Source: a bacterium (GTDB taxonomy: Bacteria; Bacillota; Clostridia; Lachnospirales; Lachnospiraceae). From it: a stretch of 64,000 nucleotides of DNA. Numbering within the stretch: the stretch's first letter is position 1; every line of letters begins with the position of its first letter. Below, one piece after another: positions 1-64,000 of the stretch. The DNA lies in the NCBI GenBank assembly GCA_037301995.1, contig JAXVOW010000302.1, positions 8-64,007 on the forward strand, read 5' to 3'. Below the pieces are notes generated by a model that was not told the origin of the DNA, did no database searches, and worked only from the letters and a program-made list of their open reading frames with translations. The position numbers were made by a program, and so were the translations under genes.

Positions 1-2422
1 CCATTCCCACCAGTCTCACAACAAACGCCATCACCCAGGCAAGCACGCACTGTTCCACCACAATTGCCACTGCCCATTTACCTCCAAGCTCCCTCTTAAT
101 AGAAGATACGGCAGCAACACACGGCGTATACAGCAGACAAAATACCAAAAGGGAAGCCGCAGCCAACGGTGTCAGACATGCCAAAAGATTTTCTGTTGTT
201 CCAAACAGGACAGACAACGTAGAGACTACGCTTTCCTTTGCCATAAAGCCTGCAATCAGAGACGTAGAAATCCTCCAATCACCAAATCCCAGCGGTGCAA
301 ATACCGGCGCAATCAGTCCCGCTGCCACCGCCAGAATACTGTCCTGGGAATCCGTTACCATATTTAAATGTAAATCAAAGGTCTGTAAAAACCATATTAC
401 AATAGTGGCAATAAAAATCACCGTAAACGCCCTCTGCAAAAAATCCTTTGCCTTATCCCACAAAAGCTGTGCCACATTTTTTGCCCCAGGCAGACGGTAA
501 TTGGGAAGCTCCATAACAAAAGGAACCGCTTCCCCCTTAAACATAGTCGCCCTGGAAACCAGTGCCACTAAAATTCCCACTACAATTCCGGTAAAATACA
601 GTCCTACCATAATCAACCCGCTATACTTTGGGAAAAAAGCAGCGGTAAAAAATCCATAGATTGGAAGCTTTGCCGTACAGCTCATAAACGGTGTTAAAAT
701 AATCGTCATCTTGCGGTCTCGTTCCGACGGCAGGGTACGGCTTGCCATAACTCCGGGCACCGTACAACCAAATCCAATCAGCATAGGTACGATACTCCGC
801 CCTGAAAGTCCAATCTTACGGAGCAGCTTATCCATAACAAAAGCAACTCTTGCCATATACCCGCTGTCCTCTAACAGGGACAGAAAAAAGAACAAGGTTA
901 CGATAATCGGAAGAAAGCTTAACACACTTCCCACACCATTAAAAATTCCGTCAATTATCAGTGAATGCAATACCTCATTGACATGCCACGCTGTAAGCGC
1001 CCTGTCCGTAACACCGCCAAGCCAGTCGATACCGGATTCCAGCAGTCCCTGAAGCCATGCACCAATGACATTAAATGTCAGGAAAAACACCAGTGCCATA
1101 ATAACGGCAAATGCCGGAATTGCAGTATATTTTCCTGTCAGCACTTTATCAATTTTACGGCTTCTCTCATGCTCTTTCGTCTCCCGCGGTTTCACCACAG
1201 TTTCTTCTACAAGCTTTTTTATAAATACAAACCGCATATCCGCAATGGCTGCCGCCCGGTCAAGTCCTCTCTCCTCTTCCATCTGGCATATGATATGCTC
1301 TATCATTTCCTGTTCATTCTGGCTAAGCTTTAATGCCTCTAATACCAGCGGGTCACCCTCCACCAGCTTGCTTGCAGCAAACCGCACAGGGATTCCAGCT
1401 GCCACCGCATGGTCTTCAATCAGATGAATAATACCGTGCAGACAACGGTGTACCGCTCCACCATTGTCATCCTTATCGCAAAAATCTATCCGTCCCGGCC
1501 GTTCCTGATACTGTGCCACATGCAGAGCATGGCTTACCAGCTCATCTATACCTTCGTTTTTTGCTGCAGAAATGGGAACCACCGGAATCCCCAGCATTTC
1601 CTCCAGCTCATTGATATATACCGAACCGCCATTTCCCCGCACCTCATCCATCATATTAAGCGCCAGCACCATTGGTACATCCAGCTCCATTAACTGCATG
1701 GTAAGGTATAAATTTCTCTCGATATTGGTTGCATCCGCAATATTAATAATTCCTGTGGGCTTTTCCTTTATAATAAACTCCCTTGTCACAATCTCTTCAC
1801 TGCTGTATGGAGACATGGAATAAATTCCCGGCAAATCCGTAACCAATGTGTTCTGGTTTCCCCGAATGGAACCACTCTTCTGCTCCACCGTCACGCCGGG
1901 AAAATTGCCTACATGCTGATTTGCCCCGGTTAACTGGTTAAACAGTGTAGTCTTTCCACAATTCTGGTTACCTGCCAAAGCAAAGGTCAGCTTTGTTCCC
2001 TTGGGCAGCGGATTCTCATCTGCCTTCACATGATATTTTCCACCCTCGCCAAGACCCGGATGCTCTTGGCGATGAGCCCGCTTTTCTTTACCATTTATTC
2101 TGTTTTTTCCGTTCCGCTTTCTATTATCTGTCTGGGAAACAGTCTCTTTTCCCTCTGCTGTCCCCTCTAAATCTCCTGCCTCGCTACTTCCGGAAGCCTT
2201 CACCGGTTCCACCTCTATCCTGGCTGCGTCTGCCAGACGAAGGGTCAGCTCATATCCATGTATGCGCAATTCCATGGGGTCTCCCATAGGCGCGTATTTC
2301 ACAAGGGTAACCTCTGCCCCCGGTATGACACCCATGTCCAGAAAATGCTGCCTTAAGGAGCCCTCTCCTCCAACAACCGTCACCACCGCAGTGTTTCCCA
2401 ATTCCAGTTCCTTTAATGTCAT
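1..2422 (-). CDS. feoB: FeoA-FeoB fusion ferrous iron transporter; C-terminus runs off the left edge, so it is absent from the ORF track
   Basis: Manual reverse translation from the ATG at 2422-2420 gives MTLKELELGNTAVVTVVGGEGSLRQHFLDMGVIPGAEVTLVKYAPMG (FeoA-like). A FeoB G1 P-loop follows: LAGNQNCGKTTLFNQLTGANQHVGNFPGVTVEQK (about 1990-1880). The frame is still open at nt 1 (..VEQCVLAWVMAFVVRLVGM). Confidence 0.85.
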   Translation of the reverse strand, partial: MTLKELELGNTAVVTVVGGEGSLRQHFLDMGVIPGAEVTLVKYAPMGDPMELRIHGYELTLRLADAARIEVEPVKASGSSEAGDLEGTAEGKETVSQTDNRKRNGKNRINGKEKRAHRQEHPGLGEGGKYHVKADENPLPKGTKLTFALAGNQNCGKTTLFNQLTGANQHVGNFPGVTVEQKSGSIRGNQNTLVTDLPGIYSMSPYSSEEIVTREFIIKEKPTGIINIADATNIERNLYLTMQLMELDVPMVLALNMMDEVRGNGGSVYINELEEMLGIPVVPISAAKNEGIDELVSHALHVAQYQERPGRIDFCDKDDNGGAVHRCLHGIIHLIEDHAVAAGIPVRFAASKLVEGDPLVLEALKLSQNEQEMIEHIICQMEEERGLDRAAAIADMRFVFIKKLVEETVVKPRETKEHERSRKIDKVLTGKYTAIPAFAVIMALVFFLTFNVIGAWLQGLLESGIDWLGGVTDRALTAWHVNEVLHSLIIDGIFNGVGSVLSFLPIIVTLFFFLSLLEDSGYMARVAFVMDKLLRKIGLSGRSIVPMLIGFGCTVPGVMASRTLPSERDRKMTIILTPFMSCTAKLPIYGFFTAAFFPKYSGLIMVGLYFTGIVVGILVALVSRATMFKGEAVPFVMELPNYRLPGAKNVAQLLWDKAKDFLQRAFTVIFIATIVIWFLQTFDLHLNMVTDSQDSILAVAAGLIAPVFAPLGFGDWRISTSLIAGFMAKESVVSTLSVLFGTTENLLACLTPLAAASLLVFCLLYTPCVAAVSSIKRELGGKWAVAIVVEQCVLAWVMAFVVRLVGM

Positions 2423-2502
2423 AATGCCACAGTCCTCTCAATTTATCTTCTGTAAGCCCCATGTAAATACTGTTCACTGACATGCTCTTACACATTGCTT
2501 AT

Positions 2503-2517
2503 TGATATTTTTTATCA
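2503..2517. promoter_or_regulatory. Fur-box-like 7-1-7 inverted repeat upstream of feoAB
   Basis: tgatatt-t-tttatca matches TGATAAT-n-ATTATCA at 12/14 positions and lies 81 nt upstream of the feoAB start. Confidence 0.35.
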
Positions 2518-2593
2518 TTAGCATAATAGCATATTTTCTGTAAATGGAAAACCCTGTTCTGCCTTCTCAGGCATATATAAAAACAGCTGTTGT

Positions 2594-3940
2594 TTAAGCT
2601 GTAATTCTCATTTCCAGCCATTTCCCCTGCTTATACCGGATAAATCCCGCAATTCCTGTAATGGTCCAGGTAAGCCCCGTGGCAAGCCACACTGCCCAGA
2701 TACCAATGGGGAAAAATTTGACAAGAATAAATGAAAATCCAATCCGTCCACACACCTCTATTGCACCATTTATCATTGCATAAAATGTATCATTTGCCCC
2801 GTTTAAAAGTCCTCTGGTAATATAGATTAACCCGAGAGGGAAAAACATCAGACTTGTAATTTTAAGCCCGGTTGTACCGATTGCTATAACCTCCACTTCC
2901 TTCACAAAGCAGCCCACAACCAAATTTCCACCACAATAGCAGACAAACAGCATAATCAGACTTATAACCGCGGTAATCCATGCACTCTGTTTTAAGGCAG
3001 TCCGCACCCGGTCACTTTTTCCCGCCCCCATGTTCTGTCCCGTAAAGTTGGCGATTGCCATGCCAAGGGAATTGAACGGCTGCTGTACAAGCTGTTCCAC
3101 TCTGGTCGTCACCGTAAAGGCACTGACTACCGCCTCGTCAAAGCCGTTAACAAACCTTTGCAATACAACACAGGAAACCGCAATCAGCATACTTTGTACT
3201 GCCAATGGCATTCCCACCTTAAAACAGAGCAGGCAGATTTTGTAACTGATTTTCAAATGTTCCTTTTTCAGCCGGAAATACGGATTTTTCGCCGCACCGT
3301 AGAGAAGACTGCCAACTGCGGAAATGCTTTGTGCCACAATAGTGGCATACGCCGCTCCCTTTACTCCCATTTCCATTGTTACCACAAACAAAAAATCCAG
3401 GGCAACGTTTATAATTGTCGCCACAATCAGAAAAATCAGCGGCGTTTTGGAATCCCCCAATGCCCGCATTACCTGGGCGGCGTAATTATATACCGCCACC
3501 GCAATTGTGCCGGCACAGATAATCTGCATATAGTCCACTGCATCCTGCAGCTGGCTCTTGGGCGTTTCCAGCAATTCAAGTACCGGTCTTGTGAGCAAAA
3601 AGCCCAAAACACTTAACAGAATACCTGAAAGTACCACAATATAAAATGAATTGGCAATGGTTTTCTTTACCTCTTCCTTATTCCCTGCACCAAAATGCTG
3701 TGCCACAATAATTCCTGCGCCGGATGCCAGCCCATTACAAAATGAAAAAAACAAAAAGGTCAGGGAACCGGTACATCCAATTGCCCCCAGCGCATTTGCC
3801 CCCTCATGCTGACCGACAATAGCACTATCCGCAACATTATACAATTGCTGGAACAAGTTCCCCAAAAGCATTGGAAGCATAAATTTTAGTAATAACGGTG
3901 TCACCTTTCCCTGCGTCATGTCTTTAACGAGCTGTGCCAT
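2594..3940 (-). CDS. MATE family efflux transporter
   Basis: ORF 2594..3976 is a polytopic membrane protein with a MATE-like N-terminus (GKVTPLLLKFMLPMLLGNLFQQLYNVADSAIVG). The start was moved to the ATG at 3940 (MAQLV), which has the RBS ggaaaggaagg 9 nt upstream. Confidence 0.85.
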   Translation of the reverse strand: MAQLVKDMTQGKVTPLLLKFMLPMLLGNLFQQLYNVADSAIVGQHEGANALGAIGCTGSLTFLFFSFCNGLASGAGIIVAQHFGAGNKEEVKKTIANSFYIVVLSGILLSVLGFLLTRPVLELLETPKSQLQDAVDYMQIICAGTIAVAVYNYAAQVMRALGDSKTPLIFLIVATIINVALDFLFVVTMEMGVKGAAYATIVAQSISAVGSLLYGAAKNPYFRLKKEHLKISYKICLLCFKVGMPLAVQSMLIAVSCVVLQRFVNGFDEAVVSAFTVTTRVEQLVQQPFNSLGMAIANFTGQNMGAGKSDRVRTALKQSAWITAVISLIMLFVCYCGGNLVVGCFVKEVEVIAIGTTGLKITSLMFFPLGLIYITRGLLNGANDTFYAMINGAIEVCGRIGFSFILVKFFPIGIWAVWLATGLTWTITGIAGFIRYKQGKWLEMRITA

Positions 3941-4050
3941 AATGATATGCCTTCCTTTCCCACAATGATTTTTCATTTAAGCATTTCTCTAATATATATG
4001 CTATAATATTCCTATCAAAAAATTGTAAAAATCTATTCAGGAGAACAAAC

Positions 4051-4926
4051 ATGCACACATTATTTGAAGCGGCTGATACACTCAATATGCCATTTGAATG
4101 TTTTATTTTTGATACAGAAACAAACGCATTTCCCATCAGACCTCATTGGCACTATTTTGTAGAAATGATTTATATTTTAGAAGGAACAGCAGAAATGTAC
4201 GATGGAGCAGACAAATATACCGTTCCAAAGGATGCTATGATTCTTTTTCACCCAAAGGCCATCCACTCCATTTTCTCTGCCAACGGTGAACCTGTAAAAT
4301 ATGCTGTTTTGAAATTTGATGTCAACCGCCTAAGCGCCACGCCGTCTTATTCACCAAAGCTAAACAGCATCTTAAAAAATGCAAGGGAAAAAAACATGCC
4401 CGTATGCTTTGACGCAAAAGTATGCGGACACATGGAATGCAAAGATTTATTTTTAAAATGCATTGAGGAGTTAAACCAAAAAAATTACGGATATGATTTA
4501 TTAATCCAGACCTATCTGTACAATCTCATTATGAAAATCATCCGGCAATGGCAATACTCCGGCTTTTCAATAGAAAATAACCTGTTCCATCAAAATGCAC
4601 CCTATGATATCGACAGTATTACCGAATACATTGACCTTCATATCAAAGACTGCCTTCAGGTAAATGAGCTTGCCCAGAAATGTGGGATGAGCTATTCCTG
4701 CTTTGCGAAAAAATTTAAGTCCATCTACGGAATAAGCTGTAAGACATATATTGAGCGGTTTCGGATTTTTAAGGTAGAGGACTTCCTGCTTTTCACCGAT
4801 TTTGACTTGAATTATATCAGTCAGGAAACCGGCTTCTCGGACTGCAGTCATATGATTAAGAATTTTAAGAAATACCGCGATGTCACACCAAAGCAGTTCC
4901 GGTTGAGAAATAATTCTGCGATGTGA
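4051..4926 (+). CDS. AraC family transcriptional regulator (cupin N-domain plus AraC HTH), divergent from the MATE gene
   Basis: N-terminal cupin-like HWHYFVEMIYILEGTAEMY. C-terminal AraC HTH: GMSYSCFAKKFKSIYGISCKTYIERFRI...ISQETGFSDCSHMIKNFKKYRDVTPKQFR. Confidence 0.88.
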   Translation: MHTLFEAADTLNMPFECFIFDTETNAFPIRPHWHYFVEMIYILEGTAEMYDGADKYTVPKDAMILFHPKAIHSIFSANGEPVKYAVLKFDVNRLSATPSYSPKLNSILKNAREKNMPVCFDAKVCGHMECKDLFLKCIEELNQKNYGYDLLIQTYLYNLIMKIIRQWQYSGFSIENNLFHQNAPYDIDSITEYIDLHIKDCLQVNELAQKCGMSYSCFAKKFKSIYGISCKTYIERFRIFKVEDFLLFTDFDLNYISQETGFSDCSHMIKNFKKYRDVTPKQFRLRNNSAM

Positions 4927-4982
4927 AGGTGACTGGGTTTTTACTGTGACAAAATAATGTCTGCGCCAGATTCATAGTTTTA

Positions 4983-5810
4983 CTAATTTTCATCAATGAA
5001 AAACATATAGTTATAGTAACCCAAATCCATCACCTCTCCATCTATCACATCGTGCTGTCTGGCGTATACATTGTCACCAATATTTATATATGCATCATTT
5101 TGACCCGAAACACACCAGCTGGATGTTTTAAACATATCCCTTTCCCCGATTCCCAAATAATCCTCTCCACCGACCTGCCCATACTGGACATGTAGATAGA
5201 GCGGTGTTCCATCCTCTTTTTTATATTTCATATCCAACTGGATATCAAACTCCTGATTATCATCATAATAGATTTTACTGTCATAAATTGCCTGCTCTAA
5301 TATAATATTACTGCAATCCACATTAGCCATCGAAGAGTCCTTTTTAACATTATCATACTTCTCCTTCGAGGTTATATATGCATCAACCTTTTGGGCAATC
5401 TTAGCTGCACATTCCTTCATTTCCTTTCTCTCCTGCGCACCTAAGCTCACATGAATTACTGTCTCTTCTGAAACAAATTCTGCGACCTCTCCATATCCGG
5501 AAATAATTACCCTGATATTTCCGGAGTTACTTCCAACAAAAAGCGATTGCTTGTCTTCGCTTACTTTAGCATCGTCGATTTCTGAATCAATTGCTAACTC
5601 TAATCTATAATCTCCCTTACATTCCACATCAACAATATCTGACAGTGCAAGTGTCTGTTCCGCTTCCACAATTCTTTGTCCCTTTACCGTAAGCCTGGGA
5701 ACCTTATCCAGATAGCCTTTTACTGAAATTCCACACAACACCAGCAGCCCCAGTAAAATGCCGCCTGCAATTATCACACTGATTAATAATTGTTTTATTC
5801 TTTTACTCAT
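4983..5810 (-). CDS. Hypothetical membrane-anchored/exported protein (third gene of ECF sigma triad 1)
   Basis: ORF 4983..5837. The likely start is MSKRIKQLLISVIIAGGILLGLLVLCG at 5810, preceded by gggggggataaa. It has a single N-terminal TM segment and no recognisable domain. Confidence 0.6.
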   Translation of the reverse strand: MSKRIKQLLISVIIAGGILLGLLVLCGISVKGYLDKVPRLTVKGQRIVEAEQTLALSDIVDVECKGDYRLELAIDSEIDDAKVSEDKQSLFVGSNSGNIRVIISGYGEVAEFVSEETVIHVSLGAQERKEMKECAAKIAQKVDAYITSKEKYDNVKKDSSMANVDCSNIILEQAIYDSKIYYDDNQEFDIQLDMKYKKEDGTPLYLHVQYGQVGGEDYLGIGERDMFKTSSWCVSGQNDAYINIGDNVYARQHDVIDGEVMDLGYYNYMFFIDEN

Positions 5811-5852
5811 TTTATCCCCCCCTATTAACCAATCCATATGTTTTCATTTTCA

Positions 5853-6680
5853 TCAATGTTTACCGAACTCCAGTGTATCCAGTATTTTATAAATTTCCTC
5901 ATCCTTCAGATTTTCAAAGCATATATATCCGTCATAGTCACCATATGCTATCATGACATATGTCCTTACCCTTTTCCCAGTACCATCCTCTGTAATCTCG
6001 TCCACCAGGGTAAAAACCTGACCGGATATAGATGTATAATCCCTTTTATTATTCGCGTTTGCAAGCTGGAGACTCCTGGTTAAATCCTCTGCAAGGTTTC
6101 CTGTCATAATTCCTTCACTTAGAAAAAAGCTTCCCCCGCCATATACAAAGCCTGCATTAATACAACGTTCTACAAAATCTTCTGTTTCTGTAACAGCATA
6201 AGTCACATCCTCCTCATTTTCATAGACCGTGTTAAACCAGTTATCAAGTCCGGAATCCTTTAGGGCAGTTTCATAATCCTTATATGCATAATATGTATTG
6301 GTTGCATATCCGTTTACAACCTCTACATCCTTAGAAATCCAATTCGCACTTTCGTTTCCTTCTTCATGCAAAACACTCTCCGTTGTAACAGGTTCCTCAG
6401 GTGCAGCTATCGCCTCATCATCTACATAATCCGGATTTCCAACCGAAATAGAATGCTCTGTGATAAATACTTTCCTAATAATACTGCTTGCAGCATATAC
6501 TACCACACTGCCCATACAAATGACGGCAATGAGTGCCACAGCCACTTTGGGCAGCCACCATAGCCTTCTGTTTCCCTGCTGGTGCTTTGCACATTCAAGT
6601 ATCTTTTCATTCATCTCCTTATCCGGATTATATTCAGCCGCAAAGGATTTTTCAATTAAAACGTCAATTTTATCTTTCAT
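5853..6680 (-). CDS. Putative anti-sigma factor (single-pass membrane protein)
   Basis: Overlaps the stop of the upstream sigma gene by 11 nt. It has a short cytoplasmic N-terminus, one TM segment (LWWLPKVAVALIAVICMGSVVVYAA) and an extracytoplasmic C-domain. Confidence 0.6.
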   Translation of the reverse strand: MKDKIDVLIEKSFAAEYNPDKEMNEKILECAKHQQGNRRLWWLPKVAVALIAVICMGSVVVYAASSIIRKVFITEHSISVGNPDYVDDEAIAAPEEPVTTESVLHEEGNESANWISKDVEVVNGYATNTYYAYKDYETALKDSGLDNWFNTVYENEEDVTYAVTETEDFVERCINAGFVYGGGSFFLSEGIMTGNLAEDLTRSLQLANANNKRDYTSISGQVFTLVDEITEDGTGKRVRTYVMIAYGDYDGYICFENLKDEEIYKILDTLEFGKH

Positions 6681-7188
6681 TCCTCATCAACCTCTCTTTG
6701 ACCTTGCTCTTTGCCTGATGCATTCTGCTTTTCACCGTTCCGGCAGGTATTTTTAATACATCTGAGATTTCACTTATTGCCATATTTTCTTTATAATACA
6801 ATAAGAGAACTATTCTCATTTTATCCGGAAGCATATCGATACACTCTCTTACCGTCTCGATTTCCTCCTGCCACAGCACCTGCTCCTCCACCGTCGGCAT
6901 AGCATCCGCAAGCTGCTCTAAATCATTATCCTGGAAATAGATAATATCTGCTTTTTTCTTTCTCCAGAGATATTTCCTCTTTTGATTATTCCACAGATTG
7001 ACCGCAATAGAAATAAAATAGGCTTTTGGATTTATTATCTCATCCACATGCGGCTTTTCACAAACAGTTAAAAAGGTCTGCTGATACAAATCATCTGCCT
7101 CATTTCTATTTCTTGTCAGATACACGCAAAAGGAATATATGTCCTTTCCGTAATCCGTTATGTATGCTTCCAGGATGTCTGACTTCAT
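6670..7188 (-). CDS. ECF-type RNA polymerase sigma-70 family factor
   Basis: 172 aa. Region 2 is like DDLYQQTFLTV. Region 4 HTH: LLLYYKENMAISEISDVLKIPAGTVKSRMHQAKSKVKE. Confidence 0.85.
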   Translation of the reverse strand: MKSDILEAYITDYGKDIYSFCVYLTRNRNEADDLYQQTFLTVCEKPHVDEIINPKAYFISIAVNLWNNQKRKYLWRKKKADIIYFQDNDLEQLADAMPTVEEQVLWQEEIETVRECIDMLPDKMRIVLLLYYKENMAISEISDVLKIPAGTVKSRMHQAKSKVKERLMRNER

Positions 7189-7350
7189 GCTTCTCCTCCG
7201 TAATTGACGTCAATACCAGGCTCTGATATAAGCCTTCACTTATACAGTTTCATAAGTTTAGAAAAGGTTCAACTTTTACTTTATCAATATTTCCCAACTT
7301 CTGAATATATTTAAATATCGGCAATGGCTTTATCTTTTCACATAACTAAT

Positions 7351-7386
7351 GGACATGTTGTATATTTTAAAATATACAACATGTCC
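7351..7386 (-). terminator. Perfect 36-nt palindrome downstream of the AraC-GyrI gene (possible terminator or binding site)
   Basis: ggacatgttgtatatttt/aaaatatacaacatgtcc are exact reverse complements. No clear U-tract follows on the minus strand. Confidence 0.35.
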
Positions 7387-7413
7387 ACCATCCTTGAAAC
7401 AAAAAGTTAATTT

Positions 7414-8307
7414 TTATTTTCTCTTTACCGGAAGCCATATTCCACTCTCATAATCTGACGCCGCCATATTTCCTTTGGAATACCACTCAATATTCACATA
7501 CATCGAAACGTCATAATCCGGATTTCCAGGCAGCCACTCCTTGAAAATCTGATTGTTAACCGCTTGCAGGGCTGTCGGCATGGAACCGACACACCGGAAC
7601 TTTGCCCAATCCATATCCGGAAACTCATATACACTCATCCCCTCCGGCACTTCTTCACCGTGATAGTTTCCTGCAATCATATAGCGGAACTTTCCCTTTT
7701 CCTTCAAATCATCAATACTGATGCCATATTCTGCGATGGAACATTTCAAAATCATTTCTTCCACTTCGTTCTCCGGTTCCTTTCCTCTCCACAGGATTGG
7801 TTCTAAATATTTCTCATAGTATTCATTCCAGAATTCCGGAATTTTCTGCCAGGCATCTTCTGTAGAAAATACCTTTTCAAAACCAATCACCTTAAAACCA
7901 TTCATTCTTTCAACCGTCACATCCATGTCATTTCCTCCTTTTATCTCTATCTTGATTTTCAGAGGCAGGAAGACCTTAATTTTAAGGGCATCCTTCTTAA
8001 TCTGTGCCGGAGACACGCCATGAAACCGGGTAAATGCCTTTGTAAAGCTTTCCGGTGTTTCATAACCATATTTATACGCCAGGTCAATGATTTTCTCCTG
8101 ACCCCCAATCACATCAAGTGCCGCCAAATACAGCCTGCGGTAACGAATATATTCGCCTACAGAATACCCCGTCATGATGCGGAATGCCTTTTGCAGATAA
8201 AATGACGAAATGTGCACGGATTCCGCCACATCATCTGCACTGATATCATCCAATAGATGTTCTTCCATATATGCAATTGCACTTCTCAGGCTTTCTGTCC
8301 ACTCCAT
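7414..8307 (-). CDS. AraC family regulator with GyrI-like effector-binding domain (Rob/MarA-like architecture)
   Basis: ORF 7414..8367. The start was moved to MEWTESLRSAIAYMEEHL (ATG at 8307, RBS aggaaggagga). HTH: ISSFYLQKAFRIMTGYSVGEYIRYRRL...YETPESFTKAFTRFHGVSPAQ. The C-terminal half is GyrI-like. Confidence 0.85.
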   Translation of the reverse strand: MEWTESLRSAIAYMEEHLLDDISADDVAESVHISSFYLQKAFRIMTGYSVGEYIRYRRLYLAALDVIGGQEKIIDLAYKYGYETPESFTKAFTRFHGVSPAQIKKDALKIKVFLPLKIKIEIKGGNDMDVTVERMNGFKVIGFEKVFSTEDAWQKIPEFWNEYYEKYLEPILWRGKEPENEVEEMILKCSIAEYGISIDDLKEKGKFRYMIAGNYHGEEVPEGMSVYEFPDMDWAKFRCVGSMPTALQAVNNQIFKEWLPGNPDYDVSMYVNIEWYSKGNMAASDYESGIWLPVKRK

Positions 8308-8393
8308 TCCGTTTCCTCCTTCCTCTTGACATGAGTGTAACGGATTTTCCATTTTTATTCCTGTCATTTTGTGGTTACATTTGTCCGGATTTT

Positions 8394-9257
8394 TTAAAAT
8401 AAAACTTTTTCAATTACACCATTCTCCATATCATCAATACTATAAATATGCTCCATGACCTCGAATGTCTCTCTCAAATTATTTCTCGCACTCTTCCAGC
8501 CATTTCCATCTGTAAACCATACAAAAGTAAAGCCATCTATAGTATCCGCCTCCTGTGAAAGCAGCTTGTAGCTTCTTGCAGTTTCATTGAGCTTTGAACC
8601 GCCACCACCATAGAAATTTGTTTCAATACCATAAATCATCTTATCCGTTTTGATTACAAAATCAAATCTCTTAGCAGCCTTGCCCTGATTAGAAAGTGCA
8701 GATAAATCAATATTCCACTTTTTCTCTATGTCCTTCAGGTACATTTCCTTAAAATAATTTACCTCCCTTTCAAACCCTGCTGCCACAATGTACTTTTCAA
8801 CCAAATCTTCCATCTGGTGGCCGCCACGATTCTTACGTCCATTAGAATCCAATCCGGTTTCGATTCCTAACGCATAATCCACTAGATTATTTACTAAGTG
8901 ATTTGCAATCATATCAAACAATCCGGTCTTACGCATAAATACCTTATACTGTTCCACACCGTAATTCATCTTCTTGAAATTATACAAGAACGCACCTTTC
9001 TCATCCTGCGCATAGATTTCATATCCTCTTACCGCAAGAAGCAACGGTATACATTGCAATGTTTCCGGATATTTCATCACTATTCTTTCAAAGTCTTCCT
9101 CAATACTTTTTGAACCGATTAAGGAATTCAATATATTCAATTCCACCTTAATTTCTTCTACATTTCTTACAACCTTTTCAAAATCAATATAGTAATCATA
9201 ACTTGATATACTGGGTCTGAACTTACTCAGCCATTCGTCAAAATTCCTATTCCTCAT
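8394..9257 (-). CDS. dpnB: Type II restriction endonuclease, DpnII/MboI family (GATC)
   Basis: Colinear similarity to my recollection of R.DpnII: RNFDEWL, ELNILNSLIGSK, LVNNLVDYALGIETGLDSNGRKNRGGH, KRFDFVIK, NFYGGGGSKLNETARSYK, NNLRETF. The likely start is MRNRNFDEWL at 9257, overlapping the upstream methylase stop by 11 nt. Confidence 0.88.
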   Translation of the reverse strand: MRNRNFDEWLSKFRPSISSYDYYIDFEKVVRNVEEIKVELNILNSLIGSKSIEEDFERIVMKYPETLQCIPLLLAVRGYEIYAQDEKGAFLYNFKKMNYGVEQYKVFMRKTGLFDMIANHLVNNLVDYALGIETGLDSNGRKNRGGHQMEDLVEKYIVAAGFEREVNYFKEMYLKDIEKKWNIDLSALSNQGKAAKRFDFVIKTDKMIYGIETNFYGGGGSKLNETARSYKLLSQEADTIDGFTFVWFTDGNGWKSARNNLRETFEVMEHIYSIDDMENGVIEKVLF

Positions 9258-10050
9258 TTGCTGCCTTCTCCAATCTTTTCCTGGATATCTCCAAGTATTC
9301 TTCACTTACGTCTATTCCGATAAACTTTCGTCCAAATCGCACAGCCTCTACTCCAGTAGTTCCCGAACCACAAAATGGATCCAATATAACCTGTCCTTCC
9401 TCCGTTGATGCCAATACAATTCTTTCCAGCAAATATTCCGGTTTTTGTGTTGGATGCTTTCCTTCCTTTTTTTCGGAAGGCTTGGTCAATGAACCTGTCC
9501 ACACATCCTTCATCTGCTTTCCACCATTCATTTCTTTCATTTTCTGATAATCAAAAAAATGCCGAGACTTCTTTTCATTCTTCTTTGCCCATAAAATGGT
9601 TTCCGTAGAATGTGTGAAGCATCGACATGCTAAGTTTGGTGGTGGATTTGTTTTCTGCCATGTAATGTTATTAATTATCTTGAAGCCTTCCTGCTCCAAT
9701 GCCATACCAATCGAATATATATTGTGTAATGTTCCCGATATCCAAATCGTGCCGTTCGGCTTTAGTACCTTCTTACATAACTTAATCCACTTTCTGTTAA
9801 ACTTGTGTTTGTCGACCACGCTGATTCCACTTTCTGAAAGCTTATCCCATGAGCCTTTATTTACTGAAACCATCTTTCCACCCTGGCAGGTAATGCCGTC
9901 ATTACTTAAAAAGTAAGGTGGGTCTGCAAATATCATATCTACAGATTCCGGTTCCATTTTTGTTAGAATTTTAAAGGAATCACCTAATATCAGCTGTGAT
10001 TCTTCTGTCTCGAAATATAATGGCACTCTTTTTGTAAATAAGTTCTCCAT
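9247..10050 (-). CDS. dpnA: N6-adenine DNA methyltransferase, DpnA (M2.DpnII)-like
   Basis: Motifs MIFADPPYFLSNDG (DPPY), NITWQKTNPPPNL, FTHSTETILWAKK and ILDPFCGSGTTG (SAM-binding) give a beta-class order, as in DpnA. Confidence 0.9.
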   Translation of the reverse strand: MENLFTKRVPLYFETEESQLILGDSFKILTKMEPESVDMIFADPPYFLSNDGITCQGGKMVSVNKGSWDKLSESGISVVDKHKFNRKWIKLCKKVLKPNGTIWISGTLHNIYSIGMALEQEGFKIINNITWQKTNPPPNLACRCFTHSTETILWAKKNEKKSRHFFDYQKMKEMNGGKQMKDVWTGSLTKPSEKKEGKHPTQKPEYLLERIVLASTEEGQVILDPFCGSGTTGVEAVRFGRKFIGIDVSEEYLEISRKRLEKAANEE

Positions 10051-10063
10051 TATCTCGACTCCT

Positions 10064-10897
10064 CTAATAATTGCATATAATTACTTCTTTACCAACTCTA
10101 TTGGATGCATCTGAATTAATCATACGTTTTACACTTACAACATCTATTTTATAGCCTTTGTTACCATATAACTCATTTATCAGCTCTGTATTGTGATTTG
10201 TAAGCATACAATAGCAGCCTCTGGCTGTCAATTCATCATAAAGCCGTGCCAGGCGCTTGTGACTTTCTACATCAAATCCCTCTTTTGTGTATGATTCAAA
10301 AGAGGTAGGATTCAATGGCGCATATGGACTGTCCAGAAATATAAAATCTCCCGTCTTTGCATTCTTACAAGCATCTTGAAAATCGCCGTCTATAATAGTT
10401 ACACTTTGTAAATACTTTGAAACAGCCATAATAGCCTCTTCATCAACAGATGCCCTGCGACTATTGTTGTATGGGACATTAAACAACCCCTTACCATTTA
10501 CCCGATACAAACCATTAAAGCAATGCTTATTGATAAATATAAACAATGCCGCCAATTCCACATCATATTCCGCCTTCATCAGCTTATCATTATAATGCTC
10601 CCTGAGAGAGTAATAATACGCCTTACCGTCCTCCCACATTTCCTCATCAAGCTTGTTTACCGCCTTTAGAAATACTTCCGGTACATTACATATCTGCTCA
10701 TATGCATTTATCAATGCCTTGTTGATATCATTTATCAACGCATTTTCAGGCAGCAATTCAAATATTACTGCACCACCACCTACAAATGGCTCATAATAAT
10801 GATTATACTTTTCAGGCATTCTCTCCTTTATCTGTGGAAGCAGCTGACGCTTACCGCCAGCCCATTTCACAAATGGAGCGACACTCGAATTACTCAT
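10064..10897 (-). CDS. dpnM: Dam-family N6-adenine DNA methyltransferase, DpnM (M1.DpnII)-like
   Basis: Motifs FVKWAGGKRQLLPQI, YYEPFVGGGAV, NGLYRVNGKGLFNVPY and FIFLDSPYAPL (DPPY variant). Confidence 0.9.
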   Translation of the reverse strand: MSNSSVAPFVKWAGGKRQLLPQIKERMPEKYNHYYEPFVGGGAVIFELLPENALINDINKALINAYEQICNVPEVFLKAVNKLDEEMWEDGKAYYYSLREHYNDKLMKAEYDVELAALFIFINKHCFNGLYRVNGKGLFNVPYNNSRRASVDEEAIMAVSKYLQSVTIIDGDFQDACKNAKTGDFIFLDSPYAPLNPTSFESYTKEGFDVESHKRLARLYDELTARGCYCMLTNHNTELINELYGNKGYKIDVVSVKRMINSDASNRVGKEVIICNY

Positions 10898-11115
10898 TCT
10901 GCTTCCTCTTCTCTATGTCCACAAAAGGACAATCTTTTACATATCTATTATACTTGCAAACATACAAAATAACAACAAAACTTTCACTCTCTGCAAATTA
11001 ATCTACTTTTGAAATACATTATGCTGTTCCTTAATAATAATCTCCTTATTCACAAAGCCTGCCTGCAAAAAGCACTCCATCATACGAAAACCTAACGGAA
11101 TAACCTTTCCATATT

Positions 11116-11130
11116 TTCACTATAAGTGAA
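11116..11130. promoter_or_regulatory. Palindromic operator-like site upstream of the XRE-HTH gene
   Basis: ttcact-ata-agtgaa is a perfect 6-3-6 inverted repeat about 58 nt upstream of the ATG at 11188, next to AT-rich -10-like tatatagt. Confidence 0.35.
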
Positions 11131-11187
11131 TTTATATAGTATGCATCTTATGAGATAATATTCACAAATAATGAAAGAGGTTTTCTT

Positions 11188-11442
11188 ATGCATTTCAAAA
11201 ATGATACTGACCTATATCGTATTATAGGCACAAATATAAAACATTACAGGAAACATGCTAAATTAACCCAAGTACAACTTGCAGAACAAGCTAAAATCAG
11301 CATCAGCTATCTTTCTAAAATTGAAGCTGCGGGATGTAATAAAAGTTTATCTATATCTGTGTTAAATCAGATTGCTAATGTACTTGATATTGAGATTAGT
11401 AAATTTTTTCAGGAGGTATCTACTTATGACACAGATAATTGA
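11188..11442 (+). CDS. XRE-family helix-turn-helix transcriptional regulator (84 aa)
   Basis: HTH: IKHYRKHAKLTQVQLAEQAKISISYLSKIE. RBS gaaagagg lies upstream. Confidence 0.85.
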   Translation: MHFKNDTDLYRIIGTNIKHYRKHAKLTQVQLAEQAKISISYLSKIEAAGCNKSLSISVLNQIANVLDIEISKFFQEVSTYDTDN

Positions 11443-11962
11443 CTTTTTACTCCCTTTAGGCGACCGAATTACTATGCGTGAAAACTTAATTCAGGCTTTT
11501 TTACATGAAAAACCCGGTACTGGAATTGGTAATAATGCATCTCGTTACCAATACAATGTTGAATGTTTTGGCGATTATGGCATTTTTCTCAAACGTCCCA
11601 CTCAGCTAAATAAGGGATTTGATTTTACTGTAAATATTGACGGTCTTTTTTTCAAAAAAAATCGTCGATATTCCAATCCAAGTCATCAGGACATCATAGA
11701 TGCCTTAACTGATTGTAAGATCAATTTTCCTCGCACATATCCTTCCATCGCACAAAAACTACAACAAATATACGATTGCAAACCTGTTTCCTTGGTCTCA
11801 TCTGGTGCAACTTTCCATGATTATGCTGGTAATGAACACCCTATTGAAATCATTTTATTAGCTGTAAAATGGTTATTTATGGAACAGGATTGTGCATATT
11901 GGAATTATTCTGGACGTGCTATGTTCTATGGTGTTCTGCAGGAAAATAGTCTAATTTATTAA
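11426..11962 (+). CDS. Uncharacterised 178-aa protein, translationally coupled to the HTH gene
   Basis: ORF 11372..11962. The preferred start is the ATG at 11426 (MTQIIDFLLPLG) with a perfect AGGAGG 8 nt upstream. It overlaps the HTH gene by 17 nt. I recognise no domain. Confidence 0.6.
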   Translation: MTQIIDFLLPLGDRITMRENLIQAFLHEKPGTGIGNNASRYQYNVECFGDYGIFLKRPTQLNKGFDFTVNIDGLFFKKNRRYSNPSHQDIIDALTDCKINFPRTYPSIAQKLQQIYDCKPVSLVSSGATFHDYAGNEHPIEIILLAVKWLFMEQDCAYWNYSGRAMFYGVLQENSLIY

Positions 11963-12029
11963 TATTTATACAACATAGGAGCACCCAACAATTGGATACT
12001 CCCCTTCTTTTAGGTTAAGGAACTTGTAA

Positions 12030-12066
12030 CAAAAAGGACATTCCCAGATTCCTCTGAAAATGTCCT
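12030..12066 (-). terminator. Rho-independent terminator after rpsI
   Basis: The minus strand reads aggacatt-(16 nt loop)-aatgtcct followed by tttttg. Confidence 0.65.
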
Positions 12067-12099
12067 ATACATATCATTGATATCTTCGTTTCCGAAAAA

Positions 12100-12495
12100 T
12101 TATCTCTTGGAGAACTGTGGAGCACGTCTTGCTGCCTTCAAACCGTACTTCTTTCTCTCCTTCATACGTGAATCACGAGTAAGGTAACCAGCCTTCTTTA
12201 ATGCCGGACGGTTCTCTGCGTCTGCCTCTAACAATGCTCTTGAAATACCATGACGGATGGCACCAGCCTGACCTGTAAATCCACCACCGCGAACGTTTAC
12301 AAGTACATCATACTTACCAACGGAATTAGTCACAACAAATGGCTGGTTTACAATCAGCTTTAATGTCTCTAATCCAAAGTAATCATCCATGTCTTTTTTA
12401 TTAATTGTAATCTTACCTGTACCAGGTGTTAAATATACTCTTGCAACACTGCTTTTTCTTCTACCAGTTCCGTAAAATTTTGTTGTTTTAGCCAC
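12100..12495 (-). CDS. rpsI: 30S ribosomal protein S9
   Basis: [12 protein letters not shown]...[19 protein letters not shown]...[16 protein letters not shown]. Confidence 0.97.
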
Positions 12496-12512
12496 TGCTT
12501 TGTCCTCCTTAA

Positions 12513-12947
12513 TTAATACTTAATCTCTAATGTCTTAGGCTGCTGTGCCTGATGATTATGTTCCGGACCAGCATATACATGAAGCTTGGTAATCATCTCC
12601 CGGCCTAAAGGTCCCTTTGGAAGCATACCTTTAACTGCTTTACGAATTACCTCTTCTGGCTTCTTAGCTAAAAGCTCTTTTAATGTTGTCTCCTTCAGAC
12701 CACCTACATAGCCTGAATAATTATAATATACCTTCTGGTCTAACTTCTTACCAGTTACTTTAATCTTATCTGCATTTACAATAATCACATAATCGCCAGT
12801 ATCGATATGTGGAGTAAAGATTGGCTTATTCTTTCCTCTCAAAATACTTGCGACTTCTGCTGCTAAACGTCCTAATGTATGTCCTGTAGCATCAACTACA
12901 TACCACTCTCTGTTAATTGTTGATGGGCTTGCCATATAAGTCTTCAT
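12513..12947 (-). CDS. rplM: 50S ribosomal protein L13
   Basis: ORF 12513..12992. The start was moved to [29 protein letters not shown] (ATG at 12947, RBS aaggagg). Confidence 0.96.
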
Positions 12948-13215
12948 GGTGTTCCTCCTTAAAATAATCCAAAAAATTTCAGTCTTATGCACGCACTCAC
13001 TAAGTTCATTGCAATGTCCGAAACAAATTCCCTATCCACGTACAAATTGACTTCTTCTATCATCACTCATTGTCTCAATTGAAGTGGGTTTGACAATTGA
13101 AAACCAAGTGATTTCAAAACTATACAAAACCGGGGCTAATGGTATTTGCACAGTCTTTTCCTATCGTCACAGTTAACTATTATATTATAAATAAATATTA
13201 GTGTCAACGAAAAAA
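12948..13215 (-). promoter_or_regulatory. Consensus sigma-A promoter plus a ~230-nt 5' leader of rplM-rpsI (possible L13-type r-protein leader)
   Basis: On the minus strand, TTGACA (13215-13210), an exact 17-nt spacer, then TATAAT (13192-13187). The leader contains stems such as tcaattg..caattga. Confidence 0.55.
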
Positions 13216-13298
13216 TCCAGAAAAATCATGTTTTTTCCTATGTTTTCCACAATCCACAAAATATATGAAAATGTTATCAACATCTTGTAGAAGTATTT

Positions 13299-14036
13299 CT
13301 ATAAATATTCCACTTCCACCAGTGTCAAACCGCATGCTGCCGCCTTGTGTCCTGCCCTTGTACGGTCCTTTGCCTCAAGAATCTCCTTTACCTGCTCTGG
13401 CGGAATCATCCCCATTCCTACTTTCATAAGAGAACCCACAATAATTCTTACCATATTATAGAGGAAACCGTTTCCATTCATGCGAATACGAACCATATTC
13501 CCCTCTCTCATAACATTTATATAGTAGATTGTCCGCACTGTGTTATCCACGTCCTCTTTGGGTGTGCAAAAGCTCTTAAAGTCATGCTCTCCCACAAGAT
13601 AATCCGCTGCCTGCTGCATCTTTTTCTCATCTAAATGATAGTATACAAAATGGGAATACAGCCTTACCATGGGGTCTGGAAACTGTGCATTGTATATCCG
13701 GTACTCATATGTCTTTCTTGTATCACAATATCTCGGGTGAAAATCCGGCGCCACCTCTTCTGATTTCTGAATCCGGATGTCATCTGGAAGCAGATTATTA
13801 ATAGCATAACTGATTTTCTCCGGAGGCATTGTGACATCCGCATCAAATACCGCCACATTTCCCATGGCATGTACACCGGAATCCGTTCTGCTGGCACCGA
13901 TAACGGTTATTACCTCACCAAAAAATTTACTCAGGGTCTTGTTCAACACTTCTTCTACCGTTATTCCGTTTTTTTGAATCTGCCAGCCACAGTAATTGGT
14001 TCCATCATATGCAACCGTGAGTTTAATCCGTTTCAT
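13299..14036 (-). CDS. truA: tRNA pseudouridine(38-40) synthase
   Basis: MKRIKLTVAYDGTNYCGWQIQ...GASRTDSGVHA (catalytic Asp motif). Confidence 0.95.
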   Translation of the reverse strand: MKRIKLTVAYDGTNYCGWQIQKNGITVEEVLNKTLSKFFGEVITVIGASRTDSGVHAMGNVAVFDADVTMPPEKISYAINNLLPDDIRIQKSEEVAPDFHPRYCDTRKTYEYRIYNAQFPDPMVRLYSHFVYYHLDEKKMQQAADYLVGEHDFKSFCTPKEDVDNTVRTIYYINVMREGNMVRIRMNGNGFLYNMVRIIVGSLMKVGMGMIPPEQVKEILEAKDRTRAGHKAAACGLTLVEVEYL

Positions 14037-14062
14037 ATATCCTGTCCCGTCTGTCTATTTTT

Positions 14063-16639
14063 CTATTCCCCTAGAAATTTCTGCAATACACGAAGAAGCT
14101 CTTGTGTATCAATTGGTTTTGCAACGTGCGCATTCATGCCACAGTTCAGACACTCCTGTATATCACTTGAAAAAGCATTTGCAGTCATGGCAATAATCGG
14201 AAGCTGCTTATCCTGACGCTCCAATGCACGAATCGCCTTTGTTGCTTCATATCCATCCATAACCGGCATACGCAAATCCATTAATATTGCATCATAGAAA
14301 CCGATTTCTGCCTCTTCAAACTTTTCCACACATTCCTTTCCATTTACTGCCCGTTGCACTTCAAATCCAAAGGATGAGAGAATCTCATTTGCAATTTCCC
14401 AGTTAATGTCAATATCCTCTGCCAGCAGAATCCGTTTTCCGGTAAAATCTACTTCTTTACTCTGTTTTTCATCTGGCTTATCCTTCTTTCCCTCTACATA
14501 CTCAGCCAAACGAGAGTACAATGTGGATTCAAACAGAGGCTTGGAAATAAACCCTTCAATATCAGCCGCCTGAACCTCCTCTTCAATATCGCTCCAGTCA
14601 TAGGCAGAAATCAAAAATACAGGTATTCCCTTTCCCACTCTCTTCTGAATTTCCTGAATGGTCTGTAACCCATCCATCTTCGGCATCTTCCAGTCAATCA
14701 AAACAAAATGGTAATCCTCGTTTTTCTTATGCCTCTCCTCTATCATCTGTATAGCTTCTCTGCCATCTACAGTCCAGTCGGCATGCACACCAAGCTCATC
14801 CAGATTGTCGGCTGCACTGGTACAGAGCTGTTCGTTATCATCCACAACTAGTACATTCCATTTCGGCAATACCATCTCAACCTGTGCCTCTGCTCTTTTC
14901 AAATCCAGAATGATATGGAACTTGCTTCCCTTTTCCAGCTCACTTTCCACTTCAATCGTGCCCTTCAGAATATCAACAATTGCCTTTGTAATTGCCATTC
15001 CAAGACCAGTACCATCAATATTCTGTACCTTTTCCGAGCTTTCTCTTGTAAAGGTATCAAAGATATTTTTCTGAAACTCCTCTGACATTCCAATTCCGGT
15101 ATCCTCTACCAAAAGATGGGTTCGTACATACTCCGCCCCCATCGGTGACTCTTCCTGATATACATGCACATCAATTCTGCCCCCCTCCGGGGTAAACTTG
15201 AGTGCATTAGAAAGCAGATTTAACAAAATCTGGTTCAAACGCGTTCCGTCACAATATATATTTTCTGATATAATACTGTGGATATAAATATCAAAAAACT
15301 GATTTCTGGCTTTTATTTGTGGCTGCACAATGTTTACAATATCATCCATTGTCTCCCGCAGGGAAATCTGACTCATATTCATAGTCATCTTTCCACTTTC
15401 AATTTTCGACATATCCAGTACATCGTTAATCAAACCCAGCAGATGCTTGCTGGACAGCTTAATTTTTTTCAGGCAGTCTTCCACCCGCACCGCATCCTGT
15501 TTGTTTTTTAACGCAATCTCCGTCATTCCGATTATGGCATTCATCGGTGTCCGGATATCATGACTCATGCTGGAAAGAAAATCACTTTTTGCCTTGTTGG
15601 CATGTACCGCCTCTTTTCTTACCTGGTCAAGCTCCCTTACCTGTTGCTGCGACAACCTGTAATACAGCACAAAAATGGCAATCATACATATCAAAATCAC
15701 TGTCAGCGACCCTATAATCACCACTATACGCAGATTATCCAGTTTAACAATGGGTTCATTCAAAACCCCACCCTGCATAACCGTAATCAGATACCAGGTA
15801 GCTTTTCCTGGAAGTGGAGCACAGTAGATATATCTTTCTTCTCCATCAACCATAATTTCCGTGCCGTATTCTTCTCCATTGTCCATAGCCTGCCTTAATT
15901 CCCTGGCATAATCATCCGTATCTTTTCCCTTAAGCTTTTCAAATTTCTCCTCAATACGCTGAAAATAATTATTTCTGAATTCACCGGAGCTGCGGATAAC
16001 GAATACACCGTCTTTATCAATGATATGGCTATATGCATTTGCTCCCGTATCATCCAAAAAAAGGGCCTCATCCAGATACTCCATAGAAATACCTGCCACT
16101 AACAGAACACTGCTGCTTCCATCCTCCAGAGGATAATGTGCCGGTTTCCCCAAAAGGAGAATCGTCTCTCCATTTTCATCAATTCCCCTTTTTATAACAT
16201 TTTCACTGGTCTGTAAAAGAGTCTCGACATCATCTTCACCAGCAAACTTCACATCTCCTCCATATATGGACTGCAGCTCACCAGCCTCTGTATAAAATCC
16301 CAAATAAACAAAATTTCTGACCTCAGCACTTTTCTGGAGCTGATTTAACATATATTGTCCATACTGTACAGACTCTTCCGGCGTTCTCTTCATAACCCCA
16401 TCTACCTGTTCCAGACGCAAATTAACAATTGACTGGAATTTCTGCTGAATCTGTTTGCTCATCTCCGACATATAGATTTCGCTCACCTCTACAACAGATT
16501 CTTTTGTTTTCTTGGACATAAAATAAGCCAGCCAGATAAATACTATAATGCATATAATTATAACACCGCCAAAGCTCCATCCTAATAATTTTTTAATTCT
16601 CTTATCATCCATTGTTATCTTTCCTGTCCCTATTGTCAT
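14063..16639 (-). CDS. Hybrid sensor histidine kinase with two C-terminal receiver domains
   Basis: N-terminal TM, periplasmic sensor domain and second TM. H-box SHDIRTPMNAIIGM. HATPase N/G boxes NLLSNALKFT and DTGIGM...GTGLGM. Two REC domains (VLVVDDNE...DWKMP and ILLAEDIDIN...DLRMP). The ATG at 16612 (MDDKRIKKLL) has the better RBS. Confidence 0.9.
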   Translation of the reverse strand: MTIGTGKITMDDKRIKKLLGWSFGGVIIICIIVFIWLAYFMSKKTKESVVEVSEIYMSEMSKQIQQKFQSIVNLRLEQVDGVMKRTPEESVQYGQYMLNQLQKSAEVRNFVYLGFYTEAGELQSIYGGDVKFAGEDDVETLLQTSENVIKRGIDENGETILLLGKPAHYPLEDGSSSVLLVAGISMEYLDEALFLDDTGANAYSHIIDKDGVFVIRSSGEFRNNYFQRIEEKFEKLKGKDTDDYARELRQAMDNGEEYGTEIMVDGEERYIYCAPLPGKATWYLITVMQGGVLNEPIVKLDNLRIVVIIGSLTVILICMIAIFVLYYRLSQQQVRELDQVRKEAVHANKAKSDFLSSMSHDIRTPMNAIIGMTEIALKNKQDAVRVEDCLKKIKLSSKHLLGLINDVLDMSKIESGKMTMNMSQISLRETMDDIVNIVQPQIKARNQFFDIYIHSIISENIYCDGTRLNQILLNLLSNALKFTPEGGRIDVHVYQEESPMGAEYVRTHLLVEDTGIGMSEEFQKNIFDTFTRESSEKVQNIDGTGLGMAITKAIVDILKGTIEVESELEKGSKFHIILDLKRAEAQVEMVLPKWNVLVVDDNEQLCTSAADNLDELGVHADWTVDGREAIQMIEERHKKNEDYHFVLIDWKMPKMDGLQTIQEIQKRVGKGIPVFLISAYDWSDIEEEVQAADIEGFISKPLFESTLYSRLAEYVEGKKDKPDEKQSKEVDFTGKRILLAEDIDINWEIANEILSSFGFEVQRAVNGKECVEKFEEAEIGFYDAILMDLRMPVMDGYEATKAIRALERQDKQLPIIAMTANAFSSDIQECLNCGMNAHVAKPIDTQELLRVLQKFLGE

Positions 16640-16644
16640 ATGTT

Positions 16645-17688
16645 TTATTCATTATTTGCCAAAGAATAATAGCGGATAATATCCCATTTACAGCTTGTAA
16701 GCAACGAAAAAACCTCTTCACTCACAGCACCTTTATCCTGCTCAAGCTCCTTTATTGCATAGTCAAACTGTATCTCTCCATGGTCACGATATTTAAAAAA
16801 TATACTGTCAAACTTATCAGTCAGTCTGCAGATTTGGGTATAAACCAGATTATTTTCTCCGACGATTTTGTGTGGGAATCCCGTTCCATCATACCGCTCA
16901 TGATGATGTACACAGATATCCGAACATATCTGCACGAAATATCTGCAGTGCTTTGAATAATTCAACTGTATAATATTCGCTCCCGACACCGTATGGCTCT
17001 GGCAGCCTTCCCTATCTGCCTCATCCTGCTTTATCATTTTAGGAAATTTACTGGGAATAACCATATTTCCTATATCGCAAAAATAACCGGCATTACTGAT
17101 TATTTCTATATGCTTCTCATCAAACTCTTCCTTTTTTGTGACGCGTGCGTATTCTTCTAATAAAATTTTCATCAAATCGGTAATACGCTGATAGTGCCCG
17201 CAATCCTGACCTGCATTTGTCAGATAACTATTGTAAACCGACTTCAAGTCCGATATGTATCTCTGGGTTTCCTCAATGTCCTCTTCCGTTAAATTGTAGT
17301 CAGAGACAATTCCAAGCTTGAGCCTTAATCTTTTTAAGATATCCTCCCTCTCGAAAGGTTTTCTGATAAATTCAGATATATTAAACTGTGTCGCCTTCTC
17401 TACATTATCCCTTGTCGCCTCCGCTGTAACCAGAAAGACAGGGACATTCCTTATATTGTTCTCCTTCATCATCCGCAGTACACCGAATCCGTCCAGAACG
17501 GGCATGGAGACATCAAGCAATATCGCATCCAGAGAATCTGTCTGTTTTAATATAATTTCCAATGCCGCATAACCACTGTCCGCTTCAATAATATTAAATT
17601 CCTTCCAAAGAATATTCTTCAGTATTGCCCGGTCTATTTCCGAATCATCAACAATTAATAATGTTTTATCATTTTCCGCCATAAACAA
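16645..17688 (-). CDS. Response regulator with degenerate HD-GYP domain
   Basis: REC domain (LLIVDDSEID...LLDVSMP). The HD-GYP-like domain has FCDIGN in place of HD(I/V)GK, and HHERYDGTGFP. Confidence 0.85.
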   Translation of the reverse strand: MFMAENDKTLLIVDDSEIDRAILKNILWKEFNIIEADSGYAALEIILKQTDSLDAILLDVSMPVLDGFGVLRMMKENNIRNVPVFLVTAEATRDNVEKATQFNISEFIRKPFEREDILKRLRLKLGIVSDYNLTEEDIEETQRYISDLKSVYNSYLTNAGQDCGHYQRITDLMKILLEEYARVTKKEEFDEKHIEIISNAGYFCDIGNMVIPSKFPKMIKQDEADREGCQSHTVSGANIIQLNYSKHCRYFVQICSDICVHHHERYDGTGFPHKIVGENNLVYTQICRLTDKFDSIFFKYRDHGEIQFDYAIKELEQDKGAVSEEVFSLLTSCKWDIIRYYSLANNE

Positions 17689-17737
17689 ACCTCCAGCTTG
17701 AAAAGCTGCTCCTCCTTTTCCCGTTATTACGTTTGAC

Positions 17738-18772
17738 CTACTGTCTCTTCTTTACCTTATCCATAGAAGCCTCAAACGCCTTAAGCACCTTCGGATTAAA
17801 GGCTCCACATTCACCGTTAAATATCATCTGTACAGCAACCTCATGGCTGAATGCCTTTTTGTACACACGCTCCGATGTTAGTGCATCATAGACATCCACA
17901 ACGGATACCACCTGTGCCCAAATGGAAATATCATCTCCCTTTAAGCCATCCGGATAACCCCTTCCATCCCATCTCTCATGGTGATGCCGGCAGATATCAT
18001 AGCTATAATTATAAATATCCTCATCCATCATATCGGGAATCTTCTGGAAAATCTCACAGCCTTTTACTGTATGCTGTTTCATAATCTCAAATTCCTCTTT
18101 GGTGAGTCTGCCCGGCTTGTTTAAAATATTATCCGGAATGGAAATCTTACCCACGTCATGCAATACAGAGGAAATGACGATTTTATCAATCTCACTTTGG
18201 GGCAGATGATACTCCGGATACATATCACTTACTTCCTTCATCAGTATTTTTGTAAGACCACGGATTCGCCTTACATGTTCTCCGGACTCACAGTCCCTGA
18301 ATTCAATAACTGTAGCCAGCATTTCTATCATGGATTGATTCATGCGGCTAAGGCGTTCCACCTGCTTTGCCACAATGTCCTCCAGCTCATTTTGATAACC
18401 GTACAGCTCAATCACGTTATTAATTCTATGCTTCAGGAAATGGGTCATAAATGGTTTTCTAATAATATCAATTGCACCGAGATTGTATCCCTCCAGCAGC
18501 ATTTCCTGACTGTCTGCAGCTGTTATCAGAAATACCGGAATATTTTTAATTTTTCCAGTTGCATTCATGTCCTTAAGGACATCCAGACCATTTACATCAG
18601 GCATAACCAGGTCAAGCAAAACAGCAGAAACTACAGCTCCTCCATTTATGAGTTCAATCGCCTCTGCGCCACCGCATGCTTCTAAAATATTGTACTCATC
18701 TTTAAAAATCTCAGCCAAAATCGCACGGTTAATTTCGATATCATCTACAACCAATATCGTTTTTTTATCCAT
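17738..18772 (-). CDS. Response regulator with canonical HD-GYP domain (putative c-di-GMP phosphodiesterase)
   Basis: REC domain (ILVVDDIEIN...LLDLVMP) plus LHDVGKISIP and HHERWDGRGYP. The start was moved to MDKKTILVVDD (ATG at 18772, RBS ggagg). Confidence 0.88.
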   Translation of the reverse strand: MDKKTILVVDDIEINRAILAEIFKDEYNILEACGGAEAIELINGGAVVSAVLLDLVMPDVNGLDVLKDMNATGKIKNIPVFLITAADSQEMLLEGYNLGAIDIIRKPFMTHFLKHRINNVIELYGYQNELEDIVAKQVERLSRMNQSMIEMLATVIEFRDCESGEHVRRIRGLTKILMKEVSDMYPEYHLPQSEIDKIVISSVLHDVGKISIPDNILNKPGRLTKEEFEIMKQHTVKGCEIFQKIPDMMDEDIYNYSYDICRHHHERWDGRGYPDGLKGDDISIWAQVVSVVDVYDALTSERVYKKAFSHEVAVQMIFNGECGAFNPKVLKAFEASMDKVKKRQ

Positions 18773-18834
18773 CTTAACCTCCATACCTATCTAAAAACTG
18801 CCACACCTGACATACAATCAAAAACAACTAAGTA

Positions 18835-19188
18835 TTACACATACTTTTCAATACAATTCAGTATCTCTGTCTGAACAGACTGAACATTTTTCAAAATCTC
18901 CTTTGCCTGCTCCGGCTCTCCTGCACGAAGCAGCCTTACAACCTCAGCATATGCCTCATATATCGGCGTAACGGAAAGATTTCCGGCGGAACCCTTAATT
19001 GCATGTGCGACTTCTATCACATCTCCATAATTTTCACAATCAAAATCCGGATTAACCGTTGATTTTTTCATCATATCCAGAAATTTAAAGAGCATTCTTT
19101 CATAAAGCGAAGCATTCCCCATAAGACGCTCTACACCCTCATCGACATTTACGCCCAGATTTTTCAATTCTTCAAGTAAATTCATCAA
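18835..19188 (-). CDS. Hpt (histidine phosphotransfer) domain protein
   Basis: 117 aa with the phosphorylatable His motif AHAIKGSAGNL. Confidence 0.85.
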   Translation of the reverse strand: MMNLLEELKNLGVNVDEGVERLMGNASLYERMLFKFLDMMKKSTVNPDFDCENYGDVIEVAHAIKGSAGNLSVTPIYEAYAEVVRLLRAGEPEQAKEILKNVQSVQTEILNCIEKYV

Positions 19189-19269
19189 TAATAACTCCTT
19201 TCGTTTTTATTTTGAAACAATGTCTCATTTTCTTAAGTTCTCTTATAAAAAAGTTTGTTATATAACTTT

Positions 19270-19316
19270 ATCCATGGTAACAAAACCCTGCATAACAGGG
19301 TTATTATCATGGATAA
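19270..19316 (-). terminator. Stem-loop/terminator between ecfT and the Hpt operon
   Basis: Inner stem aaccctg/cagggtt is nested in outer tccatg/catgga. The minus strand reads cagggttttgtt. Confidence 0.4.
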
Positions 19317-19480
19317 ATATTTTATTAATGTAAATAAATCACTACATTGTCATTATATGAACGCAATTATAAATTGTACACTTAAAATTATAGCAAATAA
19401 ATTACAAACATTCTTATATATTCTAATATAAATGCCTGTTTTTGTCAACAAAACAGGTTTAAACAGGAAAATTTTCCCAA

Positions 19481-20284
19481 TTAAAATTTTATTGTCAGAA
19501 CTACCATCACAGCCAGATAAATCGTCACAAAAAAATAGGCAATGAAATCCTGTCTGCGGTACTGCAATGGTTTCATTTTGGTTCTTCCCTCTCCTCCATG
19601 ATAACATCTGGCATCCATGGCCAGCGCCAGTTCATTGCTCCTTCTTACTGCAGATACAAAGAGAGGAAGTATGATTGGCATCAGCTTTCTCAATCTTGCA
19701 AGCAGCTTCCCTTCCTTAAAATCAATTCCTCTCGCCATCTGCGCTTTCATAATCTTGTCAAGCTCCTCTACCAGAATCGGCACAAAACGAAGTGCAATGG
19801 ACATAATCATTGCAAACTCATGTACTGGTACATTCAATTTTTTCATCCAGCCTAACATTTTCTCCAGACCGTCAGTCAATGCATTGGGAGTTGTGGTATA
19901 AGTCATCATACTGGAGCCAATAATCATAAACACCAGTCTCAGCCCCAGATACACAGCAGATATCAGCCCCGCTTCCGTAATCCGGATAAATTTCCACTGG
20001 AATATAACTGTGACACCTTTAACAGTGAACAGATTAACCACAATAGTAAATAAAATAATCATTGCCAGCGCCTTTAGACCCTTTAAAATAAACTTAAGGG
20101 GCACCTGAGACAATCTGATATATACTGCCAACATCAAAAAAGCTGCCAGATAGAGAAAAGGATTTCTGGGGAAAAACAAGGTTATCACATACACCAATGT
20201 AAATATGATTTTGACCCGTGGATCCAGGCGGTGGATAACAGAATCCGTATTATAAAATTGTCCAATTGTCATATCCCTAACCAT
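19481..20284 (-). CDS. ecfT: Energy-coupling factor transporter transmembrane component
   Basis: HRLDPRVKIIFTL...ARGIDF; polytopic; sits immediately downstream of ecfA. Confidence 0.92.
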   Translation of the reverse strand: MVRDMTIGQFYNTDSVIHRLDPRVKIIFTLVYVITLFFPRNPFLYLAAFLMLAVYIRLSQVPLKFILKGLKALAMIILFTIVVNLFTVKGVTVIFQWKFIRITEAGLISAVYLGLRLVFMIIGSSMMTYTTTPNALTDGLEKMLGWMKKLNVPVHEFAMIMSIALRFVPILVEELDKIMKAQMARGIDFKEGKLLARLRKLMPIILPLFVSAVRRSNELALAMDARCYHGGEGRTKMKPLQYRRQDFIAYFFVTIYLAVMVVLTIKF

Positions 20285-20288
20285 AGCT

Positions 20289-22097
20289 TTACCCGACCCT
20301 TAACTTCAGCAGTTCCCCACAGATATCTACCCGTCTGCAGTTCGTTGTATCCACATCAATCCCCACATTTTTTAAATTATGCAGAATTTTCATTCCCACT
20401 GGTGCATTAAGCCCTATCCGCTCCAGTTTTTCCACCTGTTCAAACACCTCCCAGACAGCCCCATCCATACATTTTCTCCCCTGCTCCATAACAACTACCC
20501 GGTCTGCATACTCTGCAACCTCTTCCATGGAGTGGGAAACAATTACAATGGTTATCCCCTTCTCTTCCTGCAGTTCCTTTAACATGGAGAGTAAGTCTGC
20601 GGCTGAGAGCGGGTCCAGACCTGCAGTAGGCTCATCCAGCACAAGATATTCCGGCTGCATCGCCAAAATACCTGCAATTGCCACCCGTCTCTTCTGTCCT
20701 CCCGACAGCTGTAACGGCGATATATCATAAATGGTATCTGGCAGCCCCACCGCATTTATCGCCTCATAGGCCCGTTTTTGCGCCTCTACCTTTGGAATAT
20801 CCATATTTTCCGGGCCAAAACATACATCCTTTTCCACTGTTTCGGCAAACAGCTGGTACTCCGGATACTGGAATACCAGGCCTACCTTCTGCCGTAATTC
20901 CTTAATGGAAAAATCTTTATCTGCAATGTCCTGTCCGTTAAAATATACATTTCCTTCTGTGGGCAGGCAGAGCCCGTTCAAATGCTGCATCAAAGTAGAT
21001 TTGCCGGAACCGGTATGTCCGATGATTGCAACAAATTCGCCCTTTCCTATTTCAAGATTCACATTATCCAAAGCAATATGCTCATTCACAAAGCCTTTAT
21101 CATATACATAGCTGACATGATTTAAGAGAATCCCTTCAGACAAGTTTTTTTTATTGGAATCTCTTTTTACAGCATCCGTTCCCTGATGATTTTCCCCGGC
21201 ATTTTTGGGGTTCTGAACCGGCATTTTCCCAATATTGGCATATTTTCTGCATAACAGGTCGGTTAACTCGTCCTCATCCTGAAGCTTCATGCCCTCTTCT
21301 TCTGAAATAATTTCCTGCCCAGCCAGAAAATTTAAATACTGGTAAAATACCGGAAGGCTCAGTCCGCACTCCTCCAGCATCTGTTTTTTGGCAAAAATCT
21401 GTTCTGGCGTACCTTTATCCACTACCCTGCCATCCTTCATCACAAACACCTTATCTGCCCATAACACTTCATCCATATGGTGGGTAATCAATATAATTGT
21501 AATTCCCTTTTCTTCCTGTAGTGCCCTTGCCACAGCAAGCATCTGTCTCCTTCCAGCAGGGTCTAACATGGCAGTTGCCTCATCAAAGATAATGCATTTT
21601 GGCTCCATCGCAAGCACTCCAGCAATCGCCACCCGCTGCTTCTGCCCGCCGGACAGATGATTGGGAGACTGATTCCGATATTTTTCCATCCCGGTATCTA
21701 AAAGGGCTTGTCCCACCCGGTTCCAGATATCACTGGTCGGCACGCCAAGGTTTTCCGGTCCAAAAGCTACATCCTCCTCCACCAGATTCGCCACAATCTG
21801 GTTATCCGGATTCTGGAACACCATACCTGCCGTCTGGCGGATTTGTAAACGCACTTCCTCATCCTCTGTGTCCATGCCATCCACAATTACCTGACCCTCT
21901 CCCGGCAGCAGCAACGCATTCAAATGCTTTGCCAGGGTTGACTTGCCGGAACCATTGCGGCCTAAAACGGCTATAAATTCCCCCTGTTCCACATCAAGGG
22001 AAACACCATCCAATGCCTGTATGAGTTCCGCCACATTTCCCTCATCATCTCTTCTGAAATATTCAAATGTGAGATTTTTGATATCAATTAGTTTCAT
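20289..22097 (-). CDS. ecfA: Fused EcfA1-EcfA2 ATPase (two ABC domains in one 602-aa ORF)
   Basis: Two Walker A motifs (GRNGSGKSTL, GHTGSGKSTL), two signature motifs (LSGGQKQRVAIA, LSGGQKRRVAIA) and two Walker B motifs (IIFDEATAMLD, LVLDEPTAGLD), joined by a ~30-aa polar linker. Confidence 0.9.
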   Translation of the reverse strand: MKLIDIKNLTFEYFRRDDEGNVAELIQALDGVSLDVEQGEFIAVLGRNGSGKSTLAKHLNALLLPGEGQVIVDGMDTEDEEVRLQIRQTAGMVFQNPDNQIVANLVEEDVAFGPENLGVPTSDIWNRVGQALLDTGMEKYRNQSPNHLSGGQKQRVAIAGVLAMEPKCIIFDEATAMLDPAGRRQMLAVARALQEEKGITIILITHHMDEVLWADKVFVMKDGRVVDKGTPEQIFAKKQMLEECGLSLPVFYQYLNFLAGQEIISEEEGMKLQDEDELTDLLCRKYANIGKMPVQNPKNAGENHQGTDAVKRDSNKKNLSEGILLNHVSYVYDKGFVNEHIALDNVNLEIGKGEFVAIIGHTGSGKSTLMQHLNGLCLPTEGNVYFNGQDIADKDFSIKELRQKVGLVFQYPEYQLFAETVEKDVCFGPENMDIPKVEAQKRAYEAINAVGLPDTIYDISPLQLSGGQKRRVAIAGILAMQPEYLVLDEPTAGLDPLSAADLLSMLKELQEEKGITIVIVSHSMEEVAEYADRVVVMEQGRKCMDGAVWEVFEQVEKLERIGLNAPVGMKILHNLKNVGIDVDTTNCRRVDICGELLKLRVG

Positions 22098-22201
22098 CTA
22101 TGTTATCCTTCTACTGTAATTCGCTACTTTATACAATTTCATTGCCTGTCCTTCCAAGATATCCGATAACTATTATGTACGAAAGAACTCACACAACACA
22201 A

Positions 22202-22233
22202 CCCAGGAAAAGGAATATCCTCCTTTTCCTGGG
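22202..22233 (-). terminator. Terminator after the aminotransferase gene
   Basis: 13-bp stem cccaggaaaagga/tccttttcctggg, followed on the minus strand by ttgtgttgtgtg. Confidence 0.5.
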
Positions 22234-22254
22234 CTCATCCAGCAATTTCTCTAT

Positions 22255-23538
22255 TTACTCCCCTAATAATTTCTCCACAGAAGCAAGCTTCACACAAAGA
22301 GTAAAAATCTTTGTAGCATCTACCATCTCTTCCGGTGTTGGGAAAGTAGGTGCAATACGGATATTAGAATCCTCCGGGTCATTTCCATAAGGATAGGTTG
22401 CACCTGCACCGGTAAGAACCACGCCAAGTTCCTTACACTTTGCAACAATGGATTTTGCACATCCCGGCATGGAATCAAACGAGATAAAGTATCCTCCTCT
22501 CGGCTTAATCCAGCTTCCGATTTCCAGTCCCGTAAGCTCGGAATCTAAAGTGTTAAGCACAGCCTCAAACTTTGGACGAATAAGCTCTGCGTGTTTCTTC
22601 ATATGAGCCTTTAAGCCATCTATATCCTTAAAGAACCTTGCATGACGTAATTGGTTGATTTTGTCATGTCCAATAATCTGTGTTGTCATAAACTGCTTAA
22701 TATACTCAATATTTTCAAGAGAGGTAGCAATTGCAGATACACCGGAACCAGAAAAGGTTACCTTCGAGGTTGAACCGAATATATAAACCATGTTCGGATT
22801 CCCCGCCTTTTCACACTCATCCAGAATGTTTAATATTTCATCCTGAATATCATCATATATATGATGAACACAATATGCATTATCCCAGAAAATACGGAAG
22901 TCCTCCGCAGCAGGCTTCAGGTTTGCAAACCGCCTTACCACTTCATCTGAATAGGATATACCTGTCGGATTGGAATACTTTGGCACACACCAGATTCCTT
23001 TTACAGCAGCATCATTATTCACATACTCCTCTACCATATCCATATCCGGTCCATCTTCCTTCAACGGAATATTAATCATCTCAATTCCAAACAATTCCGT
23101 AATCTTAAAATGTCTGTCGTATCCCGGAACCGGACATAAAAATTTAACCTTATCCAGCTTACACCACGGTGTAGAACCATTCACACCCATAAGCATGGAA
23201 CGGCACACTGTATCATACATGATATTCAAGCTGGAATTACCACATACGATTACATTGTCTTTTTTTACCTCCAGCATATCAGCCATCAGCCGTCTGCATT
23301 CACCAATGCCATCCCAGTCCCCATAATTTCTGGTATCATTTCCCAGCTCAGTCCGCATATCTGACCCACTGTTAATCACATCCAGCATCGGCATAGATAT
23401 TGCCAATTGGGAGACACCGGGTTTCCCTCTCGCCATATTAAGGGAAAGCCCCTTTGCCTCTGCTGTCTTAAATTCTTCCTCTAAGCCTGCCTTTAATGTT
23501 AAAAGCTCTTCACGGCTCATATCCTTGTATGCTTTCAT
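22255..23538 (-). CDS. PLP-dependent aminotransferase (class I/II fold, aspartate-aminotransferase-like family)
   Basis: ORF 22255..23601. The start was moved to MKAYKDMSREEL (ATG at 23538, RBS aaggagag). FGSTSKVTFSGSG is the putative PLP-lysine region. Confidence 0.75.
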   Translation of the reverse strand: MKAYKDMSREELLTLKAGLEEEFKTAEAKGLSLNMARGKPGVSQLAISMPMLDVINSGSDMRTELGNDTRNYGDWDGIGECRRLMADMLEVKKDNVIVCGNSSLNIMYDTVCRSMLMGVNGSTPWCKLDKVKFLCPVPGYDRHFKITELFGIEMINIPLKEDGPDMDMVEEYVNNDAAVKGIWCVPKYSNPTGISYSDEVVRRFANLKPAAEDFRIFWDNAYCVHHIYDDIQDEILNILDECEKAGNPNMVYIFGSTSKVTFSGSGVSAIATSLENIEYIKQFMTTQIIGHDKINQLRHARFFKDIDGLKAHMKKHAELIRPKFEAVLNTLDSELTGLEIGSWIKPRGGYFISFDSMPGCAKSIVAKCKELGVVLTGAGATYPYGNDPEDSNIRIAPTFPTPEEMVDATKIFTLCVKLASVEKLLGE

Positions 23539-23630
23539 AATATAATCTCTCCTTATATTTATATATAAAAATCTATCCAACTTATTTATTTTATCACACA
23601 TTTTCCATTGTTTCTACCCCGTAATGCAAC

Positions 23631-23659
23631 AATAGGGGACTGCGAAACAGTCCCCTATT
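23631..23659 (-). terminator. Stem-loop terminator after rplQ
   Basis: 12-bp stem aataggggactg/cagtcccctatt with loop cgaaa. The U-tract is weak. Confidence 0.5.
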
Positions 23660-23679
23660 AGATAATCCTACATTATACC

Positions 23680-24216
23680 TTATACTAACTCGATGATAAC
23701 TTCCATAGCTGCATCACCCTTACGTGGTCCAATCTTAATGATTCTTGTGTAACCACCGTTACGACCTGCATACTTAGGACCATACTCATTGAATAACTTC
23801 TCCGTTAAATCAACCTTCTTGGTTCCTCTCTTTTTGCCTGCAGCTTCAGCCGGAACTTCAACAACCGGATAAAGAACCTTTAACATCTGTCTTCTTGCAT
23901 GCAACTTAGATGGCTGATCCTTCTTTACAGTCTTTTCAACCTCATCATAAACAGTAACCTTCTTACCGTCTACAACCTCTTTAATTCTCTTGCCATCTTT
24001 GTCCTTCTTAGCAACCTTGGCAGTTACAGTAACCTCATCAAAGTTATCCTTTTCCTTAACTGCCATTGTGATTAAGCTCTCAGCAATCTTGCGGATTTCC
24101 TTTGCTCTTGCCTCTGTTGTCTTAATCTTACCGTTGTATAATAACTGTGTAACCTGATTACGAAGTAATGCTTTTCTTGCCGCCTGTTTCTTTCCAAGCT
24201 TTCTATACATTGCCAT
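23680..24216 (-). CDS. rplQ: 50S ribosomal protein L17 (extended, 178 aa)
   Basis: [20 protein letters not shown]...[11 protein letters not shown]...LHARRQ...[25 protein letters not shown]. Confidence 0.95.
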
Positions 24217-24270
24217 GATGTATTTCCTCCTTCACTTTGCTTACTATTATTCGGCTTAAGTGTTTCCTTT

Positions 24271-25227
24271 TTACTCTTCTCCAGTGTTCAGAGATAAATT
24301 AAGCTCCTTTAATTTGTTCAGGACTTCCTCTAATGACTTCCGTCCCAAATTACGAACCTTCATCATATCCTCTGGAGTCTTATTTGTTAACTCTTCTACC
24401 GTATTAATACCTGCTCTCTTTAAGCAGTTAAAGGAACGAACAGATAACTCTAATTCATCAATGTTCATTTCCAATACTTTTTCTTTCTCATTATCTTCTT
24501 TCTCTACCATTACTTCTGCCGATTTCGCATTTTCTGATAAATCAATAAATAAATTGAGATGTTCACTTAATACCTTTGCTGCTAAGCTTACTGCCTCATC
24601 TGGCGCCAATGTACCATTGGTATACACATCTAAGGTAAGCTTATCATAATCGGTAATCTGACCAACACGCGTATTCTCAACTGTAAGATTGACGCGCTCT
24701 ACTGGTGTATAAATAGAATCTACTGCAATCACGTCAATTGAAGTATCTTCCTTCTTATTCTTATCAGAACCAACATACCCTCTACCCTTGGTAATGGTAA
24801 GTTCCATGTCAAATCTCGCCTCTGAACCACTTAAAGTAGCAATCACTAAGTCTGGATTCAAAATTTCGATATCGCTATCAACATGAATATCTGCTGCGGT
24901 AACTACACCTTCGCCAACATACTCAATATAAGCCTGCTTTGGCTCATTTGAACTGCTGTTATTCTTAATGGCTAATTCTTTGATGTTCATGATAATCTCA
25001 GTCACATCTTCCTTTACACCTGGTATAGAGCTAAACTCATGTAAAACGCCTTTGATTTTTACATAGCTTACGGCTGAACCTGGTAATGATGATAACATAA
25101 TTCTTCTCAAAGAATTACCAAGTGTTGTACCATAGCCTCTCTCTAAAGGTTCTACTACAAATTTACCGTATCTGTTGTCTTCTGAAATCTCTGCGATTTC
25201 AATTCTTGGTTTTTCGAATTCAAACAC
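24271..25227 (-). CDS. rpoA: DNA-directed RNA polymerase alpha subunit (GTG start)
   Basis: [11 protein letters not shown]...[23 protein letters not shown]...[15 protein letters not shown]. Confidence 0.97.
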
Positions 25228-25282
25228 GCTAGGAACCTCCTTAAATATTTATAACTATCACAGTGCAAGCTCGCTTTCACTA

Positions 25283-25375
25283 CGTTTCAGCCCGCTCGGG
25301 CGAAACGCCCTATACATAATAGTCAAGAACAGCCTGCACGCAGGTAAACCTGCGCAGTCCGTTCTGACTATTATG
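25283..25375 (-). ncRNA. Two strong stem-loops in the rpsD-rpoA spacer
   Basis: First stem-loop 25283-25307: cgtttc(a)gcccg-ct-cgggc-gaaacg. Second 25315-25375: arms cataatagtcaagaac/gttctgactattatg enclosing ctgcacgcagg..cctgcgcag. Confidence 0.5.
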
Positions 25376-25400
25376 TGCACTGCTAAATCGTTATCGAACA

Positions 25401-25994
25401 TTACTTAGAATATAACTCGACAATAAGTGTTTCATTTACAGGAACATCAATCTGCTCTCTTAATGGTAACTCTGTAACGGTACCACAAAGATTTTCCTGG
25501 TCAGCTTCCAGCCATGCCGGAACCAGTCTTCCACCAGTCACTTCTAAAATGTCCTTATATCTCTGAAGAGACTTGCTCTTCTCTCTGATTTCAATCTTAT
25601 CTCCAGCTTTTACTCTGTAGGATGGAATGTTAACACACTTACCGTTAACTAATACATGCTTGTGGTCAACAATCTGTCTTGCTTCCTTACGTGTTCTGGC
25701 CAAACCTAACCGGAATACAACATTGTCCAATCTGCACTCTAAAAGAATCATTAAGTTTGGACCTGTCAAACCTTTCATTCTCTCTGCTGTTGCATAGAGA
25801 TTACGGAAAGGCTTCTCCAATACGCCATAGATGAATTTTGCTTTCTGCTTCTCACGAAGCTGTAAGCCGTACTCACTCATCTTTCTATTTGCTCTGACTA
25901 ATTTTCTATTTGATTTTTTATCAATTCCGAGATACATTGGCTCCATGCCTAAAGATCTGCATCTCTTAAGAACTGGGGTTCTATCTACTGCCAT
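25401..25994 (-). CDS. rpsD: 30S ribosomal protein S4
   Basis: [16 protein letters not shown]...[20 protein letters not shown]. Confidence 0.97.
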
Positions 25995-26010
25995 CTAACT
26001 GTACCTCCTA

Positions 26011-26403
26011 TTACACTCTTCTACGTTTTGGTGGACGGCAACCATTGTGTGGAACTGGTGTCACGTCACGAATACTAAGTACCTCAAGACCTGCTGCCTG
26101 AAGCGCACGAATTGCAGCTTCACGACCAGAACCTGGTCCCTTAACCATAACGTCAACCTTCTTTAAACCGTGAATAAGAGCTGCCTTCGTTGCAGTCTCT
26201 GCTGCCATCTGTGCTGCATAAGGAGTAGACTTTTTAGAGCCTTTAAATCCTAATTCGCCAGCACTTGCCCATGAAAGTGCATTACCTTCATTATCGGTTA
26301 ATGTAACAATTGTATTATTAAAAGATGACTGAATATGTGCCTGTCCGTGTTCTACATTCTTCTTAACACGCTTCTTCGTCACTTTTTTTGTAACTTTAGC
26401 CAT
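26011..26403 (-). CDS. rpsK: 30S ribosomal protein S11
   Basis: [39 protein letters not shown]. Confidence 0.97.
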
Positions 26404-26436
26404 TAAACTTAACCTCCTGTTAAATATAAACGAATC

Positions 26437-26805
26437 TTATTTCTTCTTATTTGCAACGGTTCTCTTTGGACCCTTACGAGTTCTTGCATTTGTCTTGGTC
26501 TTCTGACCACGAACTGGCAAGCCCTTTCTATGACGGATTCCCCGATAACATCCAATTTCCTGTAAACGCTTGATATTCATAGCGATTTCTCTACGTAAAT
26601 CACCCTCTACTATCTGTGTCTCGTTGATAATCTCACTGATTCTCTTAACCTCTTCATCAGTCAAATCACGAACACGGGTATCAGGATTAACATTTGCTTC
26701 TTTTAAAATACGCTGAGATGATGGAAGTCCAATACCATAAATATAGGTAAGACCGATCTCAACACGCTTCTCTCTTGGTAAATCTACACCTGAAATACGA
26801 GCCAT
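26437..26805 (-). CDS. rpsM: 30S ribosomal protein S13
   Basis: [26 protein letters not shown]. Confidence 0.97.
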
Positions 26806-27082
26806 TGTGACTGTGCACCTCCATAATTAATACTTTTTCTTGAATGTCTGGATTCCCTAACCATCAACGTATCCGTATGTATCACATACGGGTGAAATGC
26901 ATACGCCTTTGTTTCAAATCCATTCTATTGATATGTTGCATAGGCTAATGACAACCCATGCTACAGCCGCTTTCTAAAATCATCTTCTATATCAATAATG
27001 ATAATATAGAAGGAACTTCACACTGGGAATACAGTGCTACTTTGGTTAACAAACTTCGAGGGTCTTTAAGATGGGCTATCAT

Positions 27083-27196
27083 CTAACCTTGTCTCTGTTT
27101 GTGTTTAGGGTTCTCACAGATAACTCTGATACTACCTTTTCTTTTAATGACTTTGCACTTATCGCAAATTGGTTTTACGGATGCTCTAACCTTCAT
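27083..27196 (-). CDS. rpmJ: 50S ribosomal protein L36 (37 aa, below the ORF-track size cutoff)
   Basis: Manual translation gives [37 protein letters not shown] with a TAG stop. RBS aaaggagagag lies upstream. Confidence 0.93.
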
Positions 27197-27299
27197 TAAA
27201 ATCTCTCTCCTTTCAAAACGGTGTCATCAGACGCGAATACACCTGCCGTGTATTCCCTGCCCGCCGACCTTTTCTGTAAAAAGTCCGCTACGAATATCT

Positions 27300-27328
27300 A
27301 TTCTATCATCTTAATTTGTTCAATGCAA
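27300..27328 (-). promoter_or_regulatory. Internal sigma-A promoter for rpmJ-rpsM-rpsK-rpsD-rpoA-rplQ
   Basis: On the minus strand, TTGCAT (27328-27323), a 17-nt spacer, then TAGAAT (27305-27300) with a TGn extended -10. An A-rich UP-like tract lies upstream. The leader hairpin gaatacac/gtgtattc is at 27235-27255. Confidence 0.5.
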
Positions 27329-27388
27329 GCAAAATTTTCTTATATTTCCAAGTTTTTTTCTGTTTTTCCAATTTTTTTTAAGAAAATT

Positions 27389-27607
27389 CTACTTTTCTCT
27401 CCATTTAATCCTTCCTTTTGTCAAATCATACGGAGATAATTCCAACGTAACCTTATCACCTGGCAAAATTTTAATATAATTCATTCTCAACTTTCCACTA
27501 ATATGTGCCAATACTTCGTGTCCATTTTCCAGCTCTACCTTAAACATGGCATTCGGCAATTTCTCAATTACAGTTCCCTCAATTTCAATCACATCTGCTT
27601 TAGACAT
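27389..27607 (-). CDS. infA: Translation initiation factor IF-1
   Basis: ORF 27389..27649. The start was moved to [41 protein letters not shown] (ATG at 27607, RBS aggagg). Confidence 0.96.
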
Positions 27608-27675
27608 ATATAAATCCTCCTGTTTTAAATTCCATTCGACTCTATGCATCCTGCACTTTTCTGTTCATTTCCATA

Positions 27676-28443
27676 CTATAGTGCAATTCCGGGAGCCTGA
27701 GACAGAATTTCCGGCTCTCCCTCTGTAATCAGTATTGTATTCTCATAATGTGCAGATGGTAAACCATCCTCTGTCACAACAGTCCAGTCATCATCTTCCC
27801 AGTATACATCATATTCACCCAGGTTAATCATTGGTTCCACTGCAATCGTCATACCAGGACGAAGCTTTGCGCCACGTCTCAAGCCTGCAAAGTTTGGAAC
27901 CTCCGGGTCCTCATGCAGCTTAGAGCCAACTCCATGACCTATCAAATCTCTGACCACGGAATACCCATGGGCCTCTGCATGCTTCTGGACGGCTCTTCCA
28001 ATATCTATTACATGATTACCTGCAACAGCCTCTTTAATACCCTCAAAAAAACATTCTCTTGTTATCTTTACCAGTTCTTTTATCTCATCGGATACTGCCG
28101 GCATAATCAAAGTTCTTGCTGCATCAGAATGATATCCCTTATATATTACACCTGCATCCAGGCTGACAATATCATCCTCCTGGATAATGCGGTGTTCATT
28201 TGGAATACCATGCACCACTTCCTCATTGATTGACACACAGATAGATGCCGGGTATCCGTTGTAATTCAGGAAAGACGGGATACATCCATAGCTTCTGATA
28301 ATCTCTTCACCTATCCGGTCTACCTCCAGTGTAGACATTCCTGGCTTTACACGCTTCGCCAATTCATCATGGGTGATGGCGAGAATTCTTCCCGCCTCAC
28401 GCATGAGTTCAATTTCTGCTTTCGATTTAATTGAAACTGCCAT
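27676..28443 (-). CDS. map: Type I methionine aminopeptidase
   Basis: IKSKAEIELMREAGRI..., metal ligands in DAGVIYKGYHSD and GHGVG. Confidence 0.95.
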   Translation of the reverse strand: MAVSIKSKAEIELMREAGRILAITHDELAKRVKPGMSTLEVDRIGEEIIRSYGCIPSFLNYNGYPASICVSINEEVVHGIPNEHRIIQEDDIVSLDAGVIYKGYHSDAARTLIMPAVSDEIKELVKITRECFFEGIKEAVAGNHVIDIGRAVQKHAEAHGYSVVRDLIGHGVGSKLHEDPEVPNFAGLRRGAKLRPGMTIAVEPMINLGEYDVYWEDDDWTVVTEDGLPSAHYENTILITEGEPEILSQAPGIAL

Positions 28444-28445
28444 TT

Positions 28446-29090
28446 TTATTCACCTAAAATTTTAACAATTGCCTCAAAGACATCCTTCATATCAACTGTT
28501 CCATCCACCTCACGGGTAATGCCCTTGTTGGTATAATAATCAATTAAAGGCTGTGTCTGCTCATGATAAACAGCAAGTCTGTTTTTAACAGTCTCCGGCT
28601 TATCATCATCACGAATAATCAAATCTGCTCCACAGGTATCACATTTACCCTCTACCTTGGTTGGGCTGTATACGATATGATATGTTGCTCCACAGCCTAC
28701 ACATGCACGTCTACCACCCATTCTGTTAATAATATTTTCATCCGGTACTTCCACATTGATGGCATAATCGATGCTCTCACCAATTGCAGTTAATGCCTTG
28801 TCAAGCGCCTCTGCCTGAGGAATTGTTCTTGGGAATCCATCTAACACATATCCCTTTTCACAATCAGGCTCTTTAAAACGGTCAATTACTAAATCAACTA
28901 CCAGCTCATCCGGCACTAAAAGACCTTTATCCATATATTCCTTTGCCTTTGCTCCTAATTCTGTACCATTCTTAATGTTGGCACGGAAAATGTCCCCAGT
29001 AGAAATATGCGGAATTCCATACTTTGCGGCAATCATTTTTGCCTGTGTACCTTTTCCTGCTCCAGGCGCACCTAACATAATAATCTTCAT
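28446..29090 (-). CDS. adk: Adenylate kinase (zinc-lid type)
   Basis: [17 protein letters not shown]; lid CVGCGATYH...CDTCG. Confidence 0.97.
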
Positions 29091-29353
29091 AACCTATCCT
29101 CCATAAATTTTTCGCTTCATCTCGGTGTTCGTTTCACCTACATCTCTCCGGCTTCCTCTATGAATGAACGCACCTCGATTCCGTTTCACTTCATCTCGGT
29201 GTTCGTTTCACTCACATAGCTTTCTTAGAATGCCTGTAACTGCAAGCAGTTACAGCATTCCTTCGAAAGCTGCGTTCATTCAATGCGACAAACCGCAGGG
29301 ATACAGCGTACTGTTTTCCTACGGTTTTATATAAGTTCATAATAGTAAAAATA
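29091..29353 (-). repeat. Structured 263-nt secY-adk spacer with direct and inverted repeats
   Basis: Identical 23-nt direct repeat cttcatctcggtgttcgtttcac at 29115-29137 and 29189-29211. A 12-nt inverted repeat tgaatgaacgca/tgcgttcattca (29161-29172, 29271-29282) encloses the hairpin at 29228-29260. Confidence 0.7.
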
Positions 29354-30667
29354 TTAGTCATTTAAGAATCCTGAATAATTACGAACCAGCATCTGGGACT
29401 CTAACTGCTTCATTGTCTCAAGAATAACACCTACAATGATGATTAGAGATGTTCCACCAAAGGATACATCTGCCTTAAACATTCCGTTAAAGAAAATCGG
29501 AATCAAAGCTACAATTAACAGTCCTGCCACACCAATTAACACAATATAATTCAGAATCTTATTCAAGTAATCCTGAGTTGGTTTTCCAGGCCGGATACCC
29601 GGAATAAAACCGCCGCTCTTCTTCATATTATTTGCAACTTCCATCGGATTAAATGTAATAGAAGTATAAAAATATGCAAAAATGATATTTAATAGAATAT
29701 ATATAATAAGTCCAACGGATGCCCATGGATATTCCGGATTAAACCAGTAATTCTGATTTAACCCCTGCAAAATCTTCTGCCATGTTGTTCCTGGAGTTAT
29801 ATTAAATAAATTAATAATAATAGCCGGAACGGACAGCAGTGATGATGCAAAGATAATCGGGATAACTCCGGCAGTATTCACCTTAAGCGGAATATAGCTT
29901 GACTGTCCTCCAGTCATTTTTCTTCCCTGAACCTTTTTAGAATACTGAACAGGAATCCTTCTCTCTGCATCCTGTAAAATAATTACAAGAATAGTCGTTC
30001 CAATAATAACTGCCGCAATCACACAAATAGCAATTACAGCCTGAACAATATCCTTGTTTTTTACAAACATTTCATACAGATTAGCAAAGTCAGATGGCAT
30101 ACGGGACACAATATTAATTAACAATACAATTGAAATACCATTTCCGATACCCTTATCTGAAATTCTTTCACCTAACCACATAACGATACAGCTTCCTGCT
30201 GTTAATGTTACAATAATTGTTATAATGGTAAAAATGTTGGCATCACCCAATGCTCCCTGTCTGGAAAATCCAATTGCCAAACCTGCACTTTCAACAACAG
30301 CCAGACCAACAGACACATATCTTGTAATCTGGTTCATTTTTTTCTTGCCATCTTCACCATCCCGGTGCATTTCCTCTAAAGCAGGAATCGCAATGGTTAA
30401 AAGCTGCATAATAATGGATGCTGTAATATAAGGCGTTACACCCAATGCAAATACTGACATGGATAAAAATGACCCACCCGTGAATGAATCAATAAAGCTA
30501 TAGGAAGCTCCCACTACACTCTCCAGGAATTCCTTCACCTGGGACACGTCAATGCCAGGGATTGGCAACTGACTTCCCAGACGAACTATTACTAAAATCC
30601 AGAATGTATATATGATTCTCTTCCTTACCTGTTCAATTTTGAACGCATTAACTAAGGTTTTGAACAT
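29354..30667 (-). CDS. secY: Preprotein translocase subunit SecY
   Basis: 437-aa polytopic protein: ALGVTPYITASIIMQLL...GGTSLIIIVGV. Confidence 0.97.
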   Translation of the reverse strand: MFKTLVNAFKIEQVRKRIIYTFWILVIVRLGSQLPIPGIDVSQVKEFLESVVGASYSFIDSFTGGSFLSMSVFALGVTPYITASIIMQLLTIAIPALEEMHRDGEDGKKKMNQITRYVSVGLAVVESAGLAIGFSRQGALGDANIFTIITIIVTLTAGSCIVMWLGERISDKGIGNGISIVLLINIVSRMPSDFANLYEMFVKNKDIVQAVIAICVIAAVIIGTTILVIILQDAERRIPVQYSKKVQGRKMTGGQSSYIPLKVNTAGVIPIIFASSLLSVPAIIINLFNITPGTTWQKILQGLNQNYWFNPEYPWASVGLIIYILLNIIFAYFYTSITFNPMEVANNMKKSGGFIPGIRPGKPTQDYLNKILNYIVLIGVAGLLIVALIPIFFNGMFKADVSFGGTSLIIIVGVILETMKQLESQMLVRNYSGFLND

Positions 30668-30668
30668 A

Positions 30669-31109
30669 TTACATCACCTCTGCTTTTCCACCAAGAGCCT
30701 CGATTTTTTCTACTGCAGAAGCACTGAAAGCATTTGCCTTTACAGTAAGCTTCTTTGTTAATTCACCATTTCCTAAAATCTTTACGCCGTCTTTAGGATT
30801 GCTAACGATTCCGGCACCGATTAATGACTCAACAGATACCTCTGAACCCTCTTCAAACGCATTAAGAGCGGATACGTTAATAGCAATAATTTCCTTTGAG
30901 CTTGGACATGTAAATCCTCTCTTTGGAAGTCTTCTATATAATGGCATCTGACCACCTTCAAAACCAGGTCTTGTTGCTCCGGAACGAGCCTTCTGTCCCT
31001 TATGACCTTTACCTGCAGTCTTACCATTTCCTGAACCATGGCCACGACCTTTTCTGAAATTATCGCTGTGTTTAGAACCATCTGCTGGCTTTAATGTAGA
31101 TAAATTCAT
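30669..31109 (-). CDS. rplO: 50S ribosomal protein L15
   Basis: [24 protein letters not shown]. Confidence 0.97.
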
Positions 31110-31137
31110 TTACGTGCACCTCCTTATCTCAATTTTA

Positions 31138-31320
31138 TTAAATCTCTTCTACCTTTACTAAATGTCTAACCTGCTGAACCATTCCCTTTGTAGCAGCATT
31201 GTTAGGAAGCTCAACTGTCTTATTCAGTTTTCTAAGACCTAATGCTTCTAATGTCTTTTTGTGCTTTGGAACTGCTCCAATAGGAGACTTTACTAAAGTA
31301 ACCTTTACTTTATCTGCCAT
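31138..31320 (-). CDS. rpmD: 50S ribosomal protein L30
   Basis: KVTLVKSPIGAVPKHKKTLEALGLRK. Confidence 0.96.
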   Translation of the reverse strand: MADKVKVTLVKSPIGAVPKHKKTLEALGLRKLNKTVELPNNAATKGMVQQVRHLVKVEEI

Positions 31321-31334
31321 TTTTTAAATCCTCC

Positions 31335-31844
31335 TTAACCTAGAATCTCTTCAACAGATTTTCCGCGAAGTCTTGCAACTTCCTCAGGAGTCTTTAAGTT
31401 TGAAAGTCCATTGATTGTAGCTAATACTACGTTCTGCTTGTTGTTTGAACCTAAAGACTTAGTACGGATATTCTTGTATCCTGCTAACTCAAGTACGGAA
31501 CGTGCCGGACCACCTGCGATGATACCAGTACCTTCTGGAGACGCTTTCAAAAGAACGGATGCGCTTCCAAACTTACCTGTCCAGTCATGAGGAATGCTTC
31601 CATTATCATTGATTGGAACTTCTACCAAGCTCTTCATTGCATCTTCTTTGCCCTTACGAATTGCCTCTGGAATCTCGGCTGCTTTACCGATACCTGCACC
31701 TACATGACCATTTTTGTCACCTACAACTACAAGAGCAGCAAATCTCATGTTACGTCCACCTTTAACAACCTTGGTTACACGCTTGATGTTAACAACTTTT
31801 TCTTCTAATTCTAACTGACTAGCATCAATAATTGTATGCTTCAT
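31335..31844 (-). CDS. rpsE: 30S ribosomal protein S5
   Basis: [27 protein letters not shown]. Confidence 0.97.
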
Positions 31845-31862
31845 AAATTGTTTTCCTCCTTA

Positions 31863-32231
31863 TTAGAATTCGAGACCAGCTTCTCTTGCTGCATCTGCTA
31901 ATGCTTTAACCTTACCCTGATATATAAATCCGCCTCTATCAAAGACAACGGTAGTAATACCCTTTTCCAATGCTCTCTTTGCAATTACTGTACCTAAGTA
32001 AGCAGCTGCATCTACATTATTTGTCTTCTCTAATTCTGCCTTAACTTCCTTCTGAACTGTTGAAGCAGACACTAAAGTATTTCCAACTGTATCATCAATA
32101 ATTTGAGCGTACATATGATTATTACTTCTGAATACAGCTAAACGTGGTCTCTCAGCAGTGCCACTAAAGCGGTTACGGATTCTTAAATGCTTTTTTGCGC
32201 GAACCTTACTTCTTGACTCTTTATTAATCAT
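31863..32231 (-). CDS. rplR: 50S ribosomal protein L18
   Basis: [20 protein letters not shown]...[28 protein letters not shown]. Confidence 0.97.
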
Positions 32232-32248
32232 CTATCTCACTCCTTTAA

Positions 32249-32788
32249 TTATTTCTTACCAGTCTTACCAACCTTGCGTCTAATCACTTCATCAGCATAC
32301 TTAATACCTTTACCCTTATAAGGCTCCGGTGCTCTCTTTTCTCTGATTTCAGCAGCATATTGGCCAACTTTTTCTTTATCAATACCTGAAACGGTGATTG
32401 TGTTACCGTCTACCTTAGACTCTAATCCTTCCGGATCCTCCATCTCTACTGGATGAGAGTAGCCTAAGTTGAGAACTAACTTCTTACCCTGCTTAGCAGC
32501 TCTGTAACCAACACCATTTACCTCTAACACTTTTGTATAACCTTCAGTTACACCGATTACCATGTTATTAATCAGGGTTCTTGTAAGACCATGTAAAGAT
32601 TTCATCTTCTTCAAATCGTTAGGTCTTGTTACAATAACCTGGTCACCCTCAAGCTTAATGTCCATTTCCGCAGGTAAAACTCTGGTCAGTGTACCCTTTG
32701 GTCCTTTTACAGTCACTTGATTATTTTCTGCAATATCAACAGTTACGCCTGCTGGTACAGCGATAGGCATTCTTCCGATACGTGACAT
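32249..32788 (-). CDS. rplF: 50S ribosomal protein L6
   Basis: [17 protein letters not shown]...GYSHPV. Confidence 0.97.
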
Positions 32789-33249
32789 GCCGTTACCTCC
32801 TTAATTATATAGGACTAATTATACAGTCCGGTTATTTGTTTATCTATCTTACTTAATTGTTTTATACTATCTTTCGCGTGATTTATAACATTTTTGTGAT
32901 AAATGTTTATCACCACGCTTTCGCATAATTCACTACATCCACTTTACTAAATTCTACCTTTCTACTAAGCTCACCTCTGGTTCGCTAAGTATTCAGGCAT
33001 CATTAAGTATCGGGATGGATTTCTCTGCCTCGTCGACTACTAAGTTCGCCTTCGGCTCACTAAGAGCGTCGACAGGGCTACGACTAAACTCAGGCTGCGC
33101 TTATCAGCTTGCCTTCGTTAAGTTCTCTGCCTTCTCCACTCCACTACCATTCGGTCTTCACCTTCAGCTCGCCCTCATGAAGTGTCGGGATGGACTTTCG
33201 CACTAACCTCAAACTGCGCCTTCAGCTTGTTTTCGTTAAGTGCTCAATG
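32789..33249 (-). repeat. 461-nt rpsH-rplF spacer made of repeat modules paralogous to the rplW-rplB spacer
   Basis: The 43-nt unit at 33195-33237 matches 38491-38533 at 41/43. cattaagtatcgggatgg (33001-33018) is identical to 38472-38489. The 41-nt module at 32914-32954 matches 38410-38450 at 35/41. Degenerate tandem copies lie in between. Confidence 0.8.
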
Positions 33250-33651
33250 TCACCATACAAACGCCAGTACTTCGCCGCCAACCTGAGCTTCACGAGCCTG
33301 CTTGTCAGTTAATACACCCTTGTTTGTAGAAATGATAGCAACACCTAAGCCGCCTAATACCTTAGGAAGCTCATCCTTGCCAGCATATACACGAAGACCT
33401 GGCTTAGAGATTCTCTTAATACCAGTAATAATCTTCTCATTTTTATCCTTACCATACTTTAAGGTAATACGGATTGTCTTAAATTTACCTTCTTCAATTA
33501 TATCAACAGCTTTGACATAACCCTCTTCTAAAAGAATGTTAGCAATTGCTTCCTTCATCTTTGAAGCAGGAATATCAACTGTATCATGTTTAGCAGTATT
33601 CGCATTGCGAATTCTAGTAAGCATATCTGCGATTGGATCTGTCATTGTCAT
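33250..33651 (-). CDS. rpsH: 30S ribosomal protein S8
   Basis: [17 protein letters not shown]. The second ATG at 33645 has better RBS spacing. Confidence 0.96.
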
Positions 33652-33669
33652 TTACCTCCTTCAAAAATT

Positions 33670-33855
33670 TTACCAGCTTGCTTTCTTAACGCCTGGGATT
33701 TCACCCTTGTATGCTAACTCACGGAAGCAGATTCTGCAGATTCCGTATTTCTTTAACACTGAATGTGGACGTCCACAAACTTTACAACGAGTATATTCTC
33801 TTGTAGAGAATTTCTGTTTACGCTGCTGTTTAACAACCATTGCTTTCTTAGCCAT
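33670..33855 (-). CDS. rpsN: 30S ribosomal protein S14 type Z (zinc-binding)
   Basis: 61 aa with [20 protein letters not shown]. Confidence 0.96.
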
Positions 33856-33869
33856 GAATCTTCCTCCTA

Positions 33870-34409
33870 TTATTTCTTAAACGGCATACCAAATAAGGTT
33901 AATAACTCACGAGCTTCCTCGTCAGTCTTAGCGGTAGTAACGAAAATAACATCCATACCTCTAACCTTATCTACCTTATCATACTCGATTTCAGGGAAAA
34001 TCAACTGCTCCTTGATACCTAAAGCATAGTTACCTCTGCCATCAAATGCGTTCGGATTGATACCTCTAAAGTCACGGACACGTGGTAATGCAAGATTGAT
34101 TAAACGGTCTGCAAACTCATACATTCTCTCGCCTCTTAAGGTTACCTTACATCCGATTGGCATTCCTTCTCTCAACTTGAAGTTCGCGATAGACTTTCTG
34201 GCACGGGTAACAACTGCCTTCTGACCAGTAATTGTCTCTAAATCCTGAACTGCTGAATCTAAAAGCTTATGGTTTTCCTTCGCTTCACCAACACCCATGT
34301 TGATTACAATTTTCTCAAGCTTTGGAACTTCCATAACATTTTTATAACCAAATTTCTTAGTCATAGCGTCTTTGATTTCGCTATTGTACTGTTCTTTTAA
34401 TCTACTCAA
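33870..34409 (-). CDS. rplE: 50S ribosomal protein L5
   Basis: [12 protein letters not shown]...NMGVGEA...[28 protein letters not shown]. Confidence 0.97.
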
Positions 34410-34432
34410 CTTCTGTGGCCTCCTCTCTTAAA

Positions 34433-34750
34433 TTAGTCAATCTTTTCTAACTTACCGTTCACTTTAGCCACACGAACCTTGTCTTTCTTCTCGCCCTGGA
34501 AACCGATTCTAACTGGTTTTCCCTTGTGAACATACATAACGTTAGATATATCAATAGGTGCTTCCTTCTCAATGATACCACCCTGCTGGTTTGTCATACT
34601 TGGTTTAGAGTGTTTAGAAACCATGTTGACTCCCTCAACTAATACTTTATGGTTTTTGGTATCCACTGATAAAACCTTACCGGATTTACCCTTGTCTTTA
34701 CCAGTGATAACCTGAACTAAGTCATCTTTTTTAATCTTACTAGTTGCCAT
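34433..34750 (-). CDS. rplX: 50S ribosomal protein L24
   Basis: IKKDDLVQVITGKDKGKSGKVL. Confidence 0.96.
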   Translation of the reverse strand: MATSKIKKDDLVQVITGKDKGKSGKVLSVDTKNHKVLVEGVNMVSKHSKPSMTNQQGGIIEKEAPIDISNVMYVHKGKPVRIGFQGEKKDKVRVAKVNGKLEKID

Positions 34751-34762
34751 CCTGACACCTCC

Positions 34763-35131
34763 CTATAAAACTTCTGGTGCTAATGAAACGATCTTCATGA
34801 ATTTCTTATCTCTAAGCTCTCTTGCTACAGGTCCGAAAATACGGGTTCCTCTTGGATTCATATCATCCTTGATGATAACAGCAGCGTTCTCATCAAACTT
34901 GATGTAAGAACCGTCTTTACGGCGTGCGCCTTTCTTTGTACGAACAACCACAGCCTTTACAACGTCACCCTTCTTTACAACGCCACCTGGTGTTGCATCT
35001 TTAACAGAGGCAACGATGATATCACCGATGTTCGCATATCTTCTGGTTGAACCGCCTAATACTCTGATGCAAAGTAACTCTTTTGCTCCGGTATTGTCAG
35101 CAACTTTAAGTCTTGTTTCCTGTTGAACCAT
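34763..35131 (-). CDS. rplN: 50S ribosomal protein L14
   Basis: [28 protein letters not shown]. Confidence 0.97.
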
Positions 35132-35148
35132 TGTCCTTGCCTCCTTGA

Positions 35149-35403
35149 TTATTTAGCTTTCTCTACGATTTCTACAAGTCTCCATCTCTTGTCCTTAGAT
35201 AAAGGTCTTGTCTCCATAACTCTTACTCTATCGCCGATATGACATTCATTGTTCTCATCATGAGCCTTTAATTTATAAGTTCTCTTCACAATCTTTCCAT
35301 AAAGAGGATGCTTAACATTATCTACGATTGAAACAACAATTGTCTTATCCATCTTATCACTTGTTACTAATCCTACACGTGTTTTTCTTAGATTTCTTTC
35401 CAT
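35149..35403 (-). CDS. rpsQ: 30S ribosomal protein S17
   Basis: [19 protein letters not shown]...[29 protein letters not shown]. Confidence 0.97.
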
Positions 35404-35427
35404 TGTCTTTGCCTCCTTCCAAGATAA

Positions 35428-35631
35428 TTAAGCATTAGCCTTTTCTGTCATAATAGACTGAATTCTGGCAATATTTCTTCTTACCTCTTTAATTCTGCTT
35501 GTATTCTCTAACTGGTTAGTTGCATTCTGGAATCTTAAATTGAATAATTCCTTCTTAGCAGCTACTAACTCTGCGTTTAACTCTTCCACATTCTTAGCCT
35601 TTAACTCTTCACGATATTCCTTAGTTTTCAC
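35428..35631 (-). CDS. rpmC: 50S ribosomal protein L29 (GTG start)
   Basis: ORF 35428..35640. The GTG at 35631 ([10 protein letters not shown]) lies 9 nt after gaaggag. [17 protein letters not shown]. Confidence 0.93.
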
Positions 35632-36058
35632 TGCCTGCACCTCCTTCTAAATCTTCACGGGATACAATCTTGCACTTAACAGGTAACTTATGAGTTGCAA
35701 GTCTTAAAGCTTCCTTAGCAGTCTCTTCCGGTACACCTGCAATCTCAAACATTACACGTCCAGGCTTAACTACTGCTACCCAGCCTTCTACATTACCTTT
35801 ACCTTTACCCATACGAACACCGATAGGCTTAGATGTATAAGGCTTATCAGGGAAAATCTTAATCCAGACCTTACCAGTACGTTTTACATAACGGGTCATA
35901 GCGACACGGGCTGCCTCAATCTGGTTTGATTTAATCCAAGCTGGCTCCATTGCAACAATACCATATTCACCATTACTGATTTTGTTACCTCTGGTAGCCT
36001 TACCAGCCATGGAACCTCTGAACTGCTTTCTATGTTTTGTTCTCTTAGGCATTAACAT
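35621..36058 (-). CDS. rplP: 50S ribosomal protein L16
   Basis: [15 protein letters not shown]. Confidence 0.97.
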
Positions 36059-36723
36059 TATTTATCGCTCCCTTCCTTGTTGTTCTTAGTTGGAAGTACT
36101 TCACCATGATAAATCCAGGTCTTAACACCAACCTTACCATAGGTTGTGTCAGCCTCAGCAAAACCATAGTCGATATCTGCACGAAGTGTCTGAAGAGGAA
36201 TGGTTCCCTCGCTGTAGAACTCTGTACGAGCCATATCAGCACCACCTAAACGTCCAGAAACAGAAGTCTTAATTCCTAATGCACCGGTCTTCATTGTTCT
36301 GCCCATGCAGGACTTCATTGCACGACGGAAAGAGATACGATTCTCTAACTGTGCTGCGATATTCTCAGCAACTAACTGAGCGTCTGCATCCGGTTTCTTA
36401 ACTTCCTTAACGTCAACCATCAACTTCTTATCTGTTAACTTGGCAACCTCTTTCTTGAGTGCCTCGATTTCTGCGCCACCCTTACCAATTACAACACCAG
36501 GCTTTGCTGTGTAAATGATAACTTTCAGTCTGTCAGATGCTCTCTCGATTTCGATTTTAGAAACCTGAGCACTGTAAAGTCTCTTCTTAAGGAAAGTACG
36601 AATTTCATTATCTTCTACTAAGTTGTTTGCAAATTCGCCATCCTTTGTATCAGCATACCATCTGGAATCCCAATCCTTGATGATACCGACTCTCAAACCA
36701 TGAGGATTTACTTTCTGTCCCAT
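36058..36723 (-). CDS. rpsC: 30S ribosomal protein S3
   Basis: [24 protein letters not shown]...[10 protein letters not shown]. Confidence 0.97.
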
Positions 36724-36734
36724 TATTTGCCTCC

Positions 36735-37130
36735 TTATCTTTCATCAAGCACGATTGTAATATGGCTTGTTCTCTTCTCAATTCTATAAGCTCTGCCCTG
36801 TGCTCTTGGTTGAATTCTCTTCATTGTTGGACCCTTATTTGCATAACACTCTGCAATATAAAGGTTCTCTGTCTTGTAATTTTTGTCTGGATAGTTATTC
36901 TCAGCATTTGCAATAGCTGACTTTAACAACTTCTCTATTACACTTGAAGCATATCTTGGATTGTAAGCTAAGATAGCAAGTGCAGTCTGTACATCCTTAC
37001 CTCTGATGGCATCTAAAACGAAACATGCTTTTGTTACAGAGACTCTAGCATAAGAAATCTTAGCAGATGGTCTTGTATCTTTATTTGCATTTCTCTCTCT
37101 TTTAATCTGGGATCTATGTCCTTTTGCCAT
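36735..37130 (-). CDS. rplV: 50S ribosomal protein L22
   Basis: [20 protein letters not shown]...[29 protein letters not shown]. Confidence 0.96.
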
Positions 37131-37155
37131 GGATGAATCCTCCTTTCAAATCTGA

Positions 37156-37437
37156 TTATCTAAGTTTTGATTTCTTTTCGTCCTTGCCATGTCCTCTGTA
37201 TGTTCTGGTTGCAACAAACTCGCCGAGCTTGTGTCCTACCATGTCCTCAGTAACATATACAGGCACATGTCTTCTTCCGTCATAAACTGCAATTGTATGT
37301 CCTACGAAGCTAGGAAAGATAGTAGAACGACGTGACCAGGTCTTAATAACCTGCTTGTCATTACTAGCATTCAAAGCATCGACTTTCTTAAGCAAATGTT
37401 CATCTGCAAATGGTCCTTTTTTAAGTGAACGAGCCAT
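37156..37437 (-). CDS. rpsS: 30S ribosomal protein S19
   Basis: [19 protein letters not shown]...[23 protein letters not shown]. Confidence 0.97.
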
Positions 37438-37455
37438 AGGTCAAACCTCCTTATA

Positions 37456-38298
37456 TTATTTAATACTCTTACCATCTCTGGTTCTAACGATCATCTTATT
37501 TGACTGCTTATTCTTCTTACGAGTCTTAAGTCCAAGTGCCGGCTTGCCCCATGGTGTACATGGACCCGGACGGCCGATACTGGTCTTACCTTCACCACCA
37601 CCGTGTGGATGGTCGTTAGGGTTCATTACGGAACCACGAACTGTAGGTCTGATACCCATATGACGCTTACGTCCAGCCTTACCAATATTAACAAGGCCAT
37701 GTTCAATGTTACCAACCTGACCAATTGTTGCACGGGCAACGATTGGAACCATTCTCATCTCGCCTGATGGCAGACGCAGTGTTGCATACTTGCCTTCCTT
37801 AGCCATAAGCTGTGCAGAGTTACCGGCAGAACGAACCAGCTGTCCACCCTTTCCCGGATATAACTCAATGTTGTGTACCTCAGTACCAACCGGAATTGCC
37901 TCTAACGGCAGGCAGTTACCAACCTTAATCTCTGCGTTGGCACCATTCATAACCTTATCTCCAACCTGTAAACCTACAGGAGCTAAGATATAAGCCTTCT
38001 CACCATCAACATAGTTGATTAATGCGATGTTTGCTGTTCTGTTTGGATCATATTCAATCGAAACAACAGTTGCCGGAATATCGTCTTTTCTTCTCTTGAA
38101 ATCGATAATTCTATATTTTCTTCTGGAACCACCACCATGGTGTCTTACTGTAATCTTTCCCTGATTGTTACGACCAGCGTTCTTCTTTAAAGAAGTTGTT
38201 AAGGATTTTTCAGGTGTGCTCTTTGTAATCACATCGAAATCCAAACCAGTCATATTTCTTCTGGAAGGTGTATATGGGTTGTATGTCTTAATTCCCAT
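37456..38298 (-). CDS. rplB: 50S ribosomal protein L2
   Basis: ORF 37456..38322. The start was moved to [14 protein letters not shown] (ATG at 38298, RBS aaaggagaaag). [16 protein letters not shown]...[13 protein letters not shown]. Confidence 0.97.
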
Positions 38299-38546
38299 TT
38301 TCTTTCTCCTTTCAAATTGCATTTATTATCACGCTTGCTTGCGTATGAATTGTTATTAAGCTTTCGCACTAATCTCAAACTGCGCCTTTGGCTTGTTTTC
38401 ACTGCTCATCACGCTTTCGTTTCATTCACAGCATCCACTCTACTAAATTCGAACTTCGCTGTGCTCGTTCTCATTAAGTATCGGGATGGGCTTTCGCACT
38501 AACCTCAAACTGCGCCTTCGGCTTGTTTTCGCTAAGTGCTTAATGC
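38299..38546 (-). repeat. 248-nt rplW-rplB spacer carrying two copies of a 43-nt unit plus modules shared with the rpsH-rplF spacer
   Basis: ctttcgcactaa(t/c)ctcaaactgcgcctt(t/c)ggcttgttttc(a/g)ct at 38361-38403 and 38491-38533 (40/43). The terminal module ends 1 nt from the rplW stop codon. Confidence 0.8.
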
Positions 38547-38846
38547 CTATAGTCCTTCAAAGATTTCAATATCTTTGCTGTCCGCTGTCAGCTGAACGAT
38601 TGCCTTCTTAGACTTAGCAGTTCTTCCGTAAACCATTCCACGTCTCTTTTTCTTACCATCAAGATTCATTGTGTTTACCTTGGCAACCTTTGTTCCCTCG
38701 AACATCTTCTCAACAGCATCCTTAATCATAGTCTTATTTGCCTCCGGATGAACCTGAAATGTGTATTTCTTATCAGCCATTGCATCCATAGACTTCTCAG
38801 TAATGATAGGTTTCTGAATTACGTCATAATATTTGATATCTGCCAT
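38547..38846 (-). CDS. rplW: 50S ribosomal protein L23
   Basis: [26 protein letters not shown]. Confidence 0.96.
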
Positions 38847-39466
38847 TATGCGTACACCTCCTCGATTGCTGCTACTGCATCCTTAGTAATGACTACTGTA
38901 TCATACTTAAGAATGTCATATACATTGATTGTGTTTGTCAAAGAAGTCTTAACATCAGGAATATTTCTAGCAGATAACATCACATTCTTGTCATTATCCT
39001 TTGTTACCACTAATGCCTTTGCCACCTCAAGGTTATTGAGAACCTCCACAAACTTCTTTGTCTTAATCTCATCTAACTTAAGCTCATCTAAAACGATGAA
39101 TTTTTCTTCGTTTACCTTAGAAGTCAATACAGACTTAAGAGCTCCTGCTGCTTCTTTCTTATTTAACTTCTTAGAGTAATCTCTTGGCTTTGGTGCGAAT
39201 ACAACGCCACCACCAGTCCACTGAGGAGATCTTGTAGAACCCTGTCTTGCATGACCTGTTCCCTTTTGTCTCCAAGGTTTTCTTCCGCCTCCACGTACTT
39301 CCGAACGTGTCTTGGCGCTCTGTGTTCCCTGACGCTTGTTTGCCAACTGCGCTACAACTGCCTGGTGAACTAAATGCTCATTTATTTCTACACCGAATAC
39401 GGCATCATTTAACTCTAACTTGTCAACTTCTTTACCTTCGATGTTGTAAACAGCTACTTGTGCCAT
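38846..39466 (-). CDS. rplD: 50S ribosomal protein L4
   Basis: [43 protein letters not shown]. Confidence 0.97.
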
Positions 39467-39489
39467 TCTAAATTCCTCCTTCCTACAGA

Positions 39490-40176
39490 TTACTTACCGC
39501 TCTTAACGGTCTCTTTAATCATAACCAATGACTTCTTAGGTCCCGGTACAGAACCCTTTACCAGGATAACGTCATTCTCTGCATCTATCTTAACAATCTC
39601 TAAGTTCTGAACGGTAACTCTTACAGCTCCCATATGACCTGCCATTTTCTTACCCTTGAAAACCTTACCTGGGTCAGTTGCACAACCGTTAGAACCTGCA
39701 TGACGATGGTACTTGGAACCATGAGTCTTAGGACCTGTATGCAAGCCGTGGCGCTTGATACCACCAGCAAATCCCTTACCCTTTGACTTAGCAGTTACAT
39801 CAATCTTATCGCCCTCAGCGAAGATGTCTGCCTTGATAACGCTCTCTCCAGCAACGTATTCGGAAGCGTTGTCAACTCTGAACTCTCTGACAAATTTCTT
39901 AGGGGTGGTATTTGCCTTCTTGAAGTGTCCAACCTCTGCCTTACCAGCTCCATGCGGATTTCTGATAACTTTCTTACCTGATACATCCTTTGTTGTAATC
40001 TTTTCTTTTTTCTCTCCATATCCAACCTGGATTGCTTCATATCCATCATTGTCAATGGTCTTAACCTGTGTTACCACACAAGGTCCAGCCTGTAATACGG
40101 TTACAGGTGTCAACACACCGTCTTCATTGAAGATTTGAGTCATTCCGACTTTTGTAGCTAAAATTGCTTTCTTCAT
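39490..40176 (-). CDS. rplC: 50S ribosomal protein L3
   Basis: [20 protein letters not shown]...[12 protein letters not shown]. Confidence 0.97.
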
Positions 40177-40274
40177 TAAAATTTCCTCCTAATTAATCTA
40201 CAGCGGATTGCCGTGGCAATCATTCTAAATTTGACCAGATGGTCCATTAGGTTTAACTGTACTTACTACTTAAA

Positions 40275-40592
40275 TTATTTTGCTTTCATCTTTACATCGA
40301 TGTAAACACCAGCAGACATATCCAACTTCTGTAATGCATCGATTGTCTTCTGGGTTGGCTGAATCACATCAATTAATCTCTTATGTGTTCTCTGCTCAAA
40401 CTGCTCTCTGGAATCTTTGTACTTATGAACCGCTCTAAGAATTGTAACTCTCTCAATCTTAGTAGGCATTGGTACAGGACCAGAAACCTTTGCACCTGTC
40501 TTCTTAACAGTATCAATAATGTTTGCTGCAGCCTGATCGATTAACTTGTGATCATAAGCCTTAAGTGTAATTCTCATTACCTGGTTTGCCAT
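40275..40592 (-). CDS. rpsJ: 30S ribosomal protein S10
   Basis: ORF 40275..40652. The start was moved to [19 protein letters not shown] (ATG at 40592, RBS aaggagg). [30 protein letters not shown]. Confidence 0.96.
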
Positions 40593-40839
40593 AAAAAAAG
40601 CCGCCTCCTTTTCGCACTTATTTAATAGGTACGACAAGTGGTGACTGTACACTCTCCCGTGTGTGTCATATTTTGAAGCATTTTACAATATAACTTTCAC
40701 ACGTCATCTCCCCTTATGGGATGGTTATTCGTACAGTGACTTGCCGTCAGTTTCTTAACTTGACATTCGCTCCACGGAAAACCTGCCACAGCGGGCAGCA
40801 ACCTCACGCTTCATAGCTATCAATGTCACAGCAAGTGCT

Positions 40840-40868
40840 AGTATAACGCATGTTTCAAGGGATTGCAA
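40840..40868 (-). promoter_or_regulatory. Putative sigma-A promoter of the S10 operon, giving a ~240-nt leader
   Basis: On the minus strand, TTGCAA (40868-40863), a 17-nt spacer, then TATACT (40845-40840). Confidence 0.5.
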
Positions 40869-40915
40869 GACCTTTTTCAATTAAATTGTACTTTTTTTCG
40901 TACAATTTTGAGTCA

Positions 40916-40986
40916 CGCAATTTCTCATCAAGATATAGTGTGGAAGCTTGCTTACACATACTATAATCTTGATGAGAAATTATGCG
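40916..40986. other. Long imperfect hairpin (~26-bp stem) upstream of the S10 promoter
   Basis: Arms cgcaatttctcatcaagatatagtgtg / cacatactataatcttgatgagaaattatgcg. A 9-bp hairpin aaattgtac/gtacaattt lies next to it at 40883-40908. Confidence 0.6.
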
Positions 40987-41292
40987 ACGAATGTCGCGAC
41001 CAAGATGGAGCGAAGCGGAATCGAGGTTAAAGTGACTCAATAACGTATATCATTCGTGAGTCAGGTTTGCTTACTCACATACAAGTTCTTGGGTTTGGAT
41101 ATTCATGTGGCGACACACATTTTACACTTAGCGAGGTTCGCATGGCGTACTCGTATATTATTCATCTTCTTTTATGTTTCCTATGTGCTTCATAAACAAA
41201 TATAAAGCTATATAAATGCTCACAAATACTGGTATGGTAATTGCTACTGTAATTTATTTTCATGCTGTATTCTCTCCACAACTCCAAATTTA

Positions 41293-42000
41293 TCATTTTA
41301 TTTTAACATAAATTCCAACAAAACAAGTATATGGCTTGATTAGAGCTTCAAAGTATTGTTTATCAGCATCAGCATATTCGTGATTCGTAGCAAACCACTC
41401 ATTCCATGCATTGCTAAAGCAATCCATCTCCCATACTTTTATCGTTTCGATTCTGTCGCTATTTCCGATTATCTTTTTCCATTGGCTTGCACTCTTGAAC
41501 ATATAGGCTTCATCACCAAGCCACTCAGAGAGTAATTCTTCCGAGTGACCGCTATATTCATTTTTAATACCTGGAATGCCAATCAATACCACGGACTTAT
41601 TTTTAAGAAATGGCAAAATCTTATTTTCAAAAAAGTTGATTTTACCTGCAAAGTAATGATAAGAGTCTATACTGACCAATGCATCAAATTGATTATGGGA
41701 AAAATTCAATTCATTCGCATCCTCACAGATAGGAATAATTTGTTCTCCGACACCCCATTGTTCAAAACGCTTTGCATTGTCCTCTGCGCGAATCCAAAGG
41801 TCATTTGCAAAGACCTTTGCACCAGTTTCTTTTGCAATAATAAGGCTCGTCAAGCCTGTCCCGCACCCTAAATCAAGAACTTTATCTTTTCCTGTAAGGT
41901 GTAAAGGGTACTTCGTGAATAATTCCTCTAAAATCCTTGCACTATTGGGTCCCATCATTGTTTCCGCAGAAAAATACATTGAATAATCGTTAATGTTCAT
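41293..42000 (-). CDS. Class I SAM-dependent methyltransferase
   Basis: Motif I VLDLGCGTGLTS; post-I FANDL. Confidence 0.8.
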   Translation of the reverse strand: MNINDYSMYFSAETMMGPNSARILEELFTKYPLHLTGKDKVLDLGCGTGLTSLIIAKETGAKVFANDLWIRAEDNAKRFEQWGVGEQIIPICEDANELNFSHNQFDALVSIDSYHYFAGKINFFENKILPFLKNKSVVLIGIPGIKNEYSGHSEELLSEWLGDEAYMFKSASQWKKIIGNSDRIETIKVWEMDCFSNAWNEWFATNHEYADADKQYFEALIKPYTCFVGIYVKIK

Positions 42001-42158
42001 ACATTTACTCCCTCAAATTCCGATTATCGAACTCTTGCAGTTCATTTTCCTAAGTATATGATAATTTCAGTTATTTTCGCATCAATAACATACAGCATTC
42101 ATACGTCAAATATGCTCACATAGAAATCTATGCCGGTATGTCCTGCCCGTAAACACTC

Positions 42159-42503
42159 CTAACTATCAGCCGCTTTATTTTTCCTCTTTTTCATTACGCA
42201 TGCAACAGCATGTACAATCCATGCTATAACTACCCCAAGTACCAACTCGACAAGAAGTGCAAAAAATATTCCCCAAAGCACTACAAGCCCCAAGGGGTCT
42301 AATATACTGTCTATATAAAATCCAAAAAAGCCCCCTCCCTGTATACTCTTATAGTACTCCATTCCGAAAGCCACTGCAAATACTATAATACAAACAACCG
42401 GAAGAAATTTTAATATTTTTCTCTTCGCCCTTATACACAACATTTGTATAAGGCAGCTGATACCAATGACCAAAGCTGTTATAAGCATACACAAAAAATT
42501 CAA
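42159..42503 (-). CDS. Small hypothetical membrane protein
   Basis: About 3 predicted TM segments. Start is TTG at 42503, or the ATG at 42488. Confidence 0.45.
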   Translation of the reverse strand: MNFLCMLITALVIGISCLIQMLCIRAKRKILKFLPVVCIIVFAVAFGMEYYKSIQGGGFFGFYIDSILDPLGLVVLWGIFFALLVELVLGVVIAWIVHAVACVMKKRKNKAADS

Positions 42504-42560
42504 CAGTCATCCTCTCCCGCCTGAACATCAATTTCTTCCGTATACATATCAACATTTATC

Positions 42561-43109
42561 TCAACCACAGCTTGCAATCCCTCTTACTACTACTTCAAAA
42601 TACCAAACCGCATAAAAACATACTAATTGTAAATATAACAATGCCCATATTCCTCCTCGTATCATGGCATTTTTGTCACGTAATGCAATTCCTCGTATAA
42701 CCAGATAAACCAAGCGAAGACAAAACCAGCTTGCACCAATAAGCAGCAGCTGCCACGGCTCTACCACATCAACAAGCTTTGCAAAATCATACAGACAAGT
42801 AATACACACCACTATATTTAATACCAGCACCACCCAGCGAACTACGCTTTCTATTCTATATGCTGTTGAATAATCAAGCCATTGTTCTAAATCTATAGAC
42901 CCATCCATAAGCATTATCTTGAGATATCTTGTTACAAATAACAGCATCCATGCCGCAAGAATAATACATTCTCTGCGTCTGGCTTCTTTCCATGCAGCTG
43001 CCTTTAACAGCTTTGCCTCCTCCTTTTTTTTCTGCTTAATCTCCTGTCGCCTTTTAATCTCGGCGATTTGCGGGTCAATATACATTTCCTGTTCTATTTC
43101 AAAATCCAT
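42561..43109 (-). CDS. Hypothetical membrane protein with charged N-terminal helix
   Basis: 182 aa. KKKEEAKLLKAAAWKEARRR is followed by about 4 hydrophobic segments. Confidence 0.5.
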   Translation of the reverse strand: MDFEIEQEMYIDPQIAEIKRRQEIKQKKKEEAKLLKAAAWKEARRRECIILAAWMLLFVTRYLKIMLMDGSIDLEQWLDYSTAYRIESVVRWVVLVLNIVVCITCLYDFAKLVDVVEPWQLLLIGASWFCLRLVYLVIRGIALRDKNAMIRGGIWALLYLQLVCFYAVWYFEVVVRGIASCG

Positions 43110-43305
43110 TTATCATGCACCTCCCTTTGAATTTGCTCTTATCTTAACAAAGGAAGATGATGTTTCCTATATGTCATTTGTCACATTTTATTTAAACCGG
43201 CGTGACATTTGTCACTCCCAAAAATTTGCCGGATTATACCTTTTTAAAAATCAAATAAAAAACAAAAGCTATGCCGCCCTCCCCCGAAAATCTGCAGCTA
43301 TAAGC

Positions 43306-43638
43306 TTATTCCCTTATAAATGCGGTATCTGTTGCAGGAACTCCGCTTTCATCAGACACATACCGTTCCACTCTCATATGCAGGTCATATTTTTCCCGCA
43401 GCTCCGTAATTTTTGTCATCATTGGTGATGCATGGTGCGCATCAATTGAGGACTGGTCTTTCCAGCTGTCAATTAAAAGCACTGTTTCCTTATCTTCCAT
43501 TGGGAAAAAGTACTCATACCTGAGATTTCCTTCTTCTGCGCGAATGTCACTGACAATTCCACTTGAAACCATTTCTTCCGCAAACTTCTTCGCATTTCCA
43601 TTCATGCCACTGTAATAGATATTTACTGTAATAGCCAT
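43306..43638 (-). CDS. ABM-fold (antibiotic biosynthesis monooxygenase-like) protein
   Basis: 110 aa. Pattern EEGNLRYEYF....LLIDSWKDQSSIDAHHASPMM is typical of ABM/dimeric alpha-beta barrel proteins. Confidence 0.65.
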   Translation of the reverse strand: MAITVNIYYSGMNGNAKKFAEEMVSSGIVSDIRAEEGNLRYEYFFPMEDKETVLLIDSWKDQSSIDAHHASPMMTKITELREKYDLHMRVERYVSDESGVPATDTAFIRE

Positions 43639-43707
43639 ATGCTTACCTCCTACAAATCCTGTTTCTTCTGGTTACCTGTAGCATAATTATAACTCCAAAC
43701 AATTACC

Positions 43708-46014
43708 TTAATTCCGAGTATCTTCCTTTCTCTCCAAATAAATCACACCGAGCTGATAGTAGCCCTGCATCGCCACCTGGTCCATATTATCCATCACTTC
43801 ATTTACAATTGTCTGGAATCCCTCATCCGTCAAGGTTATTTCCGTGCGGAGCACCGCTTTGTTGCCAAGTGATAATTCCTTTTCAAGAGCCTCTGCAATC
43901 ATATCTGTTTCGTAATACTGTCCAGCCAGATGATAATATTCAAATTCATCAGTGTCAGCTGAGTACTGTCCCATACTCTCATCACAGAGATACCGGTTAT
44001 CCTCCTTTAGCATCAGTCCTGCCACCTCATCGGACACATTCAAAAAAACATTCTTCATATCCTGTCCATCATTGCTTGTCACATCCACCACACACCATTT
44101 TCCGTCAATCTTAACCTTGTTCCATGCGTGATTCTGATTTCCATTTAAGGTTCCGGTTACAACAATACTCTCAAGTCCCATTTCCTGTGCCAGCAATTTA
44201 AATGCACCGGCATACCCAAGACACACTCCCCTATGATTGATAAGCGCGCCATATGGTGTCATAGAATCGGTAAACGCTCCCTCTCCTGCCATGGACTGCT
44301 CCGCCGCCCCCACGTCATAGGCTACATTATCACACAGATAGGAATTGACAGCCAGCACCTTGTCCACATCCGACATACCTTCTTCTATAAGCTCTCCTGC
44401 CACAAATTTCACCTTTTCTATAAGCTCCCGCTGCTTTTCCGCTCTTTCTATGGCACTCTCTTCATAGGAAACAGACACCACTTCGCCAGATTGGGAAATG
44501 GTCAGCTGCTTCACCGCCGGAATAAGAGGATTTTGAAAATATGCCTCATAAAATGCATCCGTCAGCGCTTCTTCATCCGGTCTTTTCTCAATCTCCTCAA
44601 CAGTTATGGATTCCATTCCCTTCAGCAAACAGGAGGCAAGATACCGGCTCAGTTCTGTAGTTCCGTCCGGATTTTCTGCAAAATCCTTTCCACTTATCAC
44701 TGTCCTCCCATCTTCTTTTTCCCCAGCCTGCCCGGCTACCGCATTACTTTCCTCTTCCATCTCAGGCTTTACCGTAATCTTTACACCATTTAACATTCCC
44801 GCCATCTTACTTTTCAGTATGTTCTGGCGTTCCTGCAGTTTCTCCAAATCTTTCTGATAACCATTTCGGTCAAATTCTTCCACATAGAAAGTCCCTTCAA
44901 AATCCGTACCTTCAACCACATATGGAATTGCCAGTACTTCCTTCGGTTCTTCTTCCCAGTCAGTAATATTTACAAGCTCTGCCTCTTCGATGTTATAACG
45001 AATCAGATGCTGTGCCATCGTTCCATCACAAAGCTGAATCCACTGGTATCTCGACAATAAATCTATGCTCCTGGCGAATTTTGCAGAAAGATATTCCCCC
45101 TCGGCATCTTCCTTACAGTATGGCAGACGGTTTGCCATCTCCGACTTCGAAATCAAGTTACTTACCATAGACATTCCGTCTTTTCCGACGGCAATCACCC
45201 CATAGTAATATTCCCGGTTCTCTATATCATCCACTGTACAAAACTCCTGATTCATTATATCATAATCCGGCTCCGTTTCTGACTGCCAACTTGTATCCGT
45301 AGTTTCTGCAACAACATCACATTCCCGGTAAAAACCACTAATTGTATCCTCCTCCGTTAAATAAGTAGAGGAAATAACCAGATACCGTTCTGTATCCTCC
45401 ACAGGCTCCCAGGAAAGGGTTCCATTACCATATTCTGATATATCGAACCGGAAATTTTTCGGCGTATCCAGTTCCCCTGCTATCTCTATTTCTGTGATTT
45501 CTGGTTCTATAAGCTTCTCCCCAGTCTGTAAATCCAGCCATTTCACCAGATACATCTTCCCCAGATTACCCCAATCCTTATACTCCCCCTTTTCAAACAA
45601 ATAATAATCCGAATGTTCAAACTCATGCAGCAATGATTTACTGGCATAAACTGTAGACACATTTAAAAGTGGGTATTTCGGCGGTGACAGGGAAAGGGTT
45701 TTCTGTTCCTTATCCCAGTCATATTTGCAGTAAATCTTATTCCTAAGTGCCTTATCCTGATAAAGCTCCACTGCATTATCATAATACTCTATCCCAAGTG
45801 CCGCAAAATCCATCTCCGTCTCTAAGACAATGGTCTCGGAACGCCCATATCCCAAATCATCCTTCTCTGTCCCATCTGTTTCTGTTTCATTTCTGTTATT
45901 TTCCGTAGTCTGGTTATCCTTGTCTACGTTACCGTTTTCCGTTCCCGACAATCCGCATCCCGTTAACAGCAATACCAACAGCAACAGATAGCAGCCTTTT
46001 TGTATTCTTCCCAT
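43708..46014 (-). CDS. Large lipoprotein with C-terminal transglutaminase-like cysteine protease core
   Basis: Lipobox LLLTGCG. C-terminal GVCLGYAGAFKLLAQEMGLESIVVTGTL...NHAWNKVKIDGKWCVVDVT carries the Cys-His-Asp arrangement. Confidence 0.8.
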   Translation of the reverse strand: MGRIQKGCYLLLLVLLLTGCGLSGTENGNVDKDNQTTENNRNETETDGTEKDDLGYGRSETIVLETEMDFAALGIEYYDNAVELYQDKALRNKIYCKYDWDKEQKTLSLSPPKYPLLNVSTVYASKSLLHEFEHSDYYLFEKGEYKDWGNLGKMYLVKWLDLQTGEKLIEPEITEIEIAGELDTPKNFRFDISEYGNGTLSWEPVEDTERYLVISSTYLTEEDTISGFYRECDVVAETTDTSWQSETEPDYDIMNQEFCTVDDIENREYYYGVIAVGKDGMSMVSNLISKSEMANRLPYCKEDAEGEYLSAKFARSIDLLSRYQWIQLCDGTMAQHLIRYNIEEAELVNITDWEEEPKEVLAIPYVVEGTDFEGTFYVEEFDRNGYQKDLEKLQERQNILKSKMAGMLNGVKITVKPEMEEESNAVAGQAGEKEDGRTVISGKDFAENPDGTTELSRYLASCLLKGMESITVEEIEKRPDEEALTDAFYEAYFQNPLIPAVKQLTISQSGEVVSVSYEESAIERAEKQRELIEKVKFVAGELIEEGMSDVDKVLAVNSYLCDNVAYDVGAAEQSMAGEGAFTDSMTPYGALINHRGVCLGYAGAFKLLAQEMGLESIVVTGTLNGNQNHAWNKVKIDGKWCVVDVTSNDGQDMKNVFLNVSDEVAGLMLKEDNRYLCDESMGQYSADTDEFEYYHLAGQYYETDMIAEALEKELSLGNKAVLRTEITLTDEGFQTIVNEVMDNMDQVAMQGYYQLGVIYLERKEDTRN

Positions 46015-46019
46015 ATCCT

Positions 46020-46700
46020 TTATCTTTTTACTCCGTTTTCCCTGATTAAACCCTTGATATATGCTGTCATGTCTTTCTCCGTCACATTTTCACTTTCCAA
46101 ATAATAATGCACCTCCCCCAAATCAAATGCTGCATAAAGATGCTCTGTTTCACTATCCTCTAATTTCCCCAGAAAGACTTCTGTTCCCTTTATATATTGT
46201 GACTTAATCTGATATAAGAGTTGATTTCCTGCAATTTTTACAGTTCCTGTCTGCACCACAATGTTTCCCTCGCCGACTTTTACTTCCGTTTTTTCAGCAT
46301 TTTTATCAAACACATAAAAAAACGAAGAATCAAAGGCTAAATAGGAATTTCGTTTTTCTCCAAATTCCTCCTCTCTCTTGTCTATATAATCACTATCCTC
46401 ATCAGAGGAGAACTCCGTAATCAAATCAGGATATACAATCCGTGTGTTCCATTGCCATACGACACCTGCTATCAGGCAGAAAACAGCAAACGCCACCATT
46501 CCATACTGCCATTTTCTTCTACTCCGTTTTAAGGTGGCATCTGCATCCTTTAAAAAAGCCCTATTGTCTAAGCCATCTCCAGCCCCTAAGCCCTGTTCTT
46601 CCCCAGAAAGCATCTTTGCCTTGGAAATGGTTTCCGCAAGCAAATCCTCTGAAGGATGCTGTTTATTCATAAAAGTTTTATAATGCTGTTCCATCTCCAA
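46020..46700 (-). CDS. Putative anti-sigma factor (single-pass membrane protein)
   Basis: Overlaps the sigma gene's 3' end by 23 nt. One TM segment (YGMVAFAVFCLIAGVVWQW). Confidence 0.55.
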   Translation of the reverse strand: MEMEQHYKTFMNKQHPSEDLLAETISKAKMLSGEEQGLGAGDGLDNRAFLKDADATLKRSRRKWQYGMVAFAVFCLIAGVVWQWNTRIVYPDLITEFSSDEDSDYIDKREEEFGEKRNSYLAFDSSFFYVFDKNAEKTEVKVGEGNIVVQTGTVKIAGNQLLYQIKSQYIKGTEVFLGKLEDSETEHLYAAFDLGEVHYYLESENVTEKDMTAYIKGLIRENGVKR

Positions 46701-47184
46701 ACTCCTTCCCCAGCTTCTTGCCTAATAGTGCTCTTCCCCTGGCAAGCTGTGATTTAATGGTTCCTTCTTTTCTCCCCAGGCATTCACTGATTTCCTTAAT
46801 TGACAATTCCTCATAGTAATATAAATGCACAATTGCCAGATACTTCTCAGGCAGACTCTTTACTGCCGCATATACCTTCCATTCCAATTCTGACGGTTCA
46901 TCTCTCTCCTGTGCCACTAGGCTTTCCTCCATGGATACTGTCTGAAATTTTGCCATTTTCATCCTATGAGTTTTTCCACAGTTAATGGTAACCCGTATCA
47001 GCCAATTCCTAATATGTTCTCTGCTCTCTAACCGGTCGATATACCGCACAAGACGGAGAAAGACCTCTTGAAAAATATCTTCTGCATCCTCCTTCGTATT
47101 ACCATAAACCATGGCAATGCGATATACCATATCACTATATCCCTTTATTATCTGTTCCAGTTCAAATTCTTCGGTGTTTTTCAA
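46678..47184 (-). CDS. ECF-type RNA polymerase sigma-70 family factor
   Basis: DAEDIFQEVFLRLV (region 2). YYEELSIKEISECLGRKEGTIKSQLARGRALL (region 4). Confidence 0.85.
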   Translation of the reverse strand: MKNTEEFELEQIIKGYSDMVYRIAMVYGNTKEDAEDIFQEVFLRLVRYIDRLESREHIRNWLIRVTINCGKTHRMKMAKFQTVSMEESLVAQERDEPSELEWKVYAAVKSLPEKYLAIVHLYYYEELSIKEISECLGRKEGTIKSQLARGRALLGKKLGKEFGDGTAL

Positions 47185-47313
47185 TGTCGTTCTCCTGCTG
47201 TTTTTAGATTTTGTATTTCAAGTGTATCATTTACAGAAGAACTTTTCAATCACTTCAAAAAACTCCAACATTCACTTTAAATTCATGCCCTGCAGCACAA
47301 TAATCCGGCTTCA

Positions 47314-48042
47314 TCAAAAATCTTTATTGAGAATCTTAATATCTATCAGCTTATTCCCATCAAAAGTGAAACTAACTTCCTTTGAAGCATATTCCACTTC
47401 ATAAGTAGCAAATGCCATACCATCTGATTCCGAAAAATCTGTCGGCTCTCCATATGCCGCTTTCATATCTTCCACAGTAGATACATTTGACTGAATTCCT
47501 TTTGGCAAAACAAATGTCATATCATTACCAGAGTTATAATACAAATTAATCAGAATCCCTACAATTTTACATTCAGAGTAAGGTTGGGGATTCTCCGTTT
47601 CATTAACAATATTAACCTGTATATTGTAATCCCCTTTATTAAACGTTAAAACAGGATTATAAGTATACGCATCCAAATCTTCATTTACATCACCTTCAAA
47701 TTCCCAGCCATTTTCCAGCAACTCTTTCACATCCATCGGAATTTGATACAATTCTCCATTAATCAGAATCTGATAACTGTACAAATCATCTGATATTTCA
47801 CCGGCAGCAGCACCCTCTGTCTTAGCAGCTTCCGTTTCATTGCTTTCTGTACTTGCCTCTGTAACCTCTCCTTCATCTGTTGCTTCTGTTGTTGAAGCTT
47901 CTGCCACCTCTGTTTTGTCAACGTCACTTTCTTCCACTGGATTCATTACTCCATATGGCTCAACCTCACCGGATTTTCCACAGCCTGCCAGACAAAGCAG
48001 CATAAAAATAATGCAGCCCTTTACTAAATTTTTCTTTTTCAT
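47314..48042 (-). CDS. Hypothetical lipoprotein
   Basis: ORF 47314..48171. The start was moved to MKKKNLVKGCIIFMLLCLAGCG (ATG at 48042, RBS aaggagaa). An acidic Thr/Glu-rich linker follows. Confidence 0.65.
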   Translation of the reverse strand: MKKKNLVKGCIIFMLLCLAGCGKSGEVEPYGVMNPVEESDVDKTEVAEASTTEATDEGEVTEASTESNETEAAKTEGAAAGEISDDLYSYQILINGELYQIPMDVKELLENGWEFEGDVNEDLDAYTYNPVLTFNKGDYNIQVNIVNETENPQPYSECKIVGILINLYYNSGNDMTFVLPKGIQSNVSTVEDMKAAYGEPTDFSESDGMAFATYEVEYASKEVSFTFDGNKLIDIKILNKDF

Positions 48043-48113
48043 ATGCGTTCTCCTTTTCTTAAAAAATAATTTCACATATAAATACTCAGAAAATCTGTAA
48101 AAGGTTGCATTTT

Positions 48114-48791
48114 TTATTTTTTCTTCTGATTGTACCGTTTCAAAAGCTCCGCAATGTAATGGCCGATGCACACAAACAGACCCATAACTGCCGCATAATC
48201 CATCAGGAAAAATATCAGTGGTTCTTCAAAATCAAAGAATACAAACTGGATTTTCAGCAGCATATAGCTTCCAATATCCCGTTTTATAAAAGCAAATATG
48301 CCATACGTCGCAATTGCCAATGCCAGGATACGCAATATCCATGTGCGGACGCGAGACGGAGTTTTCACTAATTTTCCTGCCATCCCCATCATCATACTCC
48401 AATGGAGACCAAGATGGAGGGACATAAACGCAAAGCCCCAGTAGGAAGCGAGCATATGGAGACTTCTTGCAAAGGAGCGTCCACCGTTGATTGGAAGAAA
48501 TGAAAGGGCGTGCCGGGAGAGAATTACACCGCTGACCATAGAACCAACCATTGCAGCCAGCACCAGAAATACCAGTATGGTCTGCCATATCCTCATAGGA
48601 GTATAATTTCCCTTCCAGATATTTCTACTCCATTTCCCGTTTAAGATATGGTGGACAATGAACAGGATAAATATCCCAATTCCCAACCACTCATGAGCCG
48701 CCTGTCCAACCAGCTCATACGGCATAAGCAGCAATAAAGCAAGTGTCATGCCTATATCCACACATATTTTTGCAATTATTTTAGGTTTCAT
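48114..48791 (-). CDS. DUF4405-like polytopic membrane protein (conserved His; putative b-type cytochrome-like)
   Basis: ORF 48114..48830. The start was moved to MKPKIIAK (ATG at 48791, RBS agggagg). AHEWLGIGIFILFIVHHILNGKW and HMLASYWGFAFMSLHLGLHW. Confidence 0.7.
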   Translation of the reverse strand: MKPKIIAKICVDIGMTLALLLLMPYELVGQAAHEWLGIGIFILFIVHHILNGKWSRNIWKGNYTPMRIWQTILVFLVLAAMVGSMVSGVILSRHALSFLPINGGRSFARSLHMLASYWGFAFMSLHLGLHWSMMMGMAGKLVKTPSRVRTWILRILALAIATYGIFAFIKRDIGSYMLLKIQFVFFDFEEPLIFFLMDYAAVMGLFVCIGHYIAELLKRYNQKKK

Positions 48792-48805
48792 CCAGACCTC
48801 CCTAT

Positions 48806-49564
48806 CTAATAGCCAAGTCCGTTCAGCCATTCGGCGACATCCTCCGCCGCATCAGCCACCTCCCGCTCGCTGACCGTAAAGCCTTCGGTGATTACCGCAG
48901 CATCCGGCTCCAGCTCTTTTATCGTATCAATCGTACCGGAAAAGCGGCTCCCATTGTGAACATTAAACGGAATAATTGTCTTGCCGGAAAAATCATACTC
49001 ATCAAAAAAGCTGTACAGAGCCTGGGGCATATCGTACCACCATGTAGGAAAACCGATAAAAATGGTGTCATACTGATTTAGATTCTCAATCTGGCTGGTC
49101 AGCTCCGGACGGACATTTTCGTCCTGCTCCTCCGCCGCATAGTCAATCAATTCCCCTCCGTCTGCCGGATATACAATGGAAGTTTGAATAGAAAACAAAT
49201 CTCCGCCTGTATTTTCCTGAATCATATCCGCCACAGCGCGAAGCCGGCCCACCGCCGTCCCATTTATGGTTGTATAGCTGGCTGAGGAAACGGCATCCAC
49301 ACCACTGTTCTCCGCAGCTGTAAAATAAGCAATTAAAATCCTGCTACCTTCTTGTACCGCTCCGCTGTTATCCGATACAGTGTCCGTGGTTTCATTGTCT
49401 GTACCGCTATCCACAGTCTCTGTGGACAGCAGACTGCTTTCCTGCCCTTCTTCCGGTTGTGTGCCCTGTGCAGTATCTGTCCTGCCACAGGCGGCAAGGG
49501 TAAAGAGCATACCGGCCGTAAGCAGGCATATCAGAATGGGGGCCGTATAATTATGTTTTTTCAT
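48806..49564 (-). CDS. Exported flavodoxin-like (Flavodoxin_4-type) lipoprotein
   Basis: Lipobox FTLAACG. ILIAYFTAAENSG...YDTIFIGFPTWWYDMPQALYSFFDEYDFSGKTIIPFNVHNGS. Confidence 0.8.
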   Translation of the reverse strand: MKKHNYTAPILICLLTAGMLFTLAACGRTDTAQGTQPEEGQESSLLSTETVDSGTDNETTDTVSDNSGAVQEGSRILIAYFTAAENSGVDAVSSASYTTINGTAVGRLRAVADMIQENTGGDLFSIQTSIVYPADGGELIDYAAEEQDENVRPELTSQIENLNQYDTIFIGFPTWWYDMPQALYSFFDEYDFSGKTIIPFNVHNGSRFSGTIDTIKELEPDAAVITEGFTVSEREVADAAEDVAEWLNGLGY

Positions 49565-49590
49565 AAACATCTACCTCCAGTTTTTTGGTT

Positions 49591-50478
49591 TTACCAATTT
49601 TTCTTTTCCTTACTGCTGTCATGCTGTTTTTTGCGCTCTTCCACCATCTTTACGAACCACTCCACCATGTTCGGGTCATAATGGGAGAAGAATGCGCTTG
49701 TTTTTGTATCCAGCTTTGCAATGGCACCCATATCCTCGTCTGTCAGTGAAAAGTCAAAAACATCCAGATTCTGAATCATTCTTTCCTTGTGGGTTGACTT
49801 TGGAAGCACGATTACCCCTCTCTGGATATTCCAGCGGAGCATAACCTGTGCGGTTGTTTTGCCATATTTGTCCCCAATCTGCTTTAACACCTTGTTTTCA
49901 AAAAGTCCGCCACGGCCTTCCCCAAAAGGCGCCCATGCTTCATGGGCAATATGATACTTACCCATCCATTCGTTGTCTTCTGTGCGCTGGTTTAAGACAT
50001 GGGTCTCAATCTGGTTAATCATTGGTGGAATTCTCGTAAAAGACGCTAAATCCACCAGTCTGTCCGGGTAGAAGTTGGAAACGCCGATTGCACGCAGCTT
50101 CCCTTCGTCATACATATCCTCCAATGCCCGGTATGCACCATAATAATCATTGAACGGCTGGTGGAGCAGCATTAAATCCAGATAGTCTGTCTGAAGCTTC
50201 CGCAGGGACTCTTCAACGGATTTCCTGGTCTCTTCATATCCGTAATGCTCCACCCACACCTTGGAAGTCAGGAAAATCTCTTCCCGCGGAATACCGCTCT
50301 TTTTCATGGCAGAGCCCACCTCTTCCTCATTGAAATAAGACTGTGCGGTATCCAGGCTGCGGTATCCCACCTCCAGCGCATCCATCACACACCGCTCACA
50401 TTCATCCTTTGTTACCTGGTAAACGCCATAGCCAAGGATTGGCATTTTCACTCCATTTGATAATGTTACATATTCCAT
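49591..50478 (-). CDS. Aldo/keto reductase
   Basis: ORF 49591..50514. The start was moved to MEYVTLSNGVKMPILGYG (ATG at 50478). The AKR tetrad context is present: DTAQSYFNE, LTSKVW, LLHQP. Confidence 0.9.
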   Translation of the reverse strand: MEYVTLSNGVKMPILGYGVYQVTKDECERCVMDALEVGYRSLDTAQSYFNEEEVGSAMKKSGIPREEIFLTSKVWVEHYGYEETRKSVEESLRKLQTDYLDLMLLHQPFNDYYGAYRALEDMYDEGKLRAIGVSNFYPDRLVDLASFTRIPPMINQIETHVLNQRTEDNEWMGKYHIAHEAWAPFGEGRGGLFENKVLKQIGDKYGKTTAQVMLRWNIQRGVIVLPKSTHKERMIQNLDVFDFSLTDEDMGAIAKLDTKTSAFFSHYDPNMVEWFVKMVEERKKQHDSSKEKKNW

Positions 50479-50545
50479 AATGATTCCTCCATATTCTTTT
50501 ATAACTATAAGCACTTAAAACTGCATTTTAGCCGCTTACTATTTT

Positions 50546-51400
50546 TTATTTCTGTTCATCCACAGGCGGCACCATTTCCGCATAGGACTTCAGCATATCC
50601 GGCGTACTGGTGTAGTAACGTTTGTTTTTGTTGAGTGCTGCAATTTCCTCCATTTCCGTATCATCCAGACTGAAATCAAACAAATCAAAATTGGCACGGA
50701 TATGCTCCGGATTTTTTGAGCCCGGAATTACCACGTTCCCACTCTGAATATGCCAGCGAAGGATAATCTGCGCGTTGCTCTTTCCATACTTCGCCGCCAG
50801 CTTTGAGAATACCGGCTCCTCAATCAGCGTCTTATCTCCATGGCCCAGAGGGTACCATGCCTGGATAACCATATCTTCCTGTGCCAGAAATGCTTTCAAT
50901 TCCTGCTCCTGAGAATACGGATGTACCTCCGTCTGCAAAACAGCCGGCTTTACTTCGCAAACATCCAAAATTTCCTGAATCTGAGCAGGTGTAAAATTAG
51001 ACAATCCGATGGCTCTGACTTTTCCGGCTTTGTATGCCTGCTCCATCAGCTTGTATCCGGCAATGTAATTTCCTGCAGGCTGATGAATCAGCAACAAGTC
51101 AATATAATCTGTATCCAGACGTTCCAGAGTCTTCTCTACCGCATCCGCCTGCTCATAAAAGGACGGCCACAGCTTGGTTTCCAGGAATATCTCCTTCCGG
51201 TCAATGTCGGATTTGTGAATTGCACGGCCCACCGCTTTTTCATTCACATAGGCATTGGCTGTGTCAATCAGACGATAGCCTGATTGCAGGGCGCTGGTTA
51301 CAGAGGCCTCTGCTTCGTCAGGGCTTAACAGGAAGGTTCCAATACCAGCCATAGGCATATCTCCCCCGTTATTCAATTTAATATATTTCTGTCCACTCAT
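50546..51400 (-). CDS. Aldo/keto reductase
   Basis: IKLNNGGDMPMAGIGTF, DTANAYVNE, LETKLW, LLIHQP. Confidence 0.9.
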   Translation of the reverse strand: MSGQKYIKLNNGGDMPMAGIGTFLLSPDEAEASVTSALQSGYRLIDTANAYVNEKAVGRAIHKSDIDRKEIFLETKLWPSFYEQADAVEKTLERLDTDYIDLLLIHQPAGNYIAGYKLMEQAYKAGKVRAIGLSNFTPAQIQEILDVCEVKPAVLQTEVHPYSQEQELKAFLAQEDMVIQAWYPLGHGDKTLIEEPVFSKLAAKYGKSNAQIILRWHIQSGNVVIPGSKNPEHIRANFDLFDFSLDDTEMEEIAALNKNKRYYTSTPDMLKSYAEMVPPVDEQK

Positions 51401-51520
51401 CCTTACATCTCCTCTTCTTTTTTATATTTTTATTATAAATGTGTTTGCAGCCCAGCAGAAGTTCCTTCTGGTTTTTCAGTACACACCTTTGGGTTATACC
51501 CTTGAATTTCTGTGCGGATT

Positions 51521-52543
51521 TTATTGTATTTGTTGTCTATTTTTATCCTCTACAATTTTCGAGCCGCCAAACACTTCCGACATCTCCATCTGATTCAATG
51601 CCTCATCCAGCATCTGAACCTCCTGTGCTGTGAGCTTCACTTCCACTGCGCCTGCGTTTTCCTTCAGCCGGTCCAGTTTACGGGTACCGGGAATCGGAAC
51701 AATCCAAGGCTTTTTGCAAAGCATCCACGCCAGAGAAATCTGAGCCGGGGTTGCACCCTTATCTTCTGCCATATGCTGCAGCAGAGCAAGAAGTGCCTGG
51801 TTCTTTTCCACCGCTTCGTCCGTAAATTGCGGCATATTGCTGCGGTAGTCATATTTTGAATCAAACTTCTCGCCCTTTCCATACTTGCCGGTCAAAAAGC
51901 CGTTTGCCATAGGTGAAAATGCCACCAGACCAATCCCTAATTCTTCCAATACAGGAAACAGGGCTTCATACTGCCGCGCCATCATAGAATAACGGTTCTC
52001 CACAGCAGTCACAGGGCAGACAGCATTGGCACGGCGAAGATATTCCTCATTTGTCTCTGAAATGCCCCAATGCAGGATTTTTCCTTCTTTTATCAATTCT
52101 GCCATGACCTCCGCAACCGTTTCCGGTTCTACCGCAGGGTCAATCCGGTGCTGAAAATACAAATCAATATGATTTGTCTGCAGACGTTTCAGGGAGCCTT
52201 CTACAGACAAACGGATTACCTCTGGCCGGGAATCCGGAATTAAAGGGTGATTTACCGCCGAACTGCTCATATCAAAATGAATACCGAACTTACTGGCAAT
52301 CTGCACATGATTGCGCATTGGCTTCAGTGCTTCACCTACAAGCTGCTCGTTTATGTGCGGATTATCCTGCGTTCCATAAACCTCTGCCGTATCAAAAAAG
52401 GTGTACCCCAAATCATACGCATTGCGAATCATCTGGATGGTTTCTTCTCTTCCGGTGGGTGCGCCGTAAGCATGGCTAAAGCCCATACAGCCCAAGCCTA
52501 TAGAAGAAACCGGAAGGTCTCTTCCCAGTATTCTCGTTTCCAT
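51521..52543 (-). CDS. Aldo/keto reductase (long, ~340-aa type)
   Basis: ORF 51521..52642. The start was moved to METRILGRDLPVSSIGLGCMGFSHAYG (ATG at 52543). FDTAEVYG, IASKFG, LYFQHR. Confidence 0.88.
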   Translation of the reverse strand: METRILGRDLPVSSIGLGCMGFSHAYGAPTGREETIQMIRNAYDLGYTFFDTAEVYGTQDNPHINEQLVGEALKPMRNHVQIASKFGIHFDMSSSAVNHPLIPDSRPEVIRLSVEGSLKRLQTNHIDLYFQHRIDPAVEPETVAEVMAELIKEGKILHWGISETNEEYLRRANAVCPVTAVENRYSMMARQYEALFPVLEELGIGLVAFSPMANGFLTGKYGKGEKFDSKYDYRSNMPQFTDEAVEKNQALLALLQHMAEDKGATPAQISLAWMLCKKPWIVPIPGTRKLDRLKENAGAVEVKLTAQEVQMLDEALNQMEMSEVFGGSKIVEDKNRQQIQ

Positions 52544-52562
52544 ATTTCCTATACCTGTCCTT

Positions 52563-53012
52563 TCAAATTTTTCCGGAAAGCGCCTTTGCTTCGCCACTGT
52601 CCGTTGCCATTCCCACATACTCCATGCCATACATTCCCGCAAAGCGGCTCATGGTATATTCGGCCTTTTCCAGCATCCATGGTTCCGGAGCAGCACCCTG
52701 GAATAGAAATACAAATTTTCTTCCCTTTAGCGCTCCTGATGACACCGGACCGTAAAAACGGTCAATCAGGTTCCGTACCATTCCGCTCATATTGTGCCAG
52801 TAAACAGGGGAACCGATGACAATGGTATCTGCCGCTTTCATCCTCTCAACAATCTCTGTAAACTGGTCATCCTCAAAGTGCCGCCCATAACCGTACACCT
52901 TATAATCTACCATGTTCAGTGTCTGATATTCTTTTCCATCCATCAGCTTTTCTGCAAGCTCTGCAGTATTTCCATTTTTATTTGGACTGCCATTGATAAA
53001 TAAAATACTCAT
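52563..53012 (-). CDS. Cytoplasmic flavodoxin-fold NAD(P)H-dependent FMN reductase-like protein
   Basis: MSILFINGSPNKNGNT...IVIGSPVYWHNMSGMVRNLIDR. No signal peptide. Confidence 0.75.
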   Translation of the reverse strand: MSILFINGSPNKNGNTAELAEKLMDGKEYQTLNMVDYKVYGYGRHFEDDQFTEIVERMKAADTIVIGSPVYWHNMSGMVRNLIDRFYGPVSSGALKGRKFVFLFQGAAPEPWMLEKAEYTMSRFAGMYGMEYVGMATDSGEAKALSGKI

Positions 53013-53069
53013 TTTTTAAATCCTCCTTGTAAGTAAATTCTTCGTTATATAATGTTTACCTAAGAGTGT

Positions 53070-54632
53070 TTACTGACCGGAAAATACGTCCGTCAGGAAA
53101 CTGTCATAGGCATCAAACCAGTTTTCCCGATAGCCAAAACCATGAGGCCGGTCATCCAGCTGCAACCGCTCCACCTGTACTCCGGCAGCTTCTACCGCAT
53201 CTGCGTTGGAAAGAAACTGGTCATAAAACGGATCACGGGTACCATAACAGTAGAAGGTGGGTGGCAGATTCCCGGCACGAGGCATTTCCACATCCGTGCT
53301 GCCTACACTTAAGCGTCCATAAAAGGAATAAATCATTCCGTCGGCTGCGGCATCAGCGGAAACCTCATCCAGGGCATCCGGAACATAATCCGTATCCAAT
53401 GCCGTGCCATTCACCACTCCGTCAAAATTCAGCAGCATTTCACCTGCCAGAATACCGCCAGCCGAAAAGCCCATGACGGCGATGTCATTTTCATCAATTC
53501 CATATACATCTGCATTTTTGCGGACAAAACGGACAGCACGGGCCAAATCCAAGGCGCCTTCCTCCTGGGTATAGGGGCGCAGCCGATAATTAACGACAAA
53601 GCTCTGATAGCCCCTGCCTGCCAGTTCTTCGGCAACCGGCGTTCCTTCATTTTCATCACTGCGGTACTGAAATGCGCCTCCGGCGCAGATTAACACTGCC
53701 CCTTTCACTTCTGTTCCTTCCGGCACAGGAAAGCTTACCAGATAAGGGCGGAAATCCGGGTCATCCGAATAGTTTCCATTATTTTGTGTGTACTCGGTGG
53801 TTGCCGGAACATTACCTTCTTCCCATAAATAGAGTGTCTGGCTGTTATGAGAATCCGCAACAGCACTTAATACTGTATTGCCATTCCCAGTTTCCGGCAT
53901 CTTGACCTCCGCATTGATTCCAAGACCTTTCGCCCATTCCATAACCGTTTCCTCGCTTTCTGCTACATCATTCCGGGATAAAACCAATTCATTTCCCATC
54001 ATCAAAGCCCCCGGCTGCAGCTCAGAGATGGTATCCACTGTACGGGAAGCACCGCTTCCGCCATGGGTAATAAACGGAATAATCGTCTTTGCACCAAAAT
54101 CATATTCCTCCAGGAAGGAATAGATTGCCATGGGCATATCCCCCCACCAGTTGGGATAACCCAAAAATACATATTCATACTGTTCAAAATTCTGCACATG
54201 CGTGGCTAATTCAGGTCGAAAATCTTCGTCCTGTTCTTCTGCCGCCTGATTTACCAGCAGGTCATGGTCGAGCGGATAATCCTCCACCGTTTCAATGCGG
54301 AATAAATCTCCTCCTACCGTCTGCTGAATCAATTCTGCAACATACTTGGTATTGCCCAGCTTTTCACCGTCTTCTACGACAACACTGGCACCGGAAACGG
54401 CGTCTGTCCCGTCCACATCCTCCGGCACCGAAAAATAGGCAATCAATATATTGGAGCTTGCCGTCTGTGATTCTTCCGATGCTGGTGCATTGCCTTCATC
54501 TACGACAGACAATTCTGTCCGGCTGTCTGCCAAGGCTGTTGCCCCGGAAGTCCCGGCGCTGTTGTCAGTTCCACAGGCTGCAATACTCAGGCTGAGAACA
54601 GCAGCCAGCAAAAGAGCAATCATTCGCTTCAT
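53070..54632 (-). CDS. Lipoprotein fusion: flavodoxin-like domain plus alpha/beta hydrolase (esterase/lipase fold)
   Basis: Lipobox LSIAACG. N-domain ILIAYFSVPED...YVFLGYPNWWGDMPMAIYSFLEEYDFGAKTIIPFITHGGS. C-domain LICAGGAF...VMGFSAGG (GxSxG). Confidence 0.82.
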   Translation of the reverse strand: MKRMIALLLAAVLSLSIAACGTDNSAGTSGATALADSRTELSVVDEGNAPASEESQTASSNILIAYFSVPEDVDGTDAVSGASVVVEDGEKLGNTKYVAELIQQTVGGDLFRIETVEDYPLDHDLLVNQAAEEQDEDFRPELATHVQNFEQYEYVFLGYPNWWGDMPMAIYSFLEEYDFGAKTIIPFITHGGSGASRTVDTISELQPGALMMGNELVLSRNDVAESEETVMEWAKGLGINAEVKMPETGNGNTVLSAVADSHNSQTLYLWEEGNVPATTEYTQNNGNYSDDPDFRPYLVSFPVPEGTEVKGAVLICAGGAFQYRSDENEGTPVAEELAGRGYQSFVVNYRLRPYTQEEGALDLARAVRFVRKNADVYGIDENDIAVMGFSAGGILAGEMLLNFDGVVNGTALDTDYVPDALDEVSADAAADGMIYSFYGRLSVGSTDVEMPRAGNLPPTFYCYGTRDPFYDQFLSNADAVEAAGVQVERLQLDDRPHGFGYRENWFDAYDSFLTDVFSGQ

Positions 54633-54735
54633 CTTGTATTTCCTCCTTTTCGATTAATATTTATATAAGCAATTGCTATATTATCTTTTATCAGAAACGT
54701 AGTTGTGCAAAATTCAAGGTTTTTTAGTTGGAAGT

Positions 54736-56217
54736 TTATCGGGAAAACAGCCATCCCATGATTTCTTCGTCATAAGCAAACAGACCGCCTCCCCCATGTT
54801 CATTGGACATGCCCCGGTCAGTAAAATACGTATGCTCCTTCACATCCAGTACCAGCAGTTCGTCGATTTCCGCATCGTTCAAGCCCTGCTGCTCGTATAA
54901 AGCACGAAGGGTATCATAAGCCTCCCGGGTGGGTTCCAGACCATAATATTCATCATTGCGTCCGATAGCAAAATACACCGGCAACCGTTGCTCCACCACG
55001 GATTCATATTCCCCATCCCACTGGGAACTGACCTGAAGATAGGCGGTAAACAGCTCCGGCCGCTTGCCCATCACAACGGACATCGTCTCACCACCACCGG
55101 AAAATCCGTTGCCATATACTTTGGAAGAATCAATGTTGTATTGCTCCAGAAAATACTCCACCAGTGCAATCGTCTGATTTGCGGAGGTCTCACCCCAATC
55201 GCTTAACTGCGGTGCCACAACAATCATTTCACTGTTGTACTTCTGCGCTTCAAAGCCAAACTCTTCGGACTGTATATTTGCAGCAACACCTTGAAAATAC
55301 AGCCCTTCATATCCCGGCAGAGTAAAGTACAGGGCATATGGTCTGCTTCCATCATAGCTTTCCGGAATATAGACATTATAGTGAATATCACCCTCACTGA
55401 CGGAATGAAATACATTGTCAATGACAAAGCTCCGGTACTCTTCCGTTCCTTCCGTAACATAGCCCAACGTACTTTCCTCTGGTTTTGTATCCGTAGTTTC
55501 CATTTCGTTTTCAGTCTGACCGCTATCAGTATCCTTTGAGCCGTCTGTCTGCTCCAGCATACCGATTTCCGTGAGCCATGCAGCCACATCTGCCAGACTG
55601 GAATTATGTACACGATAGCCATCCAGAACTACAGCACCTTCCGAAACCGCCTGGATATAGTCCATGCTGATGCCAATCCCATTATCAGAACTGGTGCAGA
55701 AGGGCACAATAGTTTTTCCGTTCAAATCATAGCTTTCTAAAAAACTCCCGATTGCCATGGGCGCATTAAACCACCAAATTGGATAGCCTACATAAATGAC
55801 ATCATAATCATCCAGATTCTCCGGCTTCGCTGCCAGTTCCGGTCTCAAATTCAGCGCTTCCTCAATCCTCGCTGTAGCAGCCGTTCCCCAAAATGCACTA
55901 CGGTAATACCGTTTCGTCCGGATTTGATACAAATCTGCCCCGGTAAGCTCCTGAATCATTTTTGCTGCAGCCTCGGTGTCACTGCCATCCATATCCTGAT
56001 TGGAATTGGGTGTCGCAGAAGCCACGGCATCCATTGTATCCGGTATTTCCCCGGCTCTTGAAAAATACACCACCATGGAGCGGGTGCCATCTTCACCAGC
56101 CGTTATCTCGCTATTGGCGTCTTTAATCCGGCCGCCTAAGAACAGATACCAACAGGCAATTCCAAGCAGCACTGCCAGTGTAGTTATATTTAACAACCAC
56201 TTTTTTCTTTTTTTCAT
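54736..56217 (-). CDS. Membrane-anchored fusion: flavodoxin-like domain plus alpha/beta hydrolase (esterase)
   Basis: N-terminal TM segment. MVVYFSRAGE...VIYVGYPIWWFNAPMAIGSFLESYDLNGKTIVPFCTSS. C-domain VYGNGFSGGG (GxSxG). Confidence 0.8.
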   Translation of the reverse strand: MKKRKKWLLNITTLAVLLGIACWYLFLGGRIKDANSEITAGEDGTRSMVVYFSRAGEIPDTMDAVASATPNSNQDMDGSDTEAAAKMIQELTGADLYQIRTKRYYRSAFWGTAATARIEEALNLRPELAAKPENLDDYDVIYVGYPIWWFNAPMAIGSFLESYDLNGKTIVPFCTSSDNGIGISMDYIQAVSEGAVVLDGYRVHNSSLADVAAWLTEIGMLEQTDGSKDTDSGQTENEMETTDTKPEESTLGYVTEGTEEYRSFVIDNVFHSVSEGDIHYNVYIPESYDGSRPYALYFTLPGYEGLYFQGVAANIQSEEFGFEAQKYNSEMIVVAPQLSDWGETSANQTIALVEYFLEQYNIDSSKVYGNGFSGGGETMSVVMGKRPELFTAYLQVSSQWDGEYESVVEQRLPVYFAIGRNDEYYGLEPTREAYDTLRALYEQQGLNDAEIDELLVLDVKEHTYFTDRGMSNEHGGGGLFAYDEEIMGWLFSR

Positions 56218-56264
56218 GCTACTCCTTTCTTGCTCTTTGACTTACTTCTACTTATTCAGTTTAA

Positions 56265-57365
56265 TTAACGAAGACACTCCTTTACCATACCTGTGACTTC
56301 ATCTACAGAAAGCAGGGTAGAGATATCAATGTCTTTTATTGCTTCCGCAGAAATCTCTCCGTCAAAATGCATATCAACACCAAGCTCCACAAAAAGCTCA
56401 ACCATTTTATCAGCAGATTCCTCTATGCTTCCCTCATAGCTAAACACATCCTTAAAGTAACGTCGGATATCCGTATTATGGTATTTTGCCATCACTTTCA
56501 AAAACCGTGGAAACAGCGTCGTTAAGCTCTTGCGATAAGTTTCTTTATATAAAACCTCTGGAATAAACTCCAATTCATAAATGTCATACGCATAATTTTC
56601 TTCTTTTCCAAGCCCTAACCTTCCGGATGTCGAAATGGCTGCTCCATAAAGAATCACACCGCGCGCATCGGAATCTTGCGGATTTTCTTTCAGCTTCTTT
56701 GTCGCTGCAAGGACATTCCGAATCACAGAAATACCAATGTCATAGGATACCGGATTCATATCTCCAATAGTGGAAGCCGATAACTGTACCAGCGTGACCA
56801 ATCCGGTATAAGCCGTCATTTCCACACCAAGAGACATGGAATACTTCGGTACAAGAATCGCTATATCCGCCGCAATACCATAGGCAGTGCCAAAATCCCC
56901 GGTTCTGGAATCTGCTGATACAGCACCCAGACCATACTCCGAACCACTGGAAGGATAGGTTGGCATCAGGAGTAATGGCATTTTTTTAAGACCATACGGA
57001 TTCTTTTCCGCCTTTACATACGCCCAAAGATCATCCGTATGATGTGAACCAAATGCAATCAGCTTTGCACAATCCATAATGTTGGCGCCGCCTGCGCCAA
57101 TTACCAGCTCAATGCCCTTTTCTTTCACAAGGCGGATTCCTTCTTCAATAGCCTCCAGTTCTCTGGAAGCATTTCCAAGTTCATATAAGCTGCCGCCGGC
57201 ACTTTCCACCGCCTTCTTTACATCATCATAACAGCCATTCTTTTTCACAGAACCTCCGCCATAAACGAACAGGGTCTTTTTCCCCGCAGTAAATGCGGTT
57301 AAATCTGATACAGGGTCATTACGGAACAATAATTTCGTGTCACTTCTCAATTGAAAGTCCTTCAT
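56265..57365 (-). CDS. Iron-containing alcohol dehydrogenase-fold protein (apparently lacks the His metal ligands)
   Basis: LFVYGGGSVKKNG and VIGAGGANIMDCAKLIA match the Fe-ADH N-domain. By eye I find no counterpart of the DxxxH / HxxxH...H ligands seen in the paralogue at 58141-59310. Confidence 0.7.
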   Translation of the reverse strand: MKDFQLRSDTKLLFRNDPVSDLTAFTAGKKTLFVYGGGSVKKNGCYDDVKKAVESAGGSLYELGNASRELEAIEEGIRLVKEKGIELVIGAGGANIMDCAKLIAFGSHHTDDLWAYVKAEKNPYGLKKMPLLLMPTYPSSGSEYGLGAVSADSRTGDFGTAYGIAADIAILVPKYSMSLGVEMTAYTGLVTLVQLSASTIGDMNPVSYDIGISVIRNVLAATKKLKENPQDSDARGVILYGAAISTSGRLGLGKEENYAYDIYELEFIPEVLYKETYRKSLTTLFPRFLKVMAKYHNTDIRRYFKDVFSYEGSIEESADKMVELFVELGVDMHFDGEISAEAIKDIDISTLLSVDEVTGMVKECLR

Positions 57366-57387
57366 ATAATCAGCCTCCTTATCATTT

Positions 57388-58068
57388 TTACAGCCCCAGG
57401 CTTTCTACCCAGCTTTGGGCCTCCTCTTCTGAAACACCGGATGAGAACCGCATGCCCTCCAGCCAGTTACCGGTTCCTGCCGCTTCCTCCAGAAGCTCGC
57501 CGCTCTCTCCCAGTTCGGAAGAGGATGAGGTGCAAAATGGAATTACTGTTTTCCCGGTAAAATCATTTGCCGCAATGAATCCGTCTACCGGCCATGCTGC
57601 GATTCCCCACCAGATAGGATAGCCGATAAAAACAGTGTCATAGGATTCCCAGTCAGGAACCGTGGATTCCACAAGCTCCACTATTCTTGCATCGGGATTA
57701 TCATGCTCATACACAACACGGCTGTTGTCATCCGTCCAGTCCAGGTCATTGTCGCTATAAGGTTCCACCGGTATTAGTTCAAACAAATCTGCCCCAGCTG
57801 CCGCCGCAATATAACTGGCGGCCTCTTCGGTGTTACCCGTTGCGGAATAATAAACAACCAGAGTTTTTCCTCCTGTGGTTTCCGACACTTCGGCAGATAC
57901 CTCCTCCGAAGCTTCCGTAGTTGCCTCCGTTGACGCTTCAGCAGATGTTTCGGTATTCTCGCTGACGGATTGTGTGTCCGTAGTGTCATTTCCGCTGCTC
58001 TGACTGCCGCAGGCAGTCAAGGTGAAAATCATTAATAAACTTAAAAATAATGCTGTCATCTTTTTCAT
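57388..58068 (-). CDS. Exported flavodoxin-like lipoprotein
   Basis: Lipobox FTLTACG. TLVVYYSATGNTEE...YDTVFIGYPIWWGIAAWPVDGFIAANDFTGKTVIPFCTSSSS. Confidence 0.82.
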   Translation of the reverse strand: MKKMTALFLSLLMIFTLTACGSQSSGNDTTDTQSVSENTETSAEASTEATTEASEEVSAEVSETTGGKTLVVYYSATGNTEEAASYIAAAAGADLFELIPVEPYSDNDLDWTDDNSRVVYEHDNPDARIVELVESTVPDWESYDTVFIGYPIWWGIAAWPVDGFIAANDFTGKTVIPFCTSSSSELGESGELLEEAAGTGNWLEGMRFSSGVSEEEAQSWVESLGL

Positions 58069-58140
58069 GGTAAATCATCCTTTCTTTACATTTTTGTCTG
58101 GCCTCCCAAGACATCAGGTATACACTTGGGGTATTTCTGT

Positions 58141-59310
58141 TTAATAACATTCCCGGAAGATTTTCAATATTTCTTCATGGGTCATTTTCCTATAGCTGCC
58201 GGGAGAGAGGCTGCAGGAATCAGCAATGGCCTTCAGGTCCGTGGATTCATTTACACCCAGCTCCCGCAAGGTCGTGGGGAGACCGATTTCTTTAATGAAG
58301 TCCGCCAGAGCCTCCACACCGGCACGAGCCAATTCTTCTTCGGTTTTCCCTTCCGGCGGGATGCCCCATACATTTACGGCAAATTTCCGGAATTTAGACA
58401 GACCATCCCGATAAATGTGCCGGTAGTAGACAGGATGCAGCACTGCCAGTCCCGCACCGTGATTACAGTCTAAATAAGCTCCAAGCTGATGTTCCATCTG
58501 GTGACATTCAAAATCCGTCCGCTTACCCAGCTTAATGATGCGGTTTTCTGCCATGGCAGCCTCCCACATCAGGTTGCTTCGGGCTGTATAGTCCTCCGGG
58601 TTTTTCATAGCCGCACGCAGGTCACGGATTACGCCCCGCATAAGCGCCTCTGAAATATCATCCGACACATTTTCCTCATCCGGTTCGCTGAAATAGGTCT
58701 CCATAATATGGGATAAAATATCAAACCCGCCAGACACCATCTGTTCCTTTGGAACACTGTAGGTATAGGTTGGGTCCATAAGCGCAAACTTAGCGTTGCA
58801 TCTGGGATAGTCCCGCCCGGTCTTGACTTTCCGTTCCTCGTTAGTAATTACCGCACCGCCGTTCATTTCACTGCCGGTTCCCGCCGCCGTGACAATCACA
58901 CCCAAGGGGAGGGGCTCAAAATCAACAATACCGGGTCTCGCCCAGAAGTCCTCCCAAATATCGCCGTCATACACTGCTGCCATAGAGATAGCCTTACAGC
59001 AATCCATGACACTGCCGCCGCCCACACCGAGAATCATATCCACCCCGCTTTCCCGTGCCAGCCTTGCCCCCTCCAGCACCTTGGCATAAGTAGGATTAGC
59101 CCCAATGCCGGAAAATTCGACCACATTTTGTCCGGTCTTTTTTAAGCACTCCATCACTTCATCATAGATGCCATTGCGTTTAACAGAACCTCCTCCATAT
59201 GCCAGCATCACCGTCTGTCCATAGGACGTCGCAAGACTTGTCAGATACTCCTTTACGCAGCCTTTTCCAAAATAGATTTTGGTTGCGTTTTCAAAAATAA
59301 AATTATTCAT
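58141..59310 (-). CDS. Iron-containing alcohol dehydrogenase (butanol dehydrogenase/YqhD-like)
   Basis: MLAYGGGSVKRNG, GVGGGSVMDCCKAI, GGFDILSHIMETYF, CHQMEHQLGAYLDCNHGAGLA. Confidence 0.9.
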   Translation of the reverse strand: MNNFIFENATKIYFGKGCVKEYLTSLATSYGQTVMLAYGGGSVKRNGIYDEVMECLKKTGQNVVEFSGIGANPTYAKVLEGARLARESGVDMILGVGGGSVMDCCKAISMAAVYDGDIWEDFWARPGIVDFEPLPLGVIVTAAGTGSEMNGGAVITNEERKVKTGRDYPRCNAKFALMDPTYTYSVPKEQMVSGGFDILSHIMETYFSEPDEENVSDDISEALMRGVIRDLRAAMKNPEDYTARSNLMWEAAMAENRIIKLGKRTDFECHQMEHQLGAYLDCNHGAGLAVLHPVYYRHIYRDGLSKFRKFAVNVWGIPPEGKTEEELARAGVEALADFIKEIGLPTTLRELGVNESTDLKAIADSCSLSPGSYRKMTHEEILKIFRECY

Positions 59311-59340
59311 CTTCGTTCTCCTTTCGTTATATTTGTTTTT

Positions 59341-59548
59341 AGGTAATTGCGAAACTCATTATTTTAAAATGCGAGTTGTGCAAATGTAACAAATTTATGT
59401 TTGTAGGACATTTGAGAACGTCAGTGCTTAGCGAGGTACTTTCGAGCTTAGCACTGTTGCGTTCTCAACCAAGTGCAAACGGTCCGAAAAACATATTTGT
59501 TACATTTGTACAACGCAGGTTCTCAAAAAATCAGTTTCGCAATTACCT
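59341..59548. mobile_element. MITE-like 208-bp palindromic element with 16-bp perfect terminal inverted repeats and a 12-bp flanking direct repeat
   Basis: TIRs aggtaattgcgaaact (59341-59356) and agtttcgcaattacct (59533-59548). Flanking direct repeat atatttgttttt at 59329-59340 and 59549-59560. Internal arms also pair (gttgtgcaaatgtaacaaat/atttgttacatttgtacaac). Confidence 0.7.
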
Positions 59549-60569
59549 ATATTTGTTTTTGCCAGAATGCAATTGCCTCGTTAATCCAGCCTTCTGCCAC
59601 CGTACCGGTTCCCAGTCCAAAGCCATGTCCCAGCCCCGGATAAGAATGAAATTCTGTGTCGATTCCCAATGCACTCATACCATCCAGCCGCCGCTTCATG
59701 GTACGCCAGCTTGCAATTCCATCATTTTCTCCAACTGTCACAAATGTCGCAGGGTCATTTTCGCTGTATTCAGTTAAGCCGGTATACTGCATGATGACTG
59801 CAGCAGGCTGTGGAAGCGCCTCGGCACCAAAGGCTGCGGTTCCATAGGAGCCAAGCCATGCCGCCATTCTCGCACCGGCACTTCCTCCCCACAGAGAATA
59901 GCCGTCGGTGTTTACCTCCAATTCTCCGGCATGTTCAAAAATATATTGAATGGCACGGGCCAGATCTTCACAGGCTGTCTGCGCACCTGGCCGGTAAATC
60001 AAGGTAAATGCGTTATATCCTTGCTTGGACAGCTCCAAAGCATGAGGAAAGCTGTCCTGCATGGCTCCCACATAGGCAAACGCCCCACCGGCATTGCAAA
60101 TGGCAAATCTTTCGCCAGGGTTCCCCTTGAAAAAGAACAAGCCTGTATCTTCTTTTGCCGGGTCAGCCGACTTTTTTTCCTCTGTATAAATGTCATAAAA
60201 AATGACGTCACCAGAGGCGGCATGCTCCCTCATATAATTTGCAATTTCCACCGTCTCCTCCGAATCTATGTTGTTATACCAGGTCAGCTGCAGCTCCCCC
60301 AGCGTGTTCCCGCTGTAATAACCGGTGTCTACCGGAAAAATCAGCCTGCCATAATCTCCAAAAACAGGATCCTGAATGACATCGGATATGGCTGTGTCAA
60401 CGGTATACGAATTACGCATACCTGCATTGACTGTATTATCCTCCTCAGCTTCTGTCCGGATAGTGTTAGATGGCATATTCTGCTTTGTTGCACCTGTATT
60501 TCCACAAGCACTGAGTATCATCATAAACAGGACTGCCAGGATTCCCATTGCAATTACCCGTTTCAACAT
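59547..60569 (-). CDS. Alpha/beta hydrolase lipoprotein (esterase/lipase fold)
   Basis: ORF 59547..60587. The start was moved to MLKRVIAMGILAVLFMMILSACG (ATG at 60569, RBS aggaggg). ICNAGGAF...LWGGSAGA (GxSxG). The TAG stop lies inside the MITE terminal repeat. Confidence 0.82.
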   Translation of the reverse strand: MLKRVIAMGILAVLFMMILSACGNTGATKQNMPSNTIRTEAEEDNTVNAGMRNSYTVDTAISDVIQDPVFGDYGRLIFPVDTGYYSGNTLGELQLTWYNNIDSEETVEIANYMREHAASGDVIFYDIYTEEKKSADPAKEDTGLFFFKGNPGERFAICNAGGAFAYVGAMQDSFPHALELSKQGYNAFTLIYRPGAQTACEDLARAIQYIFEHAGELEVNTDGYSLWGGSAGARMAAWLGSYGTAAFGAEALPQPAAVIMQYTGLTEYSENDPATFVTVGENDGIASWRTMKRRLDGMSALGIDTEFHSYPGLGHGFGLGTGTVAEGWINEAIAFWQKQI

Positions 60570-60621
60570 ATTTATCCCTCCTGCCATGCAACTCTCTTAC
60601 TTCATTTGCTACCTACAGTAT

Positions 60622-60654
60622 AAAAAAATCGAGACTTCCACAGAAGTCTCGATT
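60622..60654 (-). terminator. Rho-independent terminator after the LysR gene
   Basis: On the minus strand, aatcgagacttc-tgtg-gaagtctcgatt followed by tttttta. Confidence 0.8.
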
Positions 60655-60689
60655 CGTTCATCAGTTTATACCCAAAGGTTATATCTATT

Positions 60690-61592
60690 TTATTTATGCA
60701 ATACCGCCTGAATTGCCGACAGAAAACGCTTTACTGTTTCGGATGGAGCAGGAGAATGGAGCAAGCCATAAGGAATAGAATGATTCCATTCCACCGGAAT
60801 GACTTTTAATAAGGGATGCACATTATCCCATGCCTGGACTGCCATCAGAACATCATTACTGTTTTCACACCGGTTAAAAACATCTACACTGTAAAAATCA
60901 AAATCCACAATCTCAATCCGACTGTGATTCTGCCAGATATCATCCCGGAGAACATCCACATAATGACTCCAGTTCCGGTGCATCAGCATCAGCCGTTCCC
61001 CATATAAATCCTGAACAGTCATCCTGTTCTTACCGGCAAGACGATGATGGATGGACACCGCACAGCATATCGGCTGTCTGGAAATTTCAAAGCCTGCGCA
61101 GCTTCTCACATTCAACATCGTATCATCAAAAATACCTGCGACCACATCAATGTTCTGTCCGAGATTTTTCAAAATCTCCCTTGCATTTTCCGGTGTATTT
61201 TCAAAGGGAATAAGTTGGAATTTAATTTCCGGGCAGAGCTCGTGAATCTTGGGCCAAAGCTCCACCAAAACTCCAGCCGGCGTCATAGGAGAAGTTCCGA
61301 TACGAATAACATTATCCCCCTCCTGCATCGCATTCTTTGCCCGGATTACAGAATCCTTGCAATACTGAATCACATATTTTGCATCATTATACAAAGAGGT
61401 TCCTGCCTTTGTCAGCTTCAGCCCTCGATGGGTACGCTCAAAAAGCTTCACCTCTAAATCTGCTTCCAGCAGATTAATCTGTTTAATCACAGCCGTAGGC
61501 GTAATGTAAGCTTGTTCAGCAGCCTTATTAAAGCTTCCGGCATCTGCAACACGGATAAACGTTTCAAGTTGAGGATTATACACCACTATCAC
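60690..61592 (-). CDS. LysR family transcriptional regulator
   Basis: N-terminal HTH LETFIRVADAGSFNKAAEQAYITPTAVIKQINLLE plus a LysR substrate-binding domain. GTG start; the exact start codon is uncertain (several GTGs after aagagg). Confidence 0.88.
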   Translation of the reverse strand: MIVVYNPQLETFIRVADAGSFNKAAEQAYITPTAVIKQINLLEADLEVKLFERTHRGLKLTKAGTSLYNDAKYVIQYCKDSVIRAKNAMQEGDNVIRIGTSPMTPAGVLVELWPKIHELCPEIKFQLIPFENTPENAREILKNLGQNIDVVAGIFDDTMLNVRSCAGFEISRQPICCAVSIHHRLAGKNRMTVQDLYGERLMLMHRNWSHYVDVLRDDIWQNHSRIEIVDFDFYSVDVFNRCENSNDVLMAVQAWDNVHPLLKVIPVEWNHSIPYGLLHSPAPSETVKRFLSAIQAVLHK

Positions 61593-61651
61593 CTCTTTTC
61601 CTTCTTAAATCTTCTGGCTTTCCCTCAGTTTGGAGTATTTATCATAAACAT

Positions 61652-61929
61652 CTAAAGCGCTGCACCTATTGTAGCATATCCACTCAGATACGTATACATC
61701 ACCGGATTTGCATTCGCATACAGATACTTATGCAGGCTTACCGGGTCATAAATACTTCCCTGATAGCTGTCCATGCTGATAAAGGTTCCGGTAAACGGAT
61801 TCATATACCTTGCACGAAGGTAATATAATCCTGTATTCGCATTGTACTGTTCCCCAGTGTAGAGGAACTCGTTTTTGGTATCGGCTTCCTTCTCTAATAA
61901 GCTGCCATAGGCATCATAGCTGTAGCGGT
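61652..61929 (-). pseudogene. Orphan RHS core-end fragment (no start codon, truncated tip)
   Basis: 61691-61929 duplicates 62878-63116 (239 nt, about 6 mismatches). It encodes ..YSYDAYGSLLEKE..YYLRARYMNPFTGTFISMDSYQGSIYDPVSLHKYLYANANPVMYT, then YLSGYATIGAAL and a stop at 61652. Confidence 0.8.
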
Positions 61930-61952
61930 GATTTATCCACTATTTTCATTTA

Positions 61953-62210
61953 TTATTCTATCCAATCACCAGTACTACCATCATATGTAATAAATCCGTC
62001 TTTCCAATGATCTTGATTCAGTTCATATCTATCAATATAAAAGCAATCAACAGGAAAGCGGTTGAATCCTTTTTTGGTTTTGTATCTTTCTATTGCCTCT
62101 TCTGCCTTTTTATAAGAACTATAAATTCCAATAATTTTTATATTTTCTTTACTTATATCTTCTGTTACTTCATACTCATAACAATGCTGTAGTAAATACA
62201 CTTTTTGCAT
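61953..62210 (-). CDS. Putative immunity protein for the RHS C-terminal toxin
   Basis: An 85-aa acidic cytoplasmic ORF 28 nt downstream of the toxin stop. The call rests on position only. Confidence 0.6.
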   Translation of the reverse strand: MQKVYLLQHCYEYEVTEDISKENIKIIGIYSSYKKAEEAIERYKTKKGFNRFPVDCFYIDRYELNQDHWKDGFITYDGSTGDWIE

Positions 62211-62238
62211 AACTTAACTCCTCCTAATAAATTGTAAA

Positions 62239-64000
62239 TCAATAAAAGTGTGTATCAAAATATTTTTTTAATTGATTGTAGTCCGATTTAGGACCAGTAT
62301 TTTTTGGATCATATTCCCCATATTTTTCTAAGACTCTTTTCGCAGCATCCTTACCCGACTCGTTCTTATACGGTTTTTCTCCCTTAAATCTATCTGCTAT
62401 ATCATCTTTATCTTTTCCTTTTTTAGGCTTTTTTTTCGTTTTGTACTCTTTGTCTTCATTCTGACTTTCTCCTTCTTTTTCTTTTGGAGAATTTTTTCCT
62501 TTATTTTTGCCTTTGCTTTTATCATTATTCTCAGCTTCATAAATTGCCATCCTTATCTGTTCAGCAATTGTTTCACTTGCGATACCAGCCTCATTACAGA
62601 TAATTTCTATATTATCCAGTGCATACTGCAAAATCTCAACTGCTACATCACATGCATCTATAGAATACCCCTCATTTAATGCATCATCTATAACAAGCGA
62701 CAACATAACCGTTGCTGAAAGATATGATACAGCTTCTACCGCCTTAAGTGACCATAACCGATTCAGGAGCTGCATTCCAATATTAAACATAATGGCTTCA
62801 TTCTGTGCCTCTTGTACCTCTGAACTGGTCATTACACCCATTCCTGCTACAAGAACTCCAACATACCCGCTCGGGTCCGTATACATCACCGGATTTGCAT
62901 TCGCATACAGATACTTATGCAGGCTTACCGGGTCATAAATACTTCCCTGATAGCTGTCCATGCTGATAAAGGTTCCGGTAAACGGATTCATATACCTTGC
63001 ACGAAGGTAATATAATCCTGTATTCGCATTGTACTGTTCCCCGGTGTAGAGGAACTCGTTTTCGGTATCGCCTTCCTTCTCTAATAAACTGCCGTAAGCA
63101 TCATAGCTGTAGCGGTCTGTGATTCGTCCCGCTTCGTTTGTCAGAAGCCTTGTGCTTCCATGTCCGTCATACAGATAATACCATACTTCTCCATCCTTTT
63201 CCATGGAAAGAAGCTCATCACCCCTGGTATAATAAGCGGTTTCTTTTCCCTTTTCATCCGTCTCTGCCGCCACCATGGTAAGGTCTGCACTGGTATCATT
63301 GACATAAAAGGTAGTGTCACTTTCGTTTATGGTCTTTGACAGACGGTTTCCGGCATAGTCATAGGTATAGGATTCAACCGTTACACTGCTGTCCTGCTGG
63401 ACGATTGCTTTTGTCAGATGGTTTTCCTTATCATACGTATAGTCTGCTGTCATACTGCCGGTCTGCTTTACAAGGTTTCCGTTGGCATCATAGCTGTAGA
63501 CAATATTTCCTTCCGGAGAAACTTCTGTAATCAACTGGTTTAATGCATTGTAGGTATAAATGGTTGTTCCTTCGATAACTTTGATTTCTTCCGAATCCAC
63601 ATCTGCCAGCACAGAGATATCACCTTTAACGGAAGTCTCTTTGGAAATACGGTTGCTTGCTGCATCATATGTAAATTCGTTAGTTAATCGGTTCCCATCC
63701 CTCTCTATGGTCTCTTTTACAAGACGGTTTAACCTGTCATATTTATAGGTGGTTTCCGTCTCCACACCGCTGTTTACCTCTGTGATGGTAAGACGCTCTC
63801 CTGCTTTGCCCAGCCCATAGCTGTACCGGGAAAGCTGTACACCATCTGCATTGGTCACACATTCTTCCTTTAACCGCTGGCAGGCATCATAGGTATAGGT
63901 GGCCACGTTGCCGTTTGGATAGCGGACTGCACTACGGTTTCCTAATTCGTCATACTCATATACCGTTGCTCTGCCGTTCCGGTCAATGACCCGGGTAACA
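62239..64000 (-). CDS. RHS/YD-repeat polymorphic toxin; N-terminus runs off the right edge (the track ORF 62239..63906 starts at an internal GTG)
   Basis: The reading frame stays open from 63906 to nt 64000 (..RVIDRNGRATVYEYDELGNRSAVRYPNGNVATYTYDA). It carries many YD repeats and the RHS core end YYLRARYMNPFTG...NPVMYTDPSGY, then a ~210-aa C-terminal tip. Confidence 0.88.
   Translation of the reverse strand, partial: VTRVIDRNGRATVYEYDELGNRSAVRYPNGNVATYTYDACQRLKEECVTNADGVQLSRYSYGLGKAGERLTITEVNSGVETETTYKYDRLNRLVKETIERDGNRLTNEFTYDAASNRISKETSVKGDISVLADVDSEEIKVIEGTTIYTYNALNQLITEVSPEGNIVYSYDANGNLVKQTGSMTADYTYDKENHLTKAIVQQDSSVTVESYTYDYAGNRLSKTINESDTTFYVNDTSADLTMVAAETDEKGKETAYYTRGDELLSMEKDGEVWYYLYDGHGSTRLLTNEAGRITDRYSYDAYGSLLEKEGDTENEFLYTGEQYNANTGLYYLRARYMNPFTGTFISMDSYQGSIYDPVSLHKYLYANANPVMYTDPSGYVGVLVAGMGVMTSSEVQEAQNEAIMFNIGMQLLNRLWSLKAVEAVSYLSATVMLSLVIDDALNEGYSIDACDVAVEILQYALDNIEIICNEAGIASETIAEQIRMAIYEAENNDKSKGKNKGKNSPKEKEGESQNEDKEYKTKKKPKKGKDKDDIADRFKGEKPYKNESGKDAAKRVLEKYGEYDPKNTGPKSDYNQLKKYFDTHFY

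Follow-up and report, generated by a model that had tools for sequence, protein, structure and literature searches.

The window analyzed here, a 64,000-nt stretch of Lachnospiraceae DNA, carries the S10/spc ribosomal protein operon, and two of its intergenic spacers, rpsH-rplF and rplW-rplB, are filled with hairpin arrays (Table 1). The array in the rpsH-rplF spacer starts at position 33249, abutting the rpsH stop codon TGA (33250 to 33252), and has a G+C content of 0.51 versus 0.36 to 0.41 in its surroundings. The one in the rplW-rplB spacer begins 2 nt past a TAG stop codon, and the likely start of rplB is the ATG at 38298, with AAAGGAG 8 nt before it. No intrinsic terminator in the sense direction was predicted in either spacer.

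A preliminary description of the window had reported three segments shared by the two spacers, and we reproduced all of them as the best ungapped matches inside 38299 to 38546: positions 32914 to 32954 match at 38410 (35/41), 33001 to 33018 match at 38472 (18/18), and 33195 to 33237 match at 38491 (41/43). An independent repeat search also paired 33167 to 33249 with 38463 to 38545 (83 nt at 90%) and 32910 to 32960 with 38406 to 38456 (51 nt at 82%). Besides, degenerate tandem copies had been described within the rpsH-rplF spacer, and indeed a hairpin covariance model (CM R1) finds four matches there; Tandem Repeats Finder missed the arrays, whose copies have diverged too far or contain too many indels for it. 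In the 461-nt spacer, a small hairpin module is repeated head to tail in at least six copies or variants, and in the window these follow the order H1-H2'-M4-M5-H2(nested)-H3.

Table 1. Features of the two ribosomal protein spacers and of the third hairpin site in the window
Feature	Position	Strand	Remarks
rplF	32249-32788	-	
rpsH-rplF spacer	32789-33249		461 nt
rplF SD AAGGAGG	32796-32802	-	
Native rplF leader hairpin GGACU-GUAUAAUU-AGUCC	32812-32829	-	Outside repeat
Promoter-like TAGATA-17-TATAAT	32818-32846	-	10/12 matches
A+U-rich hairpin region	32876-32918	-	Holds gtgataaa/tttatcac palindrome
H3, small GNRA-tetraloop hairpin UAUGC-GAAA-GCGUG	32910-32935	-	Within 51-nt, 82% repeat with 38406-38456
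H2 hairpin (UCCAUCCCGAUACUUAAUGA...GAAUUUAGUAAAGUGGAUG)	32936-33019	-	18/18 to 38472-38489
Second hairpin nested in H2 tip	32955-32999	-	CM R1 32956-32997, 31 bits
M5 hairpin UGUCGACG-CUCUUAGUGA-GCC-GAA-GGC-GAACUUAGUA-GUCGACG	33031-33074	-	MFE fold
M4, H1-type hairpin, flanks GGCAGAGA / CGUAGCC	33076-33131	-	CM R1 33075-33130, 64 bits
H2', long hairpin UCCAUCCCGACACUUCAUGA...GGUAGUGGAGUGGAG	33134-33194	-	CM R1 33135-33190, 23 bits; hairpin in MFE fold
H1a, first hairpin module (GAGCACUUAACGAAAAC...GUUUGAGGUUAGUGCGAAAG)	33195-33245	-	CM R1 33194-33248, 65 bits; 41/43 to 38491-38533
rpsH ORF	33250-33651	-	
rplW-rplB spacer	38299-38546		Set by likely rplB start
Native rplB leader hairpin ACGC-AAGCAA-GCGU	38331-38344	-	Upstream of SD 38306-38312
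rplW-rplB paralogous array	38361-38541	-	CM R1 70.7, 45.1, and 32.7 bits
Truncated H1b of rplW-rplB array	38361-38405	-	
H3 of rplW-rplB array	38402-38431	-	
H2 of rplW-rplB array	38432-38490	-	
H1 of rplW-rplB array	38491-38541	-	
rplW	38547-38846		
Palindromic MITE-like element, 209 nt	59341-59549		Fold z = -10.7; third H1-like hairpin at tip
Third H1-like hairpin (GUGCUUAGCGAG...GAGCUUAGCAC)	59419-59460	+	CM R1 21.3 bits, E = 0.004

Several modules recur in related loci and strains, designated here by L numbers. H2' is a diverged copy of the H1 hairpin type and is missing at that position in strains L160, L162, and L163. M4 lies immediately after the stop codon in strains L161 to L163 and is also present in L004, L005, L088, L091, and L171, and M5 and M4 recur as a pair in L004, L005, L161 to L163, and L171. 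In the copy of the nested H2-tip hairpin that L001 carries in its rplW-rplB spacer, both bases of an A-U pair have changed to give G-C. The A+U-rich hairpin region is found in L160, L162, L163, and L139, and other sequence takes its place in L001 and L161. The gtgataaa/tttatcac hairpin described earlier is present in this region, but at 32896 to 32913, one base from the coordinates first given, and a perfect 8-bp stem would leave a loop of 2 nt, so that 7 bp with a 4-nt loop is more realistic; the minimum free energy (MFE) fold pairs these bases in an alternative way.

Each module is an imperfect hairpin of 45 to 85 nt with a conserved asymmetric core, in which 5'-CUUA-R-Y-GA is paired with GA-R-N-UUAG-3' in the order C-G, U-A, a U.U mismatch, A-U, R-N, Y-R, and tandem G.A/A.G; beyond the core come short helices and a tri- or tetraloop, all of them variable. 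Folding of the spacer, a check that had been proposed, gave -132 kcal/mol for the mRNA strand (z = -5.2 versus shuffles), compared with z = -2.3 for the opposite strand. Among 63 distinct hairpins, we observed covariation at pairs 19-40 (A-U in 28, G-C in 28), 18-41 (50 and 11, respectively), and 13-46 (27 and 14, respectively), and the covariation score was reached by none of 500 shuffles. Furthermore, RNAalifold predicted 26 pairs from 23 two-hairpin units, with compensatory changes in 13 of them. G.U combinations were not enriched at paired columns (5 G.U versus 17 A.C, and 5 versus 7). The core is kept across species whose S8 proteins are just 74 to 85% identical, and it is under some constraint, either for transposition competence or for a cellular binding partner. 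The tetranucleotide GTAG, conserved at the 5' end of REP elements, stands before the hairpin in one subfamily (ATGTAGAGCAC...), whereas the window copies (GCATTGAGCAC, GGCAGAGAAC) lack it.

Two motif-based readings of the hairpin were considered. On inspection, the tandem G.A pairs lie within a continuous helix without a 3-nt bulge, and a K-turn or box C/D-like motif was rejected. In a comparison with the boxes of integron attC sites, RYYYAAC is matched by ACTTAAC, whereas GTTRRRY is not matched by the 3' arm (GTTTAGT or GGTTAGT); the arrays neighbor core genes rather than cassettes, and no integrase was seen. The attC-like reading was set aside.

The hairpin family is dispersed far beyond the two spacers. 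A first genome scan for a 22-mer of the H1 3' arm placed 10 of 10 matches in ribosomal protein operons, but this apparent operon specificity was a subfamily artifact, as shown by a broader, generic hairpin pattern that matched at least 120 loci in a metagenome scan. Among the matches listed, 27 lie at six junctions of the S10/spc/alpha cluster and 93 lie elsewhere, in contexts that include pgk-tpiA, obg, rpsG-fusA, tex, an ileS T-box leader, an rRNA operon, the leader of a formate/nitrite transporter gene after a tRNA, an ilvB-like leader, and, ahead of an IMP cyclohydrolase gene, a ZTP-like riboswitch leader. The S10/spc/alpha cluster, itself about 0.5% of a genome, accounts for 22% of the sampled matches.

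A search with nhmmer returned 240 matches in 132 loci, and both strands were matched in only 1 of these 132; the copies within arrays are all arranged head to tail. The genes on both sides run in the direction of the element at 57 loci and against it at 4. Copies are intergenic and often begin at a stop codon or just past a terminator T-run; those antisense to genes were found in L068, L095, and L105 (gene identities assigned by eye from translations). In the flanking DNA around sampled matches, we found about one further site per 136 kb with the HMM, which is subfamily biased, and this suggests a modest copy number, in the tens per genome. Within the window, the third H1-like hairpin sits in a palindromic element that has 17-nt terminal inverted repeats (TIRs) and a 10-nt flanking direct repeat. 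Scans of viral contigs gave 0, 2, and 26 matches, of which the 26 proved to be a conserved phage coding sequence with 17 to 20 nt in common by chance; BLAST searches against phages and plasmids gave no match, and no transposase or other mobilizing gene was identified. The repeat family is common in human-gut Lachnospiraceae metagenomes and seems to be undescribed, as literature searches found neither a described repeat family of this kind in Lachnospiraceae or Clostridia nor the core sequences as text.

Both arrays vary among closely related strains. In strains 97 to 99% identical to the window, the rplW-rplB spacer measures 60 (empty), 88, 191, 248, 256, or 263 nt, and the rpsH-rplF spacer measures 287, 343, 348, 349, 401, or 461 nt, with module orders that differ (M4-M5-H2-H3 or H1-H2-H3, among others, in conspecific strains). 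The 88-nt rplW-rplB spacer has lost its array by a clean deletion. Strain L161/L167 has no array at all at this junction and L166 carries a deletion of it; a 97.5%-identical strain is among those without the array, as is another species. The filled allele reads TAG-GCATTAAGCAC...GCTTAATAACAA-TTCATACGC and the empty one TAA-AATGTAAGA-TTCATACGC, and their comparison revealed neither a target-site duplication nor terminal inverted repeats; the native rplB leader hairpin is retained in filled and empty alleles alike. Two loci from one sample differ in number of 129-nt units, with three in L002 and one in L010. Comparison of the rpsH-rplF junction among relatives, which had been put forward as a check, showed arrays in all conspecific strains sampled and in 21 of the 22 loci that cover it; the length and order of its array vary. 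Both this occupancy and the excess in the S10/spc/alpha cluster could be a sign of selection instead of a hot spot for insertion.

The arrays also change rapidly. Compared with conspecific strains, they are 81 to 96% identical, with a further 62 to 324 unalignable positions, while identity is 92 to 97% at four-fold degenerate sites and 96 to 99% in the other spacers of the operon. Divergence of the arrays thus equals or exceeds that at four-fold degenerate sites, and there is no local purifying selection on them. The preliminary description had regarded the rpsH-rplF spacer as an expanded paralogue of the rplW-rplB element; homologous modules are indeed common to both, but expansion of the latter does not by itself describe the former, and a wider interpretation is called for, as the pair does not stand alone: each spacer holds an independent, fast-changing array from one dispersed repeat family. 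Its suggestion of tolerated mobility was borne out, as the family occurs at many unrelated loci and its copies are present, absent, or reshuffled in strains 97 to 99% identical.

We therefore favor, with a probability of roughly 0.6, the view that the spacer array belongs to a new family of BOX/REP-like interspersed repeats, carried as tolerated selfish DNA in mRNA. The arrays look like tolerated selfish DNA, and not like a regulator or promoter with a dedicated role, because they are gained, lost, and reshuffled between near-identical strains. Module copies would reach new intergenic sites via some copy mechanism and would persist where the harm is small, that is, at junctions without translational coupling, right after stop codons or terminators, and upstream of genes that retain a leader hairpin and Shine-Dalgarno sequence of their own. 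Arrays may then expand, contract, and reorder through recombination or slippage between modules and through deletion across hairpin bases. Given the lack of any predicted intrinsic terminator in sense orientation, the S10-spc mRNA presumably includes the array, which would fold as a string of rod-like hairpins, and any effects on mRNA processing, on stability, or on the uncoupling of rplF and rpsH would be a by-product and not required. Repeat colonization of a few uncoupled junctions would explain spacers of several hundred bases in a compact, essential operon of gut bacteria.

Database comparisons are in line with a family of its own. Whether run at gathering or at permissive thresholds, Rfam searches of the window, of its two spacers, and of 23 related loci returned no family for the element. 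The S10-Clostridia leader at 40741 to 40822 was the only ribosomal protein leader match found by cmscan, and the leader models had no match in either spacer even at E <= 10. A candidate Clostridiales-1 RNA (RF01699) in the rplW-rplB spacer was dismissed as a chance match (16.1 bits versus a gathering threshold of 48) and was not repeated in other spacers. This RNA of gut Clostridia sometimes adjoins the repeat arrays (L064, L135, L062, and L047), and the true copy at L064 (51 bits) is a separate neighbor on the opposite strand. A likeness of H2 to 5S rRNA (CCCAUCCCGA..., CCGAAUGGUAGUG) was also discarded, as 96 of 300 shuffles scored as high as the local alignment of the 461-nt spacer with Lachnospiraceae 5S; only the rplW-rplB spacer gave a nominal signal, a match of 14 nt that 6 of 300 shuffles equaled in score.

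Among known repeats, the REP/BIME elements of enterobacteria and pseudomonads, which are associated with RAYT transposases, resemble the Lachnospiraceae family as short, imperfect, extragenic palindromes that form arrays in transcribed regions after stop codons. REPs stabilize upstream mRNA, attenuate transcription, or lower upstream translation if located within about 15 nt of the stop codon. However, BIMEs alternate inverted REPs, whereas the Lachnospiraceae copies are all direct, with longer hairpins, conserved internal loops, and apparently tens rather than hundreds of copies. BOX elements of Streptococcus pneumoniae (boxA-boxB(n)-boxC) are small modular intergenic repeats with a variable internal module count, extensive predicted RNA structure, and strain-variable copy number; they are cotranscribed as 5' or 3' operon extensions, even between a T-box leader and its operon, and a dedicated transposase is unproven (Croucher et al. 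2011, PMC3049150). The Lachnospiraceae repeat is similar in its tandem 117- to 129-nt units, in their variable number (one to three or more; L010 versus L002, L108 versus L109, and L137 versus L065), and in its copies after T-box and riboswitch terminators. The likeness is one of organization. The arrays lack a terminal boxA/boxC-type pair of mutually complementary modules, starting with H1 or M4 and ending differently, and they are distinguished by their host, by the family-specific CUUARYGA/GARNUUAG core, and by a strong sense bias and ribosomal protein enrichment. Correia/NEMIS (Neisseria), ERIC (enterobacteria), and EFAR (Enterococcus) elements lie near ORF ends and are cotranscribed, with long hairpins that are possible RNase III or RNase E targets (PMC3049150), but the terminal inverted repeats and target-site duplications that they carry are not detectable for the Lachnospiraceae arrays.

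An alternative that we consider unlikely, though it accounts for several of the observations, is that the array is a functional module at the RNA level, either a cis-acting processing or stability signal or a platform for RNases or RNA-binding proteins, kept in highly expressed operons. Copy number would then tune both flanking genes, and homogenization between copies would explain the family-wide conservation. The roughly 95% sense orientation of the copies and their frequent start at stop codons could reflect such a function, and the exactness of this positioning, the purine-rich asymmetric core, the better folding of the sense strand, the steady occupancy of rpsH-rplF, and the enrichment at translation-related or highly expressed operons (S10/spc/alpha, rpsG-fusA, pgk-tpiA, obg, and rRNA/tRNA) all point the same way. 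However, the rplW-rplB array is dispensable to a near-identical strain and to another species, the number and order of modules vary, and G.U pairs are not enriched. Besides, the arrays diverge at or above the four-fold-site rate, whereas genuine leaders of the same operon are conserved, and some copies are antisense or, in one case, placed inside another palindromic element.

We give a somewhat lower likelihood to the possibility that the strand-asymmetric core is recognized by a cellular protein, either in RNA or in the non-template DNA strand displaced at heavily transcribed genes, and that the repeats are a domesticated, copy-number-tunable module. If this were true, the array would set how the transcripts of the most strongly expressed Lachnospiraceae operons (ribosomal proteins, EF-G, glycolysis, and rRNA/tRNA) are processed, stabilized, or translationally uncoupled, and expression would be adjusted, as by a rheostat, through the differences in array length between strains.

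It is quite doubtful that the spacer holds an internal promoter. The preliminary description had proposed that the element may supply an internal promoter that splits the spc operon; such a promoter, of the sigma-70 type, would provide a separate transcript for rplF and the genes that follow it. The 10/12 match and 17-nt spacing of the site (32846 to 32818), the TTGATA that replaces its -35 box in strain L160, and the GATAAAC(A/G)AATAAC stretch retained in close relatives are consistent with this. However, promoter-like sites are no more frequent in the region than expected by chance (1 found versus 1.4 +/- 1.1 in shuffles), and the TG said to precede the -10 box does so but abuts TATAAT directly, outside the extended -10 register TGnTATAAT. 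Furthermore, TATAAT (32818 to 32823) lies within the loop of the native rplF leader hairpin. A hairpin occupies the same place with other sequences in L002, L004, L139, L090, L131, L132, and L171, including AAAACCG-UAAU-CGGUUUU and UGAGC-GAAA-GCUCA in other species; its stem covaries, and the loop reads TAATCG in L002/L010, TATTGT in L004, and GAAA in L090. A start downstream of the -10 box would leave this leader hairpin untranscribed. The site also lies 3' of the repeat array, within the native rplF leader, and even if active, being outside the repeat, it would be uninformative about the element.

The position of the arrays immediately upstream of rplF and rplB, their strong predicted structure, and the use of an RNA operator by the same operon (the S10-Clostridia leader) might suggest autoregulatory operators in which modules mimic rRNA for S8, L6, L23, or L2 and control rplF or rplB translation, but this is very improbable, given the same hairpins beside dozens of unrelated genes, the dispensable rplW-rplB copies, the lack of any Rfam leader or rRNA match, a 5S rRNA likeness no higher than that of shuffles, and the presence of conserved native candidates, the small non-repeat hairpins just upstream of each Shine-Dalgarno sequence.

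Under the favored reading as tolerated selfish repeats or otherwise, the natural filled, empty, and reshuffled alleles of rplW-rplB and rpsH-rplF offer a ready test of effects on the processing and stoichiometry of ribosomal protein mRNA. Strain-level length polymorphism inside a widely used phylogenetic-marker locus also bears on the assembly of metagenome-assembled genomes, on strain typing, and on annotation.

As separate observations on the sampled loci, the repeat disrupts or scaffolds assemblies, with 100-N gaps inside the arrays of L006 and L007, and L069 is probably a chimeric join.

For the 461-nt spacer between rpsH and rplF, the best reading is an array of small hairpin repeats, members of an apparently undescribed interspersed family of Lachnospiraceae. 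The spacer lies in an S10-spc-alpha ribosomal-protein cluster on the minus strand of the window (rpsJ...rplW, rplB...rpsH, rplF...secY, adk, map, infA, then rpsM-rplQ), in which a typical junction measures -20 to +30 nt and the long junctions are rplW-rplB, rpsH-rplF, secY-adk, rpsJ-rplC and rpsD-rpoA, the infA-rpmJ-rpsM region being another exception. The preliminary description, which read the spacer as an expanded paralogue of the rplW-rplB element, concerns a true feature and describes it well: the three shared segments (35/41, 18/18 and 41/43) were all reproduced, and a repeat search paired the two spacers over 83 nt with 90% identity and over 51 nt with 82%. The 8-bp palindrome described there is present, one base from where it had been placed.

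Coordinates of spacers, hairpins and neighboring features (in the window unless a comparison locus, L, is named)
Feature	Position	Length or score	Remark
S10-Clostridia ribosomal-protein leader (RF03136)	40741-40822	92.5 bits	upstream of rpsJ; cluster starts here
rpsJ-rplC junction		98 nt	
rplW-rplB spacer	38299-38546	248 nt	H1-H2-H3-H1b, native rplB leader hairpin, SD
rplB leader hairpin	38331-38344		
rpsH-rplF spacer	32789-33249	461 nt	H1a, H2', M4, M5, H2 (another hairpin nested in tip), H3, A+U-rich hairpin, native rplF leader
8-bp palindrome	32896-32913		
TAGATA-17-TATAAT	32846-32818		
rplF leader hairpin	32812-32829		
rplF SD	32796-32802		
rplF ATG	32788		
secY-adk spacer	29091-29353	263 nt	69-326 nt across strains and species
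74-nt tandem repeat in secY-adk	29110-29143 / 29184-29217		91%
Near-perfect palindrome in secY-adk	29218-29271		
Inverted match to secY-adk	40999-41027	29 nt	region upstream of S10 leader
infA-rpsM		583 nt	rpmJ counted
rpsD-rpoA junction	25228-25400	173 nt	31-190 nt in relatives
Palindromic MITE-like element	59341-59549	~209 nt	fold z = -10.7
Direct repeat	61675-61929 / 62862-63116	255 nt	96% identity, 1187 nt apart; partial third copy near 63463
L166 rplW-rplB spacer	1601-1688	88 nt	
L044 tRNA, repeat and 23S rRNA	109-1639		
L069 16S rRNA 3' end joined to repeat and rplF	1-110		
L064 Clostridiales-1 RNA (RF01699)	1015-1178 (-)	51 bits	
L011 rpmJ-rpsM spacer	4256-4598	343 nt	unannotated
L011 TwoAYGGAY RNA (RF01731)	422-586	103 bits	

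On the mRNA strand, the rpsH-rplF spacer is predicted to fold into a chain of imperfect hairpins (-132 kcal/mol; z = -5.2, equalled by none of 100 shuffles); z was -2.3 for the opposite strand and -2.6 for the 248-nt rplW-rplB spacer. The modules H1, H2, M4 and M5 and the nested hairpin share one design, 5'-CUUA-R-Y-GA paired with GA-R-N-UUAG-3', with core pairs C-G, U-A, U.U, A-U, R-N, Y-R and tandem G.A/A.G in order, followed distally by a helix of 3 to 4 bp and a small internal loop rich in purines; the tip is a 3-bp helix closed by a variable loop of 3 to 5 nt. The G.A pairs are adjoined by C-G in H1 (CUUARC-GA / GA-GNUUAG) and by U-A in H2 (CUUAAU-GA / GA-AUUUAG). Outside the window's species, the common unit is ATGTAGAGCACTTAGCGAAAGCAAGCC...GCTTGAGGTTAGTGCGAAC plus GGTACCTGGACACTTAATGA...GAATTTAGTGAAGCAGGTAC, with a period of 117 to 129 nt.

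As judged from comparison of copies, the hairpins of the repeat family are real. In a set of 63 distinct copies of the H1 type, drawn from many loci, covariation at the free positions of the stem is nearly all Watson-Crick (pair 19-40, A-U 28 and G-C 28; pair 18-41, A-U 50 and G-C 11; pair 13-46, A-U 27, G-C 14 and G.G 19), basal pairs 6-53 and 7-52 switch as well, the covariation score was reached by 0 of 500 shuffles, and sliding the partner lowers pairing from 88% to 15-52%. RNAalifold predicts 26 pairs from 23 two-hairpin units, with compensatory changes in 13 of the pairs, and the outer stem of H2 is swapped wholesale among subfamilies (CCAUCC/GGAUGG, GGUACCUG/CAGGUACC and UGUUCUUC/GAAGAACA).

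An initial scan of one genome per species with a 22-mer from H1 gave 10 loci, every one sense-oriented and in ribosomal-protein operons (rpsH-rplF and rplW-rplB, plus rpsM-rpsK in a less closely related Lachnospiraceae genome). Restriction to such operons was rejected as an artefact of the 22-mer subfamily when a generic hairpin pattern matched at least 120 metagenome loci, against a roughly estimated one to two by chance. Among the 120 matches listed, 27 lay in the S10/spc/alpha cluster (rpsH-rplF 12, rpsM-rpsK 8, rplW-rplB 2, rpsN-rpsH 2, rpsK-rpsD 2 and rpsJ-rplC 1) and 93 in about 60 other contexts, with 9 loci at pgk-tpiA and 8 in a formate/nitrite transporter leader that follows a tRNA; further examples are the leader of an IMP-cyclohydrolase gene with a ZTP-like riboswitch, acetolactate-synthase and ileS T-box leaders, obg, rpsG-fusA, tex and the tRNA / 23S rRNA interval of L044. 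Near sampled hits, there was about one additional site per 136 kb; the 64-kb window holds only the two arrays and one further H1-like hairpin, and phage and plasmid collections gave no match to the repeat.

Copies start at the upstream stop codon or no more than a few bases from it, and in many cases this codon is itself the TAG of GTAGAGCAC or TAGGCATTGAGCAC; otherwise they start directly 3' of a terminator T-run (...TTTTTC-ATGTAGAGCAC). Copies inside an array are all direct, and among the matches listed the element was co-oriented with the flanking gene pair at 57 loci and opposed at 4, at least 3 of which appear, by eye, to involve real genes (pdxT, cardiolipin synthase and leuD neighbors). 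In behavior, the family comes closest to the BOX elements of pneumococcus and to REP/BIME elements (PMC3049150). It lacks the terminal modules that define BOX and the alternating orientation that defines BIMEs, as well as the TIR and TSD that define MITEs.

The arrays vary among close strains. In sister contigs, defined by an identical S8 or L23 protein and 97-99% identical to the window over 13 kb, the rpsH-rplF spacer measures, with the window counted, 287, 343, 348, 349, 401 or 461 nt, and its modules run H1-H2-H3 in L160, M4-M5-H2-H3 in L162 and L163, M4-M5-H2'-H2'' in L161 and H1-H2'-M4-M5-H2-H3 in the window. The rplW-rplB spacer of L161 and L167 is an empty site of 60 nt, TAA-AATGTAAGA-TTCATACGC, with the native leader alone kept; in L166 the whole array is cleanly deleted (junction GCATTAA|AGCCCATCC), and since the deletion runs from the base of the 5' arm of the first hairpin (H1) to that of the 3' arm of the last, loss by slippage across the hairpin base is suggested. 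Other sister contigs have 191, 248, 256 or 263 nt. Besides, L002 and L010, contigs of one sample, carry 3 units and 1 unit. Across species, in loci picked for carrying the element somewhere, 21 of the 22 that cover rpsH-rplF have it expanded (minimum 69 nt, a remnant still visible), as do 8 of 9 for rplW-rplB (minimum 68 nt, empty).

An RNA-level or transcription-coupled role of the repeat, for which its sense-strand bias and its enrichment in highly expressed operons, those for ribosomal proteins among them, leave room, is unlikely. Read-through transcription of the arrays would be the default expectation because no sense intrinsic terminator is predicted in either spacer.

G.U is no commoner than A.C at paired columns (5 versus 17 and 5 versus 7), unlike in RNAs whose fold is under selection, which fits complementarity that arises or is upheld in the DNA. 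Compared with five conspecific contigs, the window was identical at 92-97% of four-fold degenerate sites, at 96-99% of positions in the remaining intergenic regions of the operon and at 81-96% of alignable columns in the arrays, where 62 to 324 of 542 positions were unalignable and part of the loss reflects mis-paired paralogous modules; purifying selection on the arrays was not evident from this comparison. The core is kept even between species in which S8 identity is no higher than 74-85%, and fast local decay with strong family-level conservation is the pattern of repeats that need recognition by whatever copies them.

An internal promoter supplied by the element, as had been proposed, is not supported: the TAGATA-17-TATAAT match is present but lies in the native rplF leader, 3' of the array, shuffles yield as many sites, the TG is out of extended -10 register, and TATAAT forms the loop of the leader hairpin, which other species retain with different stems and loops. 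A small hairpin precedes the SD of rplF, and another that of rplB. Both are retained in filled and empty alleles, lack an Rfam match and are candidates for native leaders or operators; that of rplF covaries across species.

Several neighboring features were recorded. The S10-Clostridia leader assigns the organism to Clostridia, with Lachnospiraceae MAGs (UMGS725 and 'Clostridium sp. CAG:590') as the nearest relatives that bear a name. The secY-adk spacer, expanded like those with the repeat and part of their operon, is of a different kind and varies in copy number too, and the related genome L011 has a long rpmJ-rpsM spacer and a TwoAYGGAY RNA. Clostridiales-1 RNA adjoins a repeat array on the opposite strand in L064, flanked by the ZTP-like riboswitch and the IMP-cyclohydrolase gene, and likewise in L135, L062 and L047. 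L069 probably represents a chimeric join made through the repeat during assembly, and runs of about 100 N inside the L006 and L007 arrays are probable assembly gaps. The 255-nt direct repeat of the window probably represents repeated protein-coding domains. The MITE-like element is bounded by terminal inverted repeats of 17 nt that match perfectly (TAGGTAATTGCGAAACT / AGTTTCGCAATTACCTA); it has a 10-nt direct repeat TATTTGTTTT at its flanks and, at its tip, the H1-like hairpin CTTAGCGA...GAGCTTAG on the plus strand, antisense to both flanking minus-strand genes.

Follow-up and report, generated by a model that had tools for sequence, protein, structure and literature searches.

A stop-codon-abutting hairpin repeat, apparently uncatalogued, in ribosomal-protein operons of gut Lachnospiraceae

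The S10-spc-alpha ribosomal-protein cluster is encoded on the minus strand of the window, by which we mean the whole 64,000-nt stretch of Lachnospiraceae DNA that was analysed. Two spacers of this cluster are long. The gap between rplW (38547-38846, minus strand) and rplB (37456-38298, minus strand) is 248 nt and the gap between rpsH and rplF is 461 nt, while the remaining junctions from rplC to secY are -20 to 28 nt each. An earlier reading, made from the letters of the DNA only, had singled out the rplW-rplB junction as oversized within a tight operon and as non-coding. Both points hold, and the mRNA strand of the spacer contains 5, 8 and 8 stop codons in its three frames. The sole Rfam match at the gathering threshold in the whole window is an S10-Clostridia leader (40741-40822). 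What, then, occupies the space between rplW and rplB? The sequence-only reading offered two answers, namely insertion at a specific site or a functional RNA attached to the cistron.

The rplW-rplB insertion and the second array

Alleles of the spacer were obtained by an exact-protein look-up of the window L23, which returned contigs with identical L23 and flanks that are 95-100% identical DNA. The rplW-rplB spacer in these alleles measures 60 (empty), 88 (remnant), 191, 248 or 256 nt. The last 52 nt (38299-38350, minus strand; attcatacgc...aaaggagaaagaaa), which carry the Shine-Dalgarno sequence, are invariant in all alleles including the empty one and are therefore the native rplB leader. By the same comparison, a six-allele alignment of contigs with identical L23, the insertion in the window is 38351-38546 (minus strand), a 196-nt array of three hairpins. 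The empty 60-nt allele has 8 nt (aatgtaag) between a TAA stop codon and the native leader. The 88-nt allele retains only the flanks of P1, the basal helix of the first hairpin (GGCAUUAAAGCC), and the 191-nt allele, a diverged form with two hairpins, has the compensatory pairs GAACU/AGUUC and AUAC/GUAU and a P1 of AAC/GUU with a TAA stop. Comparison of the empty L061 with the filled alleles shows neither a target duplication nor terminal inverted repeats at rplW-rplB. Empty, remnant and filled alleles behind an identical L23 directly support site-specific insertion, and the element is dispensable at the rplW-rplB junction.

Hairpins were described with R1, a covariance model built from 43 aligned copies of the best-conserved hairpin. 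At rplW, the stop codon UAG (38547-38549, minus strand) contributes its G, together with 38545-38546, to the GGC strand of P1, which by sequence and predicted fold pairs with GCC at 38489-38491. Hairpin 1 (type A; 38489-38547 including P1, minus strand) has an R1 match at 38494-38541 (75.9 bits, E 2.5e-18), and its covariation-supported core is GA-GCACU UAGCGA AAAC-AA-GCC(GAA)GGC-GCA-GUUU GAGGUU AGUGC-GA, with the two strands of the internal loop set off by spaces. Hairpin 2 (type B; 38432-38488, minus strand) has an R1 match at 38439-38482 (30.6 bits, E 5.6e-6), a closing stem of CAUCC/GGAUG and the same internal loop, here UAAUGA/GAAUUU; as a single fold it reaches -18.3 kcal/mol (z -3.9). 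Hairpin 3 (38364-38407, minus strand; R1 match of 49.0 bits with three unpaired P2 positions) is a direct copy of the hairpin 1 core minus the 5' strand of P2. It is also the second of the two 43-nt units that had been pointed out at 38361-38403 and 38491-38533, which are indeed identical at 40/43 positions. A 41-nt version of this unit has three copies in the window, compared with 0.00 expected by chance.

A second array of the same hairpin family occupies the rpsH-rplF spacer (32789-33249, minus strand; fold z -6.2). R1 hairpins are present there at 33198-33245 (73.6 bits), 33140-33186 (19.2 bits), 33080-33127 (57.0 bits), 33040-33064 (a weak match of 12.4 bits) and 32961-32994 (21.7 bits), each on the minus strand. 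The R1 hairpins in both spacers of the window, three and five, are all in mRNA sense. The order of modules is also common to the two spacers, as the sequence-only reading had claimed. The 41-nt module (38410-38450) has a counterpart at 32914-32954 with 35/41 identical positions, the 18-nt block (38472-38489) an exact copy at 33001-33018, and the terminal module a counterpart at 33225-33249 with 23/25 identical positions. The element abuts the upstream stop codon in both places, at 0 nt from that of rplW and 0-1 nt from that of rpsH. The described purine richness of the unit in mRNA sense amounts to a mild excess (64.5% purine, compared with 58.5% for the operon). Of the two hairpin motifs proposed earlier, gccgaaggc is an apical hairpin, whereas GCGAAAG is not a GNRA-like hairpin and instead spans the internal loop or the basal-helix junction in the covariation-supported fold.

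No sense-strand terminator-like site was found in either spacer and promoter-like sites in the spacers are at chance level only; for these reasons the array is probably co-transcribed with the operon. An intrinsic terminator was rejected for both spacers, since neither has a G+C-rich hairpin with a U tract on the transcribed strand. The Shine-Dalgarno sequence of rplB is predicted to be mostly unpaired (probability of pairing 0.19) and that of rplF is likewise predicted to be free (about 0.2). Sequestration of the Shine-Dalgarno sequence as a general coupling switch was rejected as well, because the predicted pairing is inconsistent (0.2-0.75) and the sequence is predicted free in the window. 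Some relatives have a CCUUCC...AGGAGG hairpin at the Shine-Dalgarno sequence.

Several other spacers and repeats of the window were noted. The secY-adk spacer (29091-29353, 263 nt) contains another purine-rich unit, of 34 nt and in two copies (29110-29143 and 29184-29217, 91% identical; GUGAAACGAACACCGAGAUGAAGYGAAA in mRNA sense), for which no match with R1 or Rfam was found, and this gap is long in related genomes too (62-326 nt). The long rpmJ-rpsM (26806-27082, 277 nt) and infA-rpmJ (27197-27388, 192 nt) spacers have no R1 match. An S4-Clostridia leader (RF03140) lies directly upstream of rpsM in a relative (L016:347-433, 34.7 bits), and this leader has no match at E<=1 in the window. Among the rpsM-rpsK loci of many Lachnospiraceae (L001-L052), a conserved AAAGUAGGUUAGUUUAAAUG replaces the canonical Shine-Dalgarno sequence at the start of rpsK; the window has AGGAGG before rpsK and a rpsM-rpsK spacer of only 33 nt. 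Lastly, a 255-nt direct repeat (61675-61929 and 62862-63116, 96% identical, 1187-nt spacing) may be a duplicated gene segment.

Pairing and conservation of the hairpin

From outside to inside, the unit consists of a closing stem, GA opposite GA, a stem NACU/AGUN, a 6x6 internal loop, an inner stem and a variable tip. The internal loop is symmetric (5'-UARYGA/5'-GARNUU) with tandem G-A pairs and is conserved across units, and the closing stem is variable and covarying. In P1 of the first hairpin, the upstream stop codon or the last codons pair with the sequence just 3' of the hairpin. P1 covaries between loci and alleles. For example, it is GGC/GCC at rplW, GAC/GUC at rpsH, AAAGU/ACUUU at rpsM and GGAAU/AUUCC at rpoA, and in allele L062 it is AAC/GUU with a TAA stop. 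The mean duplex energy of P1 is -5.8 kcal/mol in cis, compared with -3.5 +/- 0.3 kcal/mol in trans with shuffled partners (0/500).

R1 identified 146 hairpins in the loci described below and in the window. In the alignment of these matches, whose pairing and covariation counts are biased in favour of R1, the model used to fit the alignment, 95.1% of cells are paired, compared with 84.5% in shuffles and 6-41% in slid controls; double changes occur in 12 of the 14 pairs, and the observed values were reached by 0/500 shuffles. G-U and U-G combinations number 42 and A-C and C-A combinations number 8. Compensatory changes are also plain in the raw sequences, for example AAGC/GCUU in one copy and AAAC/GUUU in another, and apical stems of GCC/GGC, GCU/AGC or GCAC/GUGC. 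The sequence-only reading had named a lack of covariation as a mark of duplication junk, and covariation is instead strong.

Between species, the identity of the hairpin is 0.84-0.90 and that of four-fold sites in the flanking genes is 0.48-0.63; part of this excess arises because 20 nt are fixed by the search pattern, by which most hairpins in the conservation test were chosen. Between the window and L046, hairpin identity is 0.90 and four-fold-site identity is 0.38, and the 28 hairpin positions outside the pattern keep an identity of about 0.8. Conservation is highest in the loop nucleotides, at 0.94-1.0 in 69 hairpins that were not chosen by the search pattern. As judged from these sequence comparisons, the structure of the hairpin and the sequence of its loop are selected on the mRNA-sense strand. 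The functional-RNA reading is supported as far as structure goes, by covariation, by the G-U bias, by the orientation in sense and by conservation that exceeds that of synonymous sites. It is not supported as to function, and the element is dispensable at rplW-rplB.

Known motifs with partial likeness were considered and set aside. By inspection the unit is not a K-turn; tandem G-A pairs are present, but the 6x6 loop is symmetric and the bulges at the P1-P2 junction are variable, 1-4 nt on either strand. Readings as loop E, group II intron domain V or an rRNA mimic were also unsupported by inspection. The integron attC site is an imperfect hairpin right after the cassette ORF, with R''/R' core sites RYYYAAC...GTTRRRY. 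Its placement next to the stop codon is alike, but these core sites are absent from the consensus and the flanking genes here are core ribosomal-protein genes. Published 5S rRNA expansion segments were checked and are unrelated to the element.

Distribution, turnover and dispersed relatives

When 185,579 species, each represented by a single genome, were scanned with an exact pattern, 58 loci emerged, of which about 53 belong to Lachnospiraceae, in about 50 genomes. The carriers include Mediterraneibacter, Dorea, Blautia, Roseburia, Faecalicatena, Bariatricus, Parablautia and Marvinbryantia, and among them are the cultured strains Bariatricus massiliensis AT12, Faecalicatena orotica DSM 1287 and Roseburia zhanii BX1005. 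A few matches in Proteobacteria and Acidobacteriota are without the remaining hairpin and look like chance. One locus, L012 (JAMPFJ010000010.1), is labelled as a Bacteroidales MAG; it is probably mis-binned because its ribosomal proteins are 92-99% identical to those of the Lachnospiraceae-type window. The possibility raised earlier, that the units are confined to two spacers, is contradicted by this distribution, which covers at least 10 kinds of junction.

In about 40 of 53 loci (about 75%), the hairpin begins 0-8 nt downstream of a translation gene's stop codon. The junctions concerned are rpsM>rpsK (14), rpsH>rplF (7), rpsN>rpsH (4), rplK>rplA (4), rpsG>fusA (3), rplW>rplB (3), rpoA>rplQ (2), after rpmJ (2), ssb>rpsR (1) and after map (1). 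Other loci are after a LysR gene, between oadB and oadA, after a GGGtGRT-family gene and upstream of trpE, in addition to dispersed copies in a Parasporobacterium MAG. At annotated operon junctions, 82 of 86 R1 matches are in sense, and only eight junction types are used. Occupancy was 7/11 for rpsN>rpsH and 8/11 for rpsH>rplF, and 0 of 11-14 for rplF>rplR, rplR>rpsE, rpsE>rpmD and rpmD>rplO. Three of the four antisense matches at annotated junctions are in one map-infA spacer (L019:2177-2408), in tandem, 98 nt apart and opposite to the operon strand. Near-consensus copies number 1-6 per representative genome, as counted by the exact-pattern scan, with diverged copies outside the genome-wide count.

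The arrays change rapidly between close relatives. The rpsH-rplF array of L018, which belongs to the same species as the window, differs by whole-module indels, and in close relatives this array ranges from 216 to 474 nt. Tandem duplication occurs inside arrays, with a spacing of 130 nt in the window and three 129-nt units in L012. Where occupied and empty sites were compared at other junctions, the element was always between the stop codon and the Shine-Dalgarno sequence. The nearest neighbour of a hairpin was at the same junction in another genome in 19 cases, in the same genome at another junction in 4 and elsewhere in 11. With nearest neighbours this mixed, the family is not explained by vertical descent alone or by spread within genomes alone. 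A nearby transposase was looked for and not found; the 1.2-kb infA-rpmJ gap of L011 instead holds the gene for a 352-aa acyltransferase-like membrane protein (L011:2717-3775).

Related hairpins are also found in dispersed palindromes. In the window, a 210-nt near-perfect palindrome (59340-59549, no strand assigned; z -11.7) ends in the terminal inverted repeats TAGGTAATTGCGAAACT and has a target duplication of about 10 nt, which reads AAAACAAATA in mRNA sense. It sits between two minus-strand ORFs, and its first TAG is the stop codon of the upstream ORF (59547-60587). An exact-protein look-up of its 346-aa neighbour returned nothing on record. The palindrome tip (59422-59456, plus strand) carries the loop motif of the array hairpins, GUGCU UAGCGA .. 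GAGCUU AGCAC, antisense to both neighbouring genes. Three matches to the pattern CTTAGCGAN{4,30}GAGNTTAG lie in the window, compared with 0.00 expected. A metagenome scan found 15 loci with this tip, in at least 7 different flanks and all gene orientations, with target duplications of 10-13 nt, and in some of them the tip is embedded in unrelated outer stems. Since its tip is carried in this many contexts, the palindrome appears MITE-like. A putative autonomous parent element would carry the ends TAGGYAATTGCGAAACT. In the Parasporobacterium MAG, type A and type B hairpins lie within a palindromic element of 130-290 nt, five copies of which are found in unrelated places and both orientations, and their outer stems covary between copies.

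No match to the element was found in viral contigs by the scan or in plasmids and phages by BLAST. Rfam gave no match at E<=10 over 32700-38700, and at E<=1 the hairpins were unmatched in five other loci and in 23600-29400. No paper describing the element came up in literature searches by topic, motif name or sequence string. These results agree with the earlier statement that no described ribosomal-protein leader or REP family has such a layout.

Known repeats, competing explanations and meaning

The closest likeness is to REP/BIME elements. [quoted passage not shown] The hairpins here are short imperfect palindromes found in spacers only, in extragenic transcribed DNA, with supported folds. 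[quoted passage not shown] However, the GTAG/CTAC foot of REP/BIME is absent here, where the consensus foot is GA-NCACU...AGUGN-GA. The hairpin is also longer (about 50-60 nt) and has conserved non-Watson-Crick internal loops, its units face one way instead of alternating, and the family is concentrated in ribosomal-protein operons. In addition, its copy number of 1-6 near-consensus copies per representative genome appears low for REPs or typical MITEs; REPs typically number in the hundreds per genome and come with an associated RAYT transposase.

Other known systems share some of these features. The BOX elements of Streptococcus pneumoniae and the ERIC/IRU elements of Enterobacteria are modular with a fixed module order and are co-transcribed, with stable RNA folds and compensatory changes. 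Our element resembles them in that conserved modules in a fixed order enclose a changing number of internal ones, and in an RNA fold with compensatory changes between copies. BOX and ERIC, however, are found in either orientation and are not known to be linked to stop codons or ribosomal-protein operons. The likeness to MITEs (short, non-coding and dispersed, with terminal inverted repeats) concerns only the 59340-59549 palindrome and the Parasporobacterium copies. These forms are dispersed in either orientation as MITEs are, but the ribosomal-protein arrays, with their sense bias and few junctions, are not, and terminal inverted repeats together with a target duplication are seen only in the related 210-nt form. 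Also, the dispersed forms are most conserved at the palindrome tip and not at the ends, and their outer stems covary in place of fixed transposase sites. The ribosomal-protein autoregulatory leaders (S10-Clostridia, RF03136, and S4-Clostridia, RF03140) are likewise structured sense RNAs of Clostridia ribosomal-protein operons with covariation. However, such leaders have one fixed position and mimic one rRNA site, while the hairpin here occurs in tandem arrays at many junctions. Because of these many positions and its absence in some strains, the element is not a ribosomal-protein leader. It is apparently an uncatalogued repeat of gut Lachnospiraceae with sense-restricted, stop-abutting hairpins concentrated in translation operons.

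The reading that we prefer, held with roughly even confidence, is a REP/BOX-like, sense-transcribed hairpin repeat under RNA-level selection that is related to the MITE-like dispersed copies and probably forms an RNA structure at cistron boundaries. The low copy number speaks against it, as do the lack of a target duplication and terminal inverted repeats at rplW-rplB and of a transposase nearby. Arrays would expand, contract and exchange fast, even within species, while selection on the sense RNA would keep the core hairpin. In the operon mRNA the array is predicted to fold into a compact purine-rich structure, in which the first helix would clamp the rplW stop codon and the downstream Shine-Dalgarno sequence would stay free. 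By analogy with REPs close to stop codons, the array may block 3'-to-5' exonucleases, be recognised by a nuclease or binding protein, or both. Since it is 0-1 nt from the stop codon, it could also slow termination at rplW and uncouple the translation of rplB from that of rplW. The conserved non-Watson-Crick loop argues for a specific partner.

Conservation of the loop and the bias towards few ribosomal-protein sites would also fit a dedicated cis-regulatory RNA module, in which the hairpin binds a trans-acting protein at the cistron boundaries of many ribosomal-protein mRNAs and gives regulon-wide post-transcriptional control. A regulator, a nuclease or an antitermination factor could fill this role. 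This explanation is possible but doubtful. It would account for unpaired loop nucleotides that are nearly invariant in non-ascertained hairpins, core identity far above synonymous sites across genera, the three-quarters of unbiased-scan loci in translation operons, reuse of the same few junctions nearly always in sense, a P1 tailored to each stop codon and the low copy number per genome. Empty and remnant alleles within one species are difficult to reconcile with it, as are changes in the number and order of hairpins between near-identical strains, the presence of the same core in dispersed palindromes in unrelated contexts and in antisense, and the sites after the LysR gene, between oadB and oadA and upstream of trpE. 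In addition, no candidate protein was found. A further proposal is about as doubtful. The hairpin, with its CUUANNGA / GANNUUAG loop and tandem G-A pairs, may be the site of a putative trans-acting factor at the cistron boundaries of ribosomal-protein and other translation operons in Lachnospiraceae. The system would be a post-transcriptional module, variable in copy number and partly mobile, with a stop-codon clamp that would tune termination, re-initiation or segmental mRNA stability across the ribosomal regulon.

The same turnover suits a purely selfish DNA element, either a MITE or a REP-like single-stranded DNA hairpin moved by a transposase, with no RNA role; sense orientation and adjacency to stop codons would then merely reflect the insertions that an essential operon tolerates. 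Presence/absence polymorphism agrees with this, as do MITE-like relatives that have terminal inverted repeats and target duplications and lie in all orientations, and a short junction offers few insertion points that spare the Shine-Dalgarno sequence besides the one just after the stop codon. We consider it unlikely, however, since the predominance of G-U over A-C (42:8) points to folding as sense RNA, the ribosomal-protein insertions are without terminal inverted repeats or target duplication, no plasmid or phage copies were found, the basal helix is adapted to each CDS end, and genera with saturated synonymous sites still keep the element at the same junction. Junk from neutral slippage or duplication, limited to one genome, could draw on the tandem duplication that does happen inside arrays, but it is extremely improbable and already refuted by the presence of the hairpin in about 50 genomes of several genera, by compensatory changes and by conservation above the neutral expectation.

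Few bacterial loci are as conserved and as tightly packed as ribosomal-protein operons, and a structured RNA repeat has colonised specific boundaries within them in abundant human-gut Lachnospiraceae. Its core is conserved above synonymous sites, yet filled and empty alleles coexist within species. The hairpin is a new, well-supported RNA structure family for Rfam-type catalogues. Also, because the spacers are hypervariable between strains with near-identical flanking genes, they could serve as strain-typing markers. The filled and empty alleles provide a natural, isogenic-like contrast for the effect of a stop-codon hairpin on termination, translational coupling and mRNA decay in an essential operon.

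Follow-up and report, generated by a model that had tools for sequence, protein, structure and literature searches.

In most of the closest described systems, electrons are passed to flavoproteins or other redox enzymes outside the cytoplasmic membrane. Huang, Meheust, Barquera and Light (mSystems, 2024) described exported Flavodoxin_4 proteins together with DUF4405 membrane proteins as a trans-membrane redox device (PMC11334425). Those Flavodoxin_4 proteins that carry an insertion with a motif of the [S/T]GA[S/T] kind were covalently flavinylated by ApbE, and the modification was lost when the Ser/Thr was mutated; binding of haem b was shown for the DUF4405 homologue MBD5117352.1 of Oscillospiraceae, and DUF4405 was said to resemble MsrQ-like and PepSY-like cytochromes structurally (PMC11334425). 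In E. coli MsrPQ/Fre, according to PMC12525009, a b-haem protein in the membrane receives electrons from an NAD(P)H oxidoreductase of the cytosol and hands them on to a redox enzyme outside the cytoplasm. In Listeria monocytogenes, as set out in PMC9973259, an ApbE-type enzyme flavinylates a surface lipoprotein and electrons reach acceptors outside the cell. Flavodoxin-fold FMN proteins such as WrbA and the NQO1-type quinone/azo reductases, which reduce quinones, act in the cytoplasm and draw directly on NAD(P)H. The MhqR/YodB quinone-electrophile regulons of Bacillus subtilis combine reductases with a carboxylesterase-like hydrolase.

The window analysed here, a 64-kb stretch of bacterial DNA, contains 12 co-directional genes on the minus strand, 3′ of a LysR gene with its own terminator (unless noted otherwise, all features below lie on the minus strand of the window). 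This layout had been claimed in a preliminary description of the stretch and is confirmed, as are all the protein families named there, which were recovered by Pfam profile search of the window proteins. With the 2024 system the locus has in common PF12682 domains with a β1–α1 insertion and the attachment motif, an extracytosolic location, Firmicutes hosts, an adjoining PF14358 six-helix protein with conserved central histidines and, in many relatives, an apbE gene directly downstream. The core Flavodoxin_4/DUF4405 pairing is already published, with experiments, a status that the preliminary description had missed. Unlike that system, however, the window encodes neither apbE nor flavin transporters locally, it has four flavodoxin domains, of which one is non-covalent and two are fused to esterases, and its operon further comprises LysR, an FMN reductase, three aldo-keto reductases (AKRs) and two proteins of the Fe-ADH fold. 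The text of PMC11334425 nowhere uses the terms aldo, hydrolase, esterase, alcohol dehydrogenase or LysR. The partner in MsrPQ is a molybdoenzyme repairing methionine sulfoxide rather than a flavodoxin, and MsrQ is described in PMC12525009 as holding one b haem plus FMN. The Listeria system (FmnB/ApbE, PplA, EetA/B and Ndh2) likewise exports electrons through a surface flavoprotein of a Gram-positive host, but it uses FMN_bind domains, a dedicated NDH-2 and quinone, and lacks DUF4405, the flavodoxin fold, esterases and AKRs. The window flavodoxins, in contrast to WrbA and NQO1-type enzymes, lie outside the membrane, across which electrons have to be delivered to them.

Each of the four Flavodoxin_4 domains matched PF12682 with 79.7-135.4 bits against a cut-off of 24 bits. 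The lipoprotein encoded at 57388-58068 (Flavodoxin_4 1.5e-39, lipobox LTAC) has the canonical YSATGNT loop, shows no insertion in the alignment and can be matched from end to end with the crystal structures 4ICI, 4J8P and 3KLB. A second lipoprotein (48806-49570, Flavodoxin_4 1.1e-23), whose gene lies 14 nt upstream of DUF4405, carries the motif DAVSSAS at nt 49277-49297 and can be aligned to 3KLB only from helix α1 onward. The remaining two domains belong to esterase fusions, a lipoprotein at 53070-54632 with the motif DAVSGAS at nt 54384-54404 and a membrane-anchored protein at 54736-56217 (Flavodoxin_4 3.1e-27) with DAVASAT in an inserted loop at nt 56011-56031. The [S/T]GA[S/T]-like motif is consequently present in the β1–α1 insertion of three of the four domains, and the insertion was not found in the 57388 domain when the four window domains were aligned. 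All four retain G[YF]PxWW and T[IV][IV]PF, which are elements of the flavin site. Lipoboxes (LAAC, IAAC, LTAC and LSAC) occur at residues 17-28 after K/R-rich, hydrophobic N-termini, the 54736 product begins with a hydrophobic anchor (LLGIAC), and none of the window's exported proteins has a twin-arginine motif. From the lipoboxes or the N-terminal anchor, the Flavodoxin_4 domains are predicted to be extracytoplasmic, and the claim of three lipoprotein signals and one anchor holds. Since the inserted loop of three of the domains contains the motif for flavinylation by ApbE, these three are probably covalent flavoproteins that require ApbE; the predicted attachment residues in the three proteins would be Ser98, Ser83 and Thr69, flavinylation having been shown for homologues only. 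The fourth, having no covalent site, would need to take up free FMN from its extracellular surroundings. The flavinylation motif had been overlooked in the preliminary description.

The DUF4405 gene (48114-48791) encodes a six-helix membrane protein and predicted di-haem b cytochrome (PF14358 6.8e-13, 49.4 bits against a 26.7-bit cut-off). Alignment of 20 homologues revealed seven invariant histidines (H33, H47, H48, H94, H112, H126 and H130), among them two H-x13-H pairs, H33/H47 and H112/H126, on helices 2 and 4, which bears out, as a pattern, the haem-ligand pairs anticipated for this protein. The AF2 model, of moderate confidence (pLDDT 71), consists of six long helices, and by the positive-inside rule H33/H112 lie near the outer and H47/H126 near the inner face. 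A Foldseek search of the model against the PDB gave no significant match, the best TM-scores being 0.41-0.43 to cytochrome b561 (E ~3). Judged from the alignment, the histidine pattern is that of a di-haem trans-membrane cytochrome.

On the cytoplasmic side, the gene at 52563-53012 encodes an NAD(P)H-dependent FMN reductase (FMN_red 2e-19), a candidate electron donor whose sequence has neither a signal peptide nor a flavinylation motif. Three AKRs are encoded at 51521-52543 (Aldo_ket_red 9.1e-74, NCBIfam matches below cut-off only), 50546-51400 (2.1e-49, DkgA/DkgB-like, with 250 bits against the 425-bit cut-off of the DkgA model) and 49591-50478 (4.1e-47, DkgA/DkgB-like); orthologues of the last, at no less than 50% identity and reaching 96%, occur in 20 related loci. 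The Fe-ADH at 58141-59310 (Fe-ADH 1.9e-42, ADH_Fe_C 5.7e-35) is a YqhD-like aldehyde/alcohol oxidoreductase with its metal-ligand positions present and no signal peptide, the best NCBIfam match, PRK15138, being under cut-off. The second Fe-ADH-fold protein (56265-57365) is degenerate: only its N-terminal Fe-ADH domain (7.2e-24; C-terminal domain 1e-3) exceeds the Pfam cut-off, and in pairwise alignment with the 58141 product the Asp and three His ligands are all replaced and GGGS has become GGAN. We therefore rejected it as an Fe-dependent alcohol dehydrogenase, all four metal ligands being lost, and retain the fold assignment only; its gene is missing from the relative L001. The earlier inventory of three AKRs, one FMN reductase and two Fe-ADH-fold proteins stands apart from this loss of ligands.

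Three exported α/β-hydrolases had also been claimed, and Pfam matches, export signals and a GxSxG elbow in each (GFSAG, GFSGG and GGSAG) agree with this. The stand-alone esterase lipoprotein (59547-60569, BD-FAE 3.7e-8 and Abhydrolase_3) has the lipobox LSAC and the nucleophile elbow GGSAG, and its PDB relatives include esterase MGS-M1 and heroin esterase; it likely starts at the ATG at 60569, the longest ORF reaching 60587. For the first AKR and DUF4405, as for this first esterase, the true start is downstream of the longest-ORF start. The fusion at 54736-56217 couples its flavodoxin domain to a Peptidase_S9-like esterase (1.7e-8) with the elbow GFSGG, and in the PDB it is related to feruloyl esterases and to the PHB-depolymerase family; the L001 counterpart shares its anchor and esterase but has no flavodoxin domain. 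In the fusion at 53070-54632, a BD-FAE/Abhydrolase_3 esterase (Pfam) follows the flavodoxin domain, and across 37 homologues D77, A82, S83, D467 and H497 do not vary and at least 90% retain S390, the triad S390/D467/H497 being conserved in the alignment of this family. Its AF2 model (pLDDT 72.5) matches the esterases 6A6O, Est2 and 6XYC and, at TMt 0.79, the flavodoxin 4ICI. Overall, the esterase domains show similarity to feruloyl, acetyl-xylan and carbohydrate esterases. Four different hydrolase families were found fused behind a flavodoxin domain in the window and its relatives, proteins with several tandem flavodoxin domains exist, and members of the window flavodoxin's clade are elsewhere fused to the surface modules SLH, Big_2 and Cu_amine_oxidN1.

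Comparison with related loci revealed the same association upstream of DUF4405, namely AKR, Fe-ADH, FMN reductase and exported esterases, in dozens of Lachnospiraceae/Oscillospiraceae species. For 51 species loci, 5 kb or more of sequence upstream of DUF4405 was available; the DUF4405 run included Flavodoxin_4 in 40 of them, while AKR or Fe-ADH occurred in 34, a flavin reductase in 31 and a hydrolase in 30. Flavodoxin_4 was the commonest upstream neighbour (24 loci), and FMN_red lay directly upstream of DUF4405 in 15 related loci. When the count was restricted to the 22 loci with 9 kb on each side, upstream outnumbered downstream occurrences for every partner (Flavodoxin_4 27:3, hydrolase 22:4, FMN_red 15:3, Fe-ADH 13:3, AKR 17:6). 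The expected co-occurrence of Flavodoxin_4, DUF4405 and AKR in other gene neighbourhoods is thereby borne out, with strong polarity. Orthologues of the partner genes at 50% identity or more were present in 9-26 related loci, AKR, Fe-ADH, CMD, RibD_C and Flavin_Reduct are present in some loci and missing from others, and the minimal loci consist of Flavodoxin_4-DUF4405(-ApbE) alone. Export signals in the related loci were detected in 57 of 80 Flavodoxin_4 proteins, 15 of 17 fusions and 20 of 24 ApbE proteins, and were absent from all 44 FMN_red, all 32 Fe-ADH and 73 of 76 AKR proteins. ApbE (Pfam 2.9e-87) was encoded directly 3′ of DUF4405 in 19 related loci; a local ApbE was present in 16 of the 51 loci and missing in 20 of the 33 with a motif-bearing flavodoxin. 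In the 64-kb window, Pfam, tblastn and a purpose-built HMM found no apbE, and there was no flavin-transporter gene pair.

A related cluster was near-identical in four different species, and such clusters have clearly been exchanged between species. The window and L001, which are 92-97% identical, have a common insertion site, and the GC content of the block is 0.469 against 0.402 in the remainder of the window, in line with the preliminary description; acquisition of the window block as a unit is plausible. The operon belongs to a member of the gut Lachnospiraceae.

Taken as a whole, we consider it fairly probable that the block represents an expanded version of the ApbE-dependent system of Firmicutes, in which flavinylated Flavodoxin_4 proteins and a DUF4405 cytochrome carry out extracytosolic electron transfer. 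By analogy with Fre and MsrQ, the FMN_red would use NAD(P)H to reduce the inner DUF4405 haem, and electrons would traverse the membrane via two putative bis-His b haems (H47/H126 inner, H33/H112 outer) to the Sec-exported Flavodoxin_4 lipoproteins, where an ApbE encoded elsewhere in the genome would have fixed FMN covalently to the Ser/Thr of DAV[SA][SG]A[ST]. More speculatively, the surface flavoproteins, two of them esterase-fused, may then reduce a small electrophilic acceptor, our best guess being quinone-like or other phenolics exposed through ester hydrolysis; the cluster has no known ene-, azo- or quinone-reductase signature beyond the flavodoxin fold. The putatively co-regulated AKRs and the YqhD-like Fe-ADH could reduce carbonyl products or related aldehydes in the cytoplasm, and the whole would form a LysR-linked, horizontally mobile, two-compartment reductive module for detoxification or electron disposal. 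Several observations count against this reading: the missing local apbE and flavin-transporter pair, the moderate DUF4405 model without a significant PDB match, the lack of an evident promoter behind the LysR terminator, a palindrome that interrupts the operon after its first gene, and the missing covalent site in the fourth exported flavodoxin. The trans-membrane redox system put forward in the preliminary description is in part upheld, by exported flavodoxins with a flavin site, a di-haem-type DUF4405, co-occurrence and esterase fusions; the FMN_red is the likelier electron donor than AKR or Fe-ADH, and these are more likely parallel cytoplasmic reductases than donors to the chain.

An unlikely alternative is that one regulator governs two independent modules, a general cytoplasmic set of enzymes against carbonyl and electrophile stress (AKRs, Fe-ADH, FMN_red and, in relatives, also CMD and RibD_C) and a Flavodoxin_4/DUF4405 pair exporting electrons to generic acceptors (free flavins, Fe(III), oxygen), the esterases being surface enzymes with no relation to either. 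The variable partner set and the minimal loci are consistent with such a division, NCBIfam groups the AKRs and Fe-ADH only as generic DkgA-like and YqhD-like enzymes, and the core stands without these partners in PMC11334425. However, fusion of four independent hydrolase families to the flavodoxin domain, joint conservation of the flavinylation Ser and the esterase triad in one polypeptide, and recurrence of partner orthologues in 9-26 loci with strong upstream polarity all argue for a connection. In a second alternative, the system would serve respiration rather than detoxification: NAD+ would be regenerated via an abundant gut acceptor, as in Listeria extracellular electron transfer, with the esterases freeing that acceptor, e.g. 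hydroxycinnamates, from dietary esters. The likeness of the esterase domains to feruloyl, acetyl-xylan and carbohydrate esterases, the gut Lachnospiraceae and Oscillospiraceae hosts and the extracytosolic electron-transfer context in which the class was defined (PMC11334425) fit this electron sink, which we nevertheless regard as quite improbable, as the cluster has no FAD_binding_2 or OYE-type ene-reductase, quinone-biosynthesis or NDH-2 gene, the combination of LysR, AKR and YqhD-like genes is more suggestive of an inducible response to stress, and a di-haem wire that receives its electrons from a soluble reductase offers no obvious energy conservation.

It is very doubtful that the exported flavodoxins are flavin-binding or scavenging proteins, or cofactor carriers, with DUF4405 only keeping bound or free flavin reduced. 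The 57388-58068 protein, which would bind free FMN extracellularly, and the tandem multi-flavodoxin proteins would suit such a role, but the attachment motif is invariant across the majority class, and fusion to esterases with intact catalytic residues speaks against a pure carrier. Returning to the extended electron-transfer system, we propose tentatively, and with more doubt than confidence, that the fusions are bifunctional surface enzymes, hydrolysing an ester and then reducing the freed redox-active moiety with NAD(P)H-derived electrons delivered by FMN_red and the DUF4405 di-haem wire, which would make the locus an unrecognised, horizontally mobile pathway by which gut Lachnospiraceae metabolise esterified dietary phenolics or xenobiotics reductively outside the cell.

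What goes beyond the 2024 paper is the recurrence of AKR, Fe-ADH, FMN reductase and esterase partners, the fusion of four hydrolase families to the flavodoxin domain and the near-identical cluster in four species. Lachnospiraceae and Oscillospiraceae are dominant gut anaerobes. In this type of locus, which moves between species, predicted covalent flavoproteins and esterases come together on the surface and are genetically tied to cytoplasmic NAD(P)H reductases. Were the functional coupling true, gut bacteria would have a route for the extracellular reduction of quinones, drugs or phenolic esters from the diet, and DUF4405/Flavodoxin_4, so far described at the level of cofactor binding only, would gain a testable physiological role.

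The regulator at the head of the locus (60690-61592; HTH_1 5.6e-20, LysR_substrate 9e-9, Pfam) has orthologues of at least 50% identity heading the same cluster in 9 related loci. The intrinsic-terminator-like hairpin behind it (60620-60655), with a 13-bp stem including 5 GC pairs and then a T-run (stem and T-run at 60655-60626), is by its pattern real; the next start codon follows after only ~50 nt, and no evident promoter was found in the interval to the first operon gene. Between genes 1 and 2 lies a 207-bp palindromic repeat element (59341-59547, no strand assigned) with 63-nt arms that are 81% complementary and an RNA fold of -86.8 kcal/mol (z -11.9). It is no functional part of the system, and co-transcription could be affected by its interrupting the operon after gene 1. 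The palindrome is a strain-specific insertion missing from L001, and its relatives were found on gut metagenome contigs.

The block comprises 13 co-directional genes on the minus strand, LysR included, and each of the families named for it in the preliminary description was confirmed by Pfam. The LysR regulator (60690-61592) is followed by an esterase lipoprotein (59547-60569), a complete iron alcohol dehydrogenase family protein (Fe-ADH, 58141-59310), a lipoprotein with a Flavodoxin_4 domain (57388-58068) and another protein of the Fe-ADH fold (56265-57365). Next come two fusion proteins, one with a membrane anchor that joins Flavodoxin_4 to a Peptidase_S9-like hydrolase (54736-56217) and one, a lipoprotein, that joins it to a BD-FAE/Abhydrolase_3 esterase (53070-54632). 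FMN_red (52563-53012), three aldo-keto reductases (AKRs; 51521-52543, 50546-51400 and 49591-50478), a further Flavodoxin_4 lipoprotein (48806-49570) and DUF4405 (48114-48791) complete the block; genes are called by their first coordinate below. The proposed export signals are visible in the sequences as the lipoboxes LAAC, IAAC, LTAC and LSAC and one hydrophobic anchor, and inspection of the exported proteins of the block revealed no twin-arginine motif. By sequence pattern, LysR does have its own terminator, a 13-bp hairpin followed by a T-run 3′ of the gene. An Rfam search of the operon for FMN or other riboswitches at E up to 1 gave a chance match to rli40 as its sole hit. The lipoprotein gene 47314-48042, 3′ of DUF4405, was considered as a thirteenth member of the set downstream of LysR and rejected, because its homologues are confined to L001, a 92-97% identical relative at the same insertion site. 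A 207-bp near-perfect palindrome (59341-59547; RNA fold -86.8 kcal/mol, z -11.9), missing from L001, separates the first esterase gene from the Fe-ADH gene. Full-length relatives with 67-85% identity lie on 8 human-gut metagenome contigs and its conserved 24-32-nt terminus on about 17 further contigs, frequently at contig ends; the palindrome resembles a dispersed repeat of MITE or REP type.

Alignment divided the four window Flavodoxin_4 domains into two types. In 48806, 53070 and 54736, some 20 inserted residues directly follow strand beta1 (YF[ST]) and contain the motifs DAVSSAS, DAVSGAS and DAVASAT, respectively; 57388 has a canonical YSATGNT phosphate loop and no insertion. 57388 aligned over its whole length with 4ICI, 4J8P and 3KLB, Flavodoxin_4 structures of the non-covalent type, and the alignment of 48806 to PDB entries begins only at helix alpha1. 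The flavin-site residues G[YF]PxWW and T[IV][IV]PF are kept in all four domains, as their initial reading as flavoproteins implies. The insertion is the same feature as that of the Flavodoxin_4 class reported by Huang et al. (mSystems 2024, PMC11334425), in which a beta1-alpha1 insertion bears an [S/T]GA[S/T]-like motif; co-expression with the cognate ApbE led to their flavinylation, and alanine at the predicted flavinylation site abolished the modification. D77, A82 and S83 (53070 numbering), the last being the predicted flavinylation site, are invariant across 37 homologues of the 53070 fusion. When 1.84 billion representatives were searched with the fusion profile, the fusion partners of flavodoxin domains of the 53070 clade included three SLH repeats, Cu_amine_oxidN1, Big_2 and cyclophilin-like modules; some proteins have one or two extra flavodoxin domains (tandems of two or three). 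The SLH, Cu_amine_oxidN1 and Big_2 fusions lend independent support to a surface location of the flavodoxins. The large surface proteins and tandems of this clade (profile matches P0247, P0275, P0279, P0295, P0303, P0305, P0308, P0329 and P0366) may be multi-flavin surface wires.

DUF4405 was assigned the MKPK methionine as its true start because its homologues, which number in the thousands (closest named, Dorea acetigenes, 81% identity), are about 227 aa long. H33, H47, H48, H94, H112, H126 and H130 are invariant among 20 homologues of 70-94% identity. The AlphaFold2 model (pLDDT 71) has six long helices, and the histidine pairs envisaged as possible haem ligands were found in sequence and model as one H-x13-H pair on each of helices 2 and 4; by the positive-inside rule, H33 and H112 lie nearer the outside of the cell and H47 and H126 nearer the cytoplasm. 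Such spacing is typical of classical di-haem cytochromes b. A Foldseek comparison of the model with PDB gave no significant match, the best TM-scores (0.41-0.43) being to cytochrome b561 at E about 3. In PMC11334425, haem b spectra were obtained from a purified DUF4405 protein of an Oscillospiraceae member, which was described as having six helices and four central histidines. The window locus very probably belongs to the published Flavodoxin_4/DUF4405 class.

A GTDB scan with one genome per species yielded 415 DUF4405 loci, the best 80 of which come nearly all from Lachnospiraceae or Oscillospiraceae, many of them from human, mouse and other animal guts. Locus ORFs were labelled by BLASTP against the window proteins and Pfam-checked extra references, and partners were counted in the co-directional run holding DUF4405 at the 51 loci whose upstream sequence spans 5 kb or more. 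The run contains Flavodoxin_4 at 40 of these loci, an AKR or Fe-ADH at 34, FMN_red or Flavin_Reduct at 31, an alpha/beta-hydrolase at 30, ApbE at 16, CMD at 15, RibD_C at 12, a flavodoxin-hydrolase fusion at 11 and LysR at 8. As an internal control, genes upstream and downstream of DUF4405 were compared at 22 loci with 9 kb on both sides: Flavodoxin_4 (27 upstream versus 3 downstream), hydrolase (22 versus 4), AKR (17 versus 6), FMN_red (15 versus 3), Fe-ADH (13 versus 3) and LysR (5 versus 0) lie mostly upstream, and ApbE (1 versus 6) downstream. The partner families thus do recur together in other genomes. The gene immediately upstream of DUF4405 encodes Flavodoxin_4 at 24 loci, FMN_red at 15 and a hydrolase at 10, and for most window proteins, orthologues sharing 50% identity or more are present in 9-26 loci. 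In Dorea sp. 5-2 and three further genomes the genes run LysR, esterase, Fe-ADH, flavodoxin, flavodoxin-esterase, FMN_red, CMD, AKR, esterase, DUF4405, an arrangement close to that of the window.

The preliminary description had divided the proteins between two compartments, and a simple signal and lipobox test across loci separated the families cleanly. Export signals are present in 57/80 Flavodoxin_4 proteins, 15/17 fusions, 35/54 hydrolases and 20/24 ApbE proteins, whereas 73/76 AKR, 44/44 FMN_red, 32/32 Fe-ADH, 13/13 Flavin_Reduct and 13/13 RibD_C proteins are cytoplasmic. All NCBIfam matches of the AKRs, Fe-ADHs, FMN_red and LysR fell below the curated cut-off; at that level, two AKRs resemble DkgA/DkgB, 58141 resembles YqhD (PRK15138) and FMN_red resembles SsuE. 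Both proteins described as Fe-ADH-like have the fold, but in 56265 the Asp and three His metal ligands are all replaced and GGAN stands in place of GGGS; judged by these residues, 56265 is probably not a dehydrogenase and may be a pseudo-enzyme. FMN_red, rather than the AKRs or ADHs, is the better candidate donor to DUF4405, because it is often adjacent to it and because, according to PMC12525009, MsrQ, a protein with b haem, receives its electrons from an NADH oxidoreductase of the cytosol.

Neither a flavin transporter nor apbE was found in the window; the search for apbE covered 28 ORFs with Pfam, used 24 ApbE sequences as tblastn queries and ran an HMM of the family on all six frames. Of the 51 loci counted above, 33 have a motif-bearing flavodoxin and 20 of these 33 lack a local apbE, which is the usual situation and not the exception. 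Where present (19 loci; one example with Pfam 2.9e-87), apbE lies immediately 3′ of DUF4405. Since Rnf subunits require ApbE, an ApbE encoded in trans is expected in a Clostridia genome, and that of the window host is expected elsewhere in its genome. 3′ of apbE, L013 (11753-12640), L018, L019 and L071 encode a NusG_II membrane protein and an Hpre_diP_synt_I protein, a pair absent from the window, which may be the transporter that Huang et al. mention for flavin provision.

The Flavodoxin_4/BD-FAE fusion family, annotated by the sources only as 'flavodoxin', has full-length matches in at least 120 clusters at 90% identity. Its esterase triad S390/D467/H497 is conserved jointly with the flavinylation site, and the predicted model of 53070 matches acetyl, carbohydrate and aryl esterases (6A6O, Est2, 6XYC) as well as flavodoxin 4ICI. 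The three window hydrolase domains resemble in sequence family-IV carboxylesterases and feruloyl or PHB-depolymerase-type esterases. Across loci, four hydrolase families are fused behind a flavodoxin: BD-FAE/Abhydrolase_3, Peptidase_S9-like, PF00756 Esterase and Hydrolase_4/Abhydrolase_1. In L001, the same anchor and S9-like esterase occur without the flavodoxin domain and the 56265 gene is missing; modules have therefore been both gained and lost in frame.

On balance, we favor a route in which electrons would pass from cytoplasmic NAD(P)H through FMN_red and the two predicted b haems of DUF4405 to the putatively covalent surface flavodoxins. That the esterases would release or bind compounds for the surface flavoproteins to reduce, with AKR and Fe-ADH acting on carbonyls in the cytoplasm, is a tentative and rather doubtful extension. 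A rival explanation is that two unrelated modules share one regulator; on this point the repeated independent fusion is the strongest evidence that esterase and flavodoxin share a substrate or site. The locus may alternatively be a respiratory-type electron sink, or the exported flavodoxins may be flavin carriers and not enzymes. The Flavodoxin_4/DUF4405 core is already known (PMC11334425); the association with esterases (the four fusion types included), that with AKR, Fe-ADH, FMN_red and LysR, and the exported non-covalent paralogue were not found in the literature searched.

The block is more GC-rich than the remaining window (0.469 versus 0.402), as had been noticed. In related loci, cluster GC is 0.44-0.50 and flank GC 0.39-0.57, and the difference over 25 loci averages +0.006, so that high GC relative to the flanks is not general for these clusters. 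The LysR-to-DUF4405 clusters of L046, L050, L054 and L056, representatives of four different mouse-gut species with flank GC of 0.42-0.57, share 93.6-98% nucleotide identity over 8-12.5 kb, which indicates recent horizontal transfer. Some related clusters have ORFs nearby that, judged by N-terminal sequences only, are serine-recombinase-like and phage- or ICE-like. The L001 cluster occupies the same site as that of the window, next to the S10 operon. Higher conservation of the cluster than of its flanks between the window and L001 was considered as evidence of recent transfer and rejected, both being 92-97% identical. Acquisition of the block as a unit, as previously suggested, is plausible, but the shared site and similar conservation indicate that it was not recent.

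Directly upstream of LysR, an RHS-repeat protein (62239-63906), an 85-aa ORF (61953-62210) and an orphan fragment (61655-61930), all on the minus strand, resemble an rhs toxin locus with an orphan C-terminal cassette, the fragment repeating the end of the RHS core (…YTGEQYNANTGLYYLRARYMNPFTGTFISMDSYQG…). On the other side of the block, a transglutaminase-core membrane protein (43708-46014, minus strand) lies behind an ECF sigma/anti-sigma pair (46020-47184); such a protein also occurs a few kb 3′ of the cluster in five unrelated loci (L018:4713-6185, L022, L026, L028 and L029), which may be coincidence. The window further encodes, on the minus strand, a DpnII-type restriction-modification system (8394-10897; DpnII endonuclease, 6.9e-110, N6_N4 methylase and D12-class adenine methylase) and, at 14063-18784, a hybrid sensor kinase that combines a dCache domain with two receivers, behind which lie two response regulators in tandem that have HD/HD_5 output domains.
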